Source: Clostridia bacterium
GTDB lineage: Bacteria; Bacillota; Clostridia; Oscillospirales; RGIG5299
Length of the DNA stretch: 64,000 bases
Direction: 5' to 3'
NCBI GenBank assembly: GCA_017504945.1
Contig: JAFVQJ010000013.1
Location: 14,414 to 78,413 of the forward strand
Part shown: piece after piece, positions 1-64,000 of the stretch
Layout: the number at the start of each line of letters is the position of its first letter
Position numbering within the stretch: position 1 is the first letter of the stretch
The notes under the pieces: generated by a model
The model's database searches: none
What the model was told of the DNA's origin: nothing
Seen by the model: the letters and a program-made list of their open reading frames with translations, nothing else
Made by a program: the position numbers and the translations under genes

Positions 1-699
1 GGCGTTTGCTTCTGTATGCCGCCACATCTTTTAGACAGCGCCAGAATAGGCAAAACGCCGCTTGTTACCGATATTTTCGTTGACACCGGTCTTTCGGAAA
101 GAACGCTTAAATCGCTTGTTTCGGTGGGCGATCCCGTCTGCTACGCAAGGCGCTTTGAAAAGCTTTCAAAAAAGAGATATCTTGCAAACGCACTTGACGA
201 CAGAATAGGCTGTCTTTTAAATATTATGCTGCTTGAGCGTCTTTCTTCCTCTCTTCCGGAGGGTAAAAGCTTTGACTTTTCCTTCGTTTCCGAGGAGGAG
301 GCAGGACTTCGCGGCGCAAAAACCGCAGGCTTCGGAAAGGGCTATAGCAAGGCTCTCGTTTTCGACGTTACCTTCGCCTCCGCTCCCAAGGTGGCATCGC
401 ACAAGTCAAAGCCGCTTGGCTCGGGTGCGGCAATAGGCGTTTCACCGCTCCTTTCCGACTCGCTTTCAAACGAGCTTAAAAGCACGGCAAAGAAAAACGG
501 TATTCCCTTTACTCTCGAGGTCATGGGCGGCAGGACCGGTACCGACGCCGACGCCATATCGGTGCGCGAGGGCGGAATTCCCACGGCGCTCATATCGGTG
601 CCAATAAGAAATATGCACTCCACCGCAGAGCTTTGCGATATCGACGATATCAACGCCGCCGCAGAGCTTGCCTACCGTTTTCTCGGAGGTGAAATATAA
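1..699 (+). CDS. M42 family metallopeptidase (TET/FrvX-type aminopeptidase), 5' end outside window
   Basis: The frame is open from nt 1. It has the LDDRIGC and SEEEAGLRGA motifs of M42 peptidases. Its stop overlaps the next start (TAATG). Confidence 0.85.
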   Translation, partial: GVCFCMPPHLLDSARIGKTPLVTDIFVDTGLSERTLKSLVSVGDPVCYARRFEKLSKKRYLANALDDRIGCLLNIMLLERLSSSLPEGKSFDFSFVSEEEAGLRGAKTAGFGKGYSKALVFDVTFASAPKVASHKSKPLGSGAAIGVSPLLSDSLSNELKSTAKKNGIPFTLEVMGGRTGTDADAISVREGGIPTALISVPIRNMHSTAELCDIDDINAAAELAYRFLGGEI

Positions 700-1700
700 T
701 GAAGCTTTTAAAAAGACTCTGCACCGCAAACGGAATCTCGGGCAGAGAGGAAAATATTAAAAGCATTATCAAAAAAGAAATTTCCGGTCTTTGCGATATC
801 TCGGAGGACCGCTTCGGAAATCTCATTGCCACCGTTCACGGCAAAAAGAGAGATAAAAGGGTTTGCTATTTTGCCCATACCGACGAGGTCGGCTTTATCA
901 TCTCCGATTACGACGAGCAGGGCTTTGCACGCTTTGTAAACGTGGGCGGAATAGACGCCGCCGTCCTTCCCGGCAAGGTGCTTTGCTCGGGCAGGCGAAA
1001 GGGAGTTATAGGCGTTTGCCCCGTTCATCTGCTTTCGGCTTCCGATAAAGAAACCGTTTTGAAGTCGGAGGACCTCTTTATCGATTTCGGCTTTGAGGAT
1101 AAAAAGCAGGCGGAGAAAAGGCTTCCCGTAGGCTCTGCGGTATATTTCGAGCCCACCTTTTATCAGGCGGGAAACGAAATTTTCGCCAAGGCGCTTGACG
1201 ACAGAATAGGCGTCCGCATTATGATAGATATGATAAAGAGCAAGCCTCTTTACGATACCACCTTCGTTTTCACCTGCTGTGAGGAAACGGGTACTCAGGG
1301 CGCCGAGACCGCCGCATACGGCTTGAATACCGATATAGGCGTTATTCTCGAATGCACGACCAGCGCCCAAACGCCCGACGAAAACGGCGGTAAGGCGGTA
1401 ACTCTTTTGGGCGGAGGCGCGGTCATATCCTACCGTGATAACGGCACTATGTACGATACCGAGCTTTTCGCTCTTGCCACCTTCGTTGCCGAGAAAAACG
1501 GTATTAAATGGCAGACCAAAACCCTCGTTGCCGGCGGAAACGACGCCTCTGCCGTTCAAAAAACGGCTTACGGCGCATCGGTTGCGGCATTTTCGGTTGC
1601 GGCGCGAAATCTTCACTCCGCCATATCGGTTGCAAACAAAAACGATTATTTCTCCGTCTTAAAGCTTGCAAAGGCCTTTAACGACGTTATCGGCTTATAA
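699..1700 (+). CDS. M42 family metallopeptidase, paralog 2
   Basis: 333 aa with HTDEVGF, ALDDRIGV and CCEETGTQGA motifs. It is translationally coupled to the upstream paralog. Confidence 0.9.
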   Translation: MKLLKRLCTANGISGREENIKSIIKKEISGLCDISEDRFGNLIATVHGKKRDKRVCYFAHTDEVGFIISDYDEQGFARFVNVGGIDAAVLPGKVLCSGRRKGVIGVCPVHLLSASDKETVLKSEDLFIDFGFEDKKQAEKRLPVGSAVYFEPTFYQAGNEIFAKALDDRIGVRIMIDMIKSKPLYDTTFVFTCCEETGTQGAETAAYGLNTDIGVILECTTSAQTPDENGGKAVTLLGGGAVISYRDNGTMYDTELFALATFVAEKNGIKWQTKTLVAGGNDASAVQKTAYGASVAAFSVAARNLHSAISVANKNDYFSVLKLAKAFNDVIGL

Positions 1701-1712
1701 GGATGTGTTATT

Positions 1713-2702
1713 ATGGAAAGACTTTTTAACGAATTTGAAAAGCTTACTCGCATTGCATCTCCCTCCGGTCACGAGAGAGCGCTTCTTGAATATATAAAAA
1801 AGGAGTGCGAGCCCTACTGCGACTCGGTTTATTTCGACAAGCGCGGAAATCTCGTTTGCCGCAAGAAAAACGAGGGCGCCAAAAAGCTGCTTTTAGCCGC
1901 TCATGCCGACGAGCTCGGTATTCTTGCAATGTATGCCGAGGAGGAGGGCAACTATCGCTTTTCGGTTTTCGGCGGCGTTAACTTCCCTAGCCTTTTATAC
2001 CGCCGCGTGAATTTCACAAACGGCGTTGTGGGAGTTATCGTCCCCGATGACGGCACCTCTCTTTCCGACTTGAAGCTTGCAAACCTCTCGGTCGATATCG
2101 GTGCCAAAAGCAAAAAGCAGGCGGAAAAGCTGCTTGCGCCTCTCACCGTGGGCGTTTCCGACTCTCCCGCAGTAAAGCTCGGCTCGAGATTCGTTTCGAG
2201 AGCCATTGACGATAAGGTAGGCTGTCTTATTCTTCTTGAGCTTATAAGATCTGTTAAAAGCAGCAAATTCGACCTCTATTTCTGCTTCACCGTCGAGGAG
2301 GAGCTGGGGCTTCGCGGCGCAAAGACCGTCGGCTTTGAAATAGAGCCCGATATTGCCATTGCAATAGACGTTTCAAGCGCCACCGATATGATACCGATAA
2401 AGAGAAACGGCATCACCCTCGGCAGCGGTGCCGCAATAAAGGTGCTTGACGTTGGCACAGTGTGCGACAAGGAGCTTAACGCAGAGCTTATTTCGGTTGC
2501 GAAAAAGGCAAAGCGCCGCTATCAGCTCGACGTTGCCGACAGAGGCTGTACCGATGCGGCGGCACTTCAGTTTGTCAAGGGCGGCGTAAAGGCAACCGTC
2601 GTTTCGGTTGCAACTCGCTATATCCACACTCCCAACGAGCAGGCAGACCTCAACGACGTAAGCGACGTTATAGCCGTTATCAAGGGCTATATCGAGGGTT
2701 AA
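1713..2702 (+). CDS. M42 family metallopeptidase, paralog 3
   Basis: 329 aa with HADELG, AIDDKVGC and TVEEELGLRGAKT motifs. Confidence 0.9.
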   Translation: MERLFNEFEKLTRIASPSGHERALLEYIKKECEPYCDSVYFDKRGNLVCRKKNEGAKKLLLAAHADELGILAMYAEEEGNYRFSVFGGVNFPSLLYRRVNFTNGVVGVIVPDDGTSLSDLKLANLSVDIGAKSKKQAEKLLAPLTVGVSDSPAVKLGSRFVSRAIDDKVGCLILLELIRSVKSSKFDLYFCFTVEEELGLRGAKTVGFEIEPDIAIAIDVSSATDMIPIKRNGITLGSGAAIKVLDVGTVCDKELNAELISVAKKAKRRYQLDVADRGCTDAAALQFVKGGVKATVVSVATRYIHTPNEQADLNDVSDVIAVIKGYIEG

Positions 2703-2705
2703 ATT

Positions 2706-3425
2706 ATGATAGTCGGCTGTGAAAGGGACGTTGCTTTTTATTCCTTTATAAAGAATATGGGGCACGGCGCGATCTATTTTTGCTTTGAGGGCGGCGCCCT
2801 CTACCGCATTTGCGATGAAAACGGACTTTTGGGCTATATGCTTCTCAAATCGCCCTCCTGCTATCTGCTTTTTGAAAAAGAGCCGTCAGATGAGGTAAGG
2901 GACGAGCTTTCGCACCTTTTCGAAATGACGGGCGTTACCGAGGCAGTTTCAAACACCGAGCTTTTTTCACGCTCCGTGCCGCTTTACGTCTGCGAGCTTG
3001 ACTCTCTTTGCAAAAGAGAGTGCCGAGCCGAAATAAAAACGGCAAGCGGCAAAATTTACGACGACTGCCACGAAATTCTGTCGTCGGTGGGATTTCCTCT
3101 TCCCCCGCGCGATGAGTTTTACGTTATCTCCTTTAACCGCGCAAAGGATGGCGCGCCCACCTTTTATATTGCAGAGGACGGCAAGACCGTTGCAACTGCC
3201 TCTTTGATCGCCAAAAACGGCGAGCTTGCTCTTCTCGGCGCCGTGGCAACGCTTCCCGAGTATCGCGGCAAGGGATATGCCGGCGCACTCGTTTCACACG
3301 CGGCAGCCTTCGCGCTTGAATGCGGACTTACTCCGATAATAACCTATTTTGCCGAAAATGCCGGCAGGCTTTACCGCTCGATAGGCTTTTTTGAAAAAGC
3401 AACGCTTTATAAAAAGGTATTTTAA
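2706..3425 (+). CDS. GNAT-family N-acetyltransferase (C-terminal acetyltransferase fold)
   Basis: The C-terminal half has an acetyl-CoA-site-like motif, LPEYRGKGYAGALVSHAA. A GAGGG RBS lies 8 nt upstream, 3 nt after the previous stop. Confidence 0.65.
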   Translation: MIVGCERDVAFYSFIKNMGHGAIYFCFEGGALYRICDENGLLGYMLLKSPSCYLLFEKEPSDEVRDELSHLFEMTGVTEAVSNTELFSRSVPLYVCELDSLCKRECRAEIKTASGKIYDDCHEILSSVGFPLPPRDEFYVISFNRAKDGAPTFYIAEDGKTVATASLIAKNGELALLGAVATLPEYRGKGYAGALVSHAAAFALECGLTPIITYFAENAGRLYRSIGFFEKATLYKKVF

Positions 3426-3580
3426 TTATAGATCCCCGCGCCGATAATTACAACATCATACATTTTTAACACTCCCAAATAAAAAAAGACGCACCAAAAC
3501 AAACCACAAGGGTTTGTTTTGATACGTCTCCAATACTCTGTATCGTAGTAATTATATCACATATAATCGCAAAAGTTAAT

Positions 3581-3617
3581 AAAAAACTCCCTTGTTTACC
3601 AAGGGAGTTTTTGTTTT
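3581..3617. terminator. bidirectional intrinsic terminator between convergent genes
   Basis: An 8-bp stem ACTCCCTT/AAGGGAGT is flanked by an A-run and a T-run. Confidence 0.75.
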
Positions 3618-3620
3618 AAA

Positions 3621-5702
3621 TCAAACCCAACCGTCGGACCAGCCGTTATCTATAAGCTCCGCTCCGCATTTTTCGCAATGCTTGGGAGCGTCGATCTGAT
3701 CCTTTGGAACGTAACCGCATTTGGGGCAGTAGACGTCGGGCCTTACGTCCTCAATGCTTCTTTCAATGGGTTCGGAATAGACAATGGTTCCGTCCTTGTA
3801 AATTATATAGGCAACTGCGGTGAATTTTCTGTTATCGTCGGGGATATCGAGCAAAACTGCGGTAAATTTCATATAGCTTTCATTGTCGGTGTCATACCAG
3901 AATTTTGCGGGTATATCCAAATAGGAGATATCTCCTATCTTTCCGTTTTCGGTCAAGGTAAGTGCCTGACCGTTTAGCTTGTTTGTGGGAATAATAAGGG
4001 TTCCCATTCTTTCGATGGTGGAGTTATTATTGACGTTGTTATACATCGGAGCGTTTACAAGGAATCTGAGGCCCGATCTGCCGGTAATTCTGTACTGAGC
4101 GCCCTCAATGACAGGCTTATTCCCGTAGCTTTCCAGATAAAACTCCTCAACTGCGTCAATAACGGTCTTTGCCATAAGGTCCATACCGTCCGCATTGGGA
4201 TGTATCTTATCAGCCGTCATATAATTCAGGTGATTTTCCCAGGTAATTCCGCTGTTATTTGCAAAGTCGATTACGGGAAGTCCGTAATGCGCGGCAACCG
4301 TTCTTATAGCTTCGCTGTAGGATTCAACGAGGCTCTCGGTTACGTCGTAATAGCTTTGAGGAAGGAGTGTTACGCAGAATATCTGTGCATCGGGATACGC
4401 CGCCTTCATCTTTTCAATCGAGATGGCGTAAGCCTCTGCAAAGTTTGCGGCGGATTTATAGCCGCTTCCCGTTTTCAGTGCGGAATAATCCGAAACCGAG
4501 CCGGGCGCTTCCTTATATAATCCGCAGTCGTTTATACCCATATAGAATAAGATTATATCGGGCTTTTGTCCCGCGTCGGTGTGAAGTCTGTCCGAACGGG
4601 TCAAGCCGCCGTTTCTTACCACGTCGCCTGCAAACGCATTATCGACGCAGATATTCAAGCCGAAACGGTTTGCGGTTTGCATCCAGTAGGTTCTGTCGAG
4701 AGTAACTCCGTTGCCGCCGTAATAATGAACTGCATTATCCGCTATGTCCTCTCGGTATGACATTCCGTTTGATATTCCGTTAAAGGAGCTTATGCTGTCG
4801 CCGAGAATGGAAATATATTTGCCTTTAAGGAGCTTGCTTACAATTCCGTTTACGCCGCAAACGGTGCAATTTCCGTCGGCGCCGTAGCTGTGATCGCCAA
4901 CAGGCAGCACTGCAGCCTCCGCCTGCAGGTAACCGCAGACGCTGCAATAAACCTCGGCGCTCATTCCCTCTTTAAGGCAGGTTGCGGGTTTTTCAGTGCC
5001 CGAAACGAGCGTATGCTCCGATGCCGAGGTCGTTCCGCGTGCCTCGTTGACGGTAAGGTTTTTAAAGCCCTTGGGGGAATAAAAGGCGTGTGTAACACCT
5101 GAGGTGCCCGTTGCACCGAAAACGAAATCAAAATCAACGTCATTGTTGCCGCTTTTCATTGCGCCGATCCGATCTCCGTCAACGTAGAGAATTACCTGAT
5201 ATTTCGTGCCGTCATACTCGTTGCGAATGGTGTAGGTGTGGTTGCCGCTTACATATGCCGAAAGCGCAGCTTCCGAAAAGCCGTAATTTATAGGAGAAGC
5301 ACCGATATAACGGCCGACGTTTACACCGTAGCCGCCGCCGAGGAAGATATAGGTCGTTCCGTCTTTTTCCATACCCTCGCGGGAGCAAAGAGGAACGTAA
5401 AACTGACTTGTGACGTGTGAGCCGGTAAAGCTTATCTGCCACGGCTTATCCGCCTCTAAAACGATATCCTTTTCCAGCGTGTAATACTGATTTTCCGTTA
5501 CCGTTTCCTTTATTCCGTTTGCGGTAAGGCAATTTCCCGTAACGTTTTCGATAACGCCCGCATCGGTGAAGTTCCATTTGTAGAAAGGTCCGCCCGCCTC
5601 TTTATCGCCAACCGCAAAAACGCCGATCGGCAAAACCGTTGCGGCAAGCACGGCGCAAAGCAAAAGCAAAGCAAACCGTTTAACCGTTTTACTGATTATC
5701 AT
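3621..5702 (-). CDS. secreted multidomain SGNH/GDSL hydrolase
   Basis: It has an N-terminal signal peptide. SGNH blocks are present: ISILGDSISS (block I), a GINDCG-like block and DKIHPNADG (DxxH). Jelly-roll-like domains flank the catalytic region, and two CxxC..CxxC clusters are present. Confidence 0.7.
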   Translation of the reverse strand: MIISKTVKRFALLLLCAVLAATVLPIGVFAVGDKEAGGPFYKWNFTDAGVIENVTGNCLTANGIKETVTENQYYTLEKDIVLEADKPWQISFTGSHVTSQFYVPLCSREGMEKDGTTYIFLGGGYGVNVGRYIGASPINYGFSEAALSAYVSGNHTYTIRNEYDGTKYQVILYVDGDRIGAMKSGNNDVDFDFVFGATGTSGVTHAFYSPKGFKNLTVNEARGTTSASEHTLVSGTEKPATCLKEGMSAEVYCSVCGYLQAEAAVLPVGDHSYGADGNCTVCGVNGIVSKLLKGKYISILGDSISSFNGISNGMSYREDIADNAVHYYGGNGVTLDRTYWMQTANRFGLNICVDNAFAGDVVRNGGLTRSDRLHTDAGQKPDIILFYMGINDCGLYKEAPGSVSDYSALKTGSGYKSAANFAEAYAISIEKMKAAYPDAQIFCVTLLPQSYYDVTESLVESYSEAIRTVAAHYGLPVIDFANNSGITWENHLNYMTADKIHPNADGMDLMAKTVIDAVEEFYLESYGNKPVIEGAQYRITGRSGLRFLVNAPMYNNVNNNSTIERMGTLIIPTNKLNGQALTLTENGKIGDISYLDIPAKFWYDTDNESYMKFTAVLLDIPDDNRKFTAVAYIIYKDGTIVYSEPIERSIEDVRPDVYCPKCGYVPKDQIDAPKHCEKCGAELIDNGWSDGWV

Positions 5703-5745
5703 AACATTTCCTCCAAAAGCATCATAAAATATATACGTTACTATT

Positions 5746-5774
5746 ATTATATATCACTTTGCAAAAGATTTCAA
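5746..5774 (-). promoter_or_regulatory. sigma-A type promoter for the SGNH hydrolase gene
   Basis: TTGAAA-17 nt-TATAAT on the minus strand, about 45 nt upstream of the start. Confidence 0.55.
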
Positions 5775-5815
5775 CTGCTTTAATCGGGCAATTCACAGCT
5801 TTTTTTACAATTTTC

Positions 5816-5844
5816 TTGACAATCGGGCAAAACAGTATTATAAT
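5816..5844 (+). promoter_or_regulatory. consensus sigma-A promoter driving the T-box leader
   Basis: TTGACA (5816-5821), 17-nt spacer, TATAAT (5839-5844). Confidence 0.75.
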
Positions 5845-5849
5845 GTTAT

Positions 5850-6138
5850 CGTTAAAGGCGTATGAGCGAAAACAAGTAGCCGTTTGGAGTTTTTAAGAGA
5901 GCCGTCGGTCGGTGCGAGCACGGCAAACGAAGATCGGACGAATACCTTTCGCCAGCTGCTTTCCCCAAAGGCAACGAGTAGGGAAAGACGGGTCCTTGCC
6001 CGTTACAGCATGTCGCCGCAGATCTTGGCGAACAGTCTGCGGAGAGTGAGGTCATATTCCGTAAGGATATGATAAATTGAGGTGGTAACACGTTTAACGA
6101 CGTCCTCTGTATTTTTAAATACGGGGGATGTTTTTTAT
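5850..6138 (+). promoter_or_regulatory. T-box riboswitch leader (tRNA-sensing transcription attenuator)
   Basis: The leader has an AGAGAG bay and a GGUGCGAG distal-loop motif. It has an S-turn AGUA with a GAA-UAC-C specifier region and an F-box CCGUUA (about 6000). The T-box-like sequence is GAGGUGGUAACACG (6079-6092). An 11-bp terminator stem is followed by AUGUUUUUUAUU (6104-6138). Confidence 0.8.
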
Positions 6139-6199
6139 TCCCCGAAAACGCCGCTCTTTTCGCCGACCGCGGCAGTTTTTTCGGAAAGGAATGGTAAAA

Positions 6200-7717
6200 A
6201 TGGCGATCAAGATCATTATTTTAATCCTCTTTACTGCAATTACCGTTGCAATCGGCTTCTTTTGCAGTAAAAGCACCAAGGGGCTTGGAGATTTCGTGCT
6301 CGGCGGACGTAAGATAGGTCCGTGGCTCACGGCATTTTCCTACGGAACGAGCTATTTCTCGGCAGTCGTTTTCATCGGCTATGCCGGTCAATTTGGCTGG
6401 AATTTCGGTATTTCGGCGCTGTGGATAGGGCTCGGCAACGCATTTATCGGCTCGCTTCTCGCTTGGGTGGTGCTCGGCAGACGCACCCGCGTTATGACGA
6501 AGCATCTCGATGCCGCAACTATGCCCGACTTCTTTGCAAAGCGCTTTGACAGCAATTCTCTCAAGATAGTTACCGCGCTCATTATTTTCGTATTTTTGGT
6601 TCCCTACTCCGCATCGGTCTACAAGGGACTCGGCGGCATCTTCTCTATCGCCTTCGGCATTGATTACACTTGGTGTCTTATAGGCATGGCGGTGCTTACG
6701 GGTATTTACGTTGTAGTGGGCGGTTATCTCGGAACTGCCGCAAACTCGCTCTTTCAGGGCATCGTTATGCTTATCGGAATAGTCGCTGTGCTCGCTTGCG
6801 TTTTGGGTGTAAACGGCGGTCTTGCAGGAACCCTTGAGCTTCTTTCGCAAAAGACGAGCGAAACGGCTCCCAATTTAAACGGTGCCTTCGTTTCCCTCTT
6901 CGGTCCCGACCCGATCTCGCTCTTGAGCGTTGTAATACTTACCAGCCTCGGCACTTGGGGACTTCCTCAGATGGTCCATAAGTTCTACACCATTAAAAAC
7001 GAGAAATCCATCACCACCGGCGCGGTCATATCCACCGTTTTCGCCGTAATCGTTGCGGGCGGTTCCTATTTCCTCGGTGGGCTTGGCAGACTTTTCTACG
7101 ATGAGGAAAAGGTTATTTTCGACAATATCGTTCCCACAATGCTTCAGAAGACCCTGCCCGACGCCCTTATCGGCATCGTTTTGATCCTTCTGCTTGCGGC
7201 GTCGATGTCGACTCTTTCCTCCCTCGTTCTCACCTCGAGCTCGACGGTAACTCTCGATTTCTTAAAGCCTCTTTTCAAAAAGGCATCTCTCTTTAACGAA
7301 AACAAAAAGCAGGTAGTCGTTATAAGAGTCCTTTGCGTTCTCTTCGTTTTGCTCTCGCTTGCAATAGCGCTCTTCCCCAACGCGCTTATCACCTCGCTTA
7401 TGAGCCTTTCGTGGGGCACTCTTGCAGGCTGCTTCTTAGGTCCCTTCCTCTACGGACTTTACTGGAAAAGGACTACCAAGCTCTCGGTGTGGATATCTAT
7501 TCTCGCAGGCGTTTTGCTAAACGTTGCAAATCTCCTCTTCCCCTTTACCACACCCACCATCGCAGGTGCGGCTTCAATGATTCTTTCGCTTTTGATAATT
7601 CCGGCAGTAAGCCTTATTACTCCCAAAATGGCGGCAGACAAAACCGACGCGATCTTCTCCTGCTACTCGAAAGAGTCGGTAACAACTCAGCGCACAGCGC
7701 TTCCCGAGGAAAACTGA
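6200..7717 (+). CDS. sodium:solute symporter family (SSF) transporter
   Basis: About 13 predicted TM helices with SSF-like sequence (GTSYFSAVVFIGYAGQFGW). I prefer the start at MAIKIII, which has a GGAAAGGA RBS. The ORF-track start at 6128 lies inside the T-box terminator. Confidence 0.85.
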   Translation: MAIKIIILILFTAITVAIGFFCSKSTKGLGDFVLGGRKIGPWLTAFSYGTSYFSAVVFIGYAGQFGWNFGISALWIGLGNAFIGSLLAWVVLGRRTRVMTKHLDAATMPDFFAKRFDSNSLKIVTALIIFVFLVPYSASVYKGLGGIFSIAFGIDYTWCLIGMAVLTGIYVVVGGYLGTAANSLFQGIVMLIGIVAVLACVLGVNGGLAGTLELLSQKTSETAPNLNGAFVSLFGPDPISLLSVVILTSLGTWGLPQMVHKFYTIKNEKSITTGAVISTVFAVIVAGGSYFLGGLGRLFYDEEKVIFDNIVPTMLQKTLPDALIGIVLILLLAASMSTLSSLVLTSSSTVTLDFLKPLFKKASLFNENKKQVVVIRVLCVLFVLLSLAIALFPNALITSLMSLSWGTLAGCFLGPFLYGLYWKRTTKLSVWISILAGVLLNVANLLFPFTTPTIAGAASMILSLLIIPAVSLITPKMAADKTDAIFSCYSKESVTTQRTALPEEN

Positions 7718-7723
7718 ATATGA

Positions 7724-7757
7724 ATAAGCGGTTGGATATCTCCAACCGCTTTTATTC
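7724..7757. terminator. bidirectional intrinsic terminator
   Basis: A 10-bp stem AGCGGTTGGA/TCCAACCGCT with loop TATC, followed by a T-run. Confidence 0.7.
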
Positions 7758-8198
7758 TTCCATGCTCCAAAGCTCTGCAAATTTCGCTACCGCGCTTTTA
7801 TGTAAATAATAGGTCTGTCTTTCGGAGTAGTTAAGCTCCATCGAAACAGCTACCCACGATTTCTGCGAAAGGTAACGAAGCCTTAAAAGCTTTTCGTAAA
7901 CGGGCGGCAAAACCGCAAATATTCTTTCCGCCCTTTCTCTTTCACTTGCCGCGCGCTCCATACTCTCCGTTAAGCTTCGTATAATTCCGCCGTATCTGTC
8001 GGAAACCACTCTCAAGGTGGAGAGCGCCGCCTCGAGTTCGCCGTTTTCACGGTTCGCCTTGGCGATCTCATCCATTTTGAGCGTTTCGAGAAAATCTCTG
8101 CTCTTTACTATTCTGTTGATCTCAAAGCCCTTTGCCTCGATCCTTGCCGATACCGTTTTTAGCTGCTTTAAAAAGCAAATTGCCTCTTCCGTATTCAT
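7752..8198 (-). CDS. small sigma-70 region-4-like / phage-type (ArpU/RinA/DUF1492-like) transcriptional regulator
   Basis: 149 aa starting at MNTEEA, preceded by a GGGGAGGAAATA RBS. The C-terminus (LLRLRYLSQKSWVAVSMELNYSERQTYYLHKSAV) looks like a sigma region 4 HTH. The family assignment is tentative. Confidence 0.5.
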   Translation of the reverse strand: MNTEEAICFLKQLKTVSARIEAKGFEINRIVKSRDFLETLKMDEIAKANRENGELEAALSTLRVVSDRYGGIIRSLTESMERAASERERAERIFAVLPPVYEKLLRLRYLSQKSWVAVSMELNYSERQTYYLHKSAVAKFAELWSMEE

Positions 8199-8469
8199 TA
8201 TTTCCTCCCCTATCCCAAAAGTATCCTCCGAAAAGCACGGCAACGAAAGTAAGTTTTTCACTGTCATACGTCCTGCGCTTAAGGTCAAAACTCTTGCAGA
8301 GAGGTAGCAAGAGCCGTTGCAGAACGGGTGCTTATTGGAAAATTTCTCCTGTTCGTATATATAATATACGAACATTTGTACTAATTTCAGGACAGCATTT
8401 TTTATTATTGAATACAGTATAAAGCTCAAAAACTGCAATCAACTGCAATTTGAATTTTTTAAAAAGTGA

Positions 8470-8498
8470 TTGACAATATTTAGCAAATGAGTTATAAT
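8470..8498 (+). promoter_or_regulatory. consensus sigma-A promoter
   Basis: TTGACA-17 nt-TATAAT, about 28 nt upstream of the 8526 start. Confidence 0.75.
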
Positions 8499-8525
8499 TA
8501 TAAAAAATTTTAAGAGGTGTTTTAA

Positions 8526-9191
8526 ATGTTTTTAAAAGCTTACAAGCGCGCACTCGCAGTTCTCGTTAAGAAGCCCGTTCTTCTTTGGGGACTTTCTCTC
8601 ATGGCACAGCTCCTGCTCTGGATAGCAGGCATTATCACCCTTCCCATAGTTGCTCTTACCTTGGTTGCAACCTATCTTATTCAGGCAGGTCTTACCACCC
8701 TTTACCTCGACGGTCTTCAGGGCAAGGCGGTAAACTCCGATCAGCTTTTTGCCGCTTTCAACAAAAACGGCTTCCGCATCGCAGGCGGCTTCGCATGGCG
8801 CGATCTCTGGCTCGTTATCTGGGGACTTATTCCCTTGGCAGGCCCCGTTCTTGCTATCATCAAGTCGTATGAATATCGCTTCGTTCCCTATATTCTTATG
8901 ACCAAGCCCGAGGTTTCGGCTACCGCCGCTCTCCGTCTTTCCAAGGAAATGACAAAGGGCAAAAAGACTCAGATGTTCCTTGCCGACCTTCTCGTTTACG
9001 TGGCATACGGCGTTGTAAATGCAGTTCTCGCTCTCTTTGCCGCAATTCCCTTCGTCGGCATTCTTTTCGGCATAGTATTGTTTGCCTTCAACGTAGTTTT
9101 CTTTGCATTGCAGGGCATTTTCACCGGTCTCTATTCCGCGTCCTTCTATCTTCCCGAGGAAGAGAACAAGGCAGAGGATACCGCCGCATAA
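8526..9191 (+). CDS. integral membrane protein (DUF975-like, tentative)
   Basis: 221 aa with 4-5 hydrophobic helices. It has a GAGGTG RBS and its own promoter and terminator. Confidence 0.55.
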   Translation: MFLKAYKRALAVLVKKPVLLWGLSLMAQLLLWIAGIITLPIVALTLVATYLIQAGLTTLYLDGLQGKAVNSDQLFAAFNKNGFRIAGGFAWRDLWLVIWGLIPLAGPVLAIIKSYEYRFVPYILMTKPEVSATAALRLSKEMTKGKKTQMFLADLLVYVAYGVVNAVLALFAAIPFVGILFGIVLFAFNVVFFALQGIFTGLYSASFYLPEEENKAEDTAA

Positions 9192-9210
9192 GCTTGCTTT
9201 TCGCAAAATT

Positions 9211-9238
9211 AAAAGGCTGTCGCAAGACAGCCTTTTTT
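9211..9238. terminator. bidirectional intrinsic terminator
   Basis: AAAAGGCTGTC-GCAA-GACAGCCTTTT hairpin between convergent genes. Confidence 0.8.
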
Positions 9239-9249
9239 GTTTTGTAATT

Positions 9250-11379
9250 TCAGTATAATATTCTTATATATTTATGATAAAAGCGCTTCGGAGAATATTT
9301 TTCTTTTGCTTTTAACTCTCTTGTTTCATTTTGCAGCTCATCGGTAACAAGCTTGAATTCATCATCGGTAACGGTGTGATTGCTGAACCGTGCCTTTCTT
9401 GCAACGAAAAGACTTTCCGCAGAGGGAGCTTTTCCGTTTTCCTTGCATACCGTGCAGAGCTTTCTCCAACAGTACAGCAACCGTTTATTCTTATCCTTTT
9501 TCATAATTTTGCGCTTAGAAAGCGCAAAAAACGCTTTTCGGTAAACGGCAAAGCCCAAAACTACAGTCAATACCGCGGCGGCAGGAGCTATCAGATGAGC
9601 TATTGGGAGCTTTCCGTTCTTTTCTCCACCGTCCTCCGAGCTGCCTGTGCTTTGAGAAGAGTCGGACGTGTCACTGCTTTGATGTGAGCTGTTGTCCTGT
9701 GACGGCTGTTGTGAGCTGTTTTCCTGCGACGGATCAGAGCTGTCATCAGGAATTACGTGTGAGCTGTTTTGTTCGTTCTCGGGAGGTGCAGACTCGAATA
9801 TTTCGAAGCCCGGCGTCGATTCAATTATCTTCCAGCCCTCGCCCTCTACGTAATACTCTACCCACGCGTGTCTGTCGGTATCTTCGACCGAATACCATTC
9901 GTTTGGCTCGCTTTCGGCGACGTAATAGCCCGTAACAAATCTTGCCGGAATACCGTTGGCTCTTAAAAGCATTGCAGTAGCAGTTGCAAAATGCACACAG
10001 TAGCCGCGCTTGCTCTTTTCAAGAAAATATTGCGTATAATTTATATTTTTATCTTCCGGAATGTTGTTTTCCTCTCTGTACTCTTTTATCAGGTTTGGCG
10101 GATCGTTATCGTAAACGGCGCTGTTTCTCACAAAGCTTGCTATCTCCTCGGGAGAGGCTCCCTCAAGGCCGTATTTTTTCAACAGCGAAACGGTTCCGTC
10201 CTCTACATCCAAATAAGCTTTAGAGAGATATTTAACGTAACCCTCGTATTCATTTATCTTATCACAGAAATAAACGGTATATTCTGAGGCACCGCGTTCA
10301 TTATGTATATAGCAATCATAAAAATTATATGAGTCGCACGAGGTACTGTGCGGATTCAGTGCAGTAAATATCTGCGTTCTTATATCCGCCGTTTTTATCT
10401 CAAGAGTGTATTTCGGTTCAAATCCGCAATACATAGCATTTATCCACGAAAAGTTGCCATCGGGTGCTATATAATAGTCTTTTCTCCACATACCGTCATA
10501 CTGGGCATACGTTACTCCGCGAAGATAGTTTATCTTTGTGCTCGAGCGAAATTTCAGTTCCTCTTTTCCCGTAGTGTTTTCAAACGGTTGATTCAGCCTT
10601 ACCTCTTCTATTCCTTCCCATAGTTGAGGCGATTGAGCGCCGCCCTCCGTTCCGGGGTTATCATCTTTATCTAAAATGTCCTCAAGCTTTATCCTTATAT
10701 CGTCGATCCATGCGGGACGAGAATACGATATCGGGTTGTAATATACAAGCAATGCCGTAACAAGTACAGCACACGGCGTAATCAAAACAAGCGCATTTTC
10801 GTTTGCCTTTGAGGTATCAAACCGGCGAACGCGATCGGTTATCAATAAGATCAGAAAGAAAAGCGTGAATACCGTGATCCACGGCACAGGTGCCGCATTT
10901 ATAAACATAAGGCTGAAAAGCACCGAAGGCACGCAAAGCGCCGCAATTACGTAAAAGCCTTTTCTGAAGCCCTGCATCAGTGAAGCAAGCCACGCTGTCA
11001 GTCCGACGGAAAAAGCAAGAAAAATATAATGCGAATTTCCGAAAGCAATGCCCGTTATTTTAAACCCGAAAAAACGGTGCAGCTTGGTAGTCAAAAAGTA
11101 CAATATTCTTTCAAAGCCGTCGACTATGCCGGAAAGCTTCCAACACACCGCAAGAGCAAAAGCGCCGAGCATTACAGCCACAATAATTTTTCTGTGCTTC
11201 GGAAAAAGAGCGGGAACCGCACCCAAAAGAGCACAAGCTCCTGCTATGACAACAAAATAGCTGTCTACAGATATTTTTAACGTATTTGTAAAGCAAAACA
11301 ATGCACTTACAGTAAGTGCAGCAGCAATAAGCGACGGCATAATGACGTCGATAATTTTTCTTAATACCTTATTTTCCAC
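9250..11379 (-). CDS. transglutaminase-domain membrane protein (TgpA-like, with DUF4129-like tail)
   Basis: It has multiple N-terminal TM helices. The transglutaminase core has Cys (RGYCVHFATA), His (DRHAWVEYY) and a downstream acidic residue. An S/Q/D-rich linker and a late TM helix follow. Confidence 0.85.
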   Translation of the reverse strand: MENKVLRKIIDVIMPSLIAAALTVSALFCFTNTLKISVDSYFVVIAGACALLGAVPALFPKHRKIIVAVMLGAFALAVCWKLSGIVDGFERILYFLTTKLHRFFGFKITGIAFGNSHYIFLAFSVGLTAWLASLMQGFRKGFYVIAALCVPSVLFSLMFINAAPVPWITVFTLFFLILLITDRVRRFDTSKANENALVLITPCAVLVTALLVYYNPISYSRPAWIDDIRIKLEDILDKDDNPGTEGGAQSPQLWEGIEEVRLNQPFENTTGKEELKFRSSTKINYLRGVTYAQYDGMWRKDYYIAPDGNFSWINAMYCGFEPKYTLEIKTADIRTQIFTALNPHSTSCDSYNFYDCYIHNERGASEYTVYFCDKINEYEGYVKYLSKAYLDVEDGTVSLLKKYGLEGASPEEIASFVRNSAVYDNDPPNLIKEYREENNIPEDKNINYTQYFLEKSKRGYCVHFATATAMLLRANGIPARFVTGYYVAESEPNEWYSVEDTDRHAWVEYYVEGEGWKIIESTPGFEIFESAPPENEQNSSHVIPDDSSDPSQENSSQQPSQDNSSHQSSDTSDSSQSTGSSEDGGEKNGKLPIAHLIAPAAAVLTVVLGFAVYRKAFFALSKRKIMKKDKNKRLLYCWRKLCTVCKENGKAPSAESLFVARKARFSNHTVTDDEFKLVTDELQNETRELKAKEKYSPKRFYHKYIRILY

Positions 11380-12328
11380 AGCGCACCTCCTTTTTCGGAG
11401 TTATGCGATAATACAAATCGGCAGCCTCGGTTACCGCCTGCACGTTTGCGTCAGTCGACGCGGTGAGCAACACTGTACGGAGCGCTTTTAAAAAATCCGA
11501 GCCGTTGGAAATATCCGCTATCCTTCTTTTTAGCTTTTCCGAATCCGTATATACAATTTCAATCTCCGCACCGTGCCCGAAAAGCTCGTCAGACAGCCAA
11601 ATGAGCTGCCCTAACACCGAATCGTTTTCGTCTTCGTTTTTTGAAAAGACGGGTTCGATTACCGCTTTCATCTTCAAAGGCTCCAATGCTTCCTTTGCAA
11701 CCAGACCGTCAGTCTTGGCTGACGCCTTCCAATGTATCATACGGAGGCTGTCGCCCTCGCGATAGTCGCGCAGATCGTATTCCTCCGCAACTCCGCCTCG
11801 CTTTGCAACTCTGTTTGCGGCATACGCCTTATTCAGATTCGGCATTTTGTCGGGATGACACGGCGACGCTTCAACGAGCATCTCAACCGTCGGACATTTT
11901 TTTATTTTAAAGCAAAAAAGTCCGAGCAGATCGTAGGATCTGCTTCCCGCAAGATCGCATACTGTTATTCCGCAATGCTCTGTAGATATTTTAATCTCCT
12001 CTGCAGTATCTGAGAGAATAAATCGCCTTATATTTTCCGTCTTTCCGTAAGGAAACAGCTTCTTTTTGACGTTTATTACGCAGTACGACATCGTCCCCTT
12101 ATTTTTTACGGTTATCTTAAGCGGTACCTCTTCTCCTGCCGCACAGGACGCAGGCATCATTGCGACTATTTTCGTATTTTTTGTCCCAATCATATAAAGA
12201 AGCAAGGAAAACCACGGCAGGCACAAAACGAGCAGCAGTAAAAAGCCCGAATACCAGCCGTAATAAAAAATATTGAAAACGGCAGCCGCAACTAATGCGA
12301 CGCAATAAAAAATTCTGTTTTTGATCAT
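11369..12328 (-). CDS. DUF58 domain protein
   Basis: It has the DLRDYREGDSLRMIHWKASAK signature and two N-terminal TM helices. It overlaps the downstream gene by 11 nt. Confidence 0.8.
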   Translation of the reverse strand: MIKNRIFYCVALVAAAVFNIFYYGWYSGFLLLLVLCLPWFSLLLYMIGTKNTKIVAMMPASCAAGEEVPLKITVKNKGTMSYCVINVKKKLFPYGKTENIRRFILSDTAEEIKISTEHCGITVCDLAGSRSYDLLGLFCFKIKKCPTVEMLVEASPCHPDKMPNLNKAYAANRVAKRGGVAEEYDLRDYREGDSLRMIHWKASAKTDGLVAKEALEPLKMKAVIEPVFSKNEDENDSVLGQLIWLSDELFGHGAEIEIVYTDSEKLKRRIADISNGSDFLKALRTVLLTASTDANVQAVTEAADLYYRITPKKEVRCGK

Positions 12329-12329
12329 A

Positions 12330-13259
12330 TTATTTCAGCTTCGGAGCAACTGTTTTTGTAATTATCTCATCAAGTATATCGGTTACCGAAACGCCGTTTG
12401 CCTCCGCCTCGGGAGTAAGTAAGATTCGGTGCGCCACGGTTTTTACAAAGCATGCCTCTACGTCCTCGGGAATTACAAAATCCCTTCCCTCAATAAAGGC
12501 GGTTGCCTTTGCCATTGCCGCAAGAGCTATCGTTCCTCTCGGGCTCACTCCTCTTAAAATGCTTTTATGATTTCTCGTCGCGGTAACGAGCGCTACGGCA
12601 TAGTCGACCGTTTCGGGAGAAATATATACCTTTTCCGCCTGACGTCGAATTTCTCTTACCTCTGTTGCCGATAAAACGTTTTGCACCTCGGTGTCGGATT
12701 TGCCCGCCATACGGCTCAACACTATCTCTCTTTCGTCCTCTGTTTCGGGATATCCTATTGAAAGCCTTACCATAAAGCGATCCATCTGGCTGTCGGGCAA
12801 CAGCTGAGTTCCTACCGCACCGACGGGATTCTGCGTTGCTATTACAAAAAAGGGCTCGTCAAGTAAATATGTTTTTCCGTCAACGGTAACCTGTTTCTCC
12901 TCCATTGCCTCAAGCAGAGCCGACTGAGTGCGCGAAGTAGCTCTGTTTATCTCGTCTGCAAGAAAAACGTTTGCAAATACTGCTCCCTTTATGTATTCCG
13001 CAGTATTTTTATCTCTGTTATATATAGAGTATCCGACTATATCGGACGGAAGCACGTCAGGCGTAAATTGAACTCTGCTGTAAGAAAGACCCATAGCCTT
13101 TGCAAAGGCAACCGCCATAGTGGTCTTGCCCACGCCGGGAATATCCTCAAGCAGAATATGACCGCCGGCAATTATCGCCGTAAGAATATCGCGTATTACC
13201 TCATCCTTGCCGACTATTGCCTTTTTTACCTCATTGATGACATTATCCGAATAATTCAT
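12330..13259 (-). CDS. MoxR-family AAA+ ATPase
   Basis: Walker A is EDIPGVGKT and Walker B is LADEINRA, with a MoxR-like C-terminus. The start at MNYSDN is preceded by a GGAGGG RBS. Confidence 0.9.
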   Translation of the reverse strand: MNYSDNVINEVKKAIVGKDEVIRDILTAIIAGGHILLEDIPGVGKTTMAVAFAKAMGLSYSRVQFTPDVLPSDIVGYSIYNRDKNTAEYIKGAVFANVFLADEINRATSRTQSALLEAMEEKQVTVDGKTYLLDEPFFVIATQNPVGAVGTQLLPDSQMDRFMVRLSIGYPETEDEREIVLSRMAGKSDTEVQNVLSATEVREIRRQAEKVYISPETVDYAVALVTATRNHKSILRGVSPRGTIALAAMAKATAFIEGRDFVIPEDVEACFVKTVAHRILLTPEAEANGVSVTDILDEIITKTVAPKLK

Positions 13260-13325
13260 TGTTTTCCCTCCGTATACCTTTTTATTATTATACCATATAT
13301 TAAATACCATTGCAATAATAAATAA

Positions 13326-13350
13326 CGCGGATACCGAGTCGGTATCCGCG
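13326..13350 (-). terminator. intrinsic terminator after mltG
   Basis: 11-bp stem CGCGGATACCG/CGGTATCCGCG followed by a T-rich tract on the minus strand. Confidence 0.65.
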
Positions 13351-13356
13351 CTTTGA

Positions 13357-14421
13357 TTACAGATATTTGTCTATATTTTTTTGATGCTCGGCGTAGGTCT
13401 TTGCAAAAATCGTCCTGCCGCCCGCACCTATGAAATAATAGTAAGGATTATCGGCGGGAGAAAGCGCCGCAACGAGCGCCTCTATCCTCATATTCGAGAT
13501 GGGACCCTTGGGAAGTCCCTCGCAATAGTAGGTGTTGTAGGGGCTTTGTATCTTGGTGTCGGCGGTTGAGAGAGGTCTGGTTTTATCGCCGCGAACGTAA
13601 TAGACCGTTACGCACGATTCAAGCTTCATATTTATCTTGAGTCGGTTTACGAAAACGCCCGCAATATCCTTCATCTCGGAGACGCTTGCCGCTTCGCACT
13701 GCACTATTGAGCCGAGCGTTACAGCCTCGTCGAGTGTGAATCTGTTGTTTTCAAGAAGTTTCGCAATACCTGACGCATTATACTTTTTCTCAAAATTATC
13801 AAGCAGCTTTTTCATTATTCCCGCAGGTGTTTCGCCCACGAACACCTCGTAGGTGTCGGGGTAGAGGTAGCCCTCGTAATACTGCTCTCTTTCGGGAAGG
13901 TCCTTCAAAAACCAATATTCCTCTTTAAGCGAATCGAGCGCCGCAAGGAGAGATTCCTCGCTGTGTCCCGACTGCGACGAAACCGTTTTGAGTATTTCCT
14001 TTTGGGTAAGTCCTTCGATAACGGTGATGTTATAGACGTTTTCTATCGGCTTGCCGGTGATTACCTCGATTATCTCGCCGTAGCTCATATTGGGCGAAAG
14101 GTTGAATTTACCCGCCTTTAAAGAGCTTCTCGGAGAGTTAAGCTTAAGATAGACCTTAAAGCAAAGCTCCGAGCCTATAAATCCCTCATTTTCGAGCTTT
14201 TTGGCTATTTGAGAAAAGCTCATGCCCTCAGGAACGTTAAAGGTAACGGTATTCTCCGCTCTGCCGCCGCCCGAGCTTTCGCGCTGATAAAAATCGAAGA
14301 CAAAATAGACCGAGCCCGACGCCGCCAAGATAACTGCCAAGAGGATGCAAAGAAATACAACGGGTGCCTTTTTACCGCTTTTTTTCTCTGTTTTCGGTTT
14401 TACTGTTTTATAATTCTTCAT
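13357..14421 (-). CDS. mltG: endolytic murein transglycosylase MltG (YceG-like)
   Basis: It has an N-terminal TM anchor and a YceG-like domain (PEGYLYPDTYE-type motif YEGYLYPDTYEV, SIVQCEA). The start at MKNYKT has an AAAGGAA RBS. Confidence 0.85.
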   Translation of the reverse strand: MKNYKTVKPKTEKKSGKKAPVVFLCILLAVILAASGSVYFVFDFYQRESSGGGRAENTVTFNVPEGMSFSQIAKKLENEGFIGSELCFKVYLKLNSPRSSLKAGKFNLSPNMSYGEIIEVITGKPIENVYNITVIEGLTQKEILKTVSSQSGHSEESLLAALDSLKEEYWFLKDLPEREQYYEGYLYPDTYEVFVGETPAGIMKKLLDNFEKKYNASGIAKLLENNRFTLDEAVTLGSIVQCEAASVSEMKDIAGVFVNRLKINMKLESCVTVYYVRGDKTRPLSTADTKIQSPYNTYYCEGLPKGPISNMRIEALVAALSPADNPYYYFIGAGGRTIFAKTYAEHQKNIDKYL

Positions 14422-14519
14422 ATTTAAAATTCCTTTCAAGCCGCACCTTGCGAGATATGTGGCACAAGGCGGCTTTGAAGCATAAAATGAACTAACTGAA
14501 ACAAGGCGAGGTGAAACAG

Positions 14520-14624
14520 ATGGGCTGCAACAACAATCTCTTCGGATGCGGCTGTAACAGCGGTTGCTTCTGGATAGTTATAATTCTTATCCTTTTCCTT
14601 CTTTGCAACAAGGATCTTTTCTGA
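14520..14624 (+). CDS. 34-aa Cys/Gly/Asn-rich single-TM micro-protein (YjcZ-like tiny sporulation protein?), below the ORF-track cutoff
   Basis: The ORF encodes MGCNNNLFGCGCNSGCFWIVIILILFLLCNKDLF. A GAGGTGA RBS lies 5 nt upstream of the ATG, and a strong terminator starts 12 nt after the stop. Confidence 0.5.
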   Translation: MGCNNNLFGCGCNSGCFWIVIILILFLLCNKDLF

Positions 14625-14635
14625 TATACTTAAGC

Positions 14636-14667
14636 TCCCCTTCTCTGCTTGAGGAGGGGATTTTTTA
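14636..14667 (+). terminator. intrinsic terminator of the micro-ORF
   Basis: 10-bp stem (14636-14645 / 14651-14660) with a 5-nt loop, followed by TTTTTT. Confidence 0.75.
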
Positions 14668-15579
14668 TGCCCAAAGACCTGTAAGCTCAAGAACCGTCTT
14701 TAATATAAAAAGAGCAATGAGAAGGAAAAACGACTTTGTAAAGGGGGTTGCTCTGTTTCGACTTCTTTTTGCCTCTTTAAGTGAAACGCCCTTTCTCTTT
14801 TTCTTGCTTTTGAGATAATGCTTTTCGAAAAAGCGAAGAGTAAAATAAAGAGAGATGAAGAAGATGAGCAAAAGCGTTACGAAAATTATCCATTTAAGCT
14901 CGGATTTTGCTATAATGTCAGCATAATACGCGGCGGTAACCGCAAGCATATTGTTAACCGCGTGAGCGATTATCGCCGCCCATACAGAGCCCGAAAGATA
15001 GACGAGCAAAGAGTAAACTATCGAGCATATAAATGGCGAAACGAGATTCTGAAGCGAGCCGTGAAGCACCGTAAAGGATATCGCCGCCGCTAAAATTACC
15101 TCTATTCGCGGAAATTCCGAATATTGCGAGCAATAGGCTCCTCTGAAATAAAGCTCCTCCAATATGGCGGGAAGCACTACGATAGCGACCGCAACCGAAA
15201 GAATTCCTCCGAATTCAAGCTCGCCTATCGCCGAAGGAAGCTTGCCGCTCGACTCGATTTTGAAAAGCGCCGAGATGCCCGCATTTATCAGCATTGAGAA
15301 AAAGGTTGCCGCAACCGACGCCGAAATGCAGACCGGCAGATATCTCAATTTGAAATTTTTAAGCTTCAAATATCCCGTGATCTTAATGCTCTTTCTGTTG
15401 TAAAGCGCAAGAAAGACTATCGGTATCAAAAAGCACACTATATAGAGAAGAAAATAAAAGCTGTAGCTGTCGATACCGAGGAACGCCGTTATTTTATCCG
15501 AAAAAAGACCCGTTATGTTAAGCACCGCAAAAATTATAAGGGTTACCGTGCCCACGGGATTTTTTTGTCTTACTACCAT
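14665..15579 (-). CDS. CPBP-family intramembrane glutamic endopeptidase (CAAX protease-like)
   Basis: It has the EELYFRG motif, FTVLHG and HAVNN motifs, and a polytopic profile. The RBS is AAGGAGG. Confidence 0.8.
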   Translation of the reverse strand: MVVRQKNPVGTVTLIIFAVLNITGLFSDKITAFLGIDSYSFYFLLYIVCFLIPIVFLALYNRKSIKITGYLKLKNFKLRYLPVCISASVAATFFSMLINAGISALFKIESSGKLPSAIGELEFGGILSVAVAIVVLPAILEELYFRGAYCSQYSEFPRIEVILAAAISFTVLHGSLQNLVSPFICSIVYSLLVYLSGSVWAAIIAHAVNNMLAVTAAYYADIIAKSELKWIIFVTLLLIFFISLYFTLRFFEKHYLKSKKKRKGVSLKEAKRSRNRATPFTKSFFLLIALFILKTVLELTGLWA

Positions 15580-15594
15580 AACGGACCTCCTTTC

Positions 15595-16137
15595 TTAAAA
15601 TCTTATTATCCTTTTTTCCGTTACCGCAACGTCAAGAGGAATATCGGTTACGTCCGCCTCAAAGGGCAAAATGCCGTATTCCGCCGCCAAGCCAACCGTT
15701 TTTCCTTTAAAGTTATTTAAAAATCTGTCGTAACAGCCCTTGCCGTAGCCCACGCGATGCCCCTCTTCGTTTATTGCAAGGGCAGGCACTATGCAAAGAC
15801 TTCTTTCGGTCGCCCTCGCCCTTTCGGTGCGCGGCGGCTCGGGTATATTGAATTTTCCCCTTTGCATCGGCGTGCCGATATCGTAATAATAAAAATCAAG
15901 CGAAAAATCGCTCTTCGTAACGGGAAGAGCAACCCTCTTGCCAGAATTCAGCGCCGACCTTATTATTTTTTCGGTTGATATCTCGTCGCCTACCGAGAAA
16001 TAGCAAAATACGGTGTCGCATTCTGCAAACTCATGAAGCGAAAGCAGCCTTTTAGCTATTTTTTCGGATATTTTTTCAATATCCGCACCTTTTCTTTTTT
16101 CGAGGATAAATTTGCGAATATCGGCTTTAGTTTGCAC
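15595..16137 (-). CDS. 5-formyltetrahydrofolate cyclo-ligase
   Basis: The size and motifs fit the MTHFS family (VALPV, GYGKGCYDR). I prefer the GTG start with a GGTGG RBS over the longer ORF-track start. Confidence 0.75.
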   Translation of the reverse strand: MQTKADIRKFILEKRKGADIEKISEKIAKRLLSLHEFAECDTVFCYFSVGDEISTEKIIRSALNSGKRVALPVTKSDFSLDFYYYDIGTPMQRGKFNIPEPPRTERARATERSLCIVPALAINEEGHRVGYGKGCYDRFLNNFKGKTVGLAAEYGILPFEADVTDIPLDVAVTEKRIIRF

Positions 16138-16675
16138 TGAATACCACCTGTTTCGCAATAAGCGCCGCCTTTTCGGGACCGCACAATGCACGGACCAGCT
16201 CAAGCGCAAACTCGATGGAGGTGCCCATTCCGCGCGAGGTTATAACGTTGTGGTCGCGACAGACGTTATCCGTACTTACTCTTGCGCAGTTAAGCTCCTT
16301 TTCAAGCCCCGGATAGACGCAAGCCGCCTTTCCGCTCAAAATATTGTAGCTTGACAAAACGGTGGGCGCGCCGCATATCGCCGCAACGAGCTTGCCCTCG
16401 CCGTAGGTCGCCTTGGTTATTTTTTCCACCTCGGGAGAAAGACCGAGATTTATATAGCCGGGATTTCCGCCCGGTAAAATTACCATATCGGGTATTTCGG
16501 AAAGGACCTCGCTTATCTCCTTATCGCACACCACCTCAACGCCTCTTGCGCCGACGGCGTTTTTACCGTTAACGCCGATAAGCTCCACCGTAACGCCTGC
16601 GCGGCGAAGAAGATCTATGGGCGAAAGCGCCTCGACCTCTTCAAATCCGTTTGCCATAAATATAAAAGCCTTCAT
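16127..16675 (-). CDS. DJ-1/PfpI family protein
   Basis: The nucleophile-elbow motif AAICGAP and the FEEVE motif are present. The start at MKAFIF has an AAGGAG RBS. Confidence 0.85.
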   Translation of the reverse strand: MKAFIFMANGFEEVEALSPIDLLRRAGVTVELIGVNGKNAVGARGVEVVCDKEISEVLSEIPDMVILPGGNPGYINLGLSPEVEKITKATYGEGKLVAAICGAPTVLSSYNILSGKAACVYPGLEKELNCARVSTDNVCRDHNVITSRGMGTSIEFALELVRALCGPEKAALIAKQVVFSAN

Positions 16676-16752
16676 TGCATTTTTCTCCTTAATACCGTAT
16701 TTTTTTATTATATCATAATAACTGCCGAAAAACAACAATAAATGTAAATATT

Positions 16753-16783
16753 ATAACGCTCCGCCTTAAAGACGGAGCGTTAT
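16753..16783 (-). terminator. intrinsic terminator after tmk
   Basis: 11-bp stem ATAACGCTCCG/CGGAGCGTTAT. Confidence 0.65.
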
Positions 16784-16792
16784 TCGTTATTT

Positions 16793-17455
16793 TTACTTTA
16801 TTTTTTCAAATATTTCGGCGGTTATCTCCTCTATCTTCTTTACCTCGCCGTTTTCATCAACACAGTTTATTACCTGCCAGCCGAGCACCTCTGCGGCGTA
16901 GCACGCCGTTTCGTAGCATTTGAAGAGATAGCCGTTGTCCTTCTCGTGAATATCCTTTTTGCCCTCGTCGCCGTTATAGCGGCCGGTCATGAGCATAAGG
17001 CTCTTTTCGGGAGGCATATTGAGAAATATCACGCTGTCGGGTCTCGGAAGCCCGAGCTTATTGAACTCAAAATCGTAGAGCCATTCAAAATATGCCCTTT
17101 GATCCTCTTTTTTGAATTTCTCGCCCTGATGTATCGCGTTTGAGGTGGTATATCTTGCGGCGATAAGAGTGTATCCCTGCTCTAAAAGGTCCTTCCACTC
17201 GGTCTTGTAGGAGCAGTATCTGTCAACGGCGTAAAAGCAGGAGGCGGCGTAGGCGTTTACGTCGTCGGGACGGCTTCCGAATTCGCCGCCGAGATACATT
17301 CTTACGGGAGCGGAATATTTTGCATCATATCTCGGGAAAGAGATAAGGCGCGCCTTTTTTCCCTCTTCAAGAAGGGTCTTTACAACAATATCCGCCTGGG
17401 TGGATTTACCCGAGGCGTCAACGCCGTCTATTACTATAAGTCTTCCCTTTTCCAT
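16793..17455 (-). CDS. tmk: thymidylate (dTMP) kinase
   Basis: It has the P-loop IDGVDASGKSTQ and a DRY-type motif (AVDRYCSY). Confidence 0.8.
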   Translation of the reverse strand: MEKGRLIVIDGVDASGKSTQADIVVKTLLEEGKKARLISFPRYDAKYSAPVRMYLGGEFGSRPDDVNAYAASCFYAVDRYCSYKTEWKDLLEQGYTLIAARYTTSNAIHQGEKFKKEDQRAYFEWLYDFEFNKLGLPRPDSVIFLNMPPEKSLMLMTGRYNGDEGKKDIHEKDNGYLFKCYETACYAAEVLGWQVINCVDENGEVKKIEEITAEIFEKIK

Positions 17456-17465
17456 AGCCTTCTCC

Positions 17466-18356
17466 TTAAAGTATGCCCGTGCTCTTTACCGATTTTGAAT
17501 ACTCGGTAGGCGTCATACCGGTATATTCCTTAAACGACCTTGAAAAATAGTGAACAGAGCCGTAGGAAAGTATCTCCGCTATCTCGGTGAAGGTGAATTC
17601 TCCGAGAGATATAAGCTGCTTTGCCTTTTTTATCTTAAGATCGTTGAAATAGTTTATCATACCCTTGCCGGTCTTTTGCTTAAAGAGTGTCTTGATATAC
17701 GTCTTTGAGAAAAAGAACTGATTGCAAACGTCGTCGATAGTTACGTTTTTATCGGTATTTCGCTCGAGGTAATCGACTATTATTCCGAAAACGTCGCCTC
17801 CGCCGTCCTGCTTGCGCCACTGCGGATTTTTTTCTCTCGCCTTAAGCACGCTGTTGCTTCTTATGAGCTGAATAAACAGCTCCTCCATATAAAGCTTGAT
17901 GAGCTGAAGAGAGCCGAAATCAATAATTTCTCTTTTGGTCATTTCTGTAAGCTCAACTATGTTAAGCGGCTCCGAAAAGGTGTTTTTGCCCTCCGATATT
18001 ATCTTGAAGATTATTTCTCTTTGCGATTTATTGAGCTTTAGCACCTTATTTTCAAAAAACACCATTGCGGGACTTTTGGTCTCAAAGCTGATAACGACGG
18101 TGTTTGCATAGTCGCCCATTGCCTTTATTGCGTGAAATTCATTTGGCTTATGAAATATTATCTCGCCCTGATTAAGACGGTATATCTGCTTATCGGCTAT
18201 AACGCTTACGTTTCCTCTGTCGACGTAAACGAGCTCCCAAAAGGGATGGGTCTCGCCCTCGAAATTATAGGTCTTGGAATATTCAAAATAGTGAAGAGTA
18301 TATATTCCCGTTACGTTGATTATTTCACTCAAGGGGTTCTTTACGAAATCAGACAT
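17466..18356 (-). CDS. AraC-family transcriptional regulator (cupin sensor + HTH)
   Basis: The N-terminus is cupin-like. The C-terminus is an AraC-type double HTH (EIAEILSYGSVHYFSRSFKEYTGMTPTEY). Confidence 0.85.
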   Translation of the reverse strand: MSDFVKNPLSEIINVTGIYTLHYFEYSKTYNFEGETHPFWELVYVDRGNVSVIADKQIYRLNQGEIIFHKPNEFHAIKAMGDYANTVVISFETKSPAMVFFENKVLKLNKSQREIIFKIISEGKNTFSEPLNIVELTEMTKREIIDFGSLQLIKLYMEELFIQLIRSNSVLKAREKNPQWRKQDGGGDVFGIIVDYLERNTDKNVTIDDVCNQFFFSKTYIKTLFKQKTGKGMINYFNDLKIKKAKQLISLGEFTFTEIAEILSYGSVHYFSRSFKEYTGMTPTEYSKSVKSTGIL

Positions 18357-18524
18357 TCATATCTCTCCCTGTCGAAAGGATTCGCTCCGCGTTGAAATTT
18401 TGAGCCGATTTTATAAAACATTTGTCTTTTTTTCTAAATAAAAATACCGTTTTTAATATTATACTATTAGTGTAAAGGTTTTTCAACAGTTTTTTCGACT
18501 TTATTTAAATAAATATCGGTCCCT

Positions 18525-18563
18525 TGTTGACAATTATATCAAAGTTTGATATAATTGTCAACA
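18525..18563. promoter_or_regulatory. perfect 39-bp palindrome containing two fully overlapping consensus promoters (one per strand)
   Basis: The arms are 19 bp around centre G18544. On the plus strand: TTGACA 18527-32, TGn, TATAAT 18550-55. On the minus strand: TTGACA 18561-56, TATAAT 18538-33. Confidence 0.6.
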
Positions 18564-18593
18564 CAATATTACAAAATTCACGAGGTGTTTCAA

Positions 18594-19712
18594 ATGGCAA
18601 AAATAAAGGTTGCAACTCCCAGCCGTATCTGTCTTTTCGGCGAGCATCAGGACTATCTCAATCTCGAGGTCATCGCCGCCGCGATAGACCTTCGCTTTTA
18701 CGCGGAGATAACGGAAAACGGCACCGATAAGATAAATATTAAGATACGCGAAAGCTCCATTGACTTTCTCGGCGCGGAGAATACCGAAAATAAATACGAT
18801 TATTTTTCCATCAATTTTGCAAAGCCCATCGTCTATTCGGGCAGAACCGATTTTTTAAGAAGCGCTGTAAACGTTTTGAAGAAAAAGGGCTATCCTCTCA
18901 AGGGCTGCGATATCAAGATGGATTCGGAAATTCCAATAGGAAAGGGTATGTGCTCCTCCTCCACGATGATAGTCGTTCTCATAAAGGCGCTTCTTGAGCT
19001 TATGGACTCTCCCGATAAGAACGACGCCGCAAAAATCGCTCTTCTTGCCTACGAGGCAGAGGTAAAGGAATTTGGAAATCCCGGCGGAATGATGGATCAG
19101 GTGGCTTCTGCCTTGGGCGGTCTTTTGAACATCGACTTTTCAAACGGCGGATTTTCCTACAAGTCGATGAACGCCACTCTTACCGGAGATTTCATTCTTT
19201 TCGATTCGCTTGAGCAGAAAAACACCATCAAGGTGCTTGCCGACGCAAAGGCTCCCACCATTGCGGGACTTAAGGAGCTTGCACCCTTCGGCATCTCCTC
19301 CATTCGCGACCTCGTAAGCAATCCCGACACCGACGAGCTCCTCAAAAAGATCACCCCCTCGCTCGTTTCCAAGGTAAGGGCAAATATAGACAATCACCGC
19401 ATACTCCTCGAGGCAAAGGCCATGATGGAGAGCGGAAATATAGATAACCTCCGCTTCGGTGAGCTTTTATACGCTCACCACTGCAACCTGCGCGACGGTC
19501 TCGGAGCGTCTACCGATAAGATAGACACTATTTTGAACACCGCGCTTGAAAACGGTGCACTCGGCGGCAAGGTAAACGGCTCGGGCGGCGGCGGCTGTCT
19601 TTACGTTTACTGTGAGAAGGATAAGACCGAGGGAATTATGGCGGCTGTTGAAAAGCTCGGTTATCCCTCGAAAAAGCTTTCGGTTTCAAACGGTGTTTGC
19701 CGTTTAAAATAA
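18594..19712 (+). CDS. GHMP-family sugar kinase (galactokinase-like anomeric kinase)
   Basis: It has a galactokinase-signature-like N-terminus (RICLFGEHQDY), GHMP motif II (PIGKGMCSSS) and motif III (NGSGGGGC). The RBS is GAGGTG. Confidence 0.8.
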   Translation: MAKIKVATPSRICLFGEHQDYLNLEVIAAAIDLRFYAEITENGTDKINIKIRESSIDFLGAENTENKYDYFSINFAKPIVYSGRTDFLRSAVNVLKKKGYPLKGCDIKMDSEIPIGKGMCSSSTMIVVLIKALLELMDSPDKNDAAKIALLAYEAEVKEFGNPGGMMDQVASALGGLLNIDFSNGGFSYKSMNATLTGDFILFDSLEQKNTIKVLADAKAPTIAGLKELAPFGISSIRDLVSNPDTDELLKKITPSLVSKVRANIDNHRILLEAKAMMESGNIDNLRFGELLYAHHCNLRDGLGASTDKIDTILNTALENGALGGKVNGSGGGGCLYVYCEKDKTEGIMAAVEKLGYPSKKLSVSNGVCRLK

Positions 19713-19740
19713 TTTCGCAATATCAAAGGATTGAGGCAAA

Positions 19741-21147
19741 GTGGTAAAATTCGGCACGGGCGGCTGGCGCGCAATTATAGGCGATGAATTTATAAAATCA
19801 AACATCACCTTACTTGCTCAGGCAGTTTCCGACATCATCAACGAGCAAGAGCAAAACAAAACGGTTATTATGGGCTTTGATAAGCGCTTTTTATCCGATA
19901 AAGCGGCTGTTTGGAGCGCAGAGGTCTTTGCCGCAAACGGCATTACCGTAAATTTCATCGACAGACCCGTTCCCACCCCCATGGTAATGTTCGGTGTGAA
20001 ATCGCTTGGTGCGCCCTACGGTATGGCTGTTACCGCAAGCCATAATCCCGCCGAATACAACGGAATAAAGCTCTTTACCGCAGGCGGAAGGGACGCCTCA
20101 AAGGAGTTTACCGATTTTGTTGAGGAAAAGATAGCAAGCGTTAAAAAGGTCTCTTCCATTCCCTTCAAAAAGGGCGTTGAGAGCGGCGTTATTCGCATTA
20201 CCAATCTCTCAAACGATTATATCGACAGCATTCTTGCGCAGATAGACGTTGAAGCCATTAAAAAGAAAAATCTTCGCGTGCTTCTCGACCCGATGTTCGG
20301 CGTTTCAAAGACCTCTCTTCAGACGGTCCTCTCGGTTGCGAGATGTGAGGTAAACGTTATTAATGACAGGCACGACACACTCTTTGGCGGCAAGCTTCCC
20401 TCTCCTTCGGCAAAAACGCTTGAAAAGCTTCAGGCGATGGTCGTAAACGAGGGCTACGACATAGGCATAGGCACCGACGGCGACGCCGACAGAATAGGTA
20501 TTATCGACGAAAAGGGTAATTTCGTTCATCCCAACAGAATTTTGGAGCTTCTTTACTACTATTTCCTCAAATACAAGGGAAAAAGAGGCGCCGTTGTAAG
20601 AAACATCGCAACCACCTGCGTGCTTGACAGAATAGCCGCCGACTTCGGCTGCGATTGCATCGAGGTGCCGGTAGGCTTCAAGCACATAAGCGCGGGAATG
20701 GAGAAATACGACGCGATAATAGGCGGCGAAAGCTCGGGCGGTCTTACCATAAAGGGACACATCAAGGGTAAGGACGGCATTCTGGCTTCGGCGATCCTCG
20801 TTGAAATGATCTCCGTTACCGGTAAAAAGATAGGCGAGCTTCTTCAAGAGATAGACGAAAGATACGGCGAAATGGTCATGGTCGAGGACGACCTCCGTCT
20901 TGACGAGGAGAGAGTTGCAAGGCTTAAGGAGCTTCTTTTCGTTAAAAAGGAGACCCCCGCCTTCTCCGAGAAGGTAAAGAGCCTTTGCTACGACGACGGT
21001 CTTAAGGTCCGGTTTGAAAACGGCGGCTGGATAATAGTGAGATTTTCGGGCACCGAGCCGCTTCTTCGCATATTCTGCGAAATGCCGAGCGAGTCTGCGG
21101 CGCTTGCCCAAAACGAGATAGCAAAGAATTTTTGTAAAAGCATATAA
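19741..21147 (+). CDS. phosphohexomutase (phosphoglucomutase/phosphomannomutase family)
   Basis: The active-site loop is TASHNPAEYNGIK and the metal loop is GTDGDADR. The sugar loop is GGESSGG. It starts with GTG. Confidence 0.85.
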   Translation: MVKFGTGGWRAIIGDEFIKSNITLLAQAVSDIINEQEQNKTVIMGFDKRFLSDKAAVWSAEVFAANGITVNFIDRPVPTPMVMFGVKSLGAPYGMAVTASHNPAEYNGIKLFTAGGRDASKEFTDFVEEKIASVKKVSSIPFKKGVESGVIRITNLSNDYIDSILAQIDVEAIKKKNLRVLLDPMFGVSKTSLQTVLSVARCEVNVINDRHDTLFGGKLPSPSAKTLEKLQAMVVNEGYDIGIGTDGDADRIGIIDEKGNFVHPNRILELLYYYFLKYKGKRGAVVRNIATTCVLDRIAADFGCDCIEVPVGFKHISAGMEKYDAIIGGESSGGLTIKGHIKGKDGILASAILVEMISVTGKKIGELLQEIDERYGEMVMVEDDLRLDEERVARLKELLFVKKETPAFSEKVKSLCYDDGLKVRFENGGWIIVRFSGTEPLLRIFCEMPSESAALAQNEIAKNFCKSI

Positions 21148-21150
21148 CGC

Positions 21151-21190
21151 ATAAGTGTCTTGTCTTTTTGGGCAAGACACTTATTTATTG
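21151..21190 (+). terminator. intrinsic terminator
   Basis: 12-bp stem ATAAGTGTCTTG/CAAGACACTTAT followed by a T-rich tract. Confidence 0.75.
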
Positions 21191-21284
21191 TGAAAAGCTT
21201 TCGACAATTATGCTTTTTTATTTGACTTTTTTGCAATAATATATTATTATATAATTTATAGAATTATTTTGGAGTGATATGCTT

Positions 21285-22742
21285 ATGCGTCTTTGCGATA
21301 TTATAACCGCTCTTCAGCAGACCCGTCTGCTCTCAAAGGTCTACGGCGATGGCTTTATTGATATTTCCTCCGTCACCGACGATTCACGCGAGGCAAAAGA
21401 GGGATGTCTTTTCATCTGCAAGGGCGTGGGCTTTAAAAAGAAATATCTTGAGGACGCCGTTAAAATGGGCGCCGCGGCGTATATCTCCGAGGTCGATTAC
21501 GATATCCCCTCGGTAACGGCGATAATCGTTAAGGATATTCTCGTTGCCATGGCGGCGGCGTCTGCGGTGTTTTACCGTTTCCCCTCAAGGGATATAGTTA
21601 CCGTGGGCATCACCGGCACCAAGGGTAAGACCACCACCGGCGAAATGATAAGAACGGTGCTTTCCGTTTCAAACAAATGCGCGGTCATCGGCACCAACGG
21701 CGTCGATACCACCGTAAAGCTTCACGACAATAACCTCACCACACCCGAGTCGCTCCGCATAAACGCCTATCTTCGCGAGGCGGCTGACGGAGGCGCCGAT
21801 TTTGCGGTGGTCGAAACGTCGGCGCAGGCGTTTAAAATGCACCGCACCGATTTTCTCGATTTCAAAATAGGCGTTTTCACTAATTTCGGGCTTGACCATA
21901 TCGGTCCCAAGGAGCATCCCGATATTGACGATTATTTCAAATGCAAGATGATGCTCTTCTCGCAGTGCAAAAGCGCCGTTATATACGGCGACGGCGAGGA
22001 GCTTTTCAAAATTCTTCCCTACGTTGAGCATATTCCCCATTTTACCTACGGCTTTTCCGAGAAAAACGATTTTTACGCAAAGGATATAAAAAGCGACGGA
22101 AAGCATCTCTCTTTTACCGCCGCAGGTAAATACCTAAACGCCGAATTCAAGCTTTCTATGCTCGGTGAGTTTAACGTGCTGAACGCTCTTGCCGCCATCG
22201 CGGTGGGATATCTTCTCGGCGTTTCGACAGAGGATGTGCAAAAGGCGCTTCTTCGCATCTTCGTAAGCGGCAGAATGGAGATATTTGAAAATGCCGGCAG
22301 AACGGTAATAGTCGACTACGCCCACAACCGCTTAAGCTATGAAACGCTTTTAAAAACGGTGAGAGAGGAATTTCCCGAAAGAAGAGTGGTCTCGGTCTTC
22401 GGCTGTCCCGGAACAAAGGCCTTAAACAGAAGAAAGGATATGGGCGAGGTCGCGGCACGCTGCTCCGATTTTACCGTTATAACGGCAGAGGACCCCGACA
22501 CCGAGCCTATCGAGGTAACGATGGCGGAGATCGCCTCTTATCTCGATAAGGAAAACGCCCCCTACGTTAAGATAGCCGACCGCGGCGAAGCGGTTGAATA
22601 CGCCATCAAAAACGCCAAAGAGGGCGACGTTGTTCTCATTCTCGGCAAGGGAAATGAAAAAACTATGATGTATAACGGCGTTATCTGCCCTCACGAGGGC
22701 GATTCGGATATTGCCGCAAGGCTCGTCCCCGAGCTTAAATAA
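21285..22742 (+). CDS. murE: Mur ligase, MurE-like (UDP-MurNAc-L-Ala-D-Glu:diamino acid ligase)
   Basis: It has the P-loop GITGTKGKTTT, NLTTPES and DYAHN motifs. The second ATG has better spacing from the GGAGTG RBS. Confidence 0.75.
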   Translation: MRLCDIITALQQTRLLSKVYGDGFIDISSVTDDSREAKEGCLFICKGVGFKKKYLEDAVKMGAAAYISEVDYDIPSVTAIIVKDILVAMAAASAVFYRFPSRDIVTVGITGTKGKTTTGEMIRTVLSVSNKCAVIGTNGVDTTVKLHDNNLTTPESLRINAYLREAADGGADFAVVETSAQAFKMHRTDFLDFKIGVFTNFGLDHIGPKEHPDIDDYFKCKMMLFSQCKSAVIYGDGEELFKILPYVEHIPHFTYGFSEKNDFYAKDIKSDGKHLSFTAAGKYLNAEFKLSMLGEFNVLNALAAIAVGYLLGVSTEDVQKALLRIFVSGRMEIFENAGRTVIVDYAHNRLSYETLLKTVREEFPERRVVSVFGCPGTKALNRRKDMGEVAARCSDFTVITAEDPDTEPIEVTMAEIASYLDKENAPYVKIADRGEAVEYAIKNAKEGDVVLILGKGNEKTMMYNGVICPHEGDSDIAARLVPELK

Positions 22743-22754
22743 AGGAGCTTTTAA

Positions 22755-24323
22755 ATGAAAAAGATCGTAATAATCGGAGCGGGTCCCTCGGGACTTACCG
22801 CCGCATACGAGCTGCTTAAGGATAATAAAGAGGAATACGATATAACCGTTTTGGAGGCAACCTCCGATATAGGCGGCATTTCAAAAACCGTCTGCCATAA
22901 CGGTAACAGAATGGATATAGGCGGTCACCGCTTCTTCTCAAAGGACGACTCCGTTATGAAGTGGTGGAGCGACATTATGCCCGTTCAGGCATCGCCCTCC
23001 AAGGACGATATTATTTTAGACAAGAAAAACAAGCCCTTTGCAGAGGTCGGTCCCGACCCTGAAAAAGAGGATAACGTTATGCTTATTCGCGAAAGAGTAT
23101 CGAGAATTCTTTACCTTCGCAAATTCTTCGATTATCCCGTTTCGATAAAGCCTCGCACCTTTATCAATATGGGCTTTAAGAACACCGTGCGCGCAGGCTT
23201 CGGTTACATAAGATCGGCGCTTGTAAAGCGCGAGGAGAAGTCGCTTGAGGACTTTATGATAAACCGCTTCGGCACTCCTCTTTACGAAATGTTTTTCAGA
23301 GATTACACCGAAAAGGTGTGGGGCGTTCATCCCAGAGAGATATCTGCCTCGTGGGGCGCCCAGAGAATAAAGGGGCTTTCTCTTCGCAAGGCGCTTAAAA
23401 ACGCCATTCTCTCGCCCTTTACCAAGGGAAAGAGCCAGAAATCGAAGGAGACCTCGCTTATAGAGCAGTTCTGGTATCCCAAATACGGCCCCGGTCAGCT
23501 TTGGGAGCACGTCGCACGGCTTTGCGGTGAGATGGGCGCGAAAATAATCACCGAGGCGGAGGTAACAGAGCTTAATACCGACGGCAAGACCGTCAAGTCG
23601 GTAAGCTACCTCAAAAACGGCGAAAAGATAACGCTTGAGGCGGATACCGTCATCTCCTCTATGGCTATAAAGGACCTTGCCGTCGCTATGGGCGACAGCT
23701 TCCCGAAGGAAGAAAAGGAGATAGCTTTAAATCTTCAGTACCGCGATTTCATAACAGTGGGGCTTTCTGTTGATAAATTAAACCTTGAAAACAAAACGAA
23801 GATAAAAACGGTGGGCAACATAGTGCCCGATACCTGGATATACGTCCAAGAGGCCGACGTAAAGGTCGGCAGACTTCAGATATTCAATAACTGGAGCCCC
23901 TATCTCGTCAAGGATTTCGGTAAAAGGGTATGGATAGGTCTTGAATATTTCGTAAACGAGGGCGACGAGCTCTGGTCCATGAGCGATGCGGACTTTATCG
24001 ATTTTGCCGCAGGCGAGCTTATTTCTCTTGGCATAATCGAAAAGGAAAATATAAAGGACAGCGTTCGCTTCAAGGTAAAAAAGGCTTATCCCGCCTATTT
24101 CGGAAGCTATTTACAGTTTGATAAGGTAAGAGATCTTCTTATGACCTTTAATAACCTCTACTGCATTGGCAGAAACGGTCAGCACCGTTACAATAATATG
24201 GATCACTCTATGCTCACCGCCTTCTACGCCGCAAAGGCGATCAAAAACGGCGGAAAGGGCAAGGACGAGATATGGTCCGTTAACGTTGAGGAAAGCTACC
24301 ATGAAACAAAAGAAGGAAATTAA
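22755..24323 (+). CDS. NAD(P)/FAD-dependent oxidoreductase (amine-oxidase / UDP-galactopyranose-mutase-like superfamily)
   Basis: The dinucleotide-binding motif [15 protein letters not shown] is followed by GGHRFF. Confidence 0.7.
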
Positions 24324-25650
24324 GCTTTTCGGGCTTTCGCTTGACAGTCGCGAGCTTCTCGTTTTCATCTTTCTTTTGGCGGTCGTTTTCAGAATGTTTT
24401 ACGGTGTTATGACGGGGCCCTATACCCGTCAGCACGACTTTTCGGGAACACACGGTCATTACGAATACGTTAAGATAATCGCAAACGAGGGAGCCTTGCC
24501 CAAAAGCAACGATTGGCAGTTTTACCATCCGCCGCTTACCCACATAGTGCTTGCGGGCGGCTACGCTCTGCTTTCGGACGTTATCGTTACCCCCGAGGGC
24601 GCACCCGACGATGCGAAGATCGCCGATATTTTGCAGGTCTTTCCCTTTATTTACAGCGTTTTGATGCTGTTTGTGATATATTTCATTTTAAAGGAGCTTG
24701 GACTTAAAGGGGGATATTTGCTTCTCGGCTTTTCAATATTTGCATTTCATCCCACGAATATTATACTTTCGGCATCGCTTAACAACGATATGCTCACCTA
24801 TCTGCTCTACGGCGTTTCGTTTTTATTTACGGTAAAATGGTATAAGGAGCAGAGCTTCTTTAATATAATTTGTCTGGCACTCTCTATCGCGGCGTCTATG
24901 CTCTCAAAATTTTCGGGCGTTATGATCGCGCCGCTTACCGCAATAGTTTTTCTTACCGTTTTGATAAAATACGTGAGAGAAAAGAAGAGCGTTGGCGGTT
25001 TGATAGCGCAGTTTGCCCTTTTCGGAGTTATATGTATTCCCTTGGGACTTTCATATACCTTGAGAAATTATATTCTGTTCGAGCAGCCCCTTGGCTACGT
25101 TGCCTATATGGGCAAGGATAACTGGCAGTATATCGACAAGCCGCTTATCTCAAGGCTCTTTGGCTACTGGGCACCCGATCTCGATTCACCCTTTTCGGAC
25201 CTTTACCGCCATAATATTTTGTCCACCTGCTTTAAGACCTCCCTCTTCGGCGAGTGGGGCGGCGCCTTTTCGGGCTTTTCCTCTCGCTTCGGTGCGGCGT
25301 TTACCGAGCTGGCGGGCTGGGTAGTTACTTTTTTTGCCGCAGTCTTTACGGCTGTATCGGCGTTTTTATCGGGCAAATATCTTTTTGGCGGTAAGCAAGA
25401 CGGTGTCTTCAGCTTTTTACTTGTAGGCAACTTTGTTTTGCAGTTTGGTTTTTTCATCTACTTCAACGCGGGCTATCCCTTCGGCTGCACCGCCGATTTC
25501 AGATATCTTGCACCCACCCTCATTTCTCTTTCGGCACTTTTCCCACTCGGTCTTGAAAAGGTAAAGAGCAACCTCTTAAAGCAGAGCTTTATTGCAACGG
25601 CAATTTGCTTTTCTCTTGCAAGCTCGGCGTTTTATATGCTTTGCGCATAA
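24301..25650 (+). CDS. GT-C fold glycosyltransferase (PMT/ArnT, GT39-like) membrane protein
   Basis: About 12 TM helices with an early acidic loop motif (RQHDF). The ATG at 24301 overlaps the upstream gene by 23 nt. The ORF-track start at 24166 is an out-of-frame extension inside the previous gene. Confidence 0.6.
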
Positions 25651-25674
25651 ATCTATTTGAAAGGAAATTTCATT

Positions 25675-26472
25675 ATGGATAACCGTCCCATAGGAGTTTT
25701 CGACAGCGGCATCGGCGGTCTTTCCGCCGTAAAGGAGCTAAAAAAAATACTTCCCGGCGAGAGCATCATCTATTTCGGTGATACCGGCCGTGTGCCCTAC
25801 GGCACCCGCTCGCCCGAAACGATAATGAGCTACGCCCGTGAGGATATGGAGTTTTTGCTCAAATTCGACCCGAAGGCTATAATGGTCGCCTGCGGCACGG
25901 TAAGCTCGGTCGCTCTCGACACTCTTAAAAAGGATTACCCCGTTAAGACGGTAGGCGTAGTTAAAAGCGCCGCGAAAAAGGCGTCAGCCGTTACCGTAAA
26001 CGGTAAGATCGGCGTTATCTCAACGGGAGCCACTCACCGAAGCGGCGCCTTCAAAAAGGCGATTTCCGAAATTTCCGATGCCGAGGTCTTTTCCGCCGCC
26101 GCTCCCCTTTTTATTCCTCTCGTTGAAAACGGCTACATAGACAAAAACAACGAGGTAACTCGCCTCGTTGCCAAGGATTACATCTATCCCCTTCTCGAAA
26201 AGGGCATAGACACTCTTATTCTCGGCTGCACTCATTTTCCCGTTATAAAGGAGCTTATTGCCGACATCGCGCCCTCCGTTACCCTTATCGACAGCGGCAA
26301 GGAGGCGGCGTGTCATTTAAAGGACTACCTTTGCGAAAACGAAATGCTTTCCGAAAAAACGAGCGGAGAGAGCAGATATTTCGTGAGCGACACCGCCGAG
26401 GGCTTTTCTTCGGTTGCGGAGATGTTTTTGGGCGAAAAGCTTGTAGGAAAGGTAGAAAAGATAACTTTTTAA
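25675..26472 (+). CDS. murI: glutamate racemase
   Basis: It has the motifs GVFDSGIGGLS, VACGTVSS and LGCTHFP. Confidence 0.9.
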   Translation: MDNRPIGVFDSGIGGLSAVKELKKILPGESIIYFGDTGRVPYGTRSPETIMSYAREDMEFLLKFDPKAIMVACGTVSSVALDTLKKDYPVKTVGVVKSAAKKASAVTVNGKIGVISTGATHRSGAFKKAISEISDAEVFSAAAPLFIPLVENGYIDKNNEVTRLVAKDYIYPLLEKGIDTLILGCTHFPVIKELIADIAPSVTLIDSGKEAACHLKDYLCENEMLSEKTSGESRYFVSDTAEGFSSVAEMFLGEKLVGKVEKITF

Positions 26473-26481
26473 GGACGTTTT

Positions 26482-26901
26482 ATGAAAAACAACGCATTTA
26501 TTTCAATTAAAGGAACCCAGACCACCGACGGCGACAAGAACGTTGTGGAATACAAGACCGACGGCGAGTTCGAGATCAAAAACAACGTATATTTCCTCTC
26601 CTATCTCGAGCCCGACGACCAAGGCGGCGACATTAAGACCGTCATACGCGTTGCCGACGACTCGGTAGCCATAAGGCGCGAGGGAATTACGGGGCAAACG
26701 ATGATGCTTCGCAAGGGCGAGCGCCACCATTGCCAATACGTTACCGCCTTCGGCGAGATGCTGCTCGGCGTTAACACTCATTCACTTAAATATAAGATGA
26801 GTCAGGAGGGCGGACATATTTCGGTCAAATACGACCTTGAATTCAACAGCAGTCTGCTTTCCGAAAACAGTCTTTCAATATCGGTAAAGTGCCGCGAATA
26901 A
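26482..26901 (+). CDS. DUF1934-like beta-barrel protein
   Basis: 139 aa; the size and N-terminal pattern (ISIKGTQTTDGDKNVVEY) resemble DUF1934/YwiB. The call is tentative. Confidence 0.5.
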   Translation: MKNNAFISIKGTQTTDGDKNVVEYKTDGEFEIKNNVYFLSYLEPDDQGGDIKTVIRVADDSVAIRREGITGQTMMLRKGERHHCQYVTAFGEMLLGVNTHSLKYKMSQEGGHISVKYDLEFNSSLLSENSLSISVKCRE

Positions 26902-26920
26902 TTTATAAAGGAAGTTAAAA

Positions 26921-27418
26921 ATGGAAAGATATACTCTTCTTAAAGAAAAAGAGCTTGACGTAGTTGCCTCGGCGGAGATAGTGAGCATGCGAATTGCCGA
27001 TCTTATGGGCAAAAATGAAGGCGACAGATATCTCGTCAAGGTAAAGGGCGACAGCTACCGCGTTCATCTTATTCCCCGAAAGAATCGCGACGGCTCTCAC
27101 TACGAGTGCTTTTACGTAAAAGCCACCGTTACCGAAAAGGAGGATTTCCTCTGTAGCGTTAAGCTTGAATATCTGAAGGATAATTTCAAGTATATTATGA
27201 ACTATTTCGTGGCGGCAGGAGTTTTGGGGCTCGGAATACTCGGCTTTTTCGTGTTGCCCTCGCTTGCTTATAAAATAGCGTCGCTTTGCACAGGCGTTTT
27301 GCTTGCCGTGCTTGCCCTTTTCGTATGGAACGAAAAGGAGGAGGTAACCTCGGGACTTATCGACACGGTGGAAAAGGAAGTCACAAGCTTCGTTTCCGAC
27401 AATTCAACCAAAGGTTGA
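26921..27418 (+). CDS. hypothetical membrane-anchored protein
   Basis: 165 aa with a soluble N-domain and two C-terminal TM helices. I recognise no motif. Confidence 0.45.
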   Translation: MERYTLLKEKELDVVASAEIVSMRIADLMGKNEGDRYLVKVKGDSYRVHLIPRKNRDGSHYECFYVKATVTEKEDFLCSVKLEYLKDNFKYIMNYFVAAGVLGLGILGFFVLPSLAYKIASLCTGVLLAVLALFVWNEKEEVTSGLIDTVEKEVTSFVSDNSTKG

Positions 27419-27450
27419 TATTTTCATAAACCAAAACGAAAACCACTCTA

Positions 27451-27479
27451 TTGATTGCAGGTGTAAAAGTCGGTATAAT
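27451..27479 (+). promoter_or_regulatory. sigma-A type promoter
   Basis: TTGATT-17 nt-TATAAT upstream of the XRE-TPR regulator. Confidence 0.6.
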
Positions 27480-27523
27480 ATAACCGTAAGCTTACAACTG
27501 ATAAATATAGGGTGGTTATAATT

Positions 27524-28558
27524 ATGTCTGTTAATTTGTCAAAAATTATTACGTCACTTCGTAAGGAAAAAGGATATACCCAAGAAAAGCTTTCCGAAAT
27601 GCTAGGTGTATCCACTGCGGCTGTTTCAAAATGGGAAACGGGAAATTCTTATCCCGATATTTTCTTACTCCCGAAAATCGCCGAGATCTTCAACGTTTCG
27701 GTTGACTACCTCTTTGACTATGATTCTTCCGTCTCCAAAAACGTTGATAAAATAATTTCCGCAGCCGAAGCATTGAGAAAAGGCGGAGAGATCGACGAGG
27801 CAATTTCGAGCCTCTCAAGAGCGCTCGTTCATTATCCGAATAACGACAGGCTCATTTTTGAGCTTGCATATCACAATTTTATCTCTTCCTGGCATAAAAA
27901 TCAAGACAAACGCAAAGAAGCGCTGAAGTCAGCAGAAAAAGGCTTTATCCTTGCAATACAAAACACCTGTGACGGCAAGCTTGCAGCCAAAGCATATCAT
28001 TTTCTTACAGTAATTGCTGTTAATCAACTTGATTATGATAAGGCAAGAGAATATAACAGTCACGTCGTCGGTGCAGAAGGAATTTATCCGAGAGTTGACA
28101 AAGCAATTATTGATTTCAGGCAGTTTGATAACGCAAAGTCGTTGGAGCTTTCAAATAAAACCTTGTATGAAATAATTACTGAATATTCATTACTTGAAAC
28201 GTGGAGAGTAAACTTTTTCATTTCACACAAGGAGCCCGACCGCGCAATTTTTGAAGCAGAAAGAGCAATTATTATTCTTGATAAATTCAACGAAAACGAG
28301 CTTTTCGGAAACGAGCTTTCTGTTTTTTCCGAATCAATGGCTCTGGCTTATGCAATGAACAGTGACTATGAGAATTGTATGCTACAGCTTGAAAAGGCCG
28401 TTGATTATGCCGATAAATACGATAATTCGGGCTGTAGCGGCTCCGATGAAAGGGCTTCTTCCGTTAAAAGCCTATTGAGCCTTCTTGGTTCCGACGCAAG
28501 AAAGGAATATTCCCCCATTCGCAATACAAAACGCTTTGCGGCAATATTAAACAAATAA
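27524..28558 (+). CDS. XRE-family HTH regulator with TPR-like C-terminal domain (RRNPP-like architecture)
   Basis: The N-terminal HTH is GYTQEKLSEMLGVSTAAVSKWETGNSYP. The roughly 270-aa helical-repeat C-terminus follows. The gene is visibly more AT-rich than its neighbours. Confidence 0.75.
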   Translation: MSVNLSKIITSLRKEKGYTQEKLSEMLGVSTAAVSKWETGNSYPDIFLLPKIAEIFNVSVDYLFDYDSSVSKNVDKIISAAEALRKGGEIDEAISSLSRALVHYPNNDRLIFELAYHNFISSWHKNQDKRKEALKSAEKGFILAIQNTCDGKLAAKAYHFLTVIAVNQLDYDKAREYNSHVVGAEGIYPRVDKAIIDFRQFDNAKSLELSNKTLYEIITEYSLLETWRVNFFISHKEPDRAIFEAERAIIILDKFNENELFGNELSVFSESMALAYAMNSDYENCMLQLEKAVDYADKYDNSGCSGSDERASSVKSLLSLLGSDARKEYSPIRNTKRFAAILNK

Positions 28559-28594
28559 TCTTTTTGCAGCCGTTATACCAAGAGTGCAAACGGC

Positions 28595-28637
28595 AAAAAA
28601 ATCCGAATGCGAATACGCATTCGGATTTTTATTTTTT
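28595..28637. terminator. bidirectional intrinsic terminator
   Basis: 11-bp stem ATCCGAATGCG/CGCATTCGGAT with loop AATA, flanked by A and T runs. Confidence 0.85.
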
Positions 28638-28641
28638 AAAA

Positions 28642-29076
28642 TTAAAGCGCTTTTATATCGTCGGAGGTGATAAGCTTAAAGCCGTTATCGAGGCAGAGCT
28701 TTTCCGCCTTATCGTTTGAGGAAGCCTTTATAACGATGCAAGCCTTATTGCCCTCGGCTCTTCCTATAAAGTCGTACATATACTCTATTGAAAGGCCTTC
28801 CTTCTCGAAATGCTCGAGAAGAGAGTTAAGACCGCCGGGCGCGTCGTCTACCATAACTGCGACTACCTTGCCCAAATTTACGGTAAATCCGTTCTCCTTA
28901 AGTATCTCCGCCGCCTTTTCGGGCTCCTTTACTATCATTCTCAAAACGCCGTAGCGGGTGGTCTCTGCGATGCAGAGGCTTCTGATGTCGATCCCGTTTT
29001 CGCGAAGCACCTTGGTTATTCCGTAAAGTCTGCCGGGGACGTTTTCCAAAAAGGTTGAAAGCTGAATGATTGCCAT
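28642..29076 (-). CDS. tandem ACT-domain protein
   Basis: 144 aa from MAIIQLSTFLENVPGRL, with a second ACT-like half (VVAVMVDDAPGGL). The RBS is AGGAGG. Confidence 0.7.
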   Translation of the reverse strand: MAIIQLSTFLENVPGRLYGITKVLRENGIDIRSLCIAETTRYGVLRMIVKEPEKAAEILKENGFTVNLGKVVAVMVDDAPGGLNSLLEHFEKEGLSIEYMYDFIGRAEGNKACIVIKASSNDKAEKLCLDNGFKLITSDDIKAL

Positions 29077-29095
29077 TATCTGTTTCCTCCTGTTT

Positions 29096-29662
29096 TTAAT
29101 AATTATATCCAAGCTCAAAGGCTTTTAAGTTTATATCGAGAAGCTTTTCGGGGACGGTGGCTTTAAGCGCCTCTATCCATTTTTCCTTCGCTATCTCCGA
29201 GCTTTTTGCGCCTACGCCGAGAAGCACGACGTTTATCGCCTTCGCATTTCCCGCCTCGTTTGCAAGAGAAAGCGCGTCAAGCGCGGTAACGGAAATGCCG
29301 AGCGCCTCAAGCTTTTTTACGATATCCTCGGGATATTTCGCCGCTCCCGTAATGACGGGCATAGGATCTATCTCCTGAGTGTTTACTATAAGTCTGCCGC
29401 CCTTTTTGAGATATTCGCAGTAGCGAAGCGCCTCAAGCTTTTCAAAAGCCAGAATTATATCGGCACCGCCCTTTTCGATTATGGGCGAGTAGACCTCCTT
29501 GCCGTATTTAACGTAGGTGACTACCGAGCCGCCGCGCTGGCTCATTCCGTGGACCTCGCTGACCTTTACGTCGTAGCCCGAAGCAAGAAATACGTTGCCG
29601 AGCACGCGCGAGGCAAGCAGAGTTCCCTGACCGCCTACGCCGACTATCATTATATTTCCCAT
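29096..29662 (-). CDS. iorB: indolepyruvate:ferredoxin oxidoreductase subunit beta
   Basis: It has a GVGGQGTLLASR motif, and its start overlaps the iorA stop (TAATG). Confidence 0.85.
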   Translation of the reverse strand: MGNIMIVGVGGQGTLLASRVLGNVFLASGYDVKVSEVHGMSQRGGSVVTYVKYGKEVYSPIIEKGGADIILAFEKLEALRYCEYLKKGGRLIVNTQEIDPMPVITGAAKYPEDIVKKLEALGISVTALDALSLANEAGNAKAINVVLLGVGAKSSEIAKEKWIEALKATVPEKLLDINLKAFELGYNY

Positions 29663-31401
29663 TATTTTGCCTCCTTAACTATCGCGCCGACGGCACATAT
29701 CTTCTCGCAAAGACCGCAGCCTGTGCAAAGCACGGGATTTATCTGCATTTTGCCGTCCTTCTTAACTATTGCGGGGCAGCCTGCCTTTAAGCACATTCCG
29801 CAATTTACGCACTTTTCGCTGTTTATCGTTACGGGCGCCGAGGGCTTTACGTATTTGAGAAGCGCGCAGGGACGGCGGCATATTATTACGGAGGGAGCGT
29901 CGAGCGAGGTGTATTCCTTCACCTTTGCCTCGAGAGTTTTTACGTCGAAGGGATCGACTATCGAAACGAGCTCGATTCCTATTGCCTTGACGAGAGCCTC
30001 AAGCGACACAGCCGCCGTGGGATCTCCCTTTATGGTTTTGCCGGTGGTGGGGTTTTGCTGATGACCCGTCATACCGGTGATGGAGTTATCGAGAATTATA
30101 ACGGTGGAGTTGCTTCGGTTGTAGGCAATGTCGATAAGACCGGTTATTCCGGAGTGGATAAAGGTGGAGTCGCCTATTACCGCAACCGACTTTGCGGCTA
30201 CGCCCGCGTTTTTATTTGCAACGTTAAAGCCGTGAAGCATCGACACCGATGCGCCCATACAAATGGTGGTATCTATTGCCGAAAGCGGAGCGGCGGCGCC
30301 CAAGGTATAGCAGCCGATATCGCCGCTTACGTAAAGCTTAAGCTTTGAGAGAACGTAAAATACGCCTCTGTGAGGGCAGCCGGGGCACATTACGGGAGGA
30401 CGGACGGGAGCCGATTCGGGAGCCGTTACCGTTTCAACTGTTTCGCCCTTTATTACCCTCTTTATCTCGGTTGCAGTATATTCGCCGCGAAGCGAGAAGA
30501 ATTGCTTTCCCTTTACCTCAAGACCGAGCTTTTTGCAGTGAGTTTCAATAATATCGTCAAGCTCCTCAAGCACCCACACCGTTTCGTGAGATGCGCAGAA
30601 CTCCTTTATTATATTCTCGGGGAGCGGATTTATAACGCCGAGCTTTAAATAATCGGCTCCGTCGCCGAGTGCCTCCTTGGCATACTGATAGGATATGCCC
30701 GAGGTTATTATTCCTGTTTTCGAGCCGTTTATCTCGGTTTTGTTAAGCTCGCAGTTCTCTGCCCAGCTCTTTATCGTTTCAAGTCTTTCCTCGACGGCAA
30801 CGTGCCTTTTTATAGCGTTTCCGGGCATCATAACGTATTTACCGATGTTTTTCTCGTATTTCTTCATCGGCACAACGTCGCGTTCGCTTACCGTTACTAT
30901 CGACTGTGAATGAGAAACTCTCGTTGAAAGACGGAGAATTATCGGCGTATCGAAGCGCTCGGAAAGAGCAAGTGCCTTTTTTGCAAATTCAAGACATTCT
31001 GCAGAATCGGAGGGCTCTATCATCATCGCCTTCGATGCGATGGCGTGATGGCGACTGTCCTGCTCGTTTTGAGAGGAATGCATTCCGGGGTCGTCTGCCA
31101 CGGCGATTACGAAGCCGCCGTTAACGCCCGTGTAGGAAGCAGTATATAAAAGGTCTGCCGCAACGTTTAAGCCTACGTGCTTCATTGCGCAAAAGCTTCT
31201 CGCTCCCGCAACGCTCGCGCCGAAAGCCGCCTCTGCCGCTACCTTTTCGTTAGACGCCCACTCGCTGTAAACGTCGTCGTATTTTGCCAATGCTTCTGTG
31301 ATTTCGGTTGACGGTGTTCCGGGATAGCTCGAGGCAAAGCTAAGGCCGCCCTCGTAAAGTCCTCTTGCAACAGCGTCATTTCCGAGCATAAGTTTTTTCA
31401 T
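29662..31401 (-). CDS. iorA: indolepyruvate:ferredoxin oxidoreductase subunit alpha
   Basis: It has a TPP-binding region (GDSTFIHSG) and two C-terminal 4Fe-4S motifs (CVNCGMCLKAGCP, CTGCGLCEKIC). Confidence 0.9.
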   Translation of the reverse strand: MKKLMLGNDAVARGLYEGGLSFASSYPGTPSTEITEALAKYDDVYSEWASNEKVAAEAAFGASVAGARSFCAMKHVGLNVAADLLYTASYTGVNGGFVIAVADDPGMHSSQNEQDSRHHAIASKAMMIEPSDSAECLEFAKKALALSERFDTPIILRLSTRVSHSQSIVTVSERDVVPMKKYEKNIGKYVMMPGNAIKRHVAVEERLETIKSWAENCELNKTEINGSKTGIITSGISYQYAKEALGDGADYLKLGVINPLPENIIKEFCASHETVWVLEELDDIIETHCKKLGLEVKGKQFFSLRGEYTATEIKRVIKGETVETVTAPESAPVRPPVMCPGCPHRGVFYVLSKLKLYVSGDIGCYTLGAAAPLSAIDTTICMGASVSMLHGFNVANKNAGVAAKSVAVIGDSTFIHSGITGLIDIAYNRSNSTVIILDNSITGMTGHQQNPTTGKTIKGDPTAAVSLEALVKAIGIELVSIVDPFDVKTLEAKVKEYTSLDAPSVIICRRPCALLKYVKPSAPVTINSEKCVNCGMCLKAGCPAIVKKDGKMQINPVLCTGCGLCEKICAVGAIVKEAK

Positions 31402-31440
31402 ATGCCTGTGCTCCAGTCGTGTTTTTTAAGGTTATATTAT

Positions 31441-31469
31441 ATTATAACATTATTAAATGGCATAGTCAA
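31441..31469 (-). promoter_or_regulatory. sigma-A type promoter of the ior operon
   Basis: TTGACT-17 nt-TATAAT on the minus strand. Confidence 0.65.
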
Positions 31470-31492
31470 TCGAATATTTCACTTAAAAGACG

Positions 31493-31522
31493 AAAAAACG
31501 GGAGCCTTCACTCCCGTTTTTT
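31493..31522. terminator. bidirectional intrinsic terminator
   Basis: AAAAACGGGAG-CCTTCA-CTCCCGTTTTT hairpin. Confidence 0.8.
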
Positions 31523-31523
31523 A

Positions 31524-33065
31524 TTATTTTATTCTGTTTGAATTTTGGTAAACGGTTTCCGCCGCTTGCTCGTAGGCTACGTTGTAGCTTCCCAAAGGTC
31601 CCTTTGGCTTTCTGTACCAGCCGTTGTCGCCTCTCTCAAGATAGACGAAGAGTCTGCGCCTTAACGCAACGTTTGCCTGCGATGAGACCGTTGTATCCTC
31701 GTCATCCAAAAGCTCTGCAATGTAAGGCACCGCCGAATCGCCGAGCTCTGACAGGGTTTGTACGTCTATCCTGTCGAGCTTGCCGCTTTGATAGGCGCTT
31801 ACGTTGTAGTCGGCTATCATTCTGTCAACTCCGGTAAAGCCGAGCACCGCCGTTATTATTATAACGGTAGCCGCAACCGCTCTCATATAGGGGAAACGTC
31901 CGAAAAGGAGCTTTGCCGCCGCAAAGATAACCGCAAAGAAGATAAACACCGTAAACGCCGAGGTGAGCACTCTGAGCTTGGTAAGTCCGTAAACATTTAT
32001 ATACATAACCATTTTTGCAAACGACGTTGCGGCAAGCACCTCGGTAAAGAGGCAGATAAAGAGCGAAACCGCTTTTAAATAGGTGGCTCCTTTTCTCGTT
32101 TTCGAAAAGGCGTTGCTTATAAAGATGAGAAAGATGTTTATCGCCGCTATCGCCGTCATTTCAAAAAAGCCTTTTCGGGCGTATTCGGCATAAGTGAAGT
32201 TATAGCTTTCGGGCAAAATTCCCGAAAAAGCATCGAAAAAGTAGGCAAACTGCGAGAAAAGATAGATGAGATAAAAGACCGATACGGCAGAGAGCAAAAC
32301 GCTGAACATAACGGGCTCTGCGCGCTTTAATTTATCGGCGTCGTCTCTTTCGGGCGCCTTTTTGGGAGCGTCGAAGCCGTTTTTCATACCGAATATCAAC
32401 GACATAACGAGCGGATAGAGAAGGATCGATATGATTATTTTTGCAATAAGCTCGCCTATATCTCCGAAAATTCTTTTCATAAGTGAGAAAAACGCAACGT
32501 CCGCCGAGAGAAGAAGCGGAACTATTACGGGAAGGAAAAGCATTGCAAGGCCTACTCCCGCAAAGGCGTATGCCACAGTTTTTCTCGTCTTTGCCGACGC
32601 CGAGGGAAATACCGATTTAAACGCCTTGCCGATATATCTGAAGGGAGTTACGATTACCGTTCTCAAAACGTCGATAATATAGAGCCAGCAGCCCGAATAA
32701 AAGCGTGCCGTGCCCGAAAGCTCGGTAAGATATATCGCCGACGACCAGATTATTACGTTGAAAACGCAGAAATTCATAAATGCGTCGGTATAAAGGGTAA
32801 ACACCGCGGTAAGCGCTATCGCGGCAATTCCGCAAAACGCTCCGAAAAAGGAAACGTTTTTTATCTTTTTTCCAAAGCAAACGGTCGCGGCAATAAGGTC
32901 AAGGGCAAGAGATGCCGTAAGCCCCAGACGGAAGCCGCCGAAAAAGCCGATTGAAACGGTTACGAAGCAAAGAGCGAGAAAGATAAGCGAAAAGGCAAGG
33001 TCGTTCGTATTAAAGGTCTTTTCCTCTTTTTGTATCTCGGGAACGGTAATTACGGTGTTTTCCAT
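31524..33065 (-). CDS. large polytopic membrane protein (DUF4153/DUF4173-like, tentative)
   Basis: 513 aa with about 12 TM helices. It starts 3 nt after the HTH gene stop. Confidence 0.55.
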   Translation of the reverse strand: MENTVITVPEIQKEEKTFNTNDLAFSLIFLALCFVTVSIGFFGGFRLGLTASLALDLIAATVCFGKKIKNVSFFGAFCGIAAIALTAVFTLYTDAFMNFCVFNVIIWSSAIYLTELSGTARFYSGCWLYIIDVLRTVIVTPFRYIGKAFKSVFPSASAKTRKTVAYAFAGVGLAMLFLPVIVPLLLSADVAFFSLMKRIFGDIGELIAKIIISILLYPLVMSLIFGMKNGFDAPKKAPERDDADKLKRAEPVMFSVLLSAVSVFYLIYLFSQFAYFFDAFSGILPESYNFTYAEYARKGFFEMTAIAAINIFLIFISNAFSKTRKGATYLKAVSLFICLFTEVLAATSFAKMVMYINVYGLTKLRVLTSAFTVFIFFAVIFAAAKLLFGRFPYMRAVAATVIIITAVLGFTGVDRMIADYNVSAYQSGKLDRIDVQTLSELGDSAVPYIAELLDDEDTTVSSQANVALRRRLFVYLERGDNGWYRKPKGPLGSYNVAYEQAAETVYQNSNRIK

Positions 33066-33067
33066 AT

Positions 33068-33277
33068 TCAGTCGTCCTTTCTGTATTCGAGAATATCGGC
33101 AGGCTGGCAGTCAAGCTCCTTGCAGATGCTTTCGAGCGTCTGAAATCTTATCGCCTTTGCCTTGCCCGTTTTTAAGATGGAGAGATTTGCGGGGGTGATA
33201 TCTATTTTCGCCGCAAGCTCGTTCGAAGCCATCTTGCGCTTGGCGAGCATTACGTCGAGATTAACTATAATAGCCAT
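33068..33277 (-). CDS. small XRE/Cro-type HTH regulator (YozG-like)
   Basis: 69 aa. The sequence MLAKRKMASNELAAKIDITPANLSILKTGKAKAIRF is typical of this family. Confidence 0.85.
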   Translation of the reverse strand: MAIIVNLDVMLAKRKMASNELAAKIDITPANLSILKTGKAKAIRFQTLESICKELDCQPADILEYRKDD

Positions 33278-33286
33278 TTTCGCACC

Positions 33287-33733
33287 TCACACGGTAAGCT
33301 CGTTTTCTTCTTTTATCTCGGCGGCATATTCGAAGGCGTGCATTATTATTCTCACGGTAAAGCCGAAAAACAGCGCCGCCGCAGAAACGGCAAACAGAGT
33401 TATAAACCAAAAGCCCGCCGCAAAGCAGATGGGAACGACGGCAAAGCAGGAATATGAGATAACATTCAAAAGCTTTACGTTTTGTTTTATAAAAAGCCTG
33501 TCGCCTCTTATATTTCCGAGCAGCTTAAAAAGCGAGATTATAACCGCCGTTGCCGGCACGGAGCAAAGATAAAATGCCATTAAAAACACGGCGTATTCCG
33601 TTTCGGTGCCGTGACCGAGCTTTTCAAGAAACGGCATTATGAACGGTGCGCCGACGATTAGTGCCGCAAAGACGGCTGTGCATCCGCAGAGGATATAAAA
33701 GGTAACCGTCGCGGAGCGCTTGTAGCTTAACAT
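33287..33733 (-). CDS. DUF2975-like 4-TM membrane protein
   Basis: 148 aa with 4 TM helices, in the canonical position upstream of a YozG-like HTH. Confidence 0.6.
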   Translation of the reverse strand: MLSYKRSATVTFYILCGCTAVFAALIVGAPFIMPFLEKLGHGTETEYAVFLMAFYLCSVPATAVIISLFKLLGNIRGDRLFIKQNVKLLNVISYSCFAVVPICFAAGFWFITLFAVSAAALFFGFTVRIIMHAFEYAAEIKEENELTV

Positions 33734-34197
33734 AAAAACACCTCTTTGATCGTTCTACGTTTTTATGATAACACATAAATTATCGTTTGTCAATAACTTT
33801 TTATCATTTTTCACTATTTTATTGGCTCTATTAAACTTTATAGTTGGTGTGAATAAATCGCCAAAATATTGAATATTTGCGGTATTTTTATGCATATTTT
33901 CCTTCAATATGCGATAAATAGTATAAATATTCTCATAAAATTTTTAAAAAATTTTTTATTATAGCAGATTGGCTACAACATTGTTTATACAATTGTTTCA
34001 ATGTTCACTCCCAAAAGCATTTATCGAAATGACGTTGGGTTATGCGTTGCCGGATATAATCACTCAAAGAAAACAGATGAAGAGGTAGATTTAAAAAGCA
34101 TTTGTAACGTTAAACTTGTGAAAACTCGAAAAAATATCGTTTTATAAAGTGATTTAACCCAAAACTGAGGCATACCTCATTCAAATCGATGGTAATA

Positions 34198-34227
34198 TCT
34201 GCTAAAATTTTGTAAAATTTTAGCAGA
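34198..34227. promoter_or_regulatory. perfect 14-bp inverted repeat (candidate operator or hairpin) abutting the RBS of the HTH gene
   Basis: TCTGCTAAAATTTT-GT-AAAATTTTAGCAGA, ending 14 nt before the GTG start. Confidence 0.5.
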
Positions 34228-34241
34228 AGAGGTCGATTTAC

Positions 34242-34505
34242 GTGAGAAAACTGTCGAAAGAAATCTTGAAGGAATGGTTCAATAATCAGCTTATACAAGC
34301 AAGAGCCGAAAATAATTTTACGCAACTGCAAATGTCCGAGCTATTGTTAATGGATGAAAGGTCTTATATTGATTTGGAGCACGGCAAAACCGGATGCAGC
34401 GCATTAACCTTGGTTTTGTTTATCATTTATTTTGTTAAAGACAAAAATGAATTCTTTGATACGCTGAAAAATGAGCTCAAAAAGATAAATGAAGACGTTG
34501 CATAA
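34242..34505 (+). CDS. XRE-like helix-turn-helix protein
   Basis: 87 aa with a GTG start and a GAGG RBS. The HTH-like segment is FTQLQMSELLLMDERSYIDLEHGKT. Confidence 0.55.
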   Translation: MRKLSKEILKEWFNNQLIQARAENNFTQLQMSELLLMDERSYIDLEHGKTGCSALTLVLFIIYFVKDKNEFFDTLKNELKKINEDVA

Positions 34506-34689
34506 TACCAAAAGATCTTTACGGGAAGAAATTGAGTTCAGGATTTCTAAGCCGGTGACGGAAAGCGTTTGCTTTGTTAACGGTTACAGATACGCCGTTT
34601 GCCCGAAATGCAAAAGCACGCTTGAACGGGAATACTTAAATTATTGCGACCGTTGCGGGCAGGCGTTAGATTGGAGAAAATATAAATAA
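34489..34689 (+). CDS. small zinc-ribbon protein
   Basis: 66 aa with CPKC..(13)..CDRC. It overlaps the HTH gene by 17 nt and has no clear SD. Confidence 0.4.
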   Translation: MKTLHNTKRSLREEIEFRISKPVTESVCFVNGYRYAVCPKCKSTLEREYLNYCDRCGQALDWRKYK

Positions 34690-34746
34690 AAAATTAGCTC
34701 GAATTGCACTGCTTTCAAGAAGAAAAAATTAGCTTTACAGCACAAA

Positions 34747-34786
34747 AGAAAGAGCCTTGCTTTTTAGCAGGGCTCTTATCTTTTAA
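34747..34786. terminator. bidirectional intrinsic terminator
   Basis: 10-bp stem AGAGCCTTGC/GCAGGGCTCT between convergent genes. Confidence 0.7.
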
Positions 34787-35514
34787 TTTGCGGTGGAGGC
34801 ATTTAATTGAATATATTCTTTTCTTTTCAGTAAAACCTTTTCTATAAATTTCGGGTAAATATCGGTAACTGCAAGCAATAGGTTTGTTCCAGAAGCTGAT
34901 AATACAGCTATCAAAAGATACTGCTTATTCAAAGCAAGATTCATTGAAGGAGTTTGATCGGCCAAAAAGATTCCATAAAGTACAAAGTACAAAACAGTTA
35001 ATGCAATTACGGGAAGAATGGGAAGTAAAATATAATATCCAAGTTTTTTCACTGTTGCTTGCACTGTGGTTATAATAGTTGTTTTTCCAAAAAGGCGATT
35101 ATCTATTTGCCACAAGATAAATACAGGCAATGTAACCGACAATGCAAAAATAAATATTTGTAGCGGAACAAACACTATTCCTTCGCTCATTTTTGAAACT
35201 AAACTGCAAATTAAACCTAACATAGAGAGAAGCAAAGAATCTCTTATTATAACTAAATACTGTATTTTTTGTTTTAATACATTTTTGCAGTATAAATAAA
35301 ACAGTACAAAATATCCGGCAAAAGTTCCAAAAAACGGAAGTAAAGAACTTTCATAGTTAAAAAGAAAAGTTGCTATTTGCTTGAAGAAAAGCGGCGCACC
35401 GTTTTCATCGTCAACTATACCGTATACCAAATTTCTCAAAGGAATAGTAATAAAATATACTGACAACAGTACTAATGCATTAACTACCATTGAAATTTTA
35501 ATTATCTTTTTCAT
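34783..35514 (-). CDS. polytopic (about 7 TM) membrane protein, candidate immunity protein for the orphan Rhs toxin
   Basis: An AAGGAG RBS lies in the 17-nt gap after the orphan toxin stop. The gene is strongly hydrophobic and AT-rich. Confidence 0.55.
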   Translation of the reverse strand: MKKIIKISMVVNALVLLSVYFITIPLRNLVYGIVDDENGAPLFFKQIATFLFNYESSLLPFFGTFAGYFVLFYLYCKNVLKQKIQYLVIIRDSLLLSMLGLICSLVSKMSEGIVFVPLQIFIFALSVTLPVFILWQIDNRLFGKTTIITTVQATVKKLGYYILLPILPVIALTVLYFVLYGIFLADQTPSMNLALNKQYLLIAVLSASGTNLLLAVTDIYPKFIEKVLLKRKEYIQLNASTAN

Positions 35515-35531
35515 ATTTTACTCCTTATAAA

Positions 35532-36737
35532 TCAATAAAAGGTTTGGGTTTGAACTGGTCCATAGTATCTATGACTATATTGATAGCTTCCGTACATTTG
35601 GTCAAATACTGTAATAGCTCGCTTCTTTTTATAATATGTAGTAACCATTCTATATGACATACTTTTAATTATTGCTATATCTATATTCCCGTCTATCCCT
35701 CTAATTGAATTTTCTATATATCTATTTGTGGGTTTATAAGAGCCAATACCAGTTATAAGAACGTCTATATAAAATGAGATATTGGGAATATATGATCCTA
35801 ATAGAAGCTCTGCGCATGCTTTAAAAGGTTCTATTGCAAGGGAATTAGCGAAGTTATTTACAAAAGAAACAAAATCGTTTGCTGCTTTATATGTTTTATC
35901 AAGATAATTTCTCCATTTTTTTGCTGACATTACCTGAGTTTTTATAACAACTTCAACCCCGGCTTGAGTGCCATAGAATAATCCATTTTTTATTCTGTCA
36001 CATCCTATGTAAGCAAGATTAAGATATCCAGATTCATCATAATACATATGGCTAAAATAAAGATCATACTGTTTTAAAACCTGTGGCATTTGAAGCGGAT
36101 CTGCAATAACAAAGCTATTAGATGGTGAATAAAAATAAGTTGTACCTTGTGGATCGAAGTATACTATCGGATTATTCCCACAATATGTAAACAAATTAAA
36201 TCCTAATAAATCATCGTTAATTTGTTCGTCCTCATTAATCCACCTACCCACCTCAGGATCATAATACCTGCTGATGCAGTAATAAAATCCCGTATCGGTG
36301 TCGTAGTAATAGCCTCTGTAGCGTAAGGGATTTATAGTTCCTAAAGTAGAAGCCATAGAGCCGGTGGTAGAAAGTAGTTTACCCCAGCTATCATAGCTGT
36401 ATTCAACTACAACTGCGCCGGTGTTATCAATAATAGCTATAATATCTCCTTGTAAATTTAATACGTAGAAATATTCAACTCCATTATAGCTAATTGAAAG
36501 AGGCGCACCGTTTTCATCATAACGGAAGAAAAGCTCGTTTGTTATTACGTTATTGTTTTCAGTATACTGATGAACTATCTTACCGTTATCGTAGGTATAA
36601 CGGGTAATTCCAAAGCTATCTTGCTTTGAAACTCTTAAACCACTATCATCGTAACTATACTGCACCAAAACACCGTTTTTAGCGGTAGAAATTAGCCTTC
36701 TGCCTTCCCACGTCATAGTTCTTCCCATATAATTCAA
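35532..36737 (-). CDS. orphan Rhs C-terminal cassette (Rhs core tail + divergent toxin domain), no canonical start
   Basis: The first ~177 aa of the homologous frame (starting ITYDAIGNPL, ~29 nt upstream of 36737) are about 90% identical to residues near the end of the main Rhs core. The NNPIVYFDPQG core-end motif is followed by a unique 203-aa tail. The frame is open to about 36775 without an ATG or SD. Confidence 0.8.
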   Translation of the reverse strand: MNYMGRTMTWEGRRLISTAKNGVLVQYSYDDSGLRVSKQDSFGITRYTYDNGKIVHQYTENNNVITNELFFRYDENGAPLSISYNGVEYFYVLNLQGDIIAIIDNTGAVVVEYSYDSWGKLLSTTGSMASTLGTINPLRYRGYYYDTDTGFYYCISRYYDPEVGRWINEDEQINDDLLGFNLFTYCGNNPIVYFDPQGTTYFYSPSNSFVIADPLQMPQVLKQYDLYFSHMYYDESGYLNLAYIGCDRIKNGLFYGTQAGVEVVIKTQVMSAKKWRNYLDKTYKAANDFVSFVNNFANSLAIEPFKACAELLLGSYIPNISFYIDVLITGIGSYKPTNRYIENSIRGIDGNIDIAIIKSMSYRMVTTYYKKKRAITVFDQMYGSYQYSHRYYGPVQTQTFY

Positions 36738-36766
36738 GGGATTTCCTATTGCATCGTAGGTTATAG
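36242..36766 (-). repeat. direct repeat copy A (orphan) of the Rhs core 3' region
   Basis: It aligns with 38000-38522. I counted 17 amino-acid differences in 177 aligned codons by hand. Confidence 0.85.
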
Positions 36767-36861
36767 CTTTACATAATTATTTTACCATAATATTCTCCAA
36801 CATTCAACAAATTTTGAAAAATTTGTAAAAATATATAATGAGTAAAATTTCAAAAAAGGAA

Positions 36862-36905
36862 CAAAAACCCCGAAATTCGTAATGAGTTTCGGGGGGTTTT
36901 TGTTT
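36862..36905. terminator. bidirectional intrinsic terminator after the Rhs-immunity operon
   Basis: CCCCGAAA/TTTCGGGG stem flanked by A and T runs, 43 nt downstream of the immunity gene stop. Confidence 0.75.
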
Positions 36906-36947
36906 AAGCTAGGATTAATTCTTTTTAGTTATAGTACTTGTACCACA

Positions 36948-37316
36948 TCAACTCATCAAGTAAGTTTTAATAAAATCAACATATAAATCAACCAGTTTTA
37001 TAAATTGTTCACGTGATATTGAGTATGAGTTGTGTGGCAATAAATATATCTCCTTTAACAATTGTGAAAATTTCTTTTCCTCCCAATTTAAATTATCAAT
37101 TACAACATTATTATAACTCGTTTTTACTAACGTTTTTGTGTTTTCCCTTATTGTAAGGTCCAAAAACTCATTATAACAATCAAAATGTATGGATATGAGA
37201 AAATCATTTTTTCGAAATTGTAGTGCATAAAAGGTACTATTCTCAATAATGTTGCTATAAGAATAACCCATTTTAATTAAAAAAAGAAATTTGTGTTTAA
37301 TTATTTTTATATTCAC
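36948..37316 (-). CDS. candidate cognate immunity protein of the main Rhs toxin
   Basis: 122 aa, very AT-rich and apparently cytoplasmic. The GTG start is preceded by a GAGGGA RBS that directly follows the Rhs stop codon. Confidence 0.6.
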   Translation of the reverse strand: MNIKIIKHKFLFLIKMGYSYSNIIENSTFYALQFRKNDFLISIHFDCYNEFLDLTIRENTKTLVKTSYNNVVIDNLNWEEKKFSQLLKEIYLLPHNSYSISREQFIKLVDLYVDFIKTYLMS

Positions 37317-37326
37317 GCTAATTCCC

Positions 37327-40300
37327 TCAAAACATCTTCACATAATTGAAATAGCCATTTACTACTTGCCGTTCCATTGCATACCATCTACTGGTAATAT
37401 TAGCACCTACCGAGCCAGTATCATAGATAGGGGCGCCAAGTTTTGTCATTCTATTAATAAACGCTTTATTATGCATAAGACTGAGGTCATCCGCGAGTTG
37501 TTCCCCAATTTTAGGAATTTTTTTAATTAAGTTATATCCTTTCATTGGTTTATATGTTGTCGCATCAACAACTTGTGCCGCTTTTCCGACGCGGCTCATA
37601 TCTTCTCCTATTGCAATACCTTGTTTGGCGGTTTTAACAGCTTTAACTGCACCAATTGATGAAGAAGCAAATGCACCTATGCCACCCCACATAAATCCAT
37701 CGCAGGCCCCGTCTATCATTCCTTGGACACCACCAGTTATATATCCTGTGACAGCACCAGACAATGTGCTGGCCGCTACGCCAATCAATAATGGTGCAAC
37801 TGCACCACCAGTTGCAACTGTAATAGCAACTGCTGCAACCGTAGCCACAGCACCTATTGTAACTTTTAGCCAATTGGGCATAGACCAGTTGCCATTAGTG
37901 TCAAAACGATTAACAGGATTATTCATACAATATGCGAACATATTATATCCCTGTATTGAATCACCAACACCAGCAATTATACTATCTACATTTATAAACC
38001 TACCCACCTCGGGATCATAATATCTGCTGTTGCAATAATAGAATCCCGTATCGGTGTCGTAGTAATAGCCTCTGTAACGCAATGGGTTTACTACGCCTAA
38101 AGTGGTTGCCATTGTGCCTGTGGTAGCAATCAATTTACCCCAGCTATCGTAGGAATACTCAACTACAACGGCGCCGGTATTATCAATAATACCAATAATA
38201 TCGCCCTGTAAGTTTAATACATAGAAATATTCTACGCCATTATAGCTTACAGAAAGAGGCGCGCCGTTTTCATCATAGCGGAAGAAAAGCTCATTGCTTA
38301 TTACGTTATTGTTTTCGGTGTACTGATGAACAATTCTACCGTTATCATAAGTATAACGTGTTATACCGTTGGAATCTTGCTTGGAAAGTCTTAAACCACT
38401 ATCATCGTAACTATACTGTATTAATGCGCCATTCTTGGTGGTGGAAATTAACCTTCTGCCTTCCCACGTCATAGTTCTTCCCATATAATTTAAGGGATTT
38501 CCTATTGCATCGTAGGTTATAGTCTGTCCGTTATACGAGGTAAGAAGATCTTTCCAATCGTTGTTGGAATAACCGTAATTTTTTACACTTACAGCAGTTC
38601 CGAGAGTTTCCGCGGTTGTATAAGCATACTCACTCTTTGAAAGAATATTTCCTCCGGCATCGTAGGTGTAGGTTATGGTCTTGCTTATAAAGCCGTTATT
38701 CTCTCTTATGAGTTGACCTAACGAATCGTACACGTAGCTTACGGTGCTTGTGCCGTCGCTTATCGAGGTTATATTGCCGTTGTAATCATAGGTATAGCTG
38801 AAATTCTTAAACTGTGTGCCGGGAAGATTGATTCTGAAATTAGAAACTATACCCGATTGGAGCAGAGTATCGCCCACGATCTTCGAACGGTAGGTAAAGA
38901 GGTATTCAAGCAGTGTTACCGCGTTTTCGCCCGTTTGCTTTATAAGTGTTTTACCCGAATTTCTTCCAATTGCATCGGCGCTTGAATGGGCAAGGTAAGT
39001 TCTTTCGTTATCGCCTTCACCCTCTACGAATTTCACGGTAACGGTGCCGTCGCCGTTTTCGCCGTCCTCATAGGTGTATTCGGTTTCCTTTACGGTTCCG
39101 TTAATAACACGAGTCTGCTTTATAAGGCGGTTTTCGCTGTCGAAGGTCTGGGTAACATTGTAGCTGTAGCCCGTTCCCGAAATGGAGCTTACCTTCATTG
39201 CGGCAAGGTCGCCGTCGTAGTTATAATAATAGTTTGTCTTTAAGTTGTTACCGTTGTCTACCGTTTCAATAAGTCTGCCGAGGCTGTCGTAGGTAAATTC
39301 ATAGCGAGCATCGGTGGCATCATTTACGAAGATGGCGGTTACATTATCGTTTTCCACACCGCCTGCTACGTTGGTATCTTGGTTTGCATACTCGTAGCTT
39401 ACTTTGTAGCCGTTTCCGTAAACGGCATTATCTAAAACGCCGTTATGTAAGATATCCTTGTAGTTGTTAGTAACGAGGACTGTGCCGCCAACGGATACTT
39501 CGGTGGTCTGACCGTATTTATTGTAGTCAAAGCCGTATTCCACGCCGTTTAAGCTGGTGATCTTCGAAAGTCTGCCTTCAGTATCATACTCATAATTAAC
39601 CGAATCGTTGCCTGCAGTAATAGAGGTTACTCTGTGGTTTGAATCGTAGCTGTAGCTTACGGTATTCCCTTCATTATCTGTAGCAGAGGTAAGAAGTCCC
39701 GTTGAGAGATCGTAGTTATATGCCGTATGGGATTCCTGCAGCTCGTCGAATACCTTTGTGAGATAGTTACCGTTTGCGGTGTATTCGTTTAGTGTTTCGG
39801 TATAGTAAACAGTATCGCCCTTGGTGTGAGTCGTGCGGGAAAGCAGGGTGTTGCCGTAAGCGTCACGCGATACGGTGTTGGTCTCGGTGGTAACCGAATC
39901 GGCAGATACTCTTATTCCCGTTGTGTCGCCGTCAGACTTGGTTATATTTATTGTCTGAGTTTTTTCGGTGCCGTCTGCCTTTTTAACGGTGCGGGTAACG
40001 GAGGTCACTTCGCCGTCTTCGTTATAGGTGTAGCTGTAGGTCTCGTCGTCGAAGGTGGTCTGCTCGCTAATATAGCCCGCCGAGTTGTAGGTGTAGATCG
40101 TTCCCGCCTTTTCCTTGAATGCCTGAATGCCGTCGAAATATGCGGTGTTGCTGTTATAGTTATAGCAGAGGTAAATATCTATTGAGGTGTAGTTATTCTG
40201 TGCGGTTACGGTGCCGTAAACGTATTGCCAATCGTTTACGTAGGAGTTGAAGGACACGTAGCCTGCGGTTTTATCCGCGTCGTTCTCGGCATCGTTGAAA

Positions 40301-43300
40301 ACCACGAGGATTCCGAATCTAAGAGGAGTGTTTTCGGATACGGGAAGGGAGCTTGCTTTCGCCCAGCCGGAGAAGGTGATGGTATCGCCTGCGTTGCCCG
40401 AGCCGGAGATGGTCTGGGAGGCATACTTTTCGGCATCGACCTGTCCCGTTATTTTGAGGGCGTTTGCATCTCTGTAGTCGGAGGTGTTATCCGAGTCTGA
40501 TGCGACCGTTAACGCGGTGCCTGTCCAATTAGTTATGCCGTTATTGAAGTCGCCGTTTGAGATTATATTATCTCTTTGCGAGGCGTTATCTCCTATAGTT
40601 ACCTGGAGATCGTCAAAATATGCAATACCTTTAGCGCCGCTTGCTCCGAGATAAAGCTTTAACGTTTCGGTGCCGGTTGAGCTTGCGCCGTACTCTGCGG
40701 TTACCTTTACGCGTGTCCATTCACCCAAGGAGACTTCCTCGGATTTGGTTTTTACTATTTTATTTGCCATTTCAACGGCGATATATGCATTTACGTCGGT
40801 TGCCGCCGTTTTTATCCACGCGGAGAAGGTTATTACGGTTGCCTTATTGGCAGGGACGGTGAGATTGTAATTTGCTTCGAGAGTTGTATTATCAGTGCCC
40901 CTGGTAATCATAAAGCCGTACATGCCACTGCGGCCGCCTGCGCTTCTCATTCCGTAGTCTACCACTCCGAGTGAGGAAGAAAAAGAAACGGTTCCTTTCT
41001 CAAAGCTCGGGTCGGCTAAGAGATTTATTGTCTGGTTCTGCGGACGGGAGGATAAGGTCAGCTTATTTATACTGCCCTCGCCGTATTCTCTGCCGTAATC
41101 ATAGAAATAGCCGTTGCCGTTCTCATCTGAGGACGAGATAAGGTTTCCTCTTGAATCGAAATTCATATAGGAAATGTTGCCCTTTGAATCGGTCAACTTT
41201 GTTCTGTAGGTGGCATACTCGAAAGTTAAGGTTTCGTCTGCTTCGCTTTGCTGGTTTCCGCTGTAATAGGAAACTGTTTCAACTTTATTGTTGCTACAGG
41301 TAAATACGTATCTGTCACCCGTATCCTTGTCAATAAATGTGGTCGTTCCATTCGTAAATGAAGTATAGCTCGAAATTGCCGATTCGCTGTTACCGTTAGG
41401 TCCCACCGCAGTAAGAGGCATATTCACCGCATTAAAAGTATATGCGGTTTTCGAAATATAACCTTCTGTAGTATTAGTAATGAGCGTGTGATCAGCTACG
41501 GTATTACCGAAATACCGTATTTCCGTAAAATACAACACTGCACCGCTGTTATAGATGAATTTGTATATACGTCCCGCACCGTCTATTATGCAGTCAATAA
41601 CGTAGCCGGTGGTGTTTTTGTAATATATCTGAATTTTGTTATCCGAAACAGTAACACCTGTGCCTGCAAGTGTATTTTCGGAGTTTTTATCCGTTATTGC
41701 AACAAGTCTGCCCGAGGCATCGGTGTCGAACATATAACGCAGTCCCGAGTCGGAATGATAGCAATAATGTGTCTTGCCGTTATAGGTTACCGTTTCAAAA
41801 TATTCGCTCGGCCACGCTTCCGCTTCGTATATTCCACTTTCATTTTCGGTTATTCTTGTGGAGTATTTATCCGGTACGTAAATTCCTTTTGTAACGTCTC
41901 CGACCTTATATTGCTGCAACACGAAATACCTTTTGCTGTGTGTGCCATCGATATATTCAATATAATTTTCGCTACCTATGGTCTTAAGGGTAATATGCTG
42001 ATGGTAGTTTGTTTTTACAAACATACCGATATTGTAGGTCATCCAGCCGATATTGTTACCAAAAACCATATTTATTGAAACCGGCAAAATGTTTCCGTCA
42101 TAGCCTATATCATTTCTTATTACGGTAAGACTTCCGGAAAACGGATTTATATATGCCGTTCCCGCAGAGCCCATATCCACGGTATAGCTCGGATTATCCG
42201 TAAGTCCGCTTACGTTTCTGTATGCAAAGTAAATGCAAGGACGGCGGTTTTCGGTGCCGTATTCCGCAGATCTGAAGGTTGCATAATTGCCGGACTCTTC
42301 GGTGCGGTATTTGAGCATAAAGCCAAGGTTATTGTCTTCCGATTCATACCATTTGTTTACGAGGGTAGTTACGTCGAAATAGTAATATTCCGGCGCAGTC
42401 ATTTCACAGCTGTCGATTACTGCTGTTTCATAATCCGGTTTATTGTTCCAGTTTATACTGTTATACGTAAAGGTCGATTTGATATTGTGAAGCTCGGCAT
42501 ATCCGCTTCCGTTATAGTTTGTGCGCCAGATCTTGAGCTCTGCTTTTATAAGCACGTCGCCTGCGGCAAGGGTGGGCAGATAATCCTGGTTGAACTTCAT
42601 ATAGGTTCTGTTTATGCCGCGACCCTCACAGCCCATTCTTAAGAAGTTCTGATTCCAATAATTTAAGGTAGGATAGCCCGAGGCAACGGTAACGTCCTGC
42701 ATTACGTCGCTTCCCGTTCCGCCGGTTACGGTGGGATCTACGGTTACGGGATATACTCGGTCATCGGAAGAAAGCCATTCGTATGCCGGCGTGTAGGTGA
42801 GTATGTATTTGTTTTTCGAGGAAGTGGGAGATAACGTTACGGAGATATCGTCGGAATACTCTCCGTTTGCATCCTCCATAAAGGGCGCGTAGATCGTAAA
42901 GAAAACTTCGCCCGTGCTTCTGTCCGAGAAGGTAAGGCTTCCGTCGTCGTAAAGAGTGGCGACCAAGCCGTGAGTGTTTATCTCATAGGAATAGCCCGTT
43001 TCCCTTTCGGGCATTTTGTTAAGTATTATCTCTTCCTTTAGCTCATTGCTCTTTATGGTATACGCTATATCCGTATCCTTGAAGGTGTTTTTGTAATTGA
43101 GCTTGGAATATATCTTACTGCTTACGTCGGTCTTATCCGTGCTGCGAGATGCTTTAGAGGCTATTTTGCCCTCTGCGGCATTGGCGTTTAAGAGCTTGAA
43201 GGTAAGCTTTGCATTATTTTTTGATACGGATATTTCAGAACCGTTGTTTAGCTGATTGGGCAGCTCTACCGAGAAAGAGTTATCTTTATTCTTAAAGGTA

Positions 43301-43656
43301 TTTGTCTTTTCATCGGCAACAACGGAGTTATCTATTTCCTTCCAGCTTCCGTTTTCGAGATAATGCACCGCCTCGGGATACATTACGGCGATCATTATTC
43401 CTTCCTCGGTATTAAAATGCTTTACCGATTCTTCACGGAGTGAAATATCTTCATCTGTTATAGTAAGATCTTCAAAATCTATATTTTCGTAATCCAGGTA
43501 GGTGTTTACAACGTTTTGCTTTTTTGAAGAATTATTAGCTTTTTCGGAAGTTTCAAAGGTTATTCCTGCTTGCGCAAAGCCCTGTATTGCAAGCGTTACG
43601 AACAAGGTAACGCTGATGAGCAGTGCACAGGATTTCTTTAGTAACCTGATAAACAT
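37327..43656 (-). CDS. Rhs/YD-repeat polymorphic toxin, WapA-like (Sec signal peptide)
   Basis: 2109 aa with a signal peptide ending AQA. A DNRLRE-like N-domain and two CBM4_9-like jelly-roll modules (NGDFNNGITNW .. AYFDGIQ) come first. Dozens of YD repeats follow. The Rhs core tail is PLRYRGYYYDTDTGFYYCNSRYYDPEVGRF .. NPVNRFDTNG, and a 185-aa C-terminal domain ends the protein. Confidence 0.95.
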   Translation of the reverse strand: MFIRLLKKSCALLISVTLFVTLAIQGFAQAGITFETSEKANNSSKKQNVVNTYLDYENIDFEDLTITDEDISLREESVKHFNTEEGIMIAVMYPEAVHYLENGSWKEIDNSVVADEKTNTFKNKDNSFSVELPNQLNNGSEISVSKNNAKLTFKLLNANAAEGKIASKASRSTDKTDVSSKIYSKLNYKNTFKDTDIAYTIKSNELKEEIILNKMPERETGYSYEINTHGLVATLYDDGSLTFSDRSTGEVFFTIYAPFMEDANGEYSDDISVTLSPTSSKNKYILTYTPAYEWLSSDDRVYPVTVDPTVTGGTGSDVMQDVTVASGYPTLNYWNQNFLRMGCEGRGINRTYMKFNQDYLPTLAAGDVLIKAELKIWRTNYNGSGYAELHNIKSTFTYNSINWNNKPDYETAVIDSCEMTAPEYYYFDVTTLVNKWYESEDNNLGFMLKYRTEESGNYATFRSAEYGTENRRPCIYFAYRNVSGLTDNPSYTVDMGSAGTAYINPFSGSLTVIRNDIGYDGNILPVSINMVFGNNIGWMTYNIGMFVKTNYHQHITLKTIGSENYIEYIDGTHSKRYFVLQQYKVGDVTKGIYVPDKYSTRITENESGIYEAEAWPSEYFETVTYNGKTHYCYHSDSGLRYMFDTDASGRLVAITDKNSENTLAGTGVTVSDNKIQIYYKNTTGYVIDCIIDGAGRIYKFIYNSGAVLYFTEIRYFGNTVADHTLITNTTEGYISKTAYTFNAVNMPLTAVGPNGNSESAISSYTSFTNGTTTFIDKDTGDRYVFTCSNNKVETVSYYSGNQQSEADETLTFEYATYRTKLTDSKGNISYMNFDSRGNLISSSDENGNGYFYDYGREYGEGSINKLTLSSRPQNQTINLLADPSFEKGTVSFSSSLGVVDYGMRSAGGRSGMYGFMITRGTDNTTLEANYNLTVPANKATVITFSAWIKTAATDVNAYIAVEMANKIVKTKSEEVSLGEWTRVKVTAEYGASSTGTETLKLYLGASGAKGIAYFDDLQVTIGDNASQRDNIISNGDFNNGITNWTGTALTVASDSDNTSDYRDANALKITGQVDAEKYASQTISGSGNAGDTITFSGWAKASSLPVSENTPLRFGILVVFNDAENDADKTAGYVSFNSYVNDWQYVYGTVTAQNNYTSIDIYLCYNYNSNTAYFDGIQAFKEKAGTIYTYNSAGYISEQTTFDDETYSYTYNEDGEVTSVTRTVKKADGTEKTQTINITKSDGDTTGIRVSADSVTTETNTVSRDAYGNTLLSRTTHTKGDTVYYTETLNEYTANGNYLTKVFDELQESHTAYNYDLSTGLLTSATDNEGNTVSYSYDSNHRVTSITAGNDSVNYEYDTEGRLSKITSLNGVEYGFDYNKYGQTTEVSVGGTVLVTNNYKDILHNGVLDNAVYGNGYKVSYEYANQDTNVAGGVENDNVTAIFVNDATDARYEFTYDSLGRLIETVDNGNNLKTNYYYNYDGDLAAMKVSSISGTGYSYNVTQTFDSENRLIKQTRVINGTVKETEYTYEDGENGDGTVTVKFVEGEGDNERTYLAHSSADAIGRNSGKTLIKQTGENAVTLLEYLFTYRSKIVGDTLLQSGIVSNFRINLPGTQFKNFSYTYDYNGNITSISDGTSTVSYVYDSLGQLIRENNGFISKTITYTYDAGGNILSKSEYAYTTAETLGTAVSVKNYGYSNNDWKDLLTSYNGQTITYDAIGNPLNYMGRTMTWEGRRLISTTKNGALIQYSYDDSGLRLSKQDSNGITRYTYDNGRIVHQYTENNNVISNELFFRYDENGAPLSVSYNGVEYFYVLNLQGDIIGIIDNTGAVVVEYSYDSWGKLIATTGTMATTLGVVNPLRYRGYYYDTDTGFYYCNSRYYDPEVGRFINVDSIIAGVGDSIQGYNMFAYCMNNPVNRFDTNGNWSMPNWLKVTIGAVATVAAVAITVATGGAVAPLLIGVAASTLSGAVTGYITGGVQGMIDGACDGFMWGGIGAFASSSIGAVKAVKTAKQGIAIGEDMSRVGKAAQVVDATTYKPMKGYNLIKKIPKIGEQLADDLSLMHNKAFINRMTKLGAPIYDTGSVGANITSRWYAMERQVVNGYFNYVKMF
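38000..38522 (-). repeat. direct repeat copy B (inside the main Rhs gene)
   Basis: Partner of 36242-36766. Confidence 0.85.
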
Positions 43657-43794
43657 GATGATTTTCCTTTCTTTTATGATATTTTCTCGTTGTCGTTTGT
43701 TATAAAGATAGCTATATAATCCTTTTTTTCACCTCCTTTTTTAAATATTGAATTCTTGCTCCGGTTCAACCATATTTATTCCTCCTTTTTAATT

Positions 43795-43856
43795 CATAAA
43801 AATAAAACAGACGCACTTGCCCTTTTCTGAATTGAAAGAAAGGCAGTACGTCTGTC
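43795..43856 (-). terminator. intrinsic terminator inside the Rhs 5' leader (T2)
   Basis: A long imperfect stem (CAGACG..ACUGCCUUU / AAAGGGCA..CGUCUG) is followed by UUUUAUUUUAU on the minus strand, about 140 nt before the Rhs ATG. Confidence 0.7.
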
Positions 43857-44064
43857 TCATGCGTGAGAAATGTGGAATTATTAATTTGTTTTTGCTATTG
43901 CGACCTTCACAATGTTCCCGCCGTCTTACAGCAATGATTCTGCTCTGAGGCAGTTTCACCCGAACGGCAACTACCTTTCCACATATAAATAATTAACTGC
44001 TGTTATTTTCTGAACTACACTATGGTTCATTGGTTGTCTTGATTTAACTTTTTTGGTTATTTCT
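43857..44064 (-). promoter_or_regulatory. structured leader RNA (candidate riboswitch/attenuator aptamer region)
   Basis: A 115-nt domain (43870-43984) is closed by the 8-bp helix AUGUGGAA/UUCCACAU. GGAAAGGUAGU (43970-43980) can instead pair over 11 bp with the terminator arm ACUGCCUUUCU (43837-43847). Confidence 0.45.
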
Positions 44065-44070
44065 ACCATA

Positions 44071-44100
44071 ATTATACTATACCGCACTCGGTTTTGTCAA
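44071..44100 (-). promoter_or_regulatory. sigma-A promoter P2 (minus strand)
   Basis: TTGACA (44100-44095), 18-nt spacer, TATAAT (44076-44071). Confidence 0.65.
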
Positions 44101-44115
44101 GGGTTGTATTATGCC

Positions 44116-44190
44116 GAAAAAGGAAAAATAAAAAGCACTCTGCAATAAATCCCATAGGCTCCAATTGCCAAGCGAAATATTGCAGAGTGT
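44116..44190 (-). terminator. intrinsic terminator T1 (minus strand)
   Basis: A 12-13-bp perfect stem CACUCUGCAAUA/UAUUGCAGAGUG has a 30-nt loop. It is followed by CUUUUUAUUUUUCCUUUUU. Confidence 0.65.
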
Positions 44191-44200
44191 TCTTGTCATT

Positions 44201-44280
44201 ATGATCCACCTTTATGCAGGAGTGGGGCCCTGGACATAAACGATTCGCCTTTATACAGGAGCGAAACCCTGAACATTAAA
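44201..44280 (-). repeat. tandem imperfect repeat (2 units, 39-40 nt) each able to fold as an H-type pseudoknot
   Basis: Unit A (44241-44280) and unit B (44201-44240) share UGUyCAGGG..CUCCUGyAUAAAGG..AUC. The loop to 3'-tail pairings are UUCGCU:GGCGAA in A and CCACU:GGUGG in B. Confidence 0.6.
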
Positions 44281-44290
44281 GCTTAAGAAG

Positions 44291-44319
44291 ATTATACCAT
44301 ACTATACAGTGTGTGTAAA
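44291..44319 (-). promoter_or_regulatory. sigma-A promoter P1 with extended -10 (minus strand)
   Basis: TTTACA (44319-44314), 17-nt spacer ending in TGG, TATAAT (44296-44291). Confidence 0.6.
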
Positions 44320-44537
44320 TAAATGGAATTTTTGGAGAAATTTCCATAAAAACCTCAACTGATTCATTTCAATGATATCTCGGTTACAATATAATCCTCT
44401 TCCCATTTTCTATGGTTTTTGCTTCATCTGTAAAAGAACCAACACCGTAAACATCATCATGATTTAAAATACCGATCCATCAGTTTGTACTAGGGCACTA
44501 TTAAAACAATATTTTCCGAGATTCATTGTAAATTTTG

Positions 44538-44586
44538 AGGGCTTATTTTATTCGAAACTTTTTTGCAAAAAGCCCTTTTATTTGTC
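44538..44586 (+). terminator. possible intrinsic terminator insulating rmuC from the island
   Basis: A 7-bp stem AGGGCTT/AAGCCCT with a large 25-nt loop, followed by TTTTATTTG. The evidence is weak. Confidence 0.35.
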
Positions 44587-44644
44587 TTAAATATCTGTTA
44601 TAATATTATAATGTATAATTATATTTTGTTTGAGGAGAAGCTTT

Positions 44645-45931
44645 ATGGAATATCTTGCCGTTATACTTTCGGCTCTTGCCTGCCTTTTGTCTGCCGCGGC
44701 GCTTGTTGCGGTGCTTACCAAAAAGCAAAAGAGCAACGCCGATGAGATAAAAAGAATAGTGAGCGAGCAGTCAAGAGCAGACGGCGAAGCGCTCGACAGC
44801 AAGCTCAAATACATACTCACCGCGCAGGGTGAGGCAAACCGCACCTTAAGCGAAAATCAAAGCGCCTCGATGGAAACTCTTCGTAAGACCGTTTCCGATC
44901 TTTCCAACTCGATGGAGGGCAGATTCAAGACCTTTTCCGAATCGAACGAAAAGAGTCTTAACGCCATTAAGGAAAATACCGAAAAAAGCATTGACGGTAT
45001 GAAAAAGGAAAACGAGGCAAAGTTAAACGAAATAAAGATAGTTGTTGACGAAAAGCTTCAAAAGACTTTAAACGAGCGCTTTGCGCAGTCCTTTAACACC
45101 GTTTCCGAAAGACTTGAGGCGGTGCAGAAGGGGCTTGGCGAGATGCAGTCGCTCGCTTCAAACGTGGGCGACCTCAAAAACGCTCTTTTAAACGTAAAAA
45201 CGAGCGGAAATATGGGCGAGATACAGCTTGAGAGCATTCTCACCGAAATACTCCCCCAAAAGCTTTGGGAAAAGCAGTTTGCGGTAAGCAAGGGCAGTCT
45301 TGACCGCGTCGACTTCGTTATCAAGCTCCCCGGAAGCGCAAACGTTCCCGTTTATCTTCCCATCGACTCCAAGTTCCCCGTTATAACCTATAACAGTCTT
45401 CTTGCCGCCTACGAAACGGGCGACAAGGCGGCTGTCGACGCCGCTCGCAAGGAGCTTGCAAGAGCGCTCAAGGCGCAGGCTAAATCAATAAAGGAAAAAT
45501 ATATAGAGCCTCCCGTTACCACCGATTTTGCAATCATGTTCCTCCCCTCCGAGGGGCTTTATGCCGAGGCGGCAAAGAGCGAGCTTATAGAAACGCTTAT
45601 GCACGATTATAAAATAAACGTCTGCGGTCCCTCTACCGTTGCCGCGCTTCTTAACAGCTTGCAGATGGGATTCAGCACACTTGAGATACAGAAGCGCTCA
45701 AGTGAGGTGTGGGGCATTCTCGGCGCCGTCAAAACGGAGTTTGACAAATTCGGCGGTCTTCTTGAAAAAACGCAGAAAAAGCTTGACGACGCAAGCAAGG
45801 ACCTCGATACTCTTATAGGCACCCGTTCAAGAATGATACGTTCAAAGTTGAGGGGCGTTTCTGCGCTTGACGAGGGCGAATCGAAAAGGTTGCTTGACAT
45901 CACGCCCGACAGCGACGTAGAGGAAGAATAA
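44645..45931 (+). CDS. rmuC: DNA recombination protein RmuC
   Basis: It has an N-terminal TM helix, a long coiled-coil and a RmuC-like C-terminal nuclease-fold region (VDFVIKLP .. LPIDSKFP). The start at MEYLAV has a GAGGAG RBS. Confidence 0.85.
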   Translation: MEYLAVILSALACLLSAAALVAVLTKKQKSNADEIKRIVSEQSRADGEALDSKLKYILTAQGEANRTLSENQSASMETLRKTVSDLSNSMEGRFKTFSESNEKSLNAIKENTEKSIDGMKKENEAKLNEIKIVVDEKLQKTLNERFAQSFNTVSERLEAVQKGLGEMQSLASNVGDLKNALLNVKTSGNMGEIQLESILTEILPQKLWEKQFAVSKGSLDRVDFVIKLPGSANVPVYLPIDSKFPVITYNSLLAAYETGDKAAVDAARKELARALKAQAKSIKEKYIEPPVTTDFAIMFLPSEGLYAEAAKSELIETLMHDYKINVCGPSTVAALLNSLQMGFSTLEIQKRSSEVWGILGAVKTEFDKFGGLLEKTQKKLDDASKDLDTLIGTRSRMIRSKLRGVSALDEGESKRLLDITPDSDVEEE

Positions 45932-45959
45932 TACCCGATATAACGAAAGGCAAGGCGCT

Positions 45960-47081
45960 ATGAAGAAATTTCTTCAAAATTTCATACGTCCGCTCGACCT
46001 GCCGCTTCTTTTTGCGGCGGCGGCTGCCTCTGTCTTTGGAATTATGCTTGTTATTTCGGCGGTGCATAATCCGCCGGCGGGCGTTTCTCCGAGCCGTCTT
46101 GTGCTGGTGCAGATACTCGCCGCGGTGTTGGGTCTTGCCTTTACCTTTCTTCTCTCTTATATAGACTACCACTTTTTCGAGCCTATATCGAAATTTTGCG
46201 TTCCGATAGCGGTCGTTGCACTTGCGGCAATAGGTCTTTTTGCTCCCGAGATCGCGGGCAACAACAGCTGGCTCGTCATCTTCGGAGTTTCCGTTCAGCC
46301 CTCGGAATTTATAAAGCTCGTTTATATCGTAACGCTTGCCGCTCATATGAGCAAGCTCGGCGACGAGATAAACAAGCCCAAAAACCTCTTTTTCCTATTT
46401 TTGCACGCGGGCGCCTACATTGCGGGCGTGCTTATACAGAAGGATATGGGCATGGCGACCATCTACGCTCTTATTTTCATTATAATGCTTATAATTTCGG
46501 GATTTAAGATAAAATATCTCTTTATGTGCGCCGTTCCCGTTATAGCATCCATTCCGTTTATTTGGAATTTCGTTTTGAAGGACAGACAGCGCTTCCGTAT
46601 CCTCACGATGTTCAATCCCGAGCTCGACCCCTTGGGCTACGGATATCAGGTAATACGCTCGAAGATCGCCTTGGGAAGCGGAAAATTTTTGGGCGCGGGC
46701 TATATGCAGGGCGTTATGACTCAGACCAACGCTCTCCCCGCAAAGCACACCGACTTTATCTTCTCGGTCTGCGGCGAGGAGTTTGGCTTCGTCGGCTGTC
46801 TTGCCGTCATCTCTCTTCTTTTGTTTATCGTTGCGAGAATATTCAACAACGCGAAAAAAAGCACCGACAGCTTCGGAAAAACTATACTCGTAGGCGTTTC
46901 CGCGATGTTTTTGGTGCAGGTTATAATAAATATCGGTATGTGTGTGGGACTCACTCCCGTTATCGGTATTACTCTTCCCTTCTTCTCTGCGGGAGGCTCC
47001 TCGATGCTTGCGGTATGGCTTGCAATAGGGCTCGTTATGTCTGTTTTGAGGCACCGCAAGAAAAACTGGCAGGAGGCTTAA
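45960..47081 (+). CDS. SEDS-family peptidoglycan polymerase (FtsW/RodA/SpoVE)
   Basis: About 10 TM helices with SEDS motifs (QPSEFIKL, HTDFIFSVCGEEFGF, LPFFSAGGSS). Confidence 0.85.
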   Translation: MKKFLQNFIRPLDLPLLFAAAAASVFGIMLVISAVHNPPAGVSPSRLVLVQILAAVLGLAFTFLLSYIDYHFFEPISKFCVPIAVVALAAIGLFAPEIAGNNSWLVIFGVSVQPSEFIKLVYIVTLAAHMSKLGDEINKPKNLFFLFLHAGAYIAGVLIQKDMGMATIYALIFIIMLIISGFKIKYLFMCAVPVIASIPFIWNFVLKDRQRFRILTMFNPELDPLGYGYQVIRSKIALGSGKFLGAGYMQGVMTQTNALPAKHTDFIFSVCGEEFGFVGCLAVISLLLFIVARIFNNAKKSTDSFGKTILVGVSAMFLVQVIINIGMCVGLTPVIGITLPFFSAGGSSMLAVWLAIGLVMSVLRHRKKNWQEA

Positions 47082-47098
47082 GTGATAAAGGAGCTTTT

Positions 47099-47872
47099 AT
47101 GAGAATATTATTTATTGCCGACGTTGTCGGCAGATGCGGTGTCGAGCTTTTGAAAAGCCGTTTGCCGAGTCTTAAGCGCAAATACGGTGCCGATCTCACG
47201 GTGGTAAACGGCGAAAACTCCGCCCCCGGCAACGGCATTACCGAATACGAGGCAAACGCGCTTTTTGCCGCGGGCGCCGACGTGATAAGCGGCGGAAACC
47301 ACTCTTTTGACAGAGGCGACCGCGAGCTTTTTGAAAATCCGTATATTTTGCGTCCGTTAAACTGGAACACCGACAGCGGTCACGGCAGCGTCGTCTACGA
47401 TGCGGTGAAATTTAAAGTGGGCATAATCTCCGTTTCGGGCGCGGTGAATATGATGGCAAAATGCGAAAATCCCTTCATTTTAGCAAAAAACGAAGCTTTA
47501 AGGCTCAAAAGTGAGGCAGACACCGTCATAGTCGACTTTCACGCAGAGGCATCGAGTGAGAAAAGAGCAATGGGATTTTGGCTCGACGGCATTGCAACGG
47601 CTGTCATCGGCACTCACACCCATTGCCAGACCAACGACGCCGAGATACTTGAGAATGGCACGGCATTTATATCTGACGCCGGCTTTTGCGGCTCGTTAAA
47701 AAGCGTTTTGGGAGTAAGACCCAACGAGGTGCTTGACCGCTTTGCAAACGGCGGAAAGCAAAAGCTCGTTCAGGAGGATATTCCCCCTTATCTTATCAAC
47801 GGTGTCGTCATAGAATGCGAAAAGGGCAAAGCCGTTAAAATTGAAGTAATAAGAGAAATATTTGACAGATAG
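47099..47872 (+). CDS. YmdB-like metallophosphoesterase (TIGR00282 family)
   Basis: MRILFIADVVG .. VNGENSAPGNGIT .. GNHSFD motifs, with an AAGGAG RBS 7 nt upstream. Confidence 0.85.
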   Translation: MRILFIADVVGRCGVELLKSRLPSLKRKYGADLTVVNGENSAPGNGITEYEANALFAAGADVISGGNHSFDRGDRELFENPYILRPLNWNTDSGHGSVVYDAVKFKVGIISVSGAVNMMAKCENPFILAKNEALRLKSEADTVIVDFHAEASSEKRAMGFWLDGIATAVIGTHTHCQTNDAEILENGTAFISDAGFCGSLKSVLGVRPNEVLDRFANGGKQKLVQEDIPPYLINGVVIECEKGKAVKIEVIREIFDR

Positions 47873-47882
47873 GAGCTTGGTT

Positions 47883-48716
47883 ATGGAACTTTTAAAGGCA
47901 ATAATTTTAGGTATAATACAGGGACTTGCGGAATTTCTTCCCATCTCGAGCTCGGGACATCTCGTGCTTGCACAGCAGATATTCGGTCTTTCCTACAACG
48001 AGGCGGAAAACCTCGCGTTTGACGTCTTTTTGCACTTTGGCACTCTCGTTGCCGTAATTATAGTTTTCAGAGCAACCGTTTGGGGTCTTATAAAGGCGTT
48101 TTTCTCGTCGGTCAAAAAAATATTTACGGGCAAATACTGCTGGAAAACGGCGGAAAAATATGAGAAAATGCTCGTTTTCGTTATAATTTCGATGATCCCC
48201 CTCTTCTTCGTTCTTCTTGTAAAGGATAAGGTCGAGGCGCTCTTTTCAAGCACCCTTGCCGTAGGTCTTTTACTGATTCTCACATCGGGTCTGCTAATTC
48301 TCTGCGACCGCTTTTCAAAAGGCAAGATAACCTGCGAAAACGCCAAGCTCCGCCATCCGCTCATAGTAGGTCTTTTTCAGGCGGTTGCCACTCTTCCCGG
48401 AATATCGCGCTCGGGCGCTACCATAACGGGCGGTCTGCTTTGCGGATTCGATAAGGCGTTTGCCGTTGAGTTTGCCTTCGTTATGTCCATTCCCGCGGTG
48501 CTCGGCGCAAATTTGCTCACGATTCTCGACGTTATCGAGGTGGGCATGGAAACGCCCGTTATCTACTGCATTCTCGGCGCGGCTGTTTCTGCCGTCGTCG
48601 GCGTTTTGGCGATTTGGATGGTAAAGCTCATTTCGGAGAAAAACAAATTCTTCATCTTCTCGATATACTGCGCGGCAGTCGGCATCTTTGCGGTGCTGTG
48701 GTCGCTCCTCAGATAA
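47883..48716 (+). CDS. uppP: undecaprenyl-diphosphate phosphatase
   Basis: It has the BacA motifs GLAEFLPISSSGH and PGISRSGATI. The start at MELLKA has an AGGAG RBS. Confidence 0.9.
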   Translation: MELLKAIILGIIQGLAEFLPISSSGHLVLAQQIFGLSYNEAENLAFDVFLHFGTLVAVIIVFRATVWGLIKAFFSSVKKIFTGKYCWKTAEKYEKMLVFVIISMIPLFFVLLVKDKVEALFSSTLAVGLLLILTSGLLILCDRFSKGKITCENAKLRHPLIVGLFQAVATLPGISRSGATITGGLLCGFDKAFAVEFAFVMSIPAVLGANLLTILDVIEVGMETPVIYCILGAAVSAVVGVLAIWMVKLISEKNKFFIFSIYCAAVGIFAVLWSLLR

Positions 48717-48755
48717 AAAGTTTAAAAGCTCCTTCGTTGAAAGTCAGGTGTTAAT

Positions 48756-51167
48756 ATGGCAAAAGCCAAAAAAACAAGCAAGAAAAAGAACAACGTAAAA
48801 AGCAAAGCGGCGGAGGCTCCCAAAAAGAATTGGGGCTCGCAGATACTCGGCATTTCCCTCTTTTTCCTCGCGGTTGCATTCGTTATCGCGCTGTTTTTCA
48901 ATATCGGCGCGGCAGGCGCGTGGATAAAATCGGTGCTTTTGGGACTGTTTGGATTTTCCGCCTATCTCCTTCCGATAATCATGGTGGTGAGCGGCGTTTA
49001 CGCGGTATTTCCCAAAACGTCGCGCAGAGCAATAAAGCTCGTTTGCGGCGCAATTATGTTCGTTGCTCTTTGTTCCGTCTTTGCTCTTTTTTCAAGGGAC
49101 GGCATCGATGCCTCAAGCGTTACCTCGCTTCTTACCACCCTCTACACCACCTCTAACGAAACGCTCCTTTCGGGCGGCGTTATAGGCGGATTATTGGGAT
49201 ATCCGCTCTCGAGCGGCATAGGCGTCGTGCTTTCGGCGCTTATATTCGCTTTCGTCTTTGTGGTTTCGCTCGTCCTCTACTTCGATATATCGGTTGCCGC
49301 TATAATTTCGAAGATATGGGATAAAATAAAGGCAAAAAGGGCGGCGAAAAAGGAAGCGGCAAAGGAGACTTCTCAAGCGCAGGCAGAGGAAAAGCCCAAA
49401 AAGAAGAATATGCCCTTTGACGAGAGTACCGTCAATATCGATATCCCCATCGACGACGAGCCCGAGAAAAAGCCGCTCTTTAAAAAGAAAAAGAGAAGCG
49501 CTATCGACATTCCTCTCTCGGATGAGGAAAGACCTCCCTTCGAGCCCGACGGCTTTGATATAAGCGATAATTCTCGCGTTGCTCCCGAGGATACGGAGCG
49601 CGTTACCGTTACCGCCGAGGAGAAGGCGGAGATGATAAAGGAGATAGAGGCAAAGGCAAAGCTTGAAAAGCCCGCCGAAAAGCCCTACCGCTTTCCTCCC
49701 ATCACCCTTCTTACCAAGGGCAACGCCGATAATACCGACGCCACCGCAGAAATGCGCCAGATGGCCGACAAAATAGTTTCAACTCTTGCCTCGTTTGGCG
49801 TTGAAACGAGAATAACCAACGTTTCGAGAGGTCCCTCGATAACGAGATTCGAGCTCGTTCCCGGTATGGGCGTTAAGATAAGCAAGATAGCAAACCTTTC
49901 AAACGACCTTGCTCTCGCGCTTGCCGCAAGCCGTGTAAGAATAGAGGCTCCCATTCCGGGCAAGGCGGCTATCGGCATCGAGGTACCCAACAAGAGCAAG
50001 ACCACCGTTTATATGAGAGAGATACTCTCAAGCCGTGAATTCTCGGAGTCAAAGAGCTTTGTTACCGCGGCGCTCGGCAAGGATATCGGCGGAAGCTCGG
50101 TGGTTATGGATATTGCAAAAATGCCCCACCTTCTCATTGCGGGTGCCACCGGCTCGGGTAAATCGGTCTGCATTAACGCAATTATCGTTTCGCTTATCTA
50201 CAAGGCTTCGCCCGATAAGGTAAAGCTTATTATGATAGATCCCAAAATGGTCGAGCTTTCCGATTACAACGGTATTCCCCACCTTATGATACCCGTTGTT
50301 ACCGATCCCAAAAAGGCGGCGGGCGCTCTTTGCTGGGCAGTTGCCGAAATGCAAAAGCGCTATCAGCTTTTTGCCGATAATTCGGTAAGAGAGATATTCT
50401 CCTATAACGCTCTTGCCGAGACCGACCCCGATTTAGAGCCGCTTCCCCAGATAGTTATAGTTATCGACGAGCTTAACGACCTTATGATGACCGCTCCCAA
50501 GGAGGTCGAGGATTCTATCTGCCGTCTTGCACAGAAGGCAAGAGCCGCAGGTATGTATCTTATCGTTGCTACACAGCGTCCCTCGGCAGACGTTATCACA
50601 GGTCTTATCAAAACGAATATTCCCTCGCGTATTGCCTTTGCGGTTGCAAGCCGAATAGATTCAGGCATCATTCTCGATCAGACGGGCGCCGAAAAGCTTA
50701 TAGGTCAGGGCGATATGCTCTATCACCCCATGGGCTCCGACAAATGCATAAGAGCGCAGGGCTGCTTTATTCCCGATAAGGACATTGCCGCAGTTATCTC
50801 CTTTATTAAGGAAAACGGCACTGCCAACTACGACGACAGCGTTATGCGCGAGATAGAAAAGCAGGTCGAGGAGCGCGAAAAGGGCAAGGGCGACAAGGGC
50901 GGCAGCTCTTCGGGCGATTCCGACCCGATGATAGAGGAAGCTATCGAAATAGCGATCGACGCGCGCACCGTTTCCACCTCGATGCTTCAGCGCCGCTTAA
51001 AGCTCGGCTACGGCAGAGCCGCAAGAATAATCGACGAGATGGAGGAGCGCGGTATAGTAGGTCCTCCCGAGGGCTCGAAGCCCCGTCAGGTGCTTCTCAC
51101 CAAGGCGGAATGGGCAGAGATCCAGATGCGTCAGGCAGACATTGCCGAAATGAATGAAAAAGTTTAA
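48756..51167 (+). CDS. ftsK: DNA translocase FtsK/SpoIIIE
   Basis: It has N-terminal TM helices and a charged linker. Walker A is GATGSGKS and Walker B is [10 protein letters not shown]-terminal gamma winged helix is present ([17 protein letters not shown]). Confidence 0.9.
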
Positions 51168-51190
51168 TATTTTAAAAAGGATATGATAAA

Positions 51191-52012
51191 ATGAGCGAAT
51201 GTACACACAACTGCGAGACCTGCAGCTCAAACTGCTCCTCTCGCGAAAAGGAAAGCCTTATTGAAAAGCCTCATCAGCTTTCACAGATCAAAAAGGTCAT
51301 CGGTGTAGTCAGCGGCAAGGGCGGCGTAGGTAAATCTATGGTTTCCTCGCTTCTTGCTGTAACCATGCAGCGCCGCGGTCTTTCAACCGCGATACTCGAC
51401 GCCGACGTTACCGGTCCCTCTATTCCCAAAATGTTCGGTGTTAAGGAAAAAGCAGAGGCCGACGCCACCGGAATCTATGCGGGAAGAAGCAAGACCGGCA
51501 TTAAGATGATGTCTGTAAATATGCTTCTTGAGGACGATACCGACCCCGTCGTATGGAGAGGTCCCGTTATTGCGGGTGCCGTTAAGCAGTTCTGGACCGA
51601 CGTTATCTGGGAAGACGTTGACTGTATGTTTATCGATATGCCTCCCGGAACGGGCGACGTTCCCCTTACCGTTTTCCAGTCTATTCCCGTCGACGCCATC
51701 GTTATAGTCACCTCACCCGCAGAGCTCGTTGAGATGATAGTTTCAAAGGCGGTCAAAATGGCTCGCCTTATGAATATTCCCGTTTTGGCACTCGTTGAGA
51801 ATATGAGCTATTTCAAATGTCCCGACTGCGATAAGGAGTACGATATCTTCGGAAAATCGAAGGTGGAGGCTACCGCCGCATCGTTTGGCATTGAAAACTG
51901 CGCGAGAATGCCCATCGATCCCCGTCTTGCCGCCGCGGCAGACAGAGGTGCCGTTGAGCTCTTTGAGGGCGATTGGCTCGAATCGGTTGCCGACGCCATC
52001 GAAAAGGTTTAA
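51191..52012 (+). CDS. Mrp/NBP35-family Fe-S cluster carrier ATPase (ApbC-like)
   Basis: It has the deviant Walker A SGKGGVGKS and a CPDC motif (FKCPDCDKEY). Confidence 0.85.
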   Translation: MSECTHNCETCSSNCSSREKESLIEKPHQLSQIKKVIGVVSGKGGVGKSMVSSLLAVTMQRRGLSTAILDADVTGPSIPKMFGVKEKAEADATGIYAGRSKTGIKMMSVNMLLEDDTDPVVWRGPVIAGAVKQFWTDVIWEDVDCMFIDMPPGTGDVPLTVFQSIPVDAIVIVTSPAELVEMIVSKAVKMARLMNIPVLALVENMSYFKCPDCDKEYDIFGKSKVEATAASFGIENCARMPIDPRLAAAADRGAVELFEGDWLESVADAIEKV

Positions 52013-52023
52013 AGAAATTTGAT

Positions 52024-52056
52024 AAAAGCCGCAAGATTTGCGGCTTTTATTTTTTT
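52024..52056 (+). terminator. intrinsic terminator
   Basis: AAAAGCCGCAA-GAT-TTGCGGCTTTT followed by a T-run. Confidence 0.85.
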
Positions 52057-52084
52057 GAAAATATTATGAAACTCTATATTTTTA

Positions 52085-52113
52085 TTGCAAACGTCCGCTT
52101 TTTCTGTTAAAAT
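52085..52113 (+). promoter_or_regulatory. sigma-A type promoter
   Basis: TTGCAA-17 nt-TAAAAT. Confidence 0.55.
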
Positions 52114-52143
52114 AATAATAGCAATTTATTAGGTGGTCTTAAT

Positions 52144-54939
52144 ATGAAGCATTTTAAAAGATTATTTGCATATCTGCTCTCGGCTGTTATGGTCCTTACC
52201 CTATTTTCTTCCTTTTCGGTATTGGCTGTTACCGCGGAGAGCGTTACCTATTCCGTTTACGACGGCGAGGGCGCGCTTATCTACGGCGACGATTTCCGTT
52301 TGAACGGCGCGGGCAGCTATAATCTTTTCGTTTCAAAGGATGCCGCAAAGATAATCCTTTCCGCCACCACCAAGGAAAACGAGCTTCCCGTATATACCGA
52401 GGGAGCAAGCGAGTTTGCCTTTGAAAACGATATTGCATCGGTTAAATTCACCGTTTCCGATGAGGAATATCTTCTCAAATTCATAAAGGAAAACGATGCA
52501 AACGCAATAGTTGAAAATATTTCGGTAAACGTCTTTGACAAGGAAGATAACGGCTCTCTTCTCGGCTTTGAATTTGACCCTTATTTCTTTAACGATAATC
52601 TCGTTTTACCCGAAAACGCCGCTTCCCTCTCCTTTGATATCACCTCGAAGGAGGGCGCCGACATCAAAATAAACGGAAGCGCGCCGCGTGAAAGATATTC
52701 TCTCACTCCCTTTGGCGATGAATTTGAAATTACCGCCACGCTCGGCGATATAACCTATAAATACCTCTATACCGTTGAAGGAGGAGAGGTCTGCTCCTTC
52801 ATCATTTACGGCGACGAGGGCAAGACCAACTTTCAAGAGGGCTTTTCGCTTTACTGCGGAAAGGACAACTACACCGTTCTCCTTCCCAACGAAGGAAGCT
52901 ACGCCTTTGCAGACGTAGAGGGCTGCACCTTCTATAAAAGCGGAACCGACGAGCTTTTGGGCTCCGATCCCTTTACTCTTACCTCCGGTATGAGCCTCGA
53001 CGCAAGGTCGGAAAGCGGACGTCTGCTCTTCACCCTCACTCTCGTTACCGATAACGCCGACCATACACCCGTAGTTTCGGGCGTTTCGGTCCGCGTTATA
53101 ACCGACGGCGCGCCCCTTATGAAGATATACAGCGGAGAGAAGCTCGCGGAAAACAGCTTTAAGGTAAATTATCATCGCGTAGGCAGTTATCTCGCGTTTT
53201 CTCCCGTTTTCAAAGAGGATTTTAACTATAATTTTACCGTTACGATGGGCGGAACGGCTTATCCCGCAAACAGCGGTTTCCCCTTATTTACTGGCGAAGT
53301 TACCGTTACCGTTCTCTACGGTGATCAGAGCTTTGACCTAAGCGTTACTCTTACCGACGAGCCCGAGCCTCCCGTTATAGAGGAGATGGGCTTCAGCTTC
53401 TTCGACGCCGCTGCCAATAAGATAGGCTACGACGCCGTTTCTGTAAAGAGCGGCGAGGAAAATAAGCTTATCTGCACCGTGGGCGCCGACGTTTCCTCGA
53501 TAAAGCTTACCGATATTTTAGAACATTTCTGTGAATCGTACACCGTTGACGGCGAATCGACCGACGTTATTCCGATAGGCAAGGACGTAGTTATAACCGC
53601 GATAAACGGTTCTCTTACAGCAGATTATCATCTTCGCTTCGAGGTTGAATCCGCCCCTTCTCTCTTTAACGGCTTCGTTATTTCACCGCTTGATAAGCTT
53701 CGCAATGAATTGAATTCAGTTATCTACAAAAGCGGAGTTGATTCTTATAAGCTTCACGCCGCCACAGAAAGCGTTTTCGTTGCCGTGTCCGCAAAAACGT
53801 TGGGCAGCACGGTGAAGGTAAACGGCATAGGCGAAATGGCAATGCAGGATACCACCTATATTTTCTACCTTGAAAAAGAGGAGCTCGGCTCCGAGCTCAA
53901 AATCGAGTTTATCAAGGGCGACGAGGCAGTTGAAACTCTTAACTTCGCCATTGAGTATGCAACCGCGGCAGATGCCCCGCTTGACAGCCTAACTCTCCTC
54001 TGCTATGCATCAAACGGCAGCTATATCGGTGAGGTAACCGTAAAAGGCGATAAGAGATTTATTGATCTTCCCGAGAATACCGCCTTTTATATTCCCCGAG
54101 GAGTAAGCCTTAACGGATATCTTGAAATATTCAAAAACGGTCATCTCTTCCCCGTTACCGCAACCGCGAGCTACAAATCAAACGACCTTCTCACCGTTTT
54201 ATCGGTAAAGGACGCCGCCACCGCAGAAAGCTGCGACTTCACCGTTTTTAAAGGAAATTATCTTTCGGGCATTTCGGTAAACGGCACCGAAATTGCCGAT
54301 TTTTCGCCTGAAAAGCTTGAATACACCGTGATTCTCGAGGAGGGCGTTGAGAGCGTTACACTCGCTCCGATATGCGACTTTGAAAACGCCGCCGTCGACT
54401 TTGAAAGCGAGATACAGATCAGCGGAGAAGCGGCTCAGACCACCGTTACCGTTACAAACGGCGACAGCAAAACGGTCTACACCCTGACCTTTAAAAAGGC
54501 TCCCTCCGAGCCCGAGCTTCTTATTTCAAGCTCGCTCATTTTAAACCGCGAAACAGGCTTTATAACCAATCTCACTCCTCTTTCCTCCGTTTCGGAGCTT
54601 TTAACGCTTTTTGAAAACGATCCCGCAAGAATAAAGATATTCAAGGGCACGAGGGAGGTAACCGAAGGCAATATCGCCACCGGTATGAACGTCGTTTTAT
54701 ACGGAGAGGACGGCGCCGAGGCAGACCGTATGACGCTTCTTATCTACGGCGAGATAACGGGCGACGGAAGAATAAACACCTCCGATATTCTCCAGATAAT
54801 ACTTCATAACAGCAACTCGCATCTGTCAGGCGAAAAGCTTCAAGCGGCAGACATAAACGGAGATAATCGAATAAACTCCTCCGATATTCTCCGAATAATC
54901 CTTTTCAATAACGGCACCGCGATAAAGCAAAACAGATAA
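52144..54939 (+). CDS. secreted multi-repeat protein with cadherin-like beta-sandwich domain(s) and C-terminal type I dockerin
   Basis: It has a signal peptide and a cadherin-like module (LSGISVNGTEIADFSPEKLEYTV .. TVYTLTFKK). The duplicated dockerin calcium loops are GDGRINTSDIL and DINGDNRINSSDIL. Confidence 0.8.
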   Translation: MKHFKRLFAYLLSAVMVLTLFSSFSVLAVTAESVTYSVYDGEGALIYGDDFRLNGAGSYNLFVSKDAAKIILSATTKENELPVYTEGASEFAFENDIASVKFTVSDEEYLLKFIKENDANAIVENISVNVFDKEDNGSLLGFEFDPYFFNDNLVLPENAASLSFDITSKEGADIKINGSAPRERYSLTPFGDEFEITATLGDITYKYLYTVEGGEVCSFIIYGDEGKTNFQEGFSLYCGKDNYTVLLPNEGSYAFADVEGCTFYKSGTDELLGSDPFTLTSGMSLDARSESGRLLFTLTLVTDNADHTPVVSGVSVRVITDGAPLMKIYSGEKLAENSFKVNYHRVGSYLAFSPVFKEDFNYNFTVTMGGTAYPANSGFPLFTGEVTVTVLYGDQSFDLSVTLTDEPEPPVIEEMGFSFFDAAANKIGYDAVSVKSGEENKLICTVGADVSSIKLTDILEHFCESYTVDGESTDVIPIGKDVVITAINGSLTADYHLRFEVESAPSLFNGFVISPLDKLRNELNSVIYKSGVDSYKLHAATESVFVAVSAKTLGSTVKVNGIGEMAMQDTTYIFYLEKEELGSELKIEFIKGDEAVETLNFAIEYATAADAPLDSLTLLCYASNGSYIGEVTVKGDKRFIDLPENTAFYIPRGVSLNGYLEIFKNGHLFPVTATASYKSNDLLTVLSVKDAATAESCDFTVFKGNYLSGISVNGTEIADFSPEKLEYTVILEEGVESVTLAPICDFENAAVDFESEIQISGEAAQTTVTVTNGDSKTVYTLTFKKAPSEPELLISSSLILNRETGFITNLTPLSSVSELLTLFENDPARIKIFKGTREVTEGNIATGMNVVLYGEDGAEADRMTLLIYGEITGDGRINTSDILQIILHNSNSHLSGEKLQAADINGDNRINSSDILRIILFNNGTAIKQNR

Positions 54940-54940
54940 C

Positions 54941-54984
54941 AAAAGATCCCTTTGCAGAAGCTGCAAAGGGATCTTTATTTTTTA
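54941..54984. terminator. bidirectional intrinsic terminator
   Basis: 13-bp stem GATCCCTTTGCAG/CTGCAAAGGGATC. Confidence 0.85.
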
Positions 54985-54986
54985 TT

Positions 54987-55637
54987 TTAGCCTTTTATAT
55001 TGTAGTCACCGTTTATGAGGTTCATAGCCTTCATAAATTTGTGAAGATAAATAAAGGGGCCTACCAAAATAAGAGAGCCGAGAACGTTCCAGAGCCAGAA
55101 ATGAGCCGCGCTGAATTTGTAGTCTATTCCTCTGCGCTTAAGCTCGTCGCCTATACGGTTGCAGAGCTTGTGGATCCATACGATAGGATAAATACCCAAA
55201 GTAAATACCGACAGAATAAACGATACGAGATAGGGAGCGGTCTTTTGACCGTCGTAACGGCTTGCGGCGATGTTTATCTCATCGGCAATTCTGCTCATTA
55301 TAACGATATTGTAAATACCGCAGGTGAGGATTCCCAAGAAAAACATTTTGGCAAGTCCTCTTCTTGTTGAAAACTTGAGTGCGGGACCGTAAACAACGGG
55401 TGCGGATGCAGGTGCGGGTGCGGGAGCCGCTACGGGAGCGGGTGCAGGAGCGGGTGCCGCATTCTGATTTCCGCCGCACTCGGCGCAAAATGCCGCCGTT
55501 GCCGCGATCTTTTTGCCGCAGTATTTGCAGAATTTGGTTTCGGGTGCAGCTTCCGCTACGGGTTCTGCAATAGGTGCTGCCTCGGGCTGTGCTGCTTCTT
55601 CCGTCTGTTCGATAACAGCTTCTTTATTTTCGTCCAT
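54987..55637 (-). CDS. zinc-ribbon + DUF4234-like membrane protein
   Basis: It has an N-terminal CKYCG..CAECG ribbon and an (AP)n linker. Two TCGIY/TLGIYP repeats typical of DUF4234 are present. Confidence 0.65.
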   Translation of the reverse strand: MDENKEAVIEQTEEAAQPEAAPIAEPVAEAAPETKFCKYCGKKIAATAAFCAECGGNQNAAPAPAPAPVAAPAPAPASAPVVYGPALKFSTRRGLAKMFFLGILTCGIYNIVIMSRIADEINIAASRYDGQKTAPYLVSFILSVFTLGIYPIVWIHKLCNRIGDELKRRGIDYKFSAAHFWLWNVLGSLILVGPFIYLHKFMKAMNLINGDYNIKG

Positions 55638-55664
55638 TTTGAATTCTCCTTACATTTTTTGTTA

Positions 55665-55693
55665 ATTATAGCACATATGGGATTTTTTGTCAA
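55665..55693 (-). promoter_or_regulatory. consensus sigma-A promoter
   Basis: TTGACA-17 nt-TATAAT on the minus strand. Confidence 0.7.
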
Positions 55694-55827
55694 TAATTAT
55701 CGAAAAATGTATTTTGACTGTCAAACAGCGCCGCTTTTGCATATTATAAAAATGTGCCGTGAGCTTTATTTGTCAAAGCAAGGGCACTTTTTATACCCCC
55801 GACGTTCAAATGACGTCGGGGGAGTTT

Positions 55828-56421
55828 TTATCTTATAAGCTCGGGCAAAATAGTGAGCGCCTCGTAAAAGCGACTTAACGAAAAGCTCTTACCGCCTATG
55901 CCTATAACGAGTGATATCGCTCCGCTTTTGGCATTAAATCCGCTTGCCGTCCTTTTTTGCCTTAACGGCTTTATATTGCTCACCGACGAGATTATCAGCC
56001 CAAGCTGCTCGGCTCTTTTTAACGGGACACCGTCGCAGTAAAACGAGATGCCCTCCTTCTCAAACGTTATCTCAACAAACGCCGACGCCGCAAGACTTTT
56101 TGCCATTTCAATCGCGGTACTTCTTTCTCCGCAGACAAGAAGCAGACTGTATCGCTCGGCGGCAAGACCGAAATTGCAGCCGTAAAACTGCAGATTTTTT
56201 TCATAAGCCTCGCAGACGCCTTCAAAGTAAGTATAAACGGTATCCCTTGCCGCTTTGTCGGCCGCAAAGAACACCACTTTCTTTTCGCCCTCTCCGAAGG
56301 AATATACAAAAAGCCGCTTCGTGTCGCATATTCTTTTAAGAACGCCGCTTTTTTCATACCTATAAAGAGCTTGCCCCTCATTGCCTTCCTTCAATAACTC
56401 GGTTTTGTTATTCATCGTCAA
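55828..56421 (-). CDS. hypothetical protein
   Basis: 197 aa with codon usage like its neighbours. I recognise no motif. Confidence 0.45.
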   Translation of the reverse strand: MTMNNKTELLKEGNEGQALYRYEKSGVLKRICDTKRLFVYSFGEGEKKVVFFAADKAARDTVYTYFEGVCEAYEKNLQFYGCNFGLAAERYSLLLVCGERSTAIEMAKSLAASAFVEITFEKEGISFYCDGVPLKRAEQLGLIISSVSNIKPLRQKRTASGFNAKSGAISLVIGIGGKSFSLSRFYEALTILPELIR

Positions 56422-56522
56422 CCTCCGCCGTGAAATATTTATATAAAGTGCCTAATTTTAAAAGCAGTTAAGACATTTTTTGTATTCCGTTTACAAACTC
56501 TGAAATTGTTAATATTTTATCA

Positions 56523-56551
56523 TTGACTTTTGACTGATTATTAATTATAAT
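56523..56551 (+). promoter_or_regulatory. sigma-A type promoter of the PEPCK gene
   Basis: TTGACT-17 nt-TATAAT. Confidence 0.7.
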
Positions 56552-56592
56552 ATTATATGAAAAAATTTCTTTTATCAAAGGAGAATGGATCT

Positions 56593-58347
56593 ATGCTTAA
56601 TTTGAAAAATGAAGCTCTTTCCAAGTGGATCGAAGAGGTCGCGGCTCTTACCTGCCCCGACAAAATCGTTCTTATCGACGGAAGCGAGGAGCAGGTCGAG
56701 GCTTTGAGAGCCGAGGCATGTTCTACCGGAGAGCTTGAAAAACTCGATCAGGACAAACTTCCCGGTTGCTATCTCCACCGCACCGCCGTTAACGACGTTG
56801 CACGTGTTGAGCACCGTACCTTTATCTGCACTCCCACCAAGGAAGAGGCAGGTCCCATAAACAACTGGATGGAGCCCTCCGAGGCATATAAAATGCTCAA
56901 CGGTCTTTTCGCAGGCTCTATGAAGGGCCGTACTATGTACGTTATCCCTTATTCGATGTCTGTAGTAGGTTCGCCCTTCGCCAAGATAGGCATTGAGCTT
57001 ACCGACTCTATCTACGTTGTCCTCAATATGCATATTATGACGAGAGTCGGTCAAAAAGTACTCGACGTTCTCGGCGAAAGCGCAGACTTCATCAAGGGTC
57101 TTCACGCAAGAAAGGATATTGATGAGGAAAACCGTTACATAATGCACTTCCCCCAGGATAACACCATTATGTCGGTAAACTCCGGCTACGGCGGCAACGT
57201 TTTGCTCGGCAAAAAGTGCTTTGCTCTCCGTATTGCATCTTACCTCGGACGTAACGAGGGTTGGATGGCTGAGCATATGCTCATCCTCGGCATTGAAAAT
57301 CCCGAGGGCGAAGTTAAATACATCGCAGCTGCTTTCCCCTCCGCATGCGGTAAGACCAACCTCGCTATGCTCATTCCCCCCGAGATATATCGCAACAAGG
57401 GCTACAAGGTCTGGTGCGTAGGCGACGATATCGCCTGGATCAGAATCAGAGACGGCAAGCTTTGGGCAGTTAACCCCGAAAACGGCTTCTTCGGCGTTGC
57501 TCCCGGCACCAATGCAAAATCCAACCCCAACGCTTTGGCAGCTACCATGAAGAACACCATCTTCACCAACGTTGTCAAGACCGAGGACAATACCGTTTGG
57601 TGGGAGGGCCTTGGTCCCGCTCCCGAGACCGGTATCGACTGGAAGGGCAATCCCTGGAACAAGGATATGGGCATTAAGGGCGCACATCCCAACTCACGCT
57701 TTACCGCTCCCGCAGAGAACTGCCCCTGCATCTCCAAGGAGTTTAACAATCCCGACGGTGTTCCGCTCTCCGCTATCGTATTCGGCGGCAGACGTGCAAA
57801 GACCGCTCCCCTCGTTTACGAGGCATTTGATTGGCAGCACGGCGTATTCGTCGGCTCCGCAATGGCTTCCGAGACCACCGCTGCAGCAAGCGGCGCAGTC
57901 GGCGTCGTAAGACGTGATCCGATGGCTATGCTTCCCTTCTGCGGCTACAATATGGCAAACTACTTCCAGCATTGGCTCGACATCGGCAAGAAGCTTGAGA
58001 ATCCTCCCAAGATCTTCAACGTTAACTGGTTCCGCACCGATAAGGACGGCCACTTCGCATGGCCCGGCTTTGGCGACAACATGAGAGTTCTTATGTGGAT
58101 ACTCGATCGCGCCGAGGGCAAGGCAGATGCAGTTGAGTCTGCTATCGGCTATCTTCCCAAGGCAGAGGATATCAACCTCGACGGTCTTGATATGACTGTT
58201 GAAGACGTTAAGAACCTTCTCGACGTCGACAACGCTCTCTGGGCAGAGGACGCCGCTTCTCTCGAGGAGTTCTATGCAAAGTTCGAGGGCAAGATCCCCG
58301 CAGAGCTTACCGAAGAGCTTGAAAACCTCAAAAAGAGAATTTCCTAA
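56593..58347 (+). CDS. pckG: phosphoenolpyruvate carboxykinase (GTP)
   Basis: It has the GTP-PEPCK kinase-1a loop FPSACGKTN, a WMAEHMLILG motif and NWFR. The start at MLNLKN has an AAAGGAG RBS. Confidence 0.9.
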   Translation: MLNLKNEALSKWIEEVAALTCPDKIVLIDGSEEQVEALRAEACSTGELEKLDQDKLPGCYLHRTAVNDVARVEHRTFICTPTKEEAGPINNWMEPSEAYKMLNGLFAGSMKGRTMYVIPYSMSVVGSPFAKIGIELTDSIYVVLNMHIMTRVGQKVLDVLGESADFIKGLHARKDIDEENRYIMHFPQDNTIMSVNSGYGGNVLLGKKCFALRIASYLGRNEGWMAEHMLILGIENPEGEVKYIAAAFPSACGKTNLAMLIPPEIYRNKGYKVWCVGDDIAWIRIRDGKLWAVNPENGFFGVAPGTNAKSNPNALAATMKNTIFTNVVKTEDNTVWWEGLGPAPETGIDWKGNPWNKDMGIKGAHPNSRFTAPAENCPCISKEFNNPDGVPLSAIVFGGRRAKTAPLVYEAFDWQHGVFVGSAMASETTAAASGAVGVVRRDPMAMLPFCGYNMANYFQHWLDIGKKLENPPKIFNVNWFRTDKDGHFAWPGFGDNMRVLMWILDRAEGKADAVESAIGYLPKAEDINLDGLDMTVEDVKNLLDVDNALWAEDAASLEEFYAKFEGKIPAELTEELENLKKRIS

Positions 58348-58355
58348 CGGATATT

Positions 58356-58391
58356 TAAAAATCACCCCGAGCTTTTCGGGGTGATTTTTTG
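58356..58391 (+). terminator. intrinsic terminator
   Basis: 10-bp stem ATCACCCCGA/TCGGGGTGAT followed by TTTTTT. Confidence 0.85.
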
Positions 58392-58395
58392 CATT

Positions 58396-58426
58396 AAAAA
58401 AACGAGTCTTTCGACTCGTTTTTTCG
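58396..58426. terminator. bidirectional intrinsic terminator
   Basis: AACGAGTC-TTTC-GACTCGTT flanked by A and T runs. It serves the convergent minus-strand gene. Confidence 0.7.
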
Positions 58427-58438
58427 TTTTGTTTTTAA

Positions 58439-59320
58439 TTATGCCTTGTTTCCGCAGCCGCCCTTGTTGCCGTCAATTATAGCGACACTTGAATCGGGAG
58501 TAGAAGGAACAACGGGCTCGGAGGGAGCGGGCTCCTCGTAAACGTCGTTGTCGGTGAGGGTGTAAGAGCCTTCCTCGCCTGCAAAATCGTTTGCCTTAAC
58601 ACCGTTGATGTGGGAGATCATAGTGGTCTGACCTACGCCGCCGAAGCCGTAGCCTGCGATCGCAAGATAAGCCTTGCCGTCGGCATCGAGAACGTTTGCC
58701 TTGGGGAAGGAAGCGACCTCATCGTGATTGCCGTTTACGTAGATATCGATATTATCGCCGTTTACAACGAATTTAACGATTATGTTACCGCTCTTGTAGG
58801 GAGTAATGGTGGGATGCTCGGACTGCCTTGCATAGCCGAATTTCCAAACCGCATCCGTATCGTTCGTTCCGCCGTAATATTTAAAGGTATTATCTGCAAC
58901 GGGATAGAAGAGGATTGCTGCAGTCTTTTCGATCTCACAGCCGATACCGTACATATTGGTTACGAGATAGTTGTTGCTGTCAGTGTGACTTACGTGGTCG
59001 GTGTAGGGAGCGCCGGAAATGGAGATTGCAGAAGCGTAGCCGTGCTGATTGTAGCCTGCGGCGTCGTAATCGTTGATCTGCATAACGATCTCAAGCCCGT
59101 CGATCTTTACCTTTTCCTTAAAAGCGACGCTTCCGTGGTCATACATACACTGAACGAAGGTGTCGATAAAGAGGTTGCCCTTCGATTCGTAAACGTCAGC
59201 CATACCGCCGGTGGGATAATAAGTTGGAGTATCCCATTTTGCCGAGATCGCCGCGCCGGGAATTACGGCGAAAGAAAGAGCAAGTGCCAAAACGATTGCG
59301 ATTGATACTATCTTTTTCAT
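58439..59320 (-). CDS. secreted hypothetical protein (possible lectin/jelly-roll fold)
   Basis: It has a signal peptide (AAISA) and a beta-rich sequence. A Pro/Ser linker and a short Gly/Cys tail follow. No family is assigned. Confidence 0.5.
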   Translation of the reverse strand: MKKIVSIAIVLALALSFAVIPGAAISAKWDTPTYYPTGGMADVYESKGNLFIDTFVQCMYDHGSVAFKEKVKIDGLEIVMQINDYDAAGYNQHGYASAISISGAPYTDHVSHTDSNNYLVTNMYGIGCEIEKTAAILFYPVADNTFKYYGGTNDTDAVWKFGYARQSEHPTITPYKSGNIIVKFVVNGDNIDIYVNGNHDEVASFPKANVLDADGKAYLAIAGYGFGGVGQTTMISHINGVKANDFAGEEGSYTLTDNDVYEEPAPSEPVVPSTPDSSVAIIDGNKGGCGNKA

Positions 59321-59654
59321 GATTCATTTTCCTTTCGAAATTGATTATGACAATATTATACTTAATATCTTCCGAAAAATAAATAGTTTTTTCAAAATAC
59401 AGCAATTTTTTGCATTTTTATTTTAAATTAGTTATTTTTTTAACAATCTTTTCGTGTGGGCGGAGTCAAAAAGCAAAGGCGGCTTGCCGATCTTTCCGTT
59501 TTTTCTTTTACGTCAAAACGCTTTTAAAACGGTGCAACACGGTGTAAGGGCTTTTTTTCGCAAGCAGTCCTGTTAAAAACTTTTGTTCAAAATGTAGAAT
59601 TGTCGGCTGTTTTTTTGTGCAAATTTACGAAAATAAAAAATTAGCAAAATCGTG

Positions 59655-59682
59655 TTGACATTTTCGCCGAATAGTTTATAAT
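59655..59682 (+). promoter_or_regulatory. sigma-A type promoter
   Basis: TTGACA-16 nt-TATAAT, 39 nt upstream of the start. Confidence 0.65.
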
Positions 59683-59720
59683 TATATTATAATCTTTAAA
59701 TACTATAAAGAGGTGTTATT

Positions 59721-60764
59721 ATGTTAAAAGTTGAAACAAGTACAGCCGGTTGGTCTCCCTGTGCCGACCGTTTCGTAACCGAAGGTTACAGAAAAGGCTA
59801 TGGACCTATGGAGGCTCTCGACGAGCTTATGAAGATAAAGGGCCTTAACGGTATGCCTTTAGCATGGGGCTCTCTCTCTGCCAAAAATCCCGAAATGATC
59901 GACGGCGCCCACATCAACGGCGGTTACGTTCCCGAGAGCGCTTGGGACTTCCCCTATGAGAGCGTTGATTGGCTTAAGAATTATCTTGCACAGCACGGCG
60001 TATCTATCGGTACCGTTGCTCCCGATACCTATTTAAGCCCCATCTGGAAAAACGGCTCCTTCACCAGCCGTGACCCCGGCATCCGCCGCCTTATGATAGA
60101 GAATATCAAAATGGGTATGGATTACGCAAAAGACATTCCCGGATCCGACGTTCTTCTCTGGATGGCACACGACGGCTTCGATTATCCCTTTGAGGATGAT
60201 TACAAGCAGCGTTGGAAGTGGCTTCTCGAGGGCATTGAGGAGTGCTGCGATTACAACAAGGACGTAAAGCTCACCCTTGAATATAAGACCATGGAGCCCA
60301 GAACCAGACAGTATATTGCAAACTACGGCAAGGCTCTCTTTATGTGTAAAGAGATCGGTGCCGAGAACCTCGGCGTTGTAGTTGACGTCGGTCACGCACT
60401 CTTTGCAGGCGAGTCTCCCGCAGAGGCTATCGATATCGTTAACTACTACGGCAAGCTCCACCACGTTCACATGAACGATAACTACAGAGGCTGGGACGAT
60501 GACCTTTATCCCGGCGCTATCCACTTCTGGGAGAACCTTGAGGTATTCCACGTTCTTAATCAGATCGGTTACGACGGTTGGTATACCATCGACGTATTCC
60601 CCTACCGTGTTGACGGCCACAAGGTCATTCAGGAAGCGGTTGACAGACTTTATATGTTCGACCGTCTTGCAAAGATGCTCCCCGCAGCTGAGATCAAGAG
60701 AATGCAGGAAGAAAACGATACTATCGGCATTCAGACTCTCCTTCGCGAGACCGTTATTAAATAA
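59721..60764 (+). CDS. sugar isomerase/epimerase, xylose-isomerase-like TIM barrel
   Basis: It has LEYKTMEPR, VDVGHA and HMNDN..DDDL metal-site-like motifs. Confidence 0.75.
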   Translation: MLKVETSTAGWSPCADRFVTEGYRKGYGPMEALDELMKIKGLNGMPLAWGSLSAKNPEMIDGAHINGGYVPESAWDFPYESVDWLKNYLAQHGVSIGTVAPDTYLSPIWKNGSFTSRDPGIRRLMIENIKMGMDYAKDIPGSDVLLWMAHDGFDYPFEDDYKQRWKWLLEGIEECCDYNKDVKLTLEYKTMEPRTRQYIANYGKALFMCKEIGAENLGVVVDVGHALFAGESPAEAIDIVNYYGKLHHVHMNDNYRGWDDDLYPGAIHFWENLEVFHVLNQIGYDGWYTIDVFPYRVDGHKVIQEAVDRLYMFDRLAKMLPAAEIKRMQEENDTIGIQTLLRETVIK

Positions 60765-60779
60765 TTGACAGTACCCTTT

Positions 60780-60821
60780 GCCCGAAATGTAATATTGTTC
60801 ATATTGCATTTCGGGCTTTTT
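60780..60821 (+). terminator. intrinsic terminator (possibly partial)
   Basis: 10-bp stem GCCCGAAATG/CATTTCGGGC with a 17-nt loop, followed by TTTTT. Confidence 0.6.
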
Positions 60822-60843
60822 CATAAAGAAAGGAATGATCACT

Positions 60844-63800
60844 ATGGCAGAATTTAAAAATTATATCGACCTTTTTAAAAATCCAGGCGATGAGTTCCGC
60901 CCCGTTTCAATGTGGTTCTGGAACGACGAGATGAGGAAGGACGAAATAACCTTCCAGCTCGAAGAATTCAAAAAACAGGGTATGTACGAGGTATTTGTAA
61001 ACGCCGTTTGGGGTATTGAGGTAGAATATCTTTCCGACGAATATTTCGAATACGTAAAATACTGCGTTGACGAGTGCAAGCGCCTTGGCATGAAGTATTG
61101 GATATACGATGAATTCAACTGGCCCTCCGGTAACGCGGGCGGCAAGCTTCTCTCGAAATATCCCGAGGCAGTCGGTAAGCTCCTCAAGTGCGAGTCCTTT
61201 TACGTATGGGCAGGTAACTGCGCCGATACGATAAGCACCGGCAAGCTCGTTGCGGCACAGATCCTTATCGTAAATCCCGAAAATCAGTTCGACGTTATCG
61301 ACATTATGGATAAGGTCGAGGTTCAGATAACCGACACGGGCGACACCAAAGTTCATTACAGAAACATGGATTACAACAGCCTCGTTCGCGTTCAGTATTT
61401 CTTCTCTATGCCCGACCCGCATATTCTCACCACTTCGGTATGGTACAAATATGCAAACTACGAGGCAGGATACATCGACACCTTCAACAAGGATGCCGTT
61501 GATAAATTCCTCGAGCTTACTCACGAGCGTTATAAGGAATACGTGGGCGACGAATTCGGTAAGACCGTTATGGGCGTATTTACCGACGAGATCTGCCTTG
61601 CCTCTCCCTTCTCGATAGGTGAGAACAGAATTCCGTGGAGTGAGCATTTCGCAGAGAAATTCAAGGCTTTAAACGGCTACGACCTCATTCCTCACCTTTA
61701 CAGTCTCTTTAACGGCGCTCTCACCAAAGAGGACAGAAAGATAAGAAACGACTATTTCAACACTGCAAAAACTCTTTATCTCGAAAACTTCGTCAAGCCG
61801 ATGTACGATTGGTGCGATAAGAACGACCTTCTCTTCACCGGTCACTTCGACGGCGAGGAGTCATTGAACTGGCACCTTATGCAGTCTGCCGACCTTATCA
61901 CCTCCTTTGAGTATATGCACGTTCCCGGCATCGACGCTATCGTTCCCTCTCACAAGATCGACGATAAGAACTTCAACGTTGCAGGTAAGATACTCAACTC
62001 TATCGCAAAATACTACAACAGAGAGCGTACTCTCTGCGAGACCTACACCGGCTCAGGCTGGGACGTTCGCTTCGACCTTATGAAGAAGATCGCAAACAGA
62101 CTTCTCACCCTCGGCGTAAATATGACTCACTATATGGGCGCATATTATTCGTGGGACGGATTTATGAAGATAGGTCCTACCTCTTATCCGCCTTCACACG
62201 GCTATAACAACCCGATGTGGCAGCACTACGGCAAGCTCGGCGATTACTTTGCAAGAATACAGTCGCTTTCGAGCAAGACAAAGGGCGGTTCCAAGGTTCT
62301 CTTTATGACTCCCTTGGTTCAGGCAAAGCAGGACCTCGACCTCTCCAAGAACGTATTTGAATACCTCAAGGACGATTTCTGCATCCGTTACCTTGACGAA
62401 ATAATGGAATCCTCCGTTACCGCTTCGATGAAGCTCGGCGTTGATCTCGACCTCATATCCGAGGACGGAGCACCCGACATCACCGCAAATAACGGCGTTA
62501 TGACCTATCGCGGCCACGAATATGAATATATCATATTCCCCGCAATGACTTATATCGACAAAAACACCGCAGAGCTCATCGCACGTCTTGCAGATGCAAA
62601 CGTGAAGATGATATTCGTAAACAACCTCCCCGTTGAGGTAGTTGACAGCGACATCCCCGCTCTTGACCGCGACTACGGCGAGACCGCTCTTATCTTCGAA
62701 AACGAGGGCGCAAGCTTCTCGGCATTCAAGAAAAAGAACTGCTATCTCCTCACCGTTAAGAAGCGTCCCTTGGAGCTTGCAGACTTCAGAGAGGCTCTTT
62801 CCAAGGCGTTCAAGCCCGCAGACATCGCACTTTCGATGACCTCTACCGGCAACGTTTACATCGGTCACCGCGAGAACGAGGATATCGACCTCTACTTCAT
62901 CTCCAACGACGATAACTTCGATAACGAGATAAGAATTCCCAAGAAGCTCAGAAATCTCGAGATCTTAAGCCCCGATACCGCAGACCTCAAGACCGTTTAC
63001 ATTGAGGGCGACGAGATAAAGATCCCGCTTGCAGCTTACGAGATGGTCGTTATCGTAAAGTCCAAGAAGGAAAAATTTGCTGTTAAAGCAAACTTTGCAA
63101 AGCCCGAGGCGGCTGCAAGCGTTCTCTCACTTTCCGATTTCACCTTCGTTCCCGAGAAGGAAAACGCTATCCGTCCCACCTGGCTTTACAAGCACAACGA
63201 TAAATATTATCCCGTTTTATTCTATTACTTCCCCGATTTCGTTGCAAAGACCAAGAATATGGACTACGAGGTAAAATGGGAATTTGACATTGCTTCGATG
63301 CCCGAGACTCTTTACTTAAACGGCGAAACGAGAGACGTTACCGAGATAATCATCAACGGCAAGACTGTTGATGTTGAGAGAAATATCAGGATCTGGGGTG
63401 TAAGAAACTTCCGCAGAGAAGCCACCGAGTTCTTCAAGGAGGGCAAAAACACCGTTATCGTTAAGGGCAGAACTCCCGACTGGGTAGGTATTCACGCACT
63501 TCCCTTCGTATTCGTAACGGGCGACTTCCTCGTTTCCGAGGATAACGTAGTTTCCGCTATCAAGGATCGTAAGGTAGCTCTCGGAAACCTTGACACCCAG
63601 GGCTATAAGTATTTCACCGGCAACGGCAGCTACAAGACCACCTTCCTTGCAAAGAAGGGCAAGAAGACCGTTATCGAGCTTAAGACCAGAGAGGTCGTAG
63701 GCGTTAAGGTAAACGGCGAGCTTGTAAAGGAAGTTATGTGGCAGCCCAGAACGGCAGATATCACCAAGTTTATCAAGAACGGCGCAAACGAGCTTGAGCT

Positions 63801-63885
63801 CGTTATGACCGCAACCTATGCAAACCTTCTTGCAGAAGCTCCCGCAGGAAACAGCATAGACGAGGTTAAGATAATAACCTACTAA
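60844..63885 (+). CDS. large intracellular glycoside-hydrolase-like protein (family not assigned; GH106/GH2-like guess)
   Basis: 1013 aa with no signal peptide. The N-terminal FRPVSMWFWNDEM pattern is common in such hydrolases. It sits next to the sugar isomerase. Confidence 0.5.
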   Translation: MAEFKNYIDLFKNPGDEFRPVSMWFWNDEMRKDEITFQLEEFKKQGMYEVFVNAVWGIEVEYLSDEYFEYVKYCVDECKRLGMKYWIYDEFNWPSGNAGGKLLSKYPEAVGKLLKCESFYVWAGNCADTISTGKLVAAQILIVNPENQFDVIDIMDKVEVQITDTGDTKVHYRNMDYNSLVRVQYFFSMPDPHILTTSVWYKYANYEAGYIDTFNKDAVDKFLELTHERYKEYVGDEFGKTVMGVFTDEICLASPFSIGENRIPWSEHFAEKFKALNGYDLIPHLYSLFNGALTKEDRKIRNDYFNTAKTLYLENFVKPMYDWCDKNDLLFTGHFDGEESLNWHLMQSADLITSFEYMHVPGIDAIVPSHKIDDKNFNVAGKILNSIAKYYNRERTLCETYTGSGWDVRFDLMKKIANRLLTLGVNMTHYMGAYYSWDGFMKIGPTSYPPSHGYNNPMWQHYGKLGDYFARIQSLSSKTKGGSKVLFMTPLVQAKQDLDLSKNVFEYLKDDFCIRYLDEIMESSVTASMKLGVDLDLISEDGAPDITANNGVMTYRGHEYEYIIFPAMTYIDKNTAELIARLADANVKMIFVNNLPVEVVDSDIPALDRDYGETALIFENEGASFSAFKKKNCYLLTVKKRPLELADFREALSKAFKPADIALSMTSTGNVYIGHRENEDIDLYFISNDDNFDNEIRIPKKLRNLEILSPDTADLKTVYIEGDEIKIPLAAYEMVVIVKSKKEKFAVKANFAKPEAAASVLSLSDFTFVPEKENAIRPTWLYKHNDKYYPVLFYYFPDFVAKTKNMDYEVKWEFDIASMPETLYLNGETRDVTEIIINGKTVDVERNIRIWGVRNFRREATEFFKEGKNTVIVKGRTPDWVGIHALPFVFVTGDFLVSEDNVVSAIKDRKVALGNLDTQGYKYFTGNGSYKTTFLAKKGKKTVIELKTREVVGVKVNGELVKEVMWQPRTADITKFIKNGANELELVMTATYANLLAEAPAGNSIDEVKIITY

Positions 63886-63892
63886 ACCAAAC

Positions 63893-63931
63893 AAAAAAAT
63901 CTCCAACGGAATTTCCGTTGGAGATTTTTTT
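63893..63931 (+). terminator. intrinsic terminator
   Basis: 11-bp stem TCTCCAACGG/CCGTTGGAGA followed by TTTTTTT. Confidence 0.85.
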
Positions 63932-64000
63932 GATTTTTATATTGTTATTATATTATAATATATGTTATAATATAAGTTAGGATAATATCGGGAGTGAGAT

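Follow-up and report, generated by a model that had tools for sequence, protein, structure and literature searches.

A likely displaced orphan Rhs tip and immunity module behind a repeat of the main gene's 3' end in an uncultured Clostridia genome

What is an open but startless Rhs fragment doing downstream of a full-length Rhs gene, headed by a copy of that gene's own 3' end? The question is raised by a locus in the 64,000-nt stretch of DNA analysed here (the window), which comes from a metagenome-assembled bin of 33 contigs. The host belongs to an Oscillospirales-like lineage of uncultured gut or rumen Clostridia with a small genome. We consider it likely that the fragment is a displaced orphan Rhs-CT/immunity module, which shares with the main gene a repeat of its 3' end (Table 1).

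Table 1. Coordinates of the Rhs locus within the window
Feature	Position	Strand	Remarks
Main Rhs gene	37327..43656	-	2109 aa; complete Rhs_assc_core
Repeat, main copy	37999..38520	-	Codons 1713-1886 of the main gene, 3' core
Candidate immunity gene of main tip	36948..37316	-	122 aa; GTG start behind GAGGGA; 24% GC
Intrinsic terminator, closes main operon	36862..36905		Bidirectional form; A-run before and U-run after
Promoter-like site	36779..36807	-	TTGAAT-17-TAAAAT, upstream TG (extended -10); consensus match only
Repeat, orphan copy	36243..36764	-	Heads the orphan fragment
Orphan Rhs fragment	35532..36764	-	410 open codons; no signal peptide or proper start
Candidate orphan immunity gene	34783..35514	-	243-aa polytopic membrane protein
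Intrinsic terminator, closes orphan module	34750..34777

The main Rhs protein begins with a signal-peptide-like leader, followed by a DNRLRE domain, YD/RHS repeats (PF05593, E 6e-26; TIGR01643, E 5e-23) and the Rhs-associated core (TIGR03696, residues 1836-1922, E 2e-19), after which comes a variable C-terminal tip containing a glycine-rich hydrophobic segment. Related tips (43-70% identity) occur on at least 10 further full-length Rhs proteins, whose bodies otherwise differ. Searches of Pfam and NCBIfam returned no family match for either the tip or the 122-aa ORF behind it, the product of which shows weak similarity to that of a 124-aa gene following the same tip family elsewhere (L132). The main tip is a putative toxin, with the 122-aa protein as its candidate immunity protein.

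The original prediction of a direct repeat of about 525 bp holds. A repeat finder, MAFFT and a codon-wise comparison define a gapless 522-nt direct repeat in minus-strand genes, with both copies in the same codon phase, and BLASTN recovers it in slightly extended form (36233-36766 and 37989-38522). The two copies, which are the only ones in their genome, start 1756 bp apart, in agreement with the predicted spacing of about 1.76 kb. They differ at 77 nucleotides (85.2% identity), with no perfect-match stretch longer than 39 nt; at the protein level, 16 of the 174 residues differ, so that the claimed count of 17 in 177 needs correction while the repeat itself stands. As had also been anticipated, similarity is lost abruptly, with identity in 30-nt windows dropping to 20-37% beyond both edges; where the shared core gives way to a different tip, identity is 13-37%. 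Between the copies, dN/dS is 0.07 and dS 0.79, which indicates that both evolved within working Rhs shells.

The copies may also have exchanged sequence in the past. At its 5' edge, the repeat has a block of 69 nt that contains a single mismatch, compared with 17% elsewhere, a clustering with a permutation p of 0.00015 at the edge and 0.0044 anywhere in the repeat. Given that the block is nearly identical between the copies and that a congener (G002) differs from both inside it, the pattern suggests gene conversion rather than general constraint. The same congener is roughly as close to one copy (82%) as to the other (78%), and the copies are 86% alike, which is not decisive as to which copy is ancestral.

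The orphan fragment lies downstream on the same strand and aligns with main-gene residues from 1713 onward. Its 174 repeat codons are followed by 33 aa of diverged core end, the last residues of which are NNPIVYFDPQG, and then by the tip of 203 aa (35532-36143). The core end is complete (TIGR03696, residues 124-207 of 410). The absence of a proper start, part of the original prediction, is borne out: a stop codon lies four codons upstream of ITYD and is followed by LCKA, and the earliest in-frame starts (TTG at 36737, ATG at 36728 and ATG at 36716) all lack a good SD. The terminator said to separate the orphan from the main operon is likewise well formed, with a folding energy of -18.8 kcal/mol (z -4.7).

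The orphan tip is open over 203 codons at 31% GC, for which the stop-free chance is ~4e-8; read in the two alternative forward frames, the same DNA has 15 and 24 stops. Pfam and NCBIfam searches gave no match to the tip, HMMER, run in full against 1.84 billion representatives, recovered the tip itself and one spurious repeat protein but nothing else, and scans of contigs from genomes and metagenomes with the back-translated tip yielded no relatives; nor did the databases searched contain a full-length protein bearing a related tip. With nothing alike among ~15 billion predicted proteins, the tip is a candidate for a new toxin fold, although only its intact frame and context point to a working toxin. 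A single-sequence AlphaFold2 model of the tip was unusable (mean pLDDT 33). Starting 17 nt past the orphan stop, with AAGGAG, a strong ribosome-binding site, 7 nt before its ATG, the 243-aa gene is intact, should be well translated and encodes what is most likely a putative immunity protein against the orphan tip. Proteins related to it, at ~50% identity, are encoded only by stand-alone genes of congeners; in two congeners these genes sit in housekeeping surroundings and not beside toxins.

A full-length gene followed by an orphan is a layout already known from Salmonella, E. coli and Streptococcus suis. Loci for contact-dependent inhibition (CDI) have orphan cdiA-CT/cdiI modules (Poole et al. 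2011, PMC3150448). These displaced pairs of toxin tip and immunity gene are located behind the main gene and retain a stretch of homology to it. In CDI, the delivery protein forms CdiA filaments, whereas here it is an Rhs shell. In Salmonella Typhimurium LT2, as at our locus, a full-length Rhs gene is followed by a startless orphan tip in the same orientation and an immunity gene, which at our locus is a candidate; in LT2, recombination between the repeat copies places the orphan tip on the main gene (PMC3967940, Koskiniemi et al. 2014). This recombination has been demonstrated in LT2, whereas for the Clostridia locus it is deduced from the layout. The LT2 repeat of the 3' core also measures 522 bp, by coincidence, but its copies are 95% identical rather than 85%, and only at our locus does the similarity end 33 codons short of the DPxG motif that closes the core. 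Export differs as well, the LT2 protein using type VI secretion, whereas the Clostridia Rhs begins with a signal-peptide-like stretch and lacks a type VI context. An experimental precedent from a Gram-positive is the CT2 locus of Streptococcus suis, with a Sec-type WapA-like Rhs followed by a truncated duplicate that has no signal peptide and an incomplete core, which its authors read as an old effector-immunity pair displaced downstream (PMC12704120). Our locus departs from it in the Clostridia host, in the lack of relatives of its tip and in the polytopic membrane protein with which that tip is paired.

All structural elements of the displaced arrangement that we checked hold, as originally proposed, and we infer a corresponding history. 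A new tip-plus-immunity module, bringing its own piece of core, would have recombined onto the resident Rhs gene and moved the older tip, together with its immunity gene, to a downstream position (C-terminal displacement); the repeat would be the duplicated 3' end of the shell. The outcome would be a silent orphan tip, with neither start nor secretion signal and with a terminator upstream. Base composition agrees with such a course: GC3 is 0.56-0.59 in housekeeping genes and 0.54 in the main core; the two repeat copies are lower, at 0.41 and 0.36, and the tips and immunity genes lowest, at 0.21-0.27, so that the low GC3 of both modules fits imported, foreign cassettes. The GC3 change point, at codon 1667, precedes the repeat edge (codon 1713) by ~45 codons and was rejected as an exact marker of that edge.

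The same repeat offers a substrate for toxin switching. A RecA-type crossover at any point of the 522 nt would remove a segment of 1756 bp, in which one copy of the repeat is lost together with the main tip, its immunity gene and the terminator. Because the copies are gapless and in phase, any such crossover would yield an in-frame chimera of 2122 aa (1712 + 410), with the orphan tip placed ahead of the orphan immunity gene. RecA is encoded in the genome. So are MutS and MutL, and together with the 15% divergence and the shortness of the perfect-match stretches, their presence leads us to expect that switching, if it takes place, is rare. Look-ups by the main protein and by the orphan immunity protein returned the parental layout only, and no recombinant junction, among the few available contigs; these look-ups are biased against recombinants, which the one by the main protein cannot find by construction. 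With a simple deletion, the main immunity gene would be lost too, exposing recombinants to the main toxin of their siblings, a cost that the original prediction left unmentioned. For LT2, the authors invoked a prior duplication on account of the lost main immunity (PMC3967940), and a prior duplication would probably be needed here to keep main immunity.

It is possible, though doubtful in our judgement, that the orphan is a pure relic, carried as a passenger of an immunity gene that guards against neighbours with the same tip, and that the repeat goes unused. The divergence of the repeat in a genome with MutS and MutL would suit such a relic, as would the terminator that isolates the orphan and the stand-alone relatives of the immunity candidate in congeners. 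Furthermore, a 72-nt remnant of an Rhs core survives in G002, surrounded by small lipoprotein genes, suggesting orphan decay in the genus. However, selection for immunity alone should let the tip gain stops, and yet the full 410-codon frame is intact in DNA of 31-38% GC. The near-identical 69-nt block, moreover, shows that the copies interacted.

We regard it as improbable that the orphan is self-expressed, from the promoter-like site and an internal start, as a toxin-antitoxin-like pair inside the cell. There is a precedent in Salmonella, where an orphan has been reported as an intracellular pair of this type (PMC7043789), and candidate ingredients are in place: the possible weak promoter of the original prediction matches a promoter-like site in the sequence, which has an extended -10 and ends ~15 nt ahead of the repeat, within which both in-frame ATG codons lie. 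The match is nevertheless not above chance, since the AT-rich stretch contains 21 promoter-like matches against 16.6 +/- 3.6 in shuffles. The internal starts, apart from their poor SD context, have identical bases in the main copy and hence are no orphan-specific adaptation, and the polytopic nature of the candidate immunity protein suggests a target in the envelope, approached from outside, and not a pair acting in the cytoplasm.

A more dynamic version of the locus, to which we give little credence, would make the 1756-bp unit (repeat copy, tip, immunity gene and terminator) an exchangeable cassette that moves as a circle by a single core crossover, with the 69-nt block as a maintained recombination hot spot, instead of a conversion tract left by chance, and switching both frequent and reversible in gut Clostridia. 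That the tandem layout is an assembly artefact joining the 3' ends of two strain alleles is highly improbable, for although the source is a binned metagenome assembly and a congener's contig breaks within the same repeat, the orphan copy meets unique intergenic DNA at an abrupt edge, which is impossible for a shared-k-mer misjoin, a 15-kb scaffold in a second ENA assembly record (ERZ28653803) shows the same arrangement at 100% identity across the locus, and the layout is common in relatives, long contigs included. A 100-kb ENA contig proved to be the sequence of the window itself and, like the identical scaffold, represents no independent strain.

Returning to displacement as the preferred reading, our results show that the main-plus-orphan Rhs layout, with its recombination substrate, reaches uncultured Clostridia of gut and rumen that have small genomes, while leaving the accepted picture of Rhs evolution unchanged. 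Such arrays appear common in gut and rumen Clostridia, and the locus is a place to ask about toxin change by recombination. At least 5 related genomes carry main-plus-orphan arrays, with core fragments that begin at main-gene positions 1348-1869 and repeats of 330-2085 nt at 73-99.7% identity.

The locus is a further case of the known displaced-orphan Rhs arrangement, in which a full-length Rhs gene (the main gene) is followed by an Rhs 3' fragment (the orphan) with a tip and a candidate immunity gene of its own. The main protein has a signal-peptide-like N-terminus (read from the sequence by eye), a DNRLRE domain, YD repeats and a complete Rhs-associated core (residues 1836-1922). Its tip, the variable C-terminal part, has no match in Pfam or NCBIfam; because at least 10 other full-length Rhs proteins carry this tip at 43-70% identity, it is a genuine polymorphic-toxin module. 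The orphan frame begins four codons before the motif ITYD, immediately past a stop, and stays open for 410 codons: 174 repeat codons, a diverged 33-aa core end terminating in NNPIVYFDPQG, and a 203-aa tip. The TIGR03696 match covers residues 124-207, and the orphan therefore supplies its own complete shell-closing segment. A startless frame after a stop, an in-phase shared core, and a separate tip with a downstream gene bear out, as a structural reading, the displaced orphan of the original prediction.

Features of the Rhs locus (window positions)
Feature	Position	Strand or frame	Description
Main Rhs gene	37327-43656	minus	2109 aa
Main immunity candidate	downstream of main gene	minus	122-aa ORF behind GAGGGA-N6-GTG
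Repeat, main copy	37999-38520	minus-strand gene frame	codon-wise comparison
Repeat, orphan copy	36243-36764	minus-strand gene frame	codon-wise comparison
Terminator	~36862-36905		strong hairpin flanked by A-run and U-run; dG -18.8 kcal/mol, z -4.7
Promoter-like site	36807-36779		TTGAAT-17-TAAAAT, TG upstream; consensus match
Orphan immunity candidate	starts 17 nt past orphan stop		behind AAGGAG; 243 aa, many hydrophobic segments

The orphan tip matched no Pfam or NCBIfam family, only itself and one spurious sequence when all 1.84 billion representatives were searched with HMMER, and nothing in two contig collections; its single-sequence structure prediction was not usable (pLDDT 33). Its function is therefore not arguable from homology, and its toxicity is putative. 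The 203 codons are nevertheless stop-free in DNA of 31% GC (chance ~4e-8), with 15 and 24 stops in the other two forward frames. The putative immunity gene behind it is intact, has a canonical ribosome-binding site and is followed by a terminator of its own. Relatives of the encoded protein were found only as stand-alone genes of ~50% identity in two congeners (L037:1512-2213 in G001 and L043:3545-4252 in G002), adjoining a conserved 200-aa membrane protein rather than Rhs genes and, in G001, also a GLUG/Big_3 surface protein. The 200-aa neighbour is present in the genome studied here (contig C18), in which the immunity-like gene occurs only once.

The same arrangement is known from the orphan Rhs modules of Salmonella and from a truncated WapA duplicate of Streptococcus suis (PMC12704120). 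In Salmonella, the orphan tip has been demonstrated to become active through recombination between 522-bp repeats of 95% identity (PMC3967940). Here, in contrast, similarity stops 33 codons before the core-end motif, so the equal length of 522 is a coincidence. Two features are most distinctive of the present locus: its tip, without relatives anywhere searched, has a polytopic membrane protein as its partner, and the repeat edge carries a conversion-like block.

The two repeat copies, detected by a repeat finder and clear in a MAFFT alignment of both regions, lie in direct orientation at a spacing of 1756 bp and align without gaps over 522 nt in equal codon phase, with 77 nucleotide differences (85.2% identity) and 16/174 amino-acid differences; the coordinates, difference counts and 1.76-kb figure first proposed were essentially right, as was the terminator. 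Since identity per 30-nt window drops from 70-100% within the repeat to 13-37% on either flank, both edges are abrupt. No copies other than these two were found in the genome (1.38-Mb bin, 33 contigs, estimated 86% complete). At a dS of 0.79, dN/dS is 0.07, and most of the divergence therefore arose while both copies were constrained as part of a working Rhs shell.

Mismatches are unevenly spread, with 1 in the first 69 nt and 76 in the other 453 nt. When differences were shuffled within codon-position classes, 0.015% of shuffles produced a block that long at the 5' edge, and 0.44% produced one at any place in the repeat. General nucleotide constraint does not account for it, because the G002 Rhs has many sites in the block that match neither copy. 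The block is most simply read as a tract of gene conversion or heteroduplex repair, in which case recombination enzymes would have worked on the two copies at least once.

Because the copies share phase, any crossover in the repeat gives an in-frame chimera of 2122 residues (1712 + 410). Through such a crossover, the switching proposed from the repeat geometry, the locus would lose one repeat copy, the terminator, and the main tip together with its immunity gene; the orphan immunity gene, followed by its own terminator, would then come immediately after the chimeric Rhs. The genome encodes RecA. However, the 15% divergence, perfect matches of at most 39 nt (the longest being 29, 39, 30 and 35 nt) and the presence of MutS and MutL argue against frequent switching. 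In homeologous recombination, such conditions should cut the rate by orders of magnitude relative to identical repeats. Plain deletion would also cost the main immunity; the Salmonella recombinants retained the parental locus too, and duplication before recombination was proposed (PMC3967940). No recombinant junction occurred among the few consensus contigs encoding the main Rhs protein or the orphan immunity protein, the look-up by main protein being blind to recombinants.

Salmonella orphans have also been reported as internally expressed toxin-antitoxin-like pairs (PMC7043789). That the orphan here is expressed in this way seems improbable to us; weak internal starts and the promoter-like site speak for it. 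The originally suggested promoter does exist as a consensus match, but such matches are no more frequent in this AT-rich stretch than in shuffled sequence, and the site is therefore a lead only. An assembly artefact is very unlikely: the orphan copy borders unique DNA, the locus is the same base for base in a second assembly, and relatives commonly have this layout.

Indeed, Rhs 3'-core fragments occur in 15/40 related genomes searched, several of which carry fragment arrays behind a full-length Rhs gene. Fragments in these arrays start at main-gene positions 1348-1869, compared with 1713 here, and successive modules share direct repeats of 330-1035 nt at 73-92% identity. On a metagenome scaffold (L132), a 124-aa gene and then an 898-aa orphan come after an Rhs gene with the main-tip family; the orphan and this Rhs gene have 2085 nt in common at 99.7% identity. 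With this scaffold included, the 522-nt, 85.2% repeat falls mid-range. A 250-aa gene lies downstream of the 898-aa orphan, and a phage-type integrase farther along; L132:8001-18273, from the same sample series, holds two full-length Rhs genes, the second with the main-tip family. In G002, a 72-nt Rhs 3'-core remnant (L050:2099-2170, contig C15; 79% identity to the orphan repeat, E 5e-9) sits among several small ORFs with lipoprotein-type leaders and looks like a decayed orphan within an immunity-gene array.

The genes flanking the Rhs locus are 10.7 kb apart in the window but adjacent in the congeners G001 and G003 (window 44522 joins 33817), which by gene order makes the locus an accessory island. 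The Rhs of a third congener, G002 (69% amino-acid identity), lies at a different place, on a contig that breaks off after 265 nt of the repeat region, as is usual when assemblies run into repeats. A housekeeping gene of the window has its nearest named relatives in uncultured Ruminococcus, Oscillospiraceae and Acutalibacteraceae bins (up to 69% identity), which places the host among Clostridia of the Oscillospirales kind. GC3 declines from 0.56-0.59 in housekeeping genes through 0.51-0.54 in the Rhs body and 0.41 (main) and 0.36 (orphan) in the repeat copies to 0.21-0.27 in tips and immunity genes, a gradient that points to imported cassettes. A tip would bring a stretch of foreign core with it, recombine onto the resident Rhs gene and displace the previous tip. 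By change-point analysis, main-gene GC3 falls from 0.54 to 0.39 at codon 1667, ~45 codons upstream of the repeat edge, which fits foreign-core import without pinning the exact crossover. The imported part may be longer than the repeat, GC3 being already low at window 38521-38660 (codons ~1667-1712).

The insertion spans window 33818-44521, comprising the Rhs locus, its upstream leader region and small HTH genes downstream; in G001 (C43) and G003 (C6), the RmuC side directly abuts the DUF2975/HTH_26 side, and the two overlap by ~8 nt where they meet. In the region of the small HTH genes, past the orphan immunity gene and short of the island edge, 356 nt (window 34338-34693) are 89% identical to a different G001 contig, C77, far above the 67-79% of flanking housekeeping DNA.

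Follow-up and report, generated by a model that had tools for sequence, protein, structure and literature searches.

A conserved glycine-rich hydrophobic module and an unannotated candidate toxin family at the C-terminus of a clostridial Rhs protein

Protein toxins of Gram-positive bacteria must pass the target cell's cytoplasmic membrane, and how they do so is an acknowledged open question (PMC13460014); the same question is open for Rhs-encapsulated toxins in general (PMC10684867). The locus described here, which lies within a stretch of 64,000 nt (the window), bears on it directly: the C-terminal region (CT) of its Rhs protein opens with a long hydrophobic segment and continues into a domain for which a preliminary description, made by reading the sequence, could name no family. 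Is the hydrophobic segment the toxin itself or a module placed before it, and what is the domain that follows? The relevant features of the locus are the following.

44071..44100, minus strand: candidate promoter with a perfect sigma-70-type consensus (TTGACA-18-TATAAT), a pattern match only, about 415 nt upstream of the Rhs ATG
37327..43656, minus strand: Rhs/YD-repeat polymorphic toxin gene (2109 aa; signal peptide, DNRLRE, YD repeats, Rhs-associated core)
37891..38151, minus strand: Rhs-associated core domain (TIGR03696, NCBIfam match), ending in ...YCMNNPVNRFDTNG
37663..37884, minus strand: putative pre-toxin hydrophobic Gly-rich module, CT residues 1-74 (33 invariant columns; hydropathy; 44 loci)
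within 37663..37884, minus strand: order of the module, namely SMPNWLK, predicted TM1 VTIGAVATVAAVAITVAT, turn GGAVAP, predicted TM2 LLIGVAASTLSGAVTGYI and amphipathic Gly-rich segment TGGVQGMIDGACDGFMWGGIGAFASS
37621..37662, minus strand: basic linker SSIGAVKAVKTAKQ from the module to the toxin domain, a helix in both predicted models
37330..37620, minus strand: C-terminal putative toxin domain of an unannotated family, small predicted alpha/beta fold, CT residues 89-185 (alignments, AF2 model)
37323..37328, minus strand: GAGGGA ribosome-binding site, read directly
36948..37316, minus strand: putative cognate immunity gene, 122 aa, GTG start (homologues, GC content, co-variation)
36868..36894, no strand assigned: likely rhs-immunity operon terminator, a GC-rich hairpin that has T-runs on both strands

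The carrier, from a gut-type Clostridia genome, is a recognizable Rhs protein, identical to MBR2327549.1 ('DNRLRE domain-containing protein [Clostridia bacterium]'). It begins with a Sec-type signal peptide, MFIRLLKKSCALLISVTLFVTLAIQGFAQA, and carries a DNRLRE domain at residues 320-473, YD/RHS repeats (Pfam RHS_repeat, E=6e-26, six stretches; NCBIfam YD_repeat_2x, E=5e-23) and the Rhs-associated core (TIGR03696/Rhs_assc_core, E=2.4e-19) at residues 1836-1922. The final residue of the core match, 1922, is the G of DTNG, exactly where the preliminary description had placed the core end (NPVNRFDTNG). The region YDPEVGRF...FDTNG within the core is the putative autoproteolysis region (Rhs aspartyl protease) and, from what is known of Rhs proteins, we infer that the end ...YCMNNPVNRFDTNG is both the autoproteolysis site and the demarcation site. 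The signal peptide implies Sec export, and export is taken to be Sec-dependent because no T7SS-type component was found among the neighbours tested; a scan of neighbouring ORFs gave a single FtsK/SpoIIIE-family protein (48756-51167), whose alpha and gamma domains are those of chromosomal FtsK. Pfam and NCBIfam searches found no cell-wall anchor domain in the Rhs protein.

The last 185 aa of the protein are encoded at 37330-37884, with the stop codon at 37327-37329, and contain both the hydrophobic string and the KQGIAIGEDMSRVG..GAPIYDTGS..YFNYVKMF text quoted in the preliminary description. Directly after the core end come about 75 residues rich in Gly, Ala, Val and Thr (Gly/Ala/Ser account for 47% of CT residues 6-80), and the 19-residue hydropathy windows, at 1.8-2.1, exceed the value commonly required of a transmembrane segment. 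The repeated small-xxx-small spacing that had been singled out in this segment can be accounted for by its composition, since the 18 pairs counted do not exceed the 15.2 +/- 2.2 found in composition-preserving shuffles (P=0.14); GxxxG enrichment was set aside as evidence for the same reason. The real signal lies in conservation: across 10 homologous modules 33 positions never vary, and 12 of these are glycines. With the module alignment as query we collected 44 loci from Clostridia, Bacilli and Mollicutes that share the consensus LPNWAK..TGGA.AP..DGFMWGGI, and in 36 of them the module stands directly after the core-end motif. A homologue search with the module profile gave 12 short fragments and was dominated by low-complexity candidates. 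The module also shows a sub-threshold resemblance to the influenza haemagglutinin HA2 fusion peptide (Pfam/PDB, E=0.005, below the family cut-off), which we treat as compositional or convergent. In the AF2 model of the 185-aa CT, the transmembrane part is of low confidence (pLDDT 48-68).

Downstream of the module, the collected loci fall into 10 CT clusters, BLAST-unrelated to one another, that include Tox-REase-7, TNT NADase, Ntox30 and PT-HINT. Modules 68-84% identical to that of the window precede TNT, Tox-REase-7, Ntox30, PT-HINT and several unnamed domains. Both the TNT NADase and nucleases with the REase fold have cytoplasmic substrates. In some relatives a PT-HINT domain sits between module and toxin, an arrangement that could release the toxin without the module. 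Loci with the module in common have differing immunity proteins, and these track the C-terminal domain, never the module: across 41 loci, every pair sharing an immunity cluster also shared a CT cluster (36/36), and none crossed CT clusters. Because the same module precedes unrelated toxins, and because immunity proteins co-vary only with the domain that follows, the evidence favours the hydrophobic stretch being a modular pre-toxin element rather than the toxin itself. The preliminary description had offered these two possibilities, a pre-toxin module of PT-TG type or the membrane-inserting toxin. The modular part of the first holds and its PT-TG label falls (PF14449 had no match at E<=1 in either the whole Rhs protein or the 185-aa CT); the second is disfavoured.

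The immunity gene lies directly downstream of the carrier gene. Its GAGGGA ribosome-binding site, correctly placed by the preliminary description at the Rhs stop codon, overlaps the TGA and lies 6 nt before the GTG, and the ORF is indeed far more AT-rich than the Rhs body (24.4% GC versus 43.9%, with 38.1% for the toxin domain). Seven homologues share 68-100% identity, with the N-terminus read from the GTG conserved, and distant homologues (28% identity, E=2e-9) occupy the same position behind toxin homologues elsewhere; on this comparative evidence the ORF is a real gene. The 122-aa sequence showed neither a signal peptide nor a transmembrane segment, and the immunity proteins had no Pfam match. 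An hhalign comparison gave a remote relationship between the immunity proteins of two toxin subfamilies (E=5.5e-5, probability 66%). The original view of this region as an Rhs C-terminal toxin with an exchangeable immunity gene is supported.

Directly downstream lies an orphan Rhs cassette that the preliminary description had missed.

35532..36770, minus strand: orphan Rhs cassette, an Rhs core end followed by a different C-terminal domain of about 200 aa that lacks the hydrophobic module
34783..35514, minus strand: 243-aa ORF after the orphan cassette, its product hydrophobic over most of its length (translation read by eye)

The 209 aa of Rhs core end at 36144-36770 belong to a 212-aa alignment with the main gene at 82% identity. 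The similarity runs up to NNP..FD..G; beyond that point, which is the Rhs core end, the two sequences are unrelated. Orphan cassettes elsewhere carry the module along with each toxin. From its position and hydrophobicity, the 243-aa product is a candidate membrane-embedded immunity protein for the orphan toxin; Pfam gave no match to it.

The last 100 or so residues of the main protein represent, by sequence comparison, an unannotated family of probable toxins, with no match in Pfam, NCBIfam, PADLOC or PDB. The family comprises 253 representatives at E<=1e-3 (clusters at 50% identity), found in Rhs and PT-HINT proteins. Where the domain reaches the end of the profile it is C-terminal: 126 of 165 such domains end no more than 5 residues from the protein C-terminus, and all 165 within about 25. 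For the 185-aa CT, searches of Pfam, NCBIfam and PDB sequences gave no nuclease, deaminase, ART or peptidase family; no Pfam toxin family (Tox-, Ntox and similar) matched the window protein or any of 146 family members; PADLOC and NCBIfam gave scattered single matches only on 67 members; and PDB profile searches with two toxin-domain alignments found nothing. The globular part thus has no recognizable family, as had been noted by eye. In the set collected with the toxin domain alone as query, a hydrophobic 19-residue window lay within 100 aa upstream in 70 of 92 members versus 2 of 183 control windows. The same domain also stands behind other, sequence-unrelated hydrophobic segments, and Pfam Gly-zipper families match upstream of it in some relatives.

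The AF2 model of the domain is confident (pLDDT 95.9, pTM 0.86). The AlphaFold and Foldseek check proposed in the preliminary description returned no significant structural neighbour: neither the full 185-aa model against PDB nor the domain-only model against PDB and BFVD gave a hit below E=0.1, the best for the domain being E=0.44 (PDB) and E=0.16 (BFVD). Toxin-domain alignments contain no conserved stretch of 7-10 columns; conservation is dispersed over the near-invariant residues I92, G93, A103, Y111, N139 (37468-37470), I153, D155 (37420-37422), G157, Y168, E171 (37372-37374) and Y178 (CT numbering, all on the minus strand). This conservation pattern and the genomic context suggest that the domain is an enzyme. 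Carboxylate, Asn and Tyr make up the near-invariant set, and no His, Cys, Ser, Lys or Arg is invariant; on these grounds a weak first guess at its activity is hydrolysis of a nucleotide, of NAD(P) or of a glycosidic or phosphodiester bond in nucleic acid.

Our data are consistent with a model in which a Sec-exported, WapA-like Rhs protein bears at its tip a module that delivers a cytoplasm-acting enzyme, which the cytosolic 122-aa protein neutralizes in the producer; we give this reading a probability of roughly 0.55. Autoproteolysis would release the CT from the YD shell, and the module, forming a Gly/Ala/Thr-rich helical hairpin followed by an amphipathic Gly-rich helix, would insert into the cytoplasmic membrane of a Gram-positive neighbour. 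It would then carry the attached domain to the cytoplasmic side, alone or with the help of a target membrane protein. The alpha/beta domain of about 100 aa would be the actual toxin, an enzyme that finds its substrate in the cytoplasm and uses a pocket that may be formed by G93, Y111, N139, D155/G157 and Y168/E171. In the producer, the 122-aa protein, apparently coupled in translation to the Rhs stop codon, would bind and block this domain.

Other readings divide over what the module does and over what the domain is. The Gly-rich segment could itself be lethal, forming pores or depolarizing the membrane like Tse5-CT, EsxX and TspA, with the last 100 aa serving as an accessory for targeting, oligomerization or immunity docking. 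Membrane toxins of glycine-zipper or hydrophobic type are known in Rhs Tse5-CT and in EsxX, an LXG toxin, the Tde1 N-terminus alone permeabilizes membranes, and the weak HA2 match and the Gly-zipper matches upstream of related toxin domains point the same way. However, near-identical modules precede the enzymatic toxins TNT and Tox-REase-7, the immunity proteins are soluble and follow the C-terminal domain when the module is held in common, and that domain has enzyme-like invariant polar residues and also occurs behind unrelated hydrophobic segments; we consider a pore-forming toxin improbable, although the segment may have membrane toxicity as a side activity. Slightly less probable still is action in the producer, where the hairpin would be a stop-transfer or anchor during Sec export that tethers the shell, or holds the toxin with its immunity protein, until contact. 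The signal peptide, the transmembrane-grade hydropathy and the lack of a recognized wall anchor would suit such a role, but the module follows the core end, which is enclosed in the shell after autoproteolysis in solved Rhs/Tc proteins (PMC10684867), and cleavage would thus part an anchor at that place from the shell; its transfer with each toxin in orphan cassettes also marks it as payload rather than carrier. More plausible than either, though still unlikely, is a cytoplasm-entry domain of CdiA-CT type that docks to one particular integral membrane protein in the target cell and so sets host range. Position at the N-terminus of the released CT, use by unrelated toxins as in CdiA-CT, and the non-hydrophobic motifs PNWAK and DGFMWGG, conserved beyond what a generic membrane anchor needs, all accord with it, and the literature leaves open whether a receptor is required for toxin import in Gram-positive bacteria (PMC13460014). 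Against it, the toxin family stands behind several hydrophobic segments that are unrelated in sequence, a better fit to a physicochemical than to a receptor-specific role. In addition, known CdiA-CT entry domains are, to our knowledge, not hydrophobic hairpins.

For the C-terminal domain, the alternative is a divergent Rossmann-like nucleotide-processing protein (nucleoside 2-deoxyribosyltransferase (NDT), LOG/SLOG or TIR) that hydrolyses NAD(P)+ or nucleotides. The alpha/beta topology places conserved residues at strand C-termini, NDT active sites resemble the invariant Tyr/Asp/Glu/Asn set, relatives have the TNT NADase behind the same module, and NDT, BcmB CMP N-glycosidase, TIR, DprA, SLOG and DUF2493 recur among the weak Foldseek matches. 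Yet none of these matches reaches significance (E 0.2-6, TM 0.2-0.4), alpha/beta enzymes of unrelated kinds score equally well or better, and no profile from such families matches in Pfam, NCBIfam, PADLOC or PDB, which leaves this assignment doubtful. Filing the domain under NDT, SLOG or TIR was rejected (best such Foldseek E about 1, TM 0.3-0.4).

Returning to the delivery reading, the tail of this secreted Rhs protein is an ordinary type of bacterial weapon with two undescribed parts; the polymorphic-toxin paradigm stays intact, and the surprise for a specialist is moderate. Because the module is short, highly conserved, placed at the exact start of the presumed released fragment and common to about 10 toxin types, it is a testable candidate for the missing crossing step, and potentially a portable delivery tag. 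The C-terminal domain is a good target in the search for a new toxic activity because its family is sizeable (the 253 clusters) and is paired with a family of immunity proteins, and because its fold, predicted with confidence, has no relative among known ones. A bolder proposal, which we hold only tentatively, is that the LPNWAK..TGGA.AP..DGFMWGGI module is a self-sufficient translocation device for many enzymes that needs no injection machine, and that the domain of about 100 aa is an enzyme whose fold and chemistry are absent from solved structures. If true, Sec-secreted Rhs toxins of Gram-positive gut bacteria would move nucleases, NADases and the present domain into the cytoplasm of their neighbours.

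Among known systems, the closest in outline are the WapA-type Rhs toxins of Bacillus subtilis and Streptococcus suis (PMC12704120), which have the same layout: a signal peptide and YD repeats come before a core with a conserved end motif, the CT after it is variable, an immunity gene stands next to it, and an orphan CT/immunity cassette with the core end in common lies downstream. They differ in that the CT of the window opens with a conserved hydrophobic Gly-rich module, which we did not find described for WapA in the literature searched, in that its toxin domain belongs to no named family, and in that its N-terminal part has DNRLRE rather than known wall-binding domains. PT-TG (PF14449) also lies between trafficking region and toxin in polymorphic toxins of Firmicutes, but the published account of it (PMC13483458) is of a linker, probably disordered, that has a conserved Gly/Asp/Arg loop, not of a transmembrane module or hydrophobic hairpin.

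Translocation regions of T6SS effectors (the Tde1 N-terminus, PMC10240207, and the Tse6/prePAAR TM domains) resemble the module as short, Gly-rich, hydrophobic and modular regions joined to a cytoplasm-acting enzyme. The glycine zipper of Tde1 is needed for translocation (PMC10240207), and these regions are proposed to take the fused enzyme across the target cytoplasmic membrane, as we propose for the module. Unlike it, they are N-terminal parts of Gram-negative T6SS cargo, need adaptors or chaperones and have no sequence relationship to it, whereas the module of the window stands between Rhs core end and toxin in a presumably Sec-exported Gram-positive protein. CdiA-CT entry domains are similarly N-terminal in the released CT, exchangeable and presumed to decide cytoplasmic-membrane crossing, but have no sequence similarity to the module. 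They are generally soluble and depend on receptor proteins.

Assignment to the glycine-zipper pore-forming class (Tse5-CT, EsxX, TspA, CdzC/D) was rejected, as soluble immunity proteins track the downstream domain and the module is fused to enzymatic toxins. Within that class, Tse5 (RhsP1) of Pseudomonas aeruginosa offers the most direct precedent for the carrier: its Rhs shell encloses a hydrophobic CT and delivers it to membranes (PMC10684867), so a YD shell can carry such cargo, and its released CT has membrane-inserting hydrophobic segments. The toxin of Tse5 is this hydrophobic CT, whereas the Rhs protein of the window has a separate, conserved globular domain tracked by a soluble immunity protein.

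The locus encodes a true Rhs toxin with its immunity protein, a familiar type of system, and its elements, with those of the adjoining orphan cassette, are as follows.

37327-43656, (-): Rhs ORF, 2109 aa
Main Rhs protein, residues 320-473: DNRLRE domain (profile match)
Main Rhs protein, residues 1836-1922: Rhs-associated core domain, TIGR03696 (profile match)
37330-37884, (-): C-terminal region (CT), the last 185 aa of the main Rhs protein, read directly
36948-37316, (-): 122-aa ORF, its GTG start six bases past GAGGGA
36868-36894: GC-rich hairpin with T-runs, 3' of the 122-aa ORF
35532-36770, (-): orphan Rhs cassette, directly downstream of the main locus
34783-35514, (-): hydrophobic ORF, 243 aa, 3' of the orphan cassette

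The main Rhs protein, whose sequence is exactly that of MBR2327549.1 (Clostridia MAG), carries a Sec-type signal peptide at its translated N-terminus as well as YD/RHS repeats, and the G of NNPVNRFDTNG is the last residue of its core domain. The CT sequence is exactly that given in the preliminary description, which had also noted a small AT-rich immunity ORF with a GAGGGA motif directly after the Rhs stop codon; the motif overlaps the TGA codon, and the N-terminus read from the GTG is conserved in seven close homologues. GC content is 43.9% in the Rhs body, 48.6% in the hydrophobic segment, 38.1% in the terminal domain and 24.4% in the 122-aa ORF. Some 415 nt before the start codon of the Rhs gene, at 44071-44100 (-), there is a perfect TTGACA-18-TATAAT consensus.

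Several of the 53 relatives retrieved with the 185-aa CT as query match over the first ~75 residues only and then continue into differing domains, among them TNT (PF14021) in P0029 and P0041, a DGHHT-containing domain in P0025 and P0042, and an HHVIEK-containing domain in P0032. Ten aligned copies of this hydrophobic module have a mean column identity of 84% and 33 invariant positions, spanning PN..K, TGGA..P and DGFMWGGI. When a single genome was scanned for each species, 44 module loci were obtained, in 36 of which the module starts a few residues past the Rhs core-end motif (YC.NNP....D..G). The sequences that follow fall into 10 clusters, BLAST-unrelated to each other, and Pfam names four (Tox-REase-7, PT-HINT with a further toxin, TNT and Ntox30). 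All 44 loci belong to Clostridia, Bacilli/Erysipelotrichaceae or Mollicutes except one bin labelled Alistipes (Bacteroidota; L015, on the 361-kb contig CAYWPN010000001.1), the other named loci being from Bacillota or Mollicutes; this placement is due to misbinning or else to horizontal transfer.

Reuse before unrelated domains argues that the segment is a pre-toxin element, as had been suggested in one of two readings, but not of the PT-TG type named there, since the Pfam PT-TG profile gave no match and PT-TG is described as probably a disordered linker (PMC13483458). We found no description of this module in the literature searched. The small-xxx-small spacing, previously read as a repeated feature, does not exceed composition (18 pairs, against 15.2 +/- 2.2 in a composition-preserving shuffle; P=0.14), and what points to a function for the module is its conservation rather than its spacing. 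One stretch, GYITGGVQGMIDGACDG at 37699-37764 (-), CT residues 41-62, resembles the influenza HA2 fusion peptide, GFIEGGWTGMIDGWYG. The Pfam Hemagglutinin profile scores below its cut-off (E=0.005; 15.8 bits against 31.8), and many HA2 chains in the PDB are hit at E 0.15-1.3; the likeness is probably a convergence of Gly-rich membrane-active sequence.

Two other arrangements were seen among module loci. A self-cleaving PT-HINT domain stands between module and terminal toxin in L008, L026, L029, L048 and L049, which implies that in those relatives the toxin can be cut off the module. The commonest CT type after the module, GGTL.KFGK...D.GTK..LH.H, has no Pfam annotation and terminates in its own Gly-rich hydrophobic tail (P.G..I.G.IGG); this type (L023, L030, L032, L033, L035, L038, L039, L042, L045 and L047) is another putative uncharacterised toxin family.

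The terminal ~100 aa of the CT likewise constitute a predicted, unannotated toxin family. A profile of this domain alone, run against 1.84 billion representatives, matched 253 proteins at E<=1e-3, of which 83 reach the stricter E<=1e-10, carriers including Rhs and PT-HINT proteins. Where domains reach the profile end, they stop within ~25 residues of the protein C-terminus in all 165 cases and within five in 126. In agreement with the earlier view that the globular part belongs to no recognised family, no Pfam toxin family matched any of 146 scanned members, NCBIfam and PADLOC returned nothing consistent, and profile searches of PDB sequences gave no hit. The near-invariant residues are I92, G93, A103, Y111, N139, I153, D155, G157, Y168, E171 and Y178 (CT numbering). 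AlphaFold2 yielded a very confident model of the domain (67-sequence alignment; pLDDT 95.9, pTM 0.86), with a small beta-alpha-beta-alpha-alpha-beta-alpha-beta fold. Strands 1-3 terminate at or immediately before G93, Y111 and D155/G157; the long helix contains N139, and Y168/E171 belong to the helix that comes after strand 3. Foldseek returned nothing significant, the best E being 0.44 in PDB and 0.16 in BFVD and all TM-scores <0.5. Weak matches recur to Rossmann-like nucleotide-processing folds (NDT, CMP N-glycosidase, TIR, DprA, SLOG, DUF2493); as their scores do not beat those of unrelated alpha/beta enzymes, we regard them as no more than a lead. We give an activity directed at a nucleotide or NAD a low probability.

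Among 92 family members found with the terminal domain alone, and hence not biased towards the module, 70 have a hydrophobic window (19 residues, hydropathy >=1.6) within 100 aa upstream of the domain, a feature shared by just 2 of 183 control windows taken from positions more distant. The module type found here is present in only 24 of the 92; the others have different Gly-rich hydrophobic stretches, a few matching Pfam Gly-zipper families. One module thus precedes many toxins and one toxin family follows varied hydrophobic segments, so modularity goes both ways.

Across the loci compared, immunity follows the terminal domain and not the module. Across this locus and 40 module-bearing loci, all 36 pairs sharing an immunity cluster also share a CT cluster, and no immunity cluster spans different CT clusters. 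ORFs directly 3' of toxin homologues in two related loci (L001 and L002) are distant relatives of the 122-aa protein (28% identity, E=2e-9), and a second toxin subfamily has immunity proteins whose profile is related to that of the 122-aa protein (hhalign E=5.5e-5, probability 66%). By eye, the 122-aa protein has no signal peptide or transmembrane segment. Together with the co-variation, this suggests that the activity to be neutralized lies in the terminal domain and is blocked in the cytoplasm, which argues against the hydrophobic segment being the toxin.

An orphan cassette of this sort is what recombination usually draws on to replace a CT. Its core end is 82% identical to that of the main gene over a 212-aa alignment (84% in DNA, 36233-36532 against 37989-38288), and past it comes a CT of ~200 aa that is unrelated, lacks the hydrophobic module and has no Pfam match; the 243-aa hydrophobic ORF is probably a membrane-embedded immunity protein. 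The stretch 33750-37320, which takes in the immunity gene and the orphan cassette together with small HTH genes next to them, is 24-33% GC against a window average of 46%, except for the orphan Rhs-core segment (36140-36770, 37%), consistent with a horizontally exchanged island. In L002 (Clostridium sp. UBA701), an orphan toxin/immunity pair of the same toxin family has directly 3' of it, at 9386-12609, a transposase and two genes for group II intron reverse transcriptases (RVT_1 and GIIM). The scanned neighbours included neither T7SS genes nor others dedicated to secretion.

Two components have no description in the databases and literature searched: the pre-toxin module, apparently a membrane element widespread in Rhs proteins of Gram-positive bacteria, and the putative toxin family at the C-terminus, along with the immunity family that goes with it. 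The anatomy, modularity, co-variation and lack of a known family are established, and we give the scheme that we propose to account for them a probability of 0.55. The module could instead form pores, a reading opposed by the tracking of immunity with the terminal domain; it could also be a receptor-dependent entry domain, or a stop-transfer anchor on the producer side. In the scheme that we favour, the Rhs aspartyl protease would cut near G1922 and the ~19-kDa CT would stay inside the YD shell, the arrangement known from solved Rhs proteins (PMC10684867). Once the cells touch, the hydrophobic hairpin may enter the neighbour's membrane and bring to the cytoplasm the enzyme domain, which would hydrolyse a cytoplasmic substrate using D155, E171, N139 and the tyrosines; the 122-aa protein would block this domain in the producer. 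Such module-driven membrane passage has analogies in the glycine zipper of Tde1 (PMC10240207) and in the transmembrane domains of Tse6.

Follow-up and report, generated by a model that had tools for sequence, protein, structure and literature searches.

What decides whether the Rhs toxin gene at this locus, from an uncultured bacterium of the rumen, is transcribed? To our knowledge, the control of Rhs/WapA-type toxin expression in Gram-positive bacteria is poorly understood. We analysed a window of 64,000 nucleotides, the whole stretch of DNA presented above. A preliminary description had proposed that transcription into the toxin gene is gated by a riboswitch-like attenuator between a promoter and the Rhs start codon. 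All of the sequence features that it listed were found in place on the minus strand. These, and further elements of the region, are given below in the order of transcription.

44124-44189, minus strand: hairpin with a 12-bp stem and a U-run, just upstream of the Rhs promoter, folded and conserved in a homologous locus (L009)
44071-44100, minus strand: sigma-A-type promoter TTGACA-18-TATAAT, 12/12 consensus match, start predicted near 44064
43968-43995, minus strand: 28-nt block UAAUUAUUUaUaUGUGGAAAGGUAGUUG, 26/28 identical to L009, including the antiterminator 5′ strand GGAAAGGUAGU (43970-43980)
43870-43984, minus strand: 115-nt domain, closed in the minimum free energy (MFE) structure by the helix AUGUGGAA (43977-43984)/UUCCACAU (43870-43877)
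43969-43976 with 43948-43955, minus strand: extension of the domain helix in the MFE structure, AGGUAGUU with AACUGCCU
43837-43847, minus strand: antiterminator 3′ strand ACUGCCUUUCU, within the terminator 5′ arm, pairing with 43970-43980
43797-43860, minus strand: intrinsic terminator with a ~20-bp bulged stem, 6-nt loop and U-tract UUUUAUUUUU, -30.8 kcal/mol
43741-43790, minus strand: strong Shine-Dalgarno (SD) sequence AAAAAGGAGG (43781-43790) and 10-codon upstream open reading frame (uORF) MVEPEQEFNI* (43741-43773), directly after the terminator
43728-43739, minus strand: perfect SD-like sequence without a usable start codon (orphan SD), AAAGGAGGUGAA, adjoining the uORF stop, invariant in L009
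37327-43656, minus strand: Rhs polymorphic toxin gene, 2109 aa, with an N-terminal signal-peptide-like segment (Pfam RHS_repeat, E = 6e-26)

The gene sits on a 10.7-kb island (window 33824-44542). Rumen-metagenome contigs share the neighbouring genes RmuC, RodA/FtsW, BacA and FtsK, and the island is missing from two syntenic contigs with flanks ~98-99% identical (L001, L005). It is bounded by the direct repeat AATAAAATA, and no recognisable recombinase was found within 33824-44542. Besides Rhs, the island encodes a 122-aa putative immunity gene, an orphan Rhs C-terminal module, a membrane protein and an XRE-type HTH gene. The entire 890-nt non-coding region upstream of Rhs lies inside. Hence, the regulatory region belongs to a toxin island that varies between strains. 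The other contigs with the island are 100% identical over the compared stretches (L002-L004, L007, L008) or have the same gene order (L051-L054), and so add no information. The orphan module follows the main Rhs/immunity pair and has its own downstream membrane protein (35532-36737). At 36242-36766 (526 nt) it is 86% identical to positions 37998-38522 of the main Rhs gene. Such duplicated Rhs segments are the usual substrate for toxin-tip swapping.

The promoter claimed at 44100-44071 matches the consensus at every position. Exact consensus promoters occur seven times in the 64-kb window, against 0.02 expected. One lies directly upstream of a T-box leader (RF00230, 101 bits; 5816-6110, plus strand, the T-box itself occupying 5852-6110). 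Hence, the organism uses this consensus promoter. The near-palindrome TTGACAATTATATCAAAGTTTGATATAAT at 18527-18561 contains overlapping perfect consensus promoters, one on each strand, that look like a divergent pair. The leader has the form first described: ~265 nt from ~44064, ending in a hairpin and U-run, with the Rhs ATG 140 nt further downstream. Folding 43790-44064 gives an MFE of -68.7 kcal/mol (z = -3.97), which none of 200 shuffles equalled.

To gauge conservation, we compared Rhs loci. The full Rhs protein was scanned against one genome per GTDB species, which gave 17 loci. The homologues belong to Acutalibacteraceae/Eubacteriales MAGs and include two close relatives, L009 and L010. 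A homologous leader was found at L009 only, where Rhs is 70% identical overall. At 4-fold degenerate third positions of Rhs, the window and L009 are 52% identical (n = 511), so neutral sites are near saturation. The promoter region is 35/42 identical from -35 to +6. No change is seen in either hexamer or in the spacer segment AGTGCGGTATAG; the L009 spacer is 17 nt long. The uORF with the SD-like sequence that follows it is 42/58 identical, and the Rhs SD and start region 25/31. Leader segment 44050-44010 is only 0-50% identical. Overall, the L009 leader is ~170 nt long and folds with z = -2.97. Computation shows that leader elements are under purifying selection, and that the alternative pairings set out below are energetically plausible in two lineages.

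The second close relative, L010, has an 89% identical Rhs N-terminus and no leader. Its upstream region is unrelated, consisting of a plain extended -10 promoter and SD beside a serine-recombinase-like gene. The breakpoint falls inside the signal-peptide codons. Between the serine-recombinase-like gene and the replaced Rhs promoter are four GCCATTTTGGCAA-like motif copies (L010 9640-9770). This arrangement suggests that the L010 toxin is carried by a mobile element that has an operator or iteron array of its own.

Wider searches were made for further leaders. At the more distant Rhs loci the leader is absent and upstream regions are short and ordinary. Scanning metagenome contigs with an alignment of three Rhs N-termini gave one 29%-identical fragment and nothing closer. 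In viral contigs, pattern scans for the hairpin, terminator, antiterminator block, uORF with SD and tandem repeat returned nothing or the estimated chance number. Plasmids and phages gave no blastn match. A covariance model built from the two leaders detected no further member in ~300 kb of related loci; its best other match (L022, E = 0.049) was rejected as a generic terminator. Protein searches with the Rhs N-terminus returned only ~30% identical relatives (maximum 32%). The window's own Rhs is in that collection yet was not returned, so an absence of close relatives there is untrustworthy. Since all other searches added none, the comparative evidence consists of two sequences.

We then considered the terminator. 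The stem at 43860-43797 has ~20 bp and one bulge before UUUUAUUUUU, and is absent from the list of a simple terminator scanner. Its 5′ arm begins ~200-220 nt downstream of the predicted start near 44064. The L009 counterpart has a folding energy of -24.2 kcal/mol and the U-tract UUUUUUGUUUUU. Within the 5′ arm, GACGUACUGCCUUU (43839-43852) is identical at 14/14 positions. The 3′ arm and U-tract are identical at 17/20. Here the leaders differ (GGGCAAGUG versus AGGUCAGUG) and the bulge is shifted, while the 5′ arm, which has two possible partners, is invariant.

The alternative partner is the antiterminator strand. An 11-bp complementarity between GGAAAGGUAGU and ACUGCCUUUCU had been claimed; it is present, and nowhere else does the upstream leader pair more stably with the terminator 5′ arm (-22.4 kcal/mol); 0.5% of 1000 dinucleotide shuffles do as well (p ~0.005). 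L009 retains the pairing and lengthens it to 14 bp (-17.7 kcal/mol, p ~0.002 against shuffles). In both leaders, the strongest upstream partner of the terminator 5′ arm lies in the 28-nt block. Strand and partner are both invariant between these two sequences, which fits pairing but also any other constraint. Before the terminator 3′ arm is made, the antiterminator pairing probability is ~0.8 for the window and ~1.0 for L009. For both, it falls to 0 in the complete RNA, where the terminator takes over entirely. Hence, the proposed mutual exclusivity of antiterminator and terminator was borne out: the ensemble switches once the 3′ arm is present. The leader has the marks of an intrinsic-terminator attenuator, namely a hairpin and U-tract before an open reading frame, and a conserved upstream strand that can sequester the hairpin. 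The whole 28-nt block (43968-43995) is a candidate site for a trans-acting factor.

The 115-nt domain behaves differently. In the window, the 8-bp closing helix was recovered in the MFE structure of 43790-44064. The ACUGCCU noted inside the domain also takes part: GGUAGUU pairs with AACUGCC there, extending the closing helix. The domain interior (~43960-43870) is 0-50% identical to L009, among the least conserved parts of the leader. The domain is ~116 nt long in the window versus ~66 nt in L009, where both internal hairpins are missing. The L009 closing helix, GUG.GG/CC.CAC, has five pairs and a mismatch. Three of the eight pairs are lost, including two A-U pairs, and one A-U pair has become G-C by a double change. 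In place of ACUGCC, GGUAGU of L009 pairs with an internal ACUAUU. Hence, of the helix conservation on which the preliminary description had staked its proposal, one leader keeps the promoter, antiterminator and terminator, but the closing helix loses three pairs. An aptamer core is normally the most conserved part of a riboswitch. The conservation in sequence and structure that marks metabolite riboswitches among homologues is not seen here, and the OFF-riboswitch reading is not supported by this unconserved, 50-nt shorter interior and the loss of both internal hairpins.

The domain may nonetheless matter for folding in the window. Before the terminator 3′ arm is made, the window state with the closing helix (P1) is near-isoenergetic with the antiterminator state (-44.3 versus -45.3 kcal/mol). 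For L009 the corresponding values are -16.0 and -22.1 kcal/mol, with a P1 probability of 0. In these models the 115-nt domain acts as an anti-antiterminator in the window. Because the L009 anti-antiterminator is weak, the default state may not be the same for the two leaders, or they may not share the switch logic. The window default is likely termination, since P1 would form first and leave no free toehold. The L009 default looks like read-through unless the conserved block is occupied.

Downstream of the terminator, the 140-nt stretch before the Rhs ATG has the length first given to it. It is no simple gap, as it holds the uORF and orphan SD. The L009 uORF, MDEPSQSFNI*, is equally long and stops at the corresponding position; its Q and F codons carry synonymous changes. 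The orphan AAAGGAGGUGAA has no canonical start codon at a suitable distance, and its 11-mer occurs twice in the window versus 0.03 expected. AGGAUU, 8 nt further on, is conserved too. The SD of Rhs itself is modest (GAAAGG, 43666-43671). The only promoter-like site between the terminator and the ATG (43703-43676, 9/12) loses its -10 in L009, and no conserved promoter was found in this interval between the window and L009. Hence, Rhs appears to depend on read-through from the promoter at 44100. Within the terminator 5′ arm, CCUUUCUUU (43835-43843) is complementary at 9/9 positions to the Rhs SD region AAAGAAAGG (43666-43674). This complementarity is lost in L009. CCUUUCUUU also resembles the 3′ end of 16S rRNA.

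A parallel for the orphan SD exists in Bacillus thuringiensis. There, the toxin gene cry3A carries a STAB-SD, an SD-complementary 5′ stabiliser of the mRNA that does not direct initiation (PMC4113751). Both elements are perfect SD-like sequences without a start codon, ~75 nt before the start codon of a toxin gene with a long 5′ UTR. The likeness covers 43728-43739 alone and not the attenuator; furthermore, the element here follows a uORF. By analogy, the orphan SD may be an mRNA stabiliser of the STAB-SD type.

Upstream of the promoter, the hairpin and U-run at 44189-44124 are identical to L009 in 53/67 columns, against the 52% neutral level. Homology between the two upstream regions starts at the base of this hairpin. 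In L009 it is preceded by the C-terminus of an open reading frame that we take, by eye, to be tyrS-like. The hairpin is probably a terminator shielding the Rhs cassette from upstream transcription. Further upstream in the window is a second promoter, TTTACA-17-TATAAT with TG (44319-44291, minus strand), then two tandem 39-nt repeats (44198-44319). The repeats read CAGGG-N5-CUCCUG-YAUAAAGG-N4-AUC and each can form a compact H-type pseudoknot. Two compensatory changes separate the copies in the loop-tail helix (UUCGC:GCGAA versus CCAC:GUGG), and the unit ends at the conserved hairpin 44189-44124. The unit at 44198-44319 has no Rfam match, is absent from L009 and has no viral-contig match. A small RNA or a tandem riboswitch-like element is conceivable here, and the unit looks at least as aptamer-like as the leader with the 115-nt domain.

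Does the leader belong to a known family? The earlier failure to place it held up: Rfam 15 gave no match for the leader at or near the gathering threshold, and at gathering the whole window yields only the T-box at 5852-6110. With E up to 10, the best models for 43795-44100 were caiA (21.7 versus a required 55.5 bits) and ssnA (16.7 versus 37.3). Flanking hairpin matches across the searched 43400-44700 were similarly far below gathering. The L009 region has no match in common except a generic hairpin on the upstream hairpin. A plus-strand SurA match (20.5 bits versus 100) was dismissed as terminator symmetry. T-box leaders share with this one a Firmicute setting and competition between antiterminator and terminator, and the antiterminator strand here contains GUGGA. 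However, the T-box model has no match in 43400-44700 at E up to 10 while scoring 101 bits at 5852-6110, and the ~45 nt upstream of the L009 antiterminator are too short for Stem I.

Further candidates were rejected. Leader-peptide attenuation would use a 32-codon frame from the ATG at 44068-44066 to the UAG of GGAAAGGUAGU. This ATG lies only 3 nt past the -10, and the frame is not conserved, with L009 indels that are not multiples of three. A 56-aa open reading frame starting with GTG (43789-43959) has no SD, and L009 lacks this stretch of the leader. A stem-loop at the 5′ terminus, UGGUA...UACCA, is probably partly upstream of the start site. By-eye inspection for the motifs of RAT, ANTAR, TRAP, PyrR and HutP sites revealed none.

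The closest known systems are protein-mediated attenuators. In Firmicutes, the trp leader with TRAP and the pyr leader with PyrR decide between terminator and antiterminator in this way. The likeness extends to the sigma-A promoter, an untranslated leader, a terminator 5′ arm that pairs with an upstream antiterminator strand, and a decision taken during RNA synthesis. In each, the deciding strand is the most conserved leader segment. Unlike those leaders, this one has no (G/U)AG repeats or PyrR binding loop (by eye), and the downstream gene encodes a secreted Rhs toxin rather than a biosynthetic operon. Transcriptional OFF riboswitches share the mutually exclusive P1, antiterminator and terminator of the window sequence, but the leader here has no conserved aptamer and no Rfam 15 match. 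Many Firmicute 5′ UTRs contain terminator-based attenuators whose effectors are unknown. Hence, the kind of attenuator is already known, while this leader matches no described family. We found no report in the full-text literature of attenuation or a riboswitch before an Rhs/WapA-type gene.

Our best explanation, held with moderate confidence from the sequence comparison, is that the Rhs 5′ leader contains a terminator-based transcription attenuator, within a conserved cassette that travels with the toxin gene. The best-supported order of this cassette is insulating hairpin, consensus promoter, attenuator, uORF, orphan SD and Rhs with its modest SD. Of the attenuator logic first proposed, the order of promoter, leader, terminator and Rhs stands, as does the exclusivity of antiterminator and terminator. 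The riboswitch does not, and the closing helix is only partly kept. The promoter, the antiterminator/terminator leader and the mini-gene probably limit the amount of toxin mRNA. The attenuator is lineage-restricted, being confined to two MAG lineages as far as found, with the close relative L010 lacking it.

Briefly, we envisage the following sequence of events. From the consensus promoter, RNA polymerase would begin transcription near 44064, and ~220 nt further on the 5′ arm of the terminator would emerge. Were GGAAAGGUAGU to pair with ACUGCCUUUCU, the terminator would be blocked and transcription could continue into the uORF, orphan SD and Rhs. Were GGAAAGGUAGU unavailable, the terminator would form and a ~265-nt leader RNA would be released. 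In the window, GGAAAGGUAGU could be held in P1 and the P1-extension helix; alternatively, a factor on the 28-nt block could cover it. Termination and read-through, and their regulation, are what we infer from the folding models. The antiterminator strand and its AU-rich 5′ flank are conserved and the domain interior is not. Hence, a trans-acting factor or folding kinetics is favoured over a metabolite. The trigger is most likely an RNA-binding protein, 30S subunit or small RNA acting in trans on the conserved block; alternatively, folding kinetics alone may suffice. Metabolite binding by the 115-nt domain appears unlikely on these patterns of conservation.

Attenuation has to be weighed against other readings, and two observations tell against it. 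The strong anti-antiterminator of the window has a weak counterpart in L009 (-16.0 versus -22.1 kcal/mol), and the near-identical Rhs of L010 has a simple promoter and no leader. One rival is a constitutive partial terminator that lowers and fixes the toxin mRNA level, or leaves a stable RNA as by-product, the antiterminator tuning the leak without any sensing. Such a device needs no conserved sensing domain, and none is conserved; the almost always formed L009 antiterminator would simply give a fixed outcome, and L010 manages without the leader. However, the 28-nt block is conserved well past the 11 nt needed for pairing, and the window P1 and antiterminator states are within 1 kcal/mol of each other, as a switch would show. 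We regard a constitutive terminator as unlikely, though worth keeping in mind. An independent small RNA gene running from the promoter at 44100 to ~43800, whose product would act on the Rhs mRNA or in trans while Rhs is transcribed on its own, is a distinctly doubtful proposition. It would account for the complete unit from promoter to terminator, the product of which is strongly structured (z = -3.97 and -2.97 in window and L009), and for the 9/9 match of CCUUUCUUU to 43666-43674 in the window. Against this, that complementarity is lost in L009, no conserved promoter follows the terminator, and the unit was found only directly upstream of this Rhs.

Two readings seem still harder to sustain. 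A metabolite-binding OFF riboswitch, with the 115-nt domain (43870-43984) as its aptamer, would explain the closed multi-hairpin domain of the MFE structure and the exclusivity of P1, antiterminator and terminator; as no known family matches, it would be new. Yet its interior is least conserved, 50 nt shorter and without either internal hairpin in L009, and 3/8 closing pairs are lost, so that we consider it very unlikely. The conserved blocks might instead be DNA operators, for instance for the XRE-type HTH protein (34242-34505) encoded in the island. The promoter spacer is conserved and the motif GTATAGTAT is common to the promoters at 44100 and 44319. But operators leave unexplained why two conserved blocks 120 nt apart are significantly complementary and adjoin a U-tract, and the antiterminator block contains no palindrome. 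Hence, we think this extremely improbable.

If the attenuator is genuine, how far might its significance reach? In the boldest version, which we put forward tentatively and think rather unlikely, it would be a new attenuator class for a polymorphic toxin, in which a trans signal on the 28-nt block licenses transcription of a Sec-exported Rhs toxin. Candidates for the signal would include a GGA-binding protein of the CsrA type, free 30S subunits that recognise GGAAAGG as SD-like, or a small RNA that reports on competition or stress. In this version, the downstream uORF and orphan SD would cooperate with the attenuator. Should read-through prove constitutive, the leader would amount to another leaky terminator among those of Firmicute 5′ UTRs. 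Should it be conditional, this rumen commensal would have a checkpoint, acting after initiation, on a toxin mRNA that is costly at 6.3 kb, and the 28-nt block would be a direct handle for finding the regulator. Because it lies on a strain-variable island and is replaceable, as in L010, the cassette illustrates the modular exchange of regulatory regions with toxin genes.

Follow-up and report, generated by a model that had tools for sequence, protein, structure and literature searches.

An intergenic element on the minus strand of Clostridia bacterium DNA, analyzed within a stretch of 64,000 nucleotides (hereafter the window), is tentatively explained, by analogy to known systems, as the gene of an orphan, antitoxin-like, protein-binding small RNA carried by a strain-variable Rhs island. 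According to this explanation, promoter P1 would start an RNA of ~165 nt whose 5' part would consist of two diverged 39-nt repeats, each folding locally into an H-type pseudoknot with a 4-bp stem 1 and a 5-6-bp stem 2 stacked directly, a first loop of 2-3 nt and an A-rich loop of 6 nt, conserved between the units, that would occupy the stem 1 minor groove. A single-stranded linker of ~11 nt would follow each pseudoknot, and a long hairpin with a U-tract would end the transcript and insulate it from promoter P2 of the Rhs gene. Transcription of such an RNA, its folding into pseudoknots and its binding to a protein are inferred. No toxin gene follows the array, and the RNA is therefore read as a solitary antitoxin-like pseudoknot RNA, which may be a relic whose toxin gene disappeared or gave way to the P2-Rhs module or, alternatively, may act in trans on a partner encoded elsewhere. 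The main rivals of this explanation are a base-pairing sRNA, a non-functional relic and a riboswitch.

Layout of the locus

The element lies in a gap of ~990 bp between rmuC and a divergent Rhs gene. Read on the minus strand of the 64-kb window, its features were all found within a few bases of the positions given in an earlier note on this DNA:

44645-45931, plus strand: rmuC, divergent from the Rhs gene
44319-44291, minus strand: promoter P1, TTTACA-17 nt-TG-n-TATAAT, an extended -10 promoter with 11/12 matches plus the TG
44319-44314 and 44296-44291, minus strand: P1 boxes TTTACA and TATAAT, respectively, from a promoter scan
~44284-44282, minus strand: predicted transcription start of promoter P1
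44189-44136, minus strand: terminator hairpin with a 12-bp perfect stem
44189-44178, minus strand: 5' arm of the terminator, CACUCUGCAAUA
44147-44136, minus strand: 3' arm of the terminator, UAUUGCAGAGUG
44134-44117, minus strand: U-tract UUUUUAUUUUUCCUUUUU, 3' of the hairpin, read from the sequence
44100-44071, minus strand: promoter P2, TTGACA-18 nt-TATAAT, with 12/12 consensus matches, serving the Rhs leader and gene
43656-37327, minus strand: Rhs gene, 2109 aa, identified with Pfam

The extended -10 promoter and the terminator that the earlier note had proposed were both borne out, the latter by sequence as well as by folding, which gave an energy of -28.4 kcal/mol for the hairpin region and of -17.2 kcal/mol for the stem duplex. 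The hairpin corresponds to an inverted repeat of 17 nt and 88% complementarity (I4) returned by a repeat finder; its 30-nt loop is partly paired, and A/U pairs extend the base of the stem. Because the terminator scanner employed permits loops of 3-8 nt only, it skipped this hairpin at 44189-44136. The hairpin starts 9 nt after the end of the second repeat unit (unit B), and P2 begins 16 nt past the U-tract, in agreement with the proposed location of the element directly upstream of P2 and the Rhs leader. Within this leader of 410 nt are another terminator-like hairpin and an upstream ORF of 10 codons.

Repeat, promoter and terminator are each clearly more than chance, and the succession of promoter, structured repeats and terminator gives the locus the anatomy of a discrete minus-strand transcription unit. 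Its own promoter, a non-coding body, a terminator and an intergenic site are, as judged from sequence alone, the attributes of an intrinsically terminated sRNA gene. Further patterns at the locus were considered and rejected. A 25-nt inverted repeat (19/25; 44049-44073 and 44327-44351) that brackets P1-P2, as an invertible promoter cassette would require, was equalled in 12.5% of Markov shuffles; a third, degenerate repeat running into the terminator 5' arm (AUGACAAGAACACUCUGCAAUA) gave a global alignment matched by 28% of shuffles; and the presence of UUUCGCU in the loops of both unit A and the terminator was not significant, with ~0.8 repeated 7-mers expected in 165 nt by estimate.

Tandem units and predicted pseudoknots

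Between promoter P1 and the terminator lie two adjacent direct repeats of 39 nt, identical at 28 of 39 positions (74% identity according to the repeat finder), in each of which two helices, also named P1 and P2, can be drawn:

44276-44238, minus strand: unit A, AUGUUCAGGGUUUCGCUCCUGUAUAAAGGCGAAUCGUUU, 39 nt
44271-44268 with 44259-44256, minus strand: P1 helix of unit A, CAGG/CCUG
44265-44260 with 44249-44244, minus strand: P2 helix of unit A, UUCGCU/GGCGAA, 6 bp
44255-44250, minus strand: A-rich loop of unit A, UAUAAA
44237-44199, minus strand: unit B, AUGUCCAGGGCCCCACUCCUGCAUAAAGGUGGAUCAUAA, 39 nt
44232-44229 with 44220-44217, minus strand: P1 helix of unit B, CAGG/CCUG
44225-44221 with 44210-44206, minus strand: P2 helix of unit B, CCACU/GGUGG, 5 bp
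44216-44211, minus strand: A-rich loop of unit B, CAUAAA

The tail of unit B (AAAGGUGGA) resembles a Shine-Dalgarno sequence. When up to 3 mismatches were allowed, the unit consensus was found at these 2 sites only in the 64 kb and at none in 100 shuffles, and a covariance model built from both units scored unit A at 56.2 bits and unit B at 55.0 bits. The repeats were not detected by Tandem Repeats Finder.

The earlier description of the units as two adjacent imperfect repeats proved accurate, and so did the geometry ascribed to them (L1 of 2-3 nt, no L2 and a 6-nt A-rich L3, y-AUAAA); the P1 pairing (CAGG/CCUG) and the loop-tail pairing of P2 are possible in both units. In the aligned units, standard pairs occur at all nine shared positions of both (100% of cells). 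The P1 helix is identical in A and B, and none of the 11 positions out of 39 that differ between units falls inside it. The P2 strands carry five of these differences: four of them form two double changes, from U-A in unit A to C-G in unit B and from G-C to A-U, which confirms the compensatory changes reported before, and the fifth breaks a terminal pair that exists in unit A only. Sliding the 3' partners by 1-3 columns made pairing fall to 28-56% and left zero double changes.

The earlier claim that these changes support a pseudoknot helix rather than simple duplication held in part: the nine pairs and their unique register speak for it, but two copies only are available, and a column-shuffle control, in which 119 of 500 shuffles equalled the observed value, is without power given two sequences. 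Neutral divergence was also simulated, letting one unit diverge by 10 substitutions (8 transitions and 2 transversions). In 5.6% of runs none of the nine pairs was broken, and in 0.5% there were at least two double changes as well, a result that is only suggestive because the test was post hoc. An H-type pseudoknot thus drawn is sterically possible and is a plausible structure in agreement with the two compensatory changes; the compensatory evidence, coming from two paralogous copies, is suggestive and would favour the pseudoknot, short of proof.

Each unit contains two G-U pairs, of which one belongs to P2 and the other to a UGU/AUA extension of P1. All four would become A-C mismatches on the opposite strand, and the predicted structure is therefore specific to the minus strand, so that the putative pseudoknots belong to the strand transcribed from promoter P1.

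Judged by folding energies, the pseudoknot is plausible but not dictated by thermodynamics, its helices being marginal. Per unit, P1 alone amounts to ~-4.5 kcal/mol and P2 alone to ~-5 kcal/mol, and two pseudoknots are roughly estimated, with Dirks-Pierce penalties, at ~-13 kcal/mol; the nested minimum free energy fold across both units together reaches -18.3 kcal/mol. This nested fold exchanges P1 strands between units, as is possible for any tandem hairpin repeat. Because the covarying P2 segments stay unpaired in it, it leaves the double changes unexplained. Compared with shuffles, the 181-nt region as a whole folds more stably (z = -2.95).

Relatives, host island and rival explanations

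Known families and relatives of the element were sought along the two lines proposed in the earlier note, Rfam and recurrence of the tandem units elsewhere. At gathering score, Rfam 15 reported for the whole window only a T-box elsewhere and no family at the element; at E up to 10, the region 43500-44800 returned noise only (microRNA and snRNA models). The library presumably includes the abiF motif, dealt with below, and found no family at the element. Neither preQ1-I (RF00522) nor any of the remaining curated small pseudoknot riboswitches gave a covariance-model match, at gathering score for the window or at E up to 10 for 43500-44800, in keeping with the poor fit to preQ1-I and SAM-II that had been suspected. 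A search pattern for the unit, TGTNCAGG-N8-CCTGNATAAAGG, gave 10 hits in 185,579 species-representative genomes, all single, with ~17 expected by chance (estimate), and 16 hits in JGI metagenomes, again all single. Loop-tail complementarity is absent from both sets, as an explicit check showed for the metagenome hits. Pattern hits were mostly in unrelated taxa and apparently mostly in coding sequence. With a looser pattern, 13 chance hits only were obtained in viral contigs; blastn in distant mode gave zero matches in plasmids and phages; and neither the rest of the window nor 8 related loci contained an additional copy according to the two-unit covariance model. Recurrence of the tandem units was thus nowhere beyond chance in genomes, metagenomes, viral contigs, plasmids and phages, and as far as these searches reach the element is neither a known RNA family nor a conserved one. 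This lack of homologs, like the divergence of the two repeats, speaks against the antitoxin-like explanation.

The element is located near one end of an island:

33824-44542: Rhs island, 10.7 kb, carrying the element, with a ~10-bp flanking direct repeat (TTATTTTATT)
34242-34505: island-encoded XRE-type HTH protein, 87 aa

In a conspecific strain without the island, the flanks are 98.8% identical and a DUF2975 gene lies 186 bp from rmuC; the two nearest relatives (RmuC 78-81% identity) show the same arrangement as this strain, and the island is absent from them. By these comparisons, the element belongs to the cargo of a strain-variable island, which the earlier reading had overlooked. The cargo further comprises the Rhs gene, an orphan module of an Rhs C terminus accompanied by a membrane protein, the HTH protein and a zinc-ribbon protein. 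An ORF of 122 aa that comes directly after the Rhs gene is a putative immunity gene, taken as such from position alone and without a family match. No recombinase domain was found among the island ORFs scanned. Four island-bearing metagenome contigs with identical RmuC were compared, and the intergenic region (988 bp) is identical in all of them. A Rhs ortholog of 83% protein identity is homologous from codon 7 onward only; the region upstream is unrelated and holds four tandem TGCCA-N4-TGGCA-like palindromes upstream of the promoter. At Rhs homologs of 31-33% identity the element is absent and the upstream regions are unrelated as well. The element is therefore not a general Rhs leader feature, and for lack of a shared upstream region no comparative alignment could be built.

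The restriction to one lineage, in which all recovered copies are identical, is in line with the possibility that the element is a non-functional relic, which we regard as rather unlikely. It would be a tandem duplication in the island, lying between a leftover promoter and a terminator, with a complementarity and two double changes that arose by chance or by quasi-palindrome correction of DNA. Such islands are mosaic, as the entirely different upstream region of the Rhs ortholog illustrates, the pseudoknot is marginally stable, and with two units only the shuffle control is powerless. However, two near-consensus promoters and a terminator of -28 kcal/mol are unlikely leftovers, and the nine pairs survive 11 substitutions, none of them in P1, an outcome to be set against the 5.6% (pairs intact) and 0.5% (with two double changes) of the neutral simulation.

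A trans-acting base-pairing sRNA is unlikely. Its C-rich, anti-Shine-Dalgarno-like unit B loop (CCCCACUCCU) would pair with ribosome-binding sites of mRNAs, and the repeats would be seed hairpins; in Firmicutes, the C-rich loops of RoxS/RsaE pair with ribosome-binding sites. The loops are complementary to their own tails, with compensatory changes, which points instead to intramolecular pairing; the unit A loop is not C-rich as that of unit B is, and there is no conservation to define a seed. The promoter-to-terminator layout typical of an sRNA gene and the z-score of -2.95 of the 181-nt region against shuffles are consistent with such an sRNA. Pairing with the Rhs leader or start was rejected as no better than shuffles, since duplexes with the P2 leader and the Rhs start were matched or beaten by 64% of shuffled sRNAs.

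The earlier note had left the choice between an sRNA and a second attenuator. The first is backed by the anatomy of an sRNA gene; against the second stand the promoter that the Rhs gene has of its own, the lack of conservation and a weak switch. A cis-acting tandem riboswitch or attenuator, in which ligand-bound pseudoknots would decide terminator folding and gate read-through from promoter P1 into the Rhs leader, is quite improbable. As drawn, the units would resemble preQ1-I, SAM-II and guanidine-III in being compact H-type pseudoknots of ~30 nt with an A-rich 3' loop, and in that the P2 3' strand of unit B overlaps a Shine-Dalgarno-like sequence. A tandem arrangement is known for some small pseudoknot riboswitch classes; here, P1 and the A-rich loop are kept in both units while P2 covaries, and the terminator comes directly after the repeats. 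Unlike these classes, the element goes unmatched in Rfam up to E = 10 and has no L2 segment or junction nucleotides and hence no junction pocket of the preQ1-I type, and no cross-species conservation; nor is there a credible regulated ORF, and the logic of an expression platform is weak. Riboswitch classes are conserved across species, and a cross-species aptamer upstream of related genes was looked for: the hits were at chance level only, the motif being absent from the 185,579 species genomes, from JGI metagenomes and from the region upstream of the 83% Rhs ortholog and other Rhs homologs.

The switch had been proposed to operate through unit B, and the near copy of the terminator 5' arm that it would need is present there (CACUCCUGCAUA vs CACUCUGCAAUA). 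However, the duplex that unit B would form with the 3' arm of the terminator yields -11.2 kcal/mol and involves a more distant partner, as opposed to -17.2 kcal/mol for the nearer and perfect terminator stem, and the proposal did not hold. An antiterminator normally captures the 5' arm of a terminator, not the 3' arm, and nothing upstream is complementary to the 5' arm. Moreover, the Rhs gene does not rely on the element, as it has its own 12/12 consensus promoter, P2, right after the terminator. Combined, a metabolite-riboswitch or attenuator reading of the element is not supported.

It is very unlikely that the units are DNA operators, that is, two CAGG-N8-CCTG palindromes, 39 bp apart, binding a regulator of promoter P1 or P2, for which the XRE-type HTH protein of 87 aa encoded by the island (34242-34505) would be the candidate. 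Each unit contains a perfect 4 + 4 inverted repeat, and palindromes occur upstream of the promoter of the 83% Rhs ortholog as well (four, TGCCA-N4-TGGCA-like), but the flanking symmetry requires G-U pairs, DNA symmetry extending to 6/8 positions only, the loop-tail complementarity and the compensatory changes would be without a role, the G-U pairs would go unexplained, and both palindromes are within the P1 transcript, at a distance of more than 100 bp from P2 on its upstream side.

We give still less credence to the notion of a working type III-like partner of the Rhs polymorphic-toxin module, which would neutralise or chaperone an unrecognised island toxin or set Rhs dose by read-through, or of a decoy antitoxin, carried by the island, that would counter a type III abortive-infection toxin whose gene lies elsewhere in the host genome. 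Phage pseudo-ToxI is a decoy against abortive-infection toxins. A partner of the Rhs module, if true, would mean that contact-dependent or polymorphic toxin loci include an RNA component of a new class.

Finally, units A and B each begin with an AUG, the two being separated by 39 nt (13 codons), and short reading frames result:

44276-44199, minus strand: 25-aa ORF, MFRVSLLYKGESFMSRAPLLHKGGS, with the AUGs of both units
44199-44077, minus strand: 40-aa ORF, preceded by AAAGGUGGA-N5-AUG and overlapping the stop of the 25-aa ORF (UAAUG)

That these are small coding genes, with pseudoknots regulating translation of the 40-aa ORF, is extremely unlikely: the 40-aa ORF has a good Shine-Dalgarno sequence and spacing, and the UAAUG overlap, but it crosses the hairpin, the U-tract and P2, its Phe-rich part being translated U-tract, the 25-aa ORF is without a Shine-Dalgarno sequence, differences between units are mostly non-synonymous, and HMMER gave among 1.84 billion representative proteins 2 spurious matches, both to repetitive proteins.

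Comparison with type III antitoxin arrays and abiF RNA

The closest known anatomy to that of the putative orphan antitoxin-like RNA would be the RNA antitoxin array of type III toxin-antitoxin systems. This likeness was missed in the earlier reading. Type III loci are composed of a promoter, tandem repeats of 31-62 nt in 1.9-5.6 copies, a terminator and a toxin (PMC3401426, Table 2), with the toxin gene usually 1-50 bp past the terminator (PMC3401426). Type III pseudoknots bind their toxin and inhibit it, and the toxin cuts the array into its repeat units. As in ToxI, CptI, TenpI and antiQ loci, whose promoter is constitutive, a promoter, a tandem array of about two short repeats within 31-62 nt and, directly after them, a Rho-independent terminator are found here, and each repeat could form an H-type pseudoknot, which in the present case is a pairing potential only. 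The closest examples are of the two-repeat CptI and TenpI kinds. CptI from the clostridial Eubacterium rectale forms a classic H-type pseudoknot from two repeats; its stems are coaxial, its first loop measures 1 nt, and an A-rich loop occupies the stem 1 minor groove (PMC4627078). The element, as predicted, resembles it in its short first loop (2-3 nt vs 1 nt in CptI) and its A-rich loop. Many tenpI arrays consist of two non-identical repeats that go undetected by Tandem Repeats Finder, each of them pseudoknot-capable and having a conserved A stretch in common (PMC12283969), and the non-identical repeats described here escape the same program. Type III arrays are located on mobile or variable DNA, and the element on a strain-variable island. 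Toxin-antitoxin modules are common on such islands.

The resemblance is anatomical, and it ends at the terminator. An endoribonuclease toxin gene (ToxN, CptN, TenpN or AbiQ fold) is missing downstream: instead of a toxin, the terminator is followed by P2, which starts 16 nt past it, about where a type III toxin gene would start, and then by the 410-nt leader and the 2109-aa Rhs gene. No toxin gene or remnant was found with PADLOC, Pfam and three-frame translations of 44125-43640, and no type III toxin among PDB sequences with frames 1 and 2 (of 0-2) of the same interval, so that a decayed toxin gene after the terminator was rejected. No ORF of suitable toxin size follows the terminator, type III toxin models gave 0 matches to the 88 window ORFs of 90-330 aa, and the window contains no Abi_2/AbiF gene. 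Since the toxin gene is absent, membership in type III fails on the defining feature, and the anatomical resemblance remains.

If made and folded as predicted, the RNA would constitute a type III-antitoxin-like pseudoknot array without an adjacent toxin, located in an uncultured Clostridia bacterium on an island of the polymorphic-toxin (Rhs) kind. Possible roles of solitary antitoxin-like RNAs are those of anti-addiction modules, decoys for abortive-infection toxins, or relics that record the exchange of island cargo. General importance is limited because the element is a single-lineage orphan, known here only as sequence. A compact natural pair of pseudoknots differing by compensatory changes would be suited to mutate-and-rescue studies of folding.

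Another RNA to which the element can be compared is the abiF motif RNA, known in Clostridioides difficile as RCd22. This tandem-motif RNA counteracts an Abi toxin by binding the protein directly; it is made up of two repeats of a structured motif followed by a terminator, and on mobile DNA it precedes a toxic defence gene (bioRxiv 10.1101/2025.04.15.648962). The element described here would be like abiF/RCd22 in being non-coding, in its two repeated structured motifs and in the terminator that follows them.

Promoters and repeat units ahead of the Rhs gene

P1, the promoter preceding two adjacent 39-nt repeat units (A and B), and P2, the promoter of the Rhs leader and gene, were found to have a 12-nt repeat in common in their -10 regions (GTATAGTAT...TATAAT, 92% identical):

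44071-44082, copy in P2
44291-44302, copy in P1

P1 and P2 may be related through duplication. On the minus strand, an AUG was observed at the start of unit A (44276), of unit B (44237) and of the segment following unit B (44199), the spacing between successive AUGs being 39 and 38 nt. Shine-Dalgarno-like tails, AAAGGCGAA in unit A and AAAGGUGGA in unit B, lie 5-10 nt ahead of the next AUG, and a 25-aa ORF ends in a stop codon that shares bases with the following start codon (UAAUG). The repeat unit may derive from an ancestral translation-initiation region.

The Rhs leader and a T-box leader

Downstream of P2, the leader of the Rhs gene contains a terminator-like hairpin followed by a short upstream ORF, which is served by a strong Shine-Dalgarno sequence (AAAGGAGG). 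After this ORF comes a second Shine-Dalgarno-like sequence, AAGGAGGUG, which has no start codon.

43657-44070, minus strand, Rhs leader, 3' of P2
43860-43802, minus strand, long terminator-like hairpin with U-tract
43773 (start), minus strand, 10-codon upstream ORF MVEPEQEFNI
5852-6110, plus strand, RF00230 T-box leader scoring 101.3 bits, ahead of a 529-aa ORF (6128-7717)

The Rhs leader (43657-44070) may be an attenuator in its own right. No Rfam family matched it, and RF00230 was the sole family at gathering score within the window.

The Rhs island and related loci

The Rhs gene belongs to an island inserted between the DUF2975 gene and rmuC, with an approximately 10-bp direct repeat (TTATTTTATT) at both flanks. 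The island is absent from the conspecific strain (L032), whose flanks are 98.8% identical, and from relatives L018 and L019. Among the island ORFs scanned, none showed a recombinase domain. In L034, a locus from another MAG encoding an Rhs ortholog with 83% protein identity, the upstream region is completely unlike that of the window, homology between the two starting only at Rhs codon 7. There, four tandem palindromes precede the ortholog's promoter, with a gene for a serine recombinase (Resolvase/Recombinase) immediately upstream.

33824-44542, Rhs island, 10.7 kb
L034 5640-5790, four tandem TGCCATTTTGGCAA-like palindromes, ~31 bp apart
35532-36737, minus strand, orphan Rhs C-terminal module, 401 aa
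34783-35514, minus strand, multi-pass membrane protein, 243 aa

GC content falls to 0.33-0.35 at 34-38 kb of the window. The N-terminal part of the orphan module is a near duplicate of part of the main Rhs gene, and the membrane protein comes after the module. An orphan Rhs C-terminal module followed by a membrane protein is the usual arrangement of displaced toxin/immunity cassettes.
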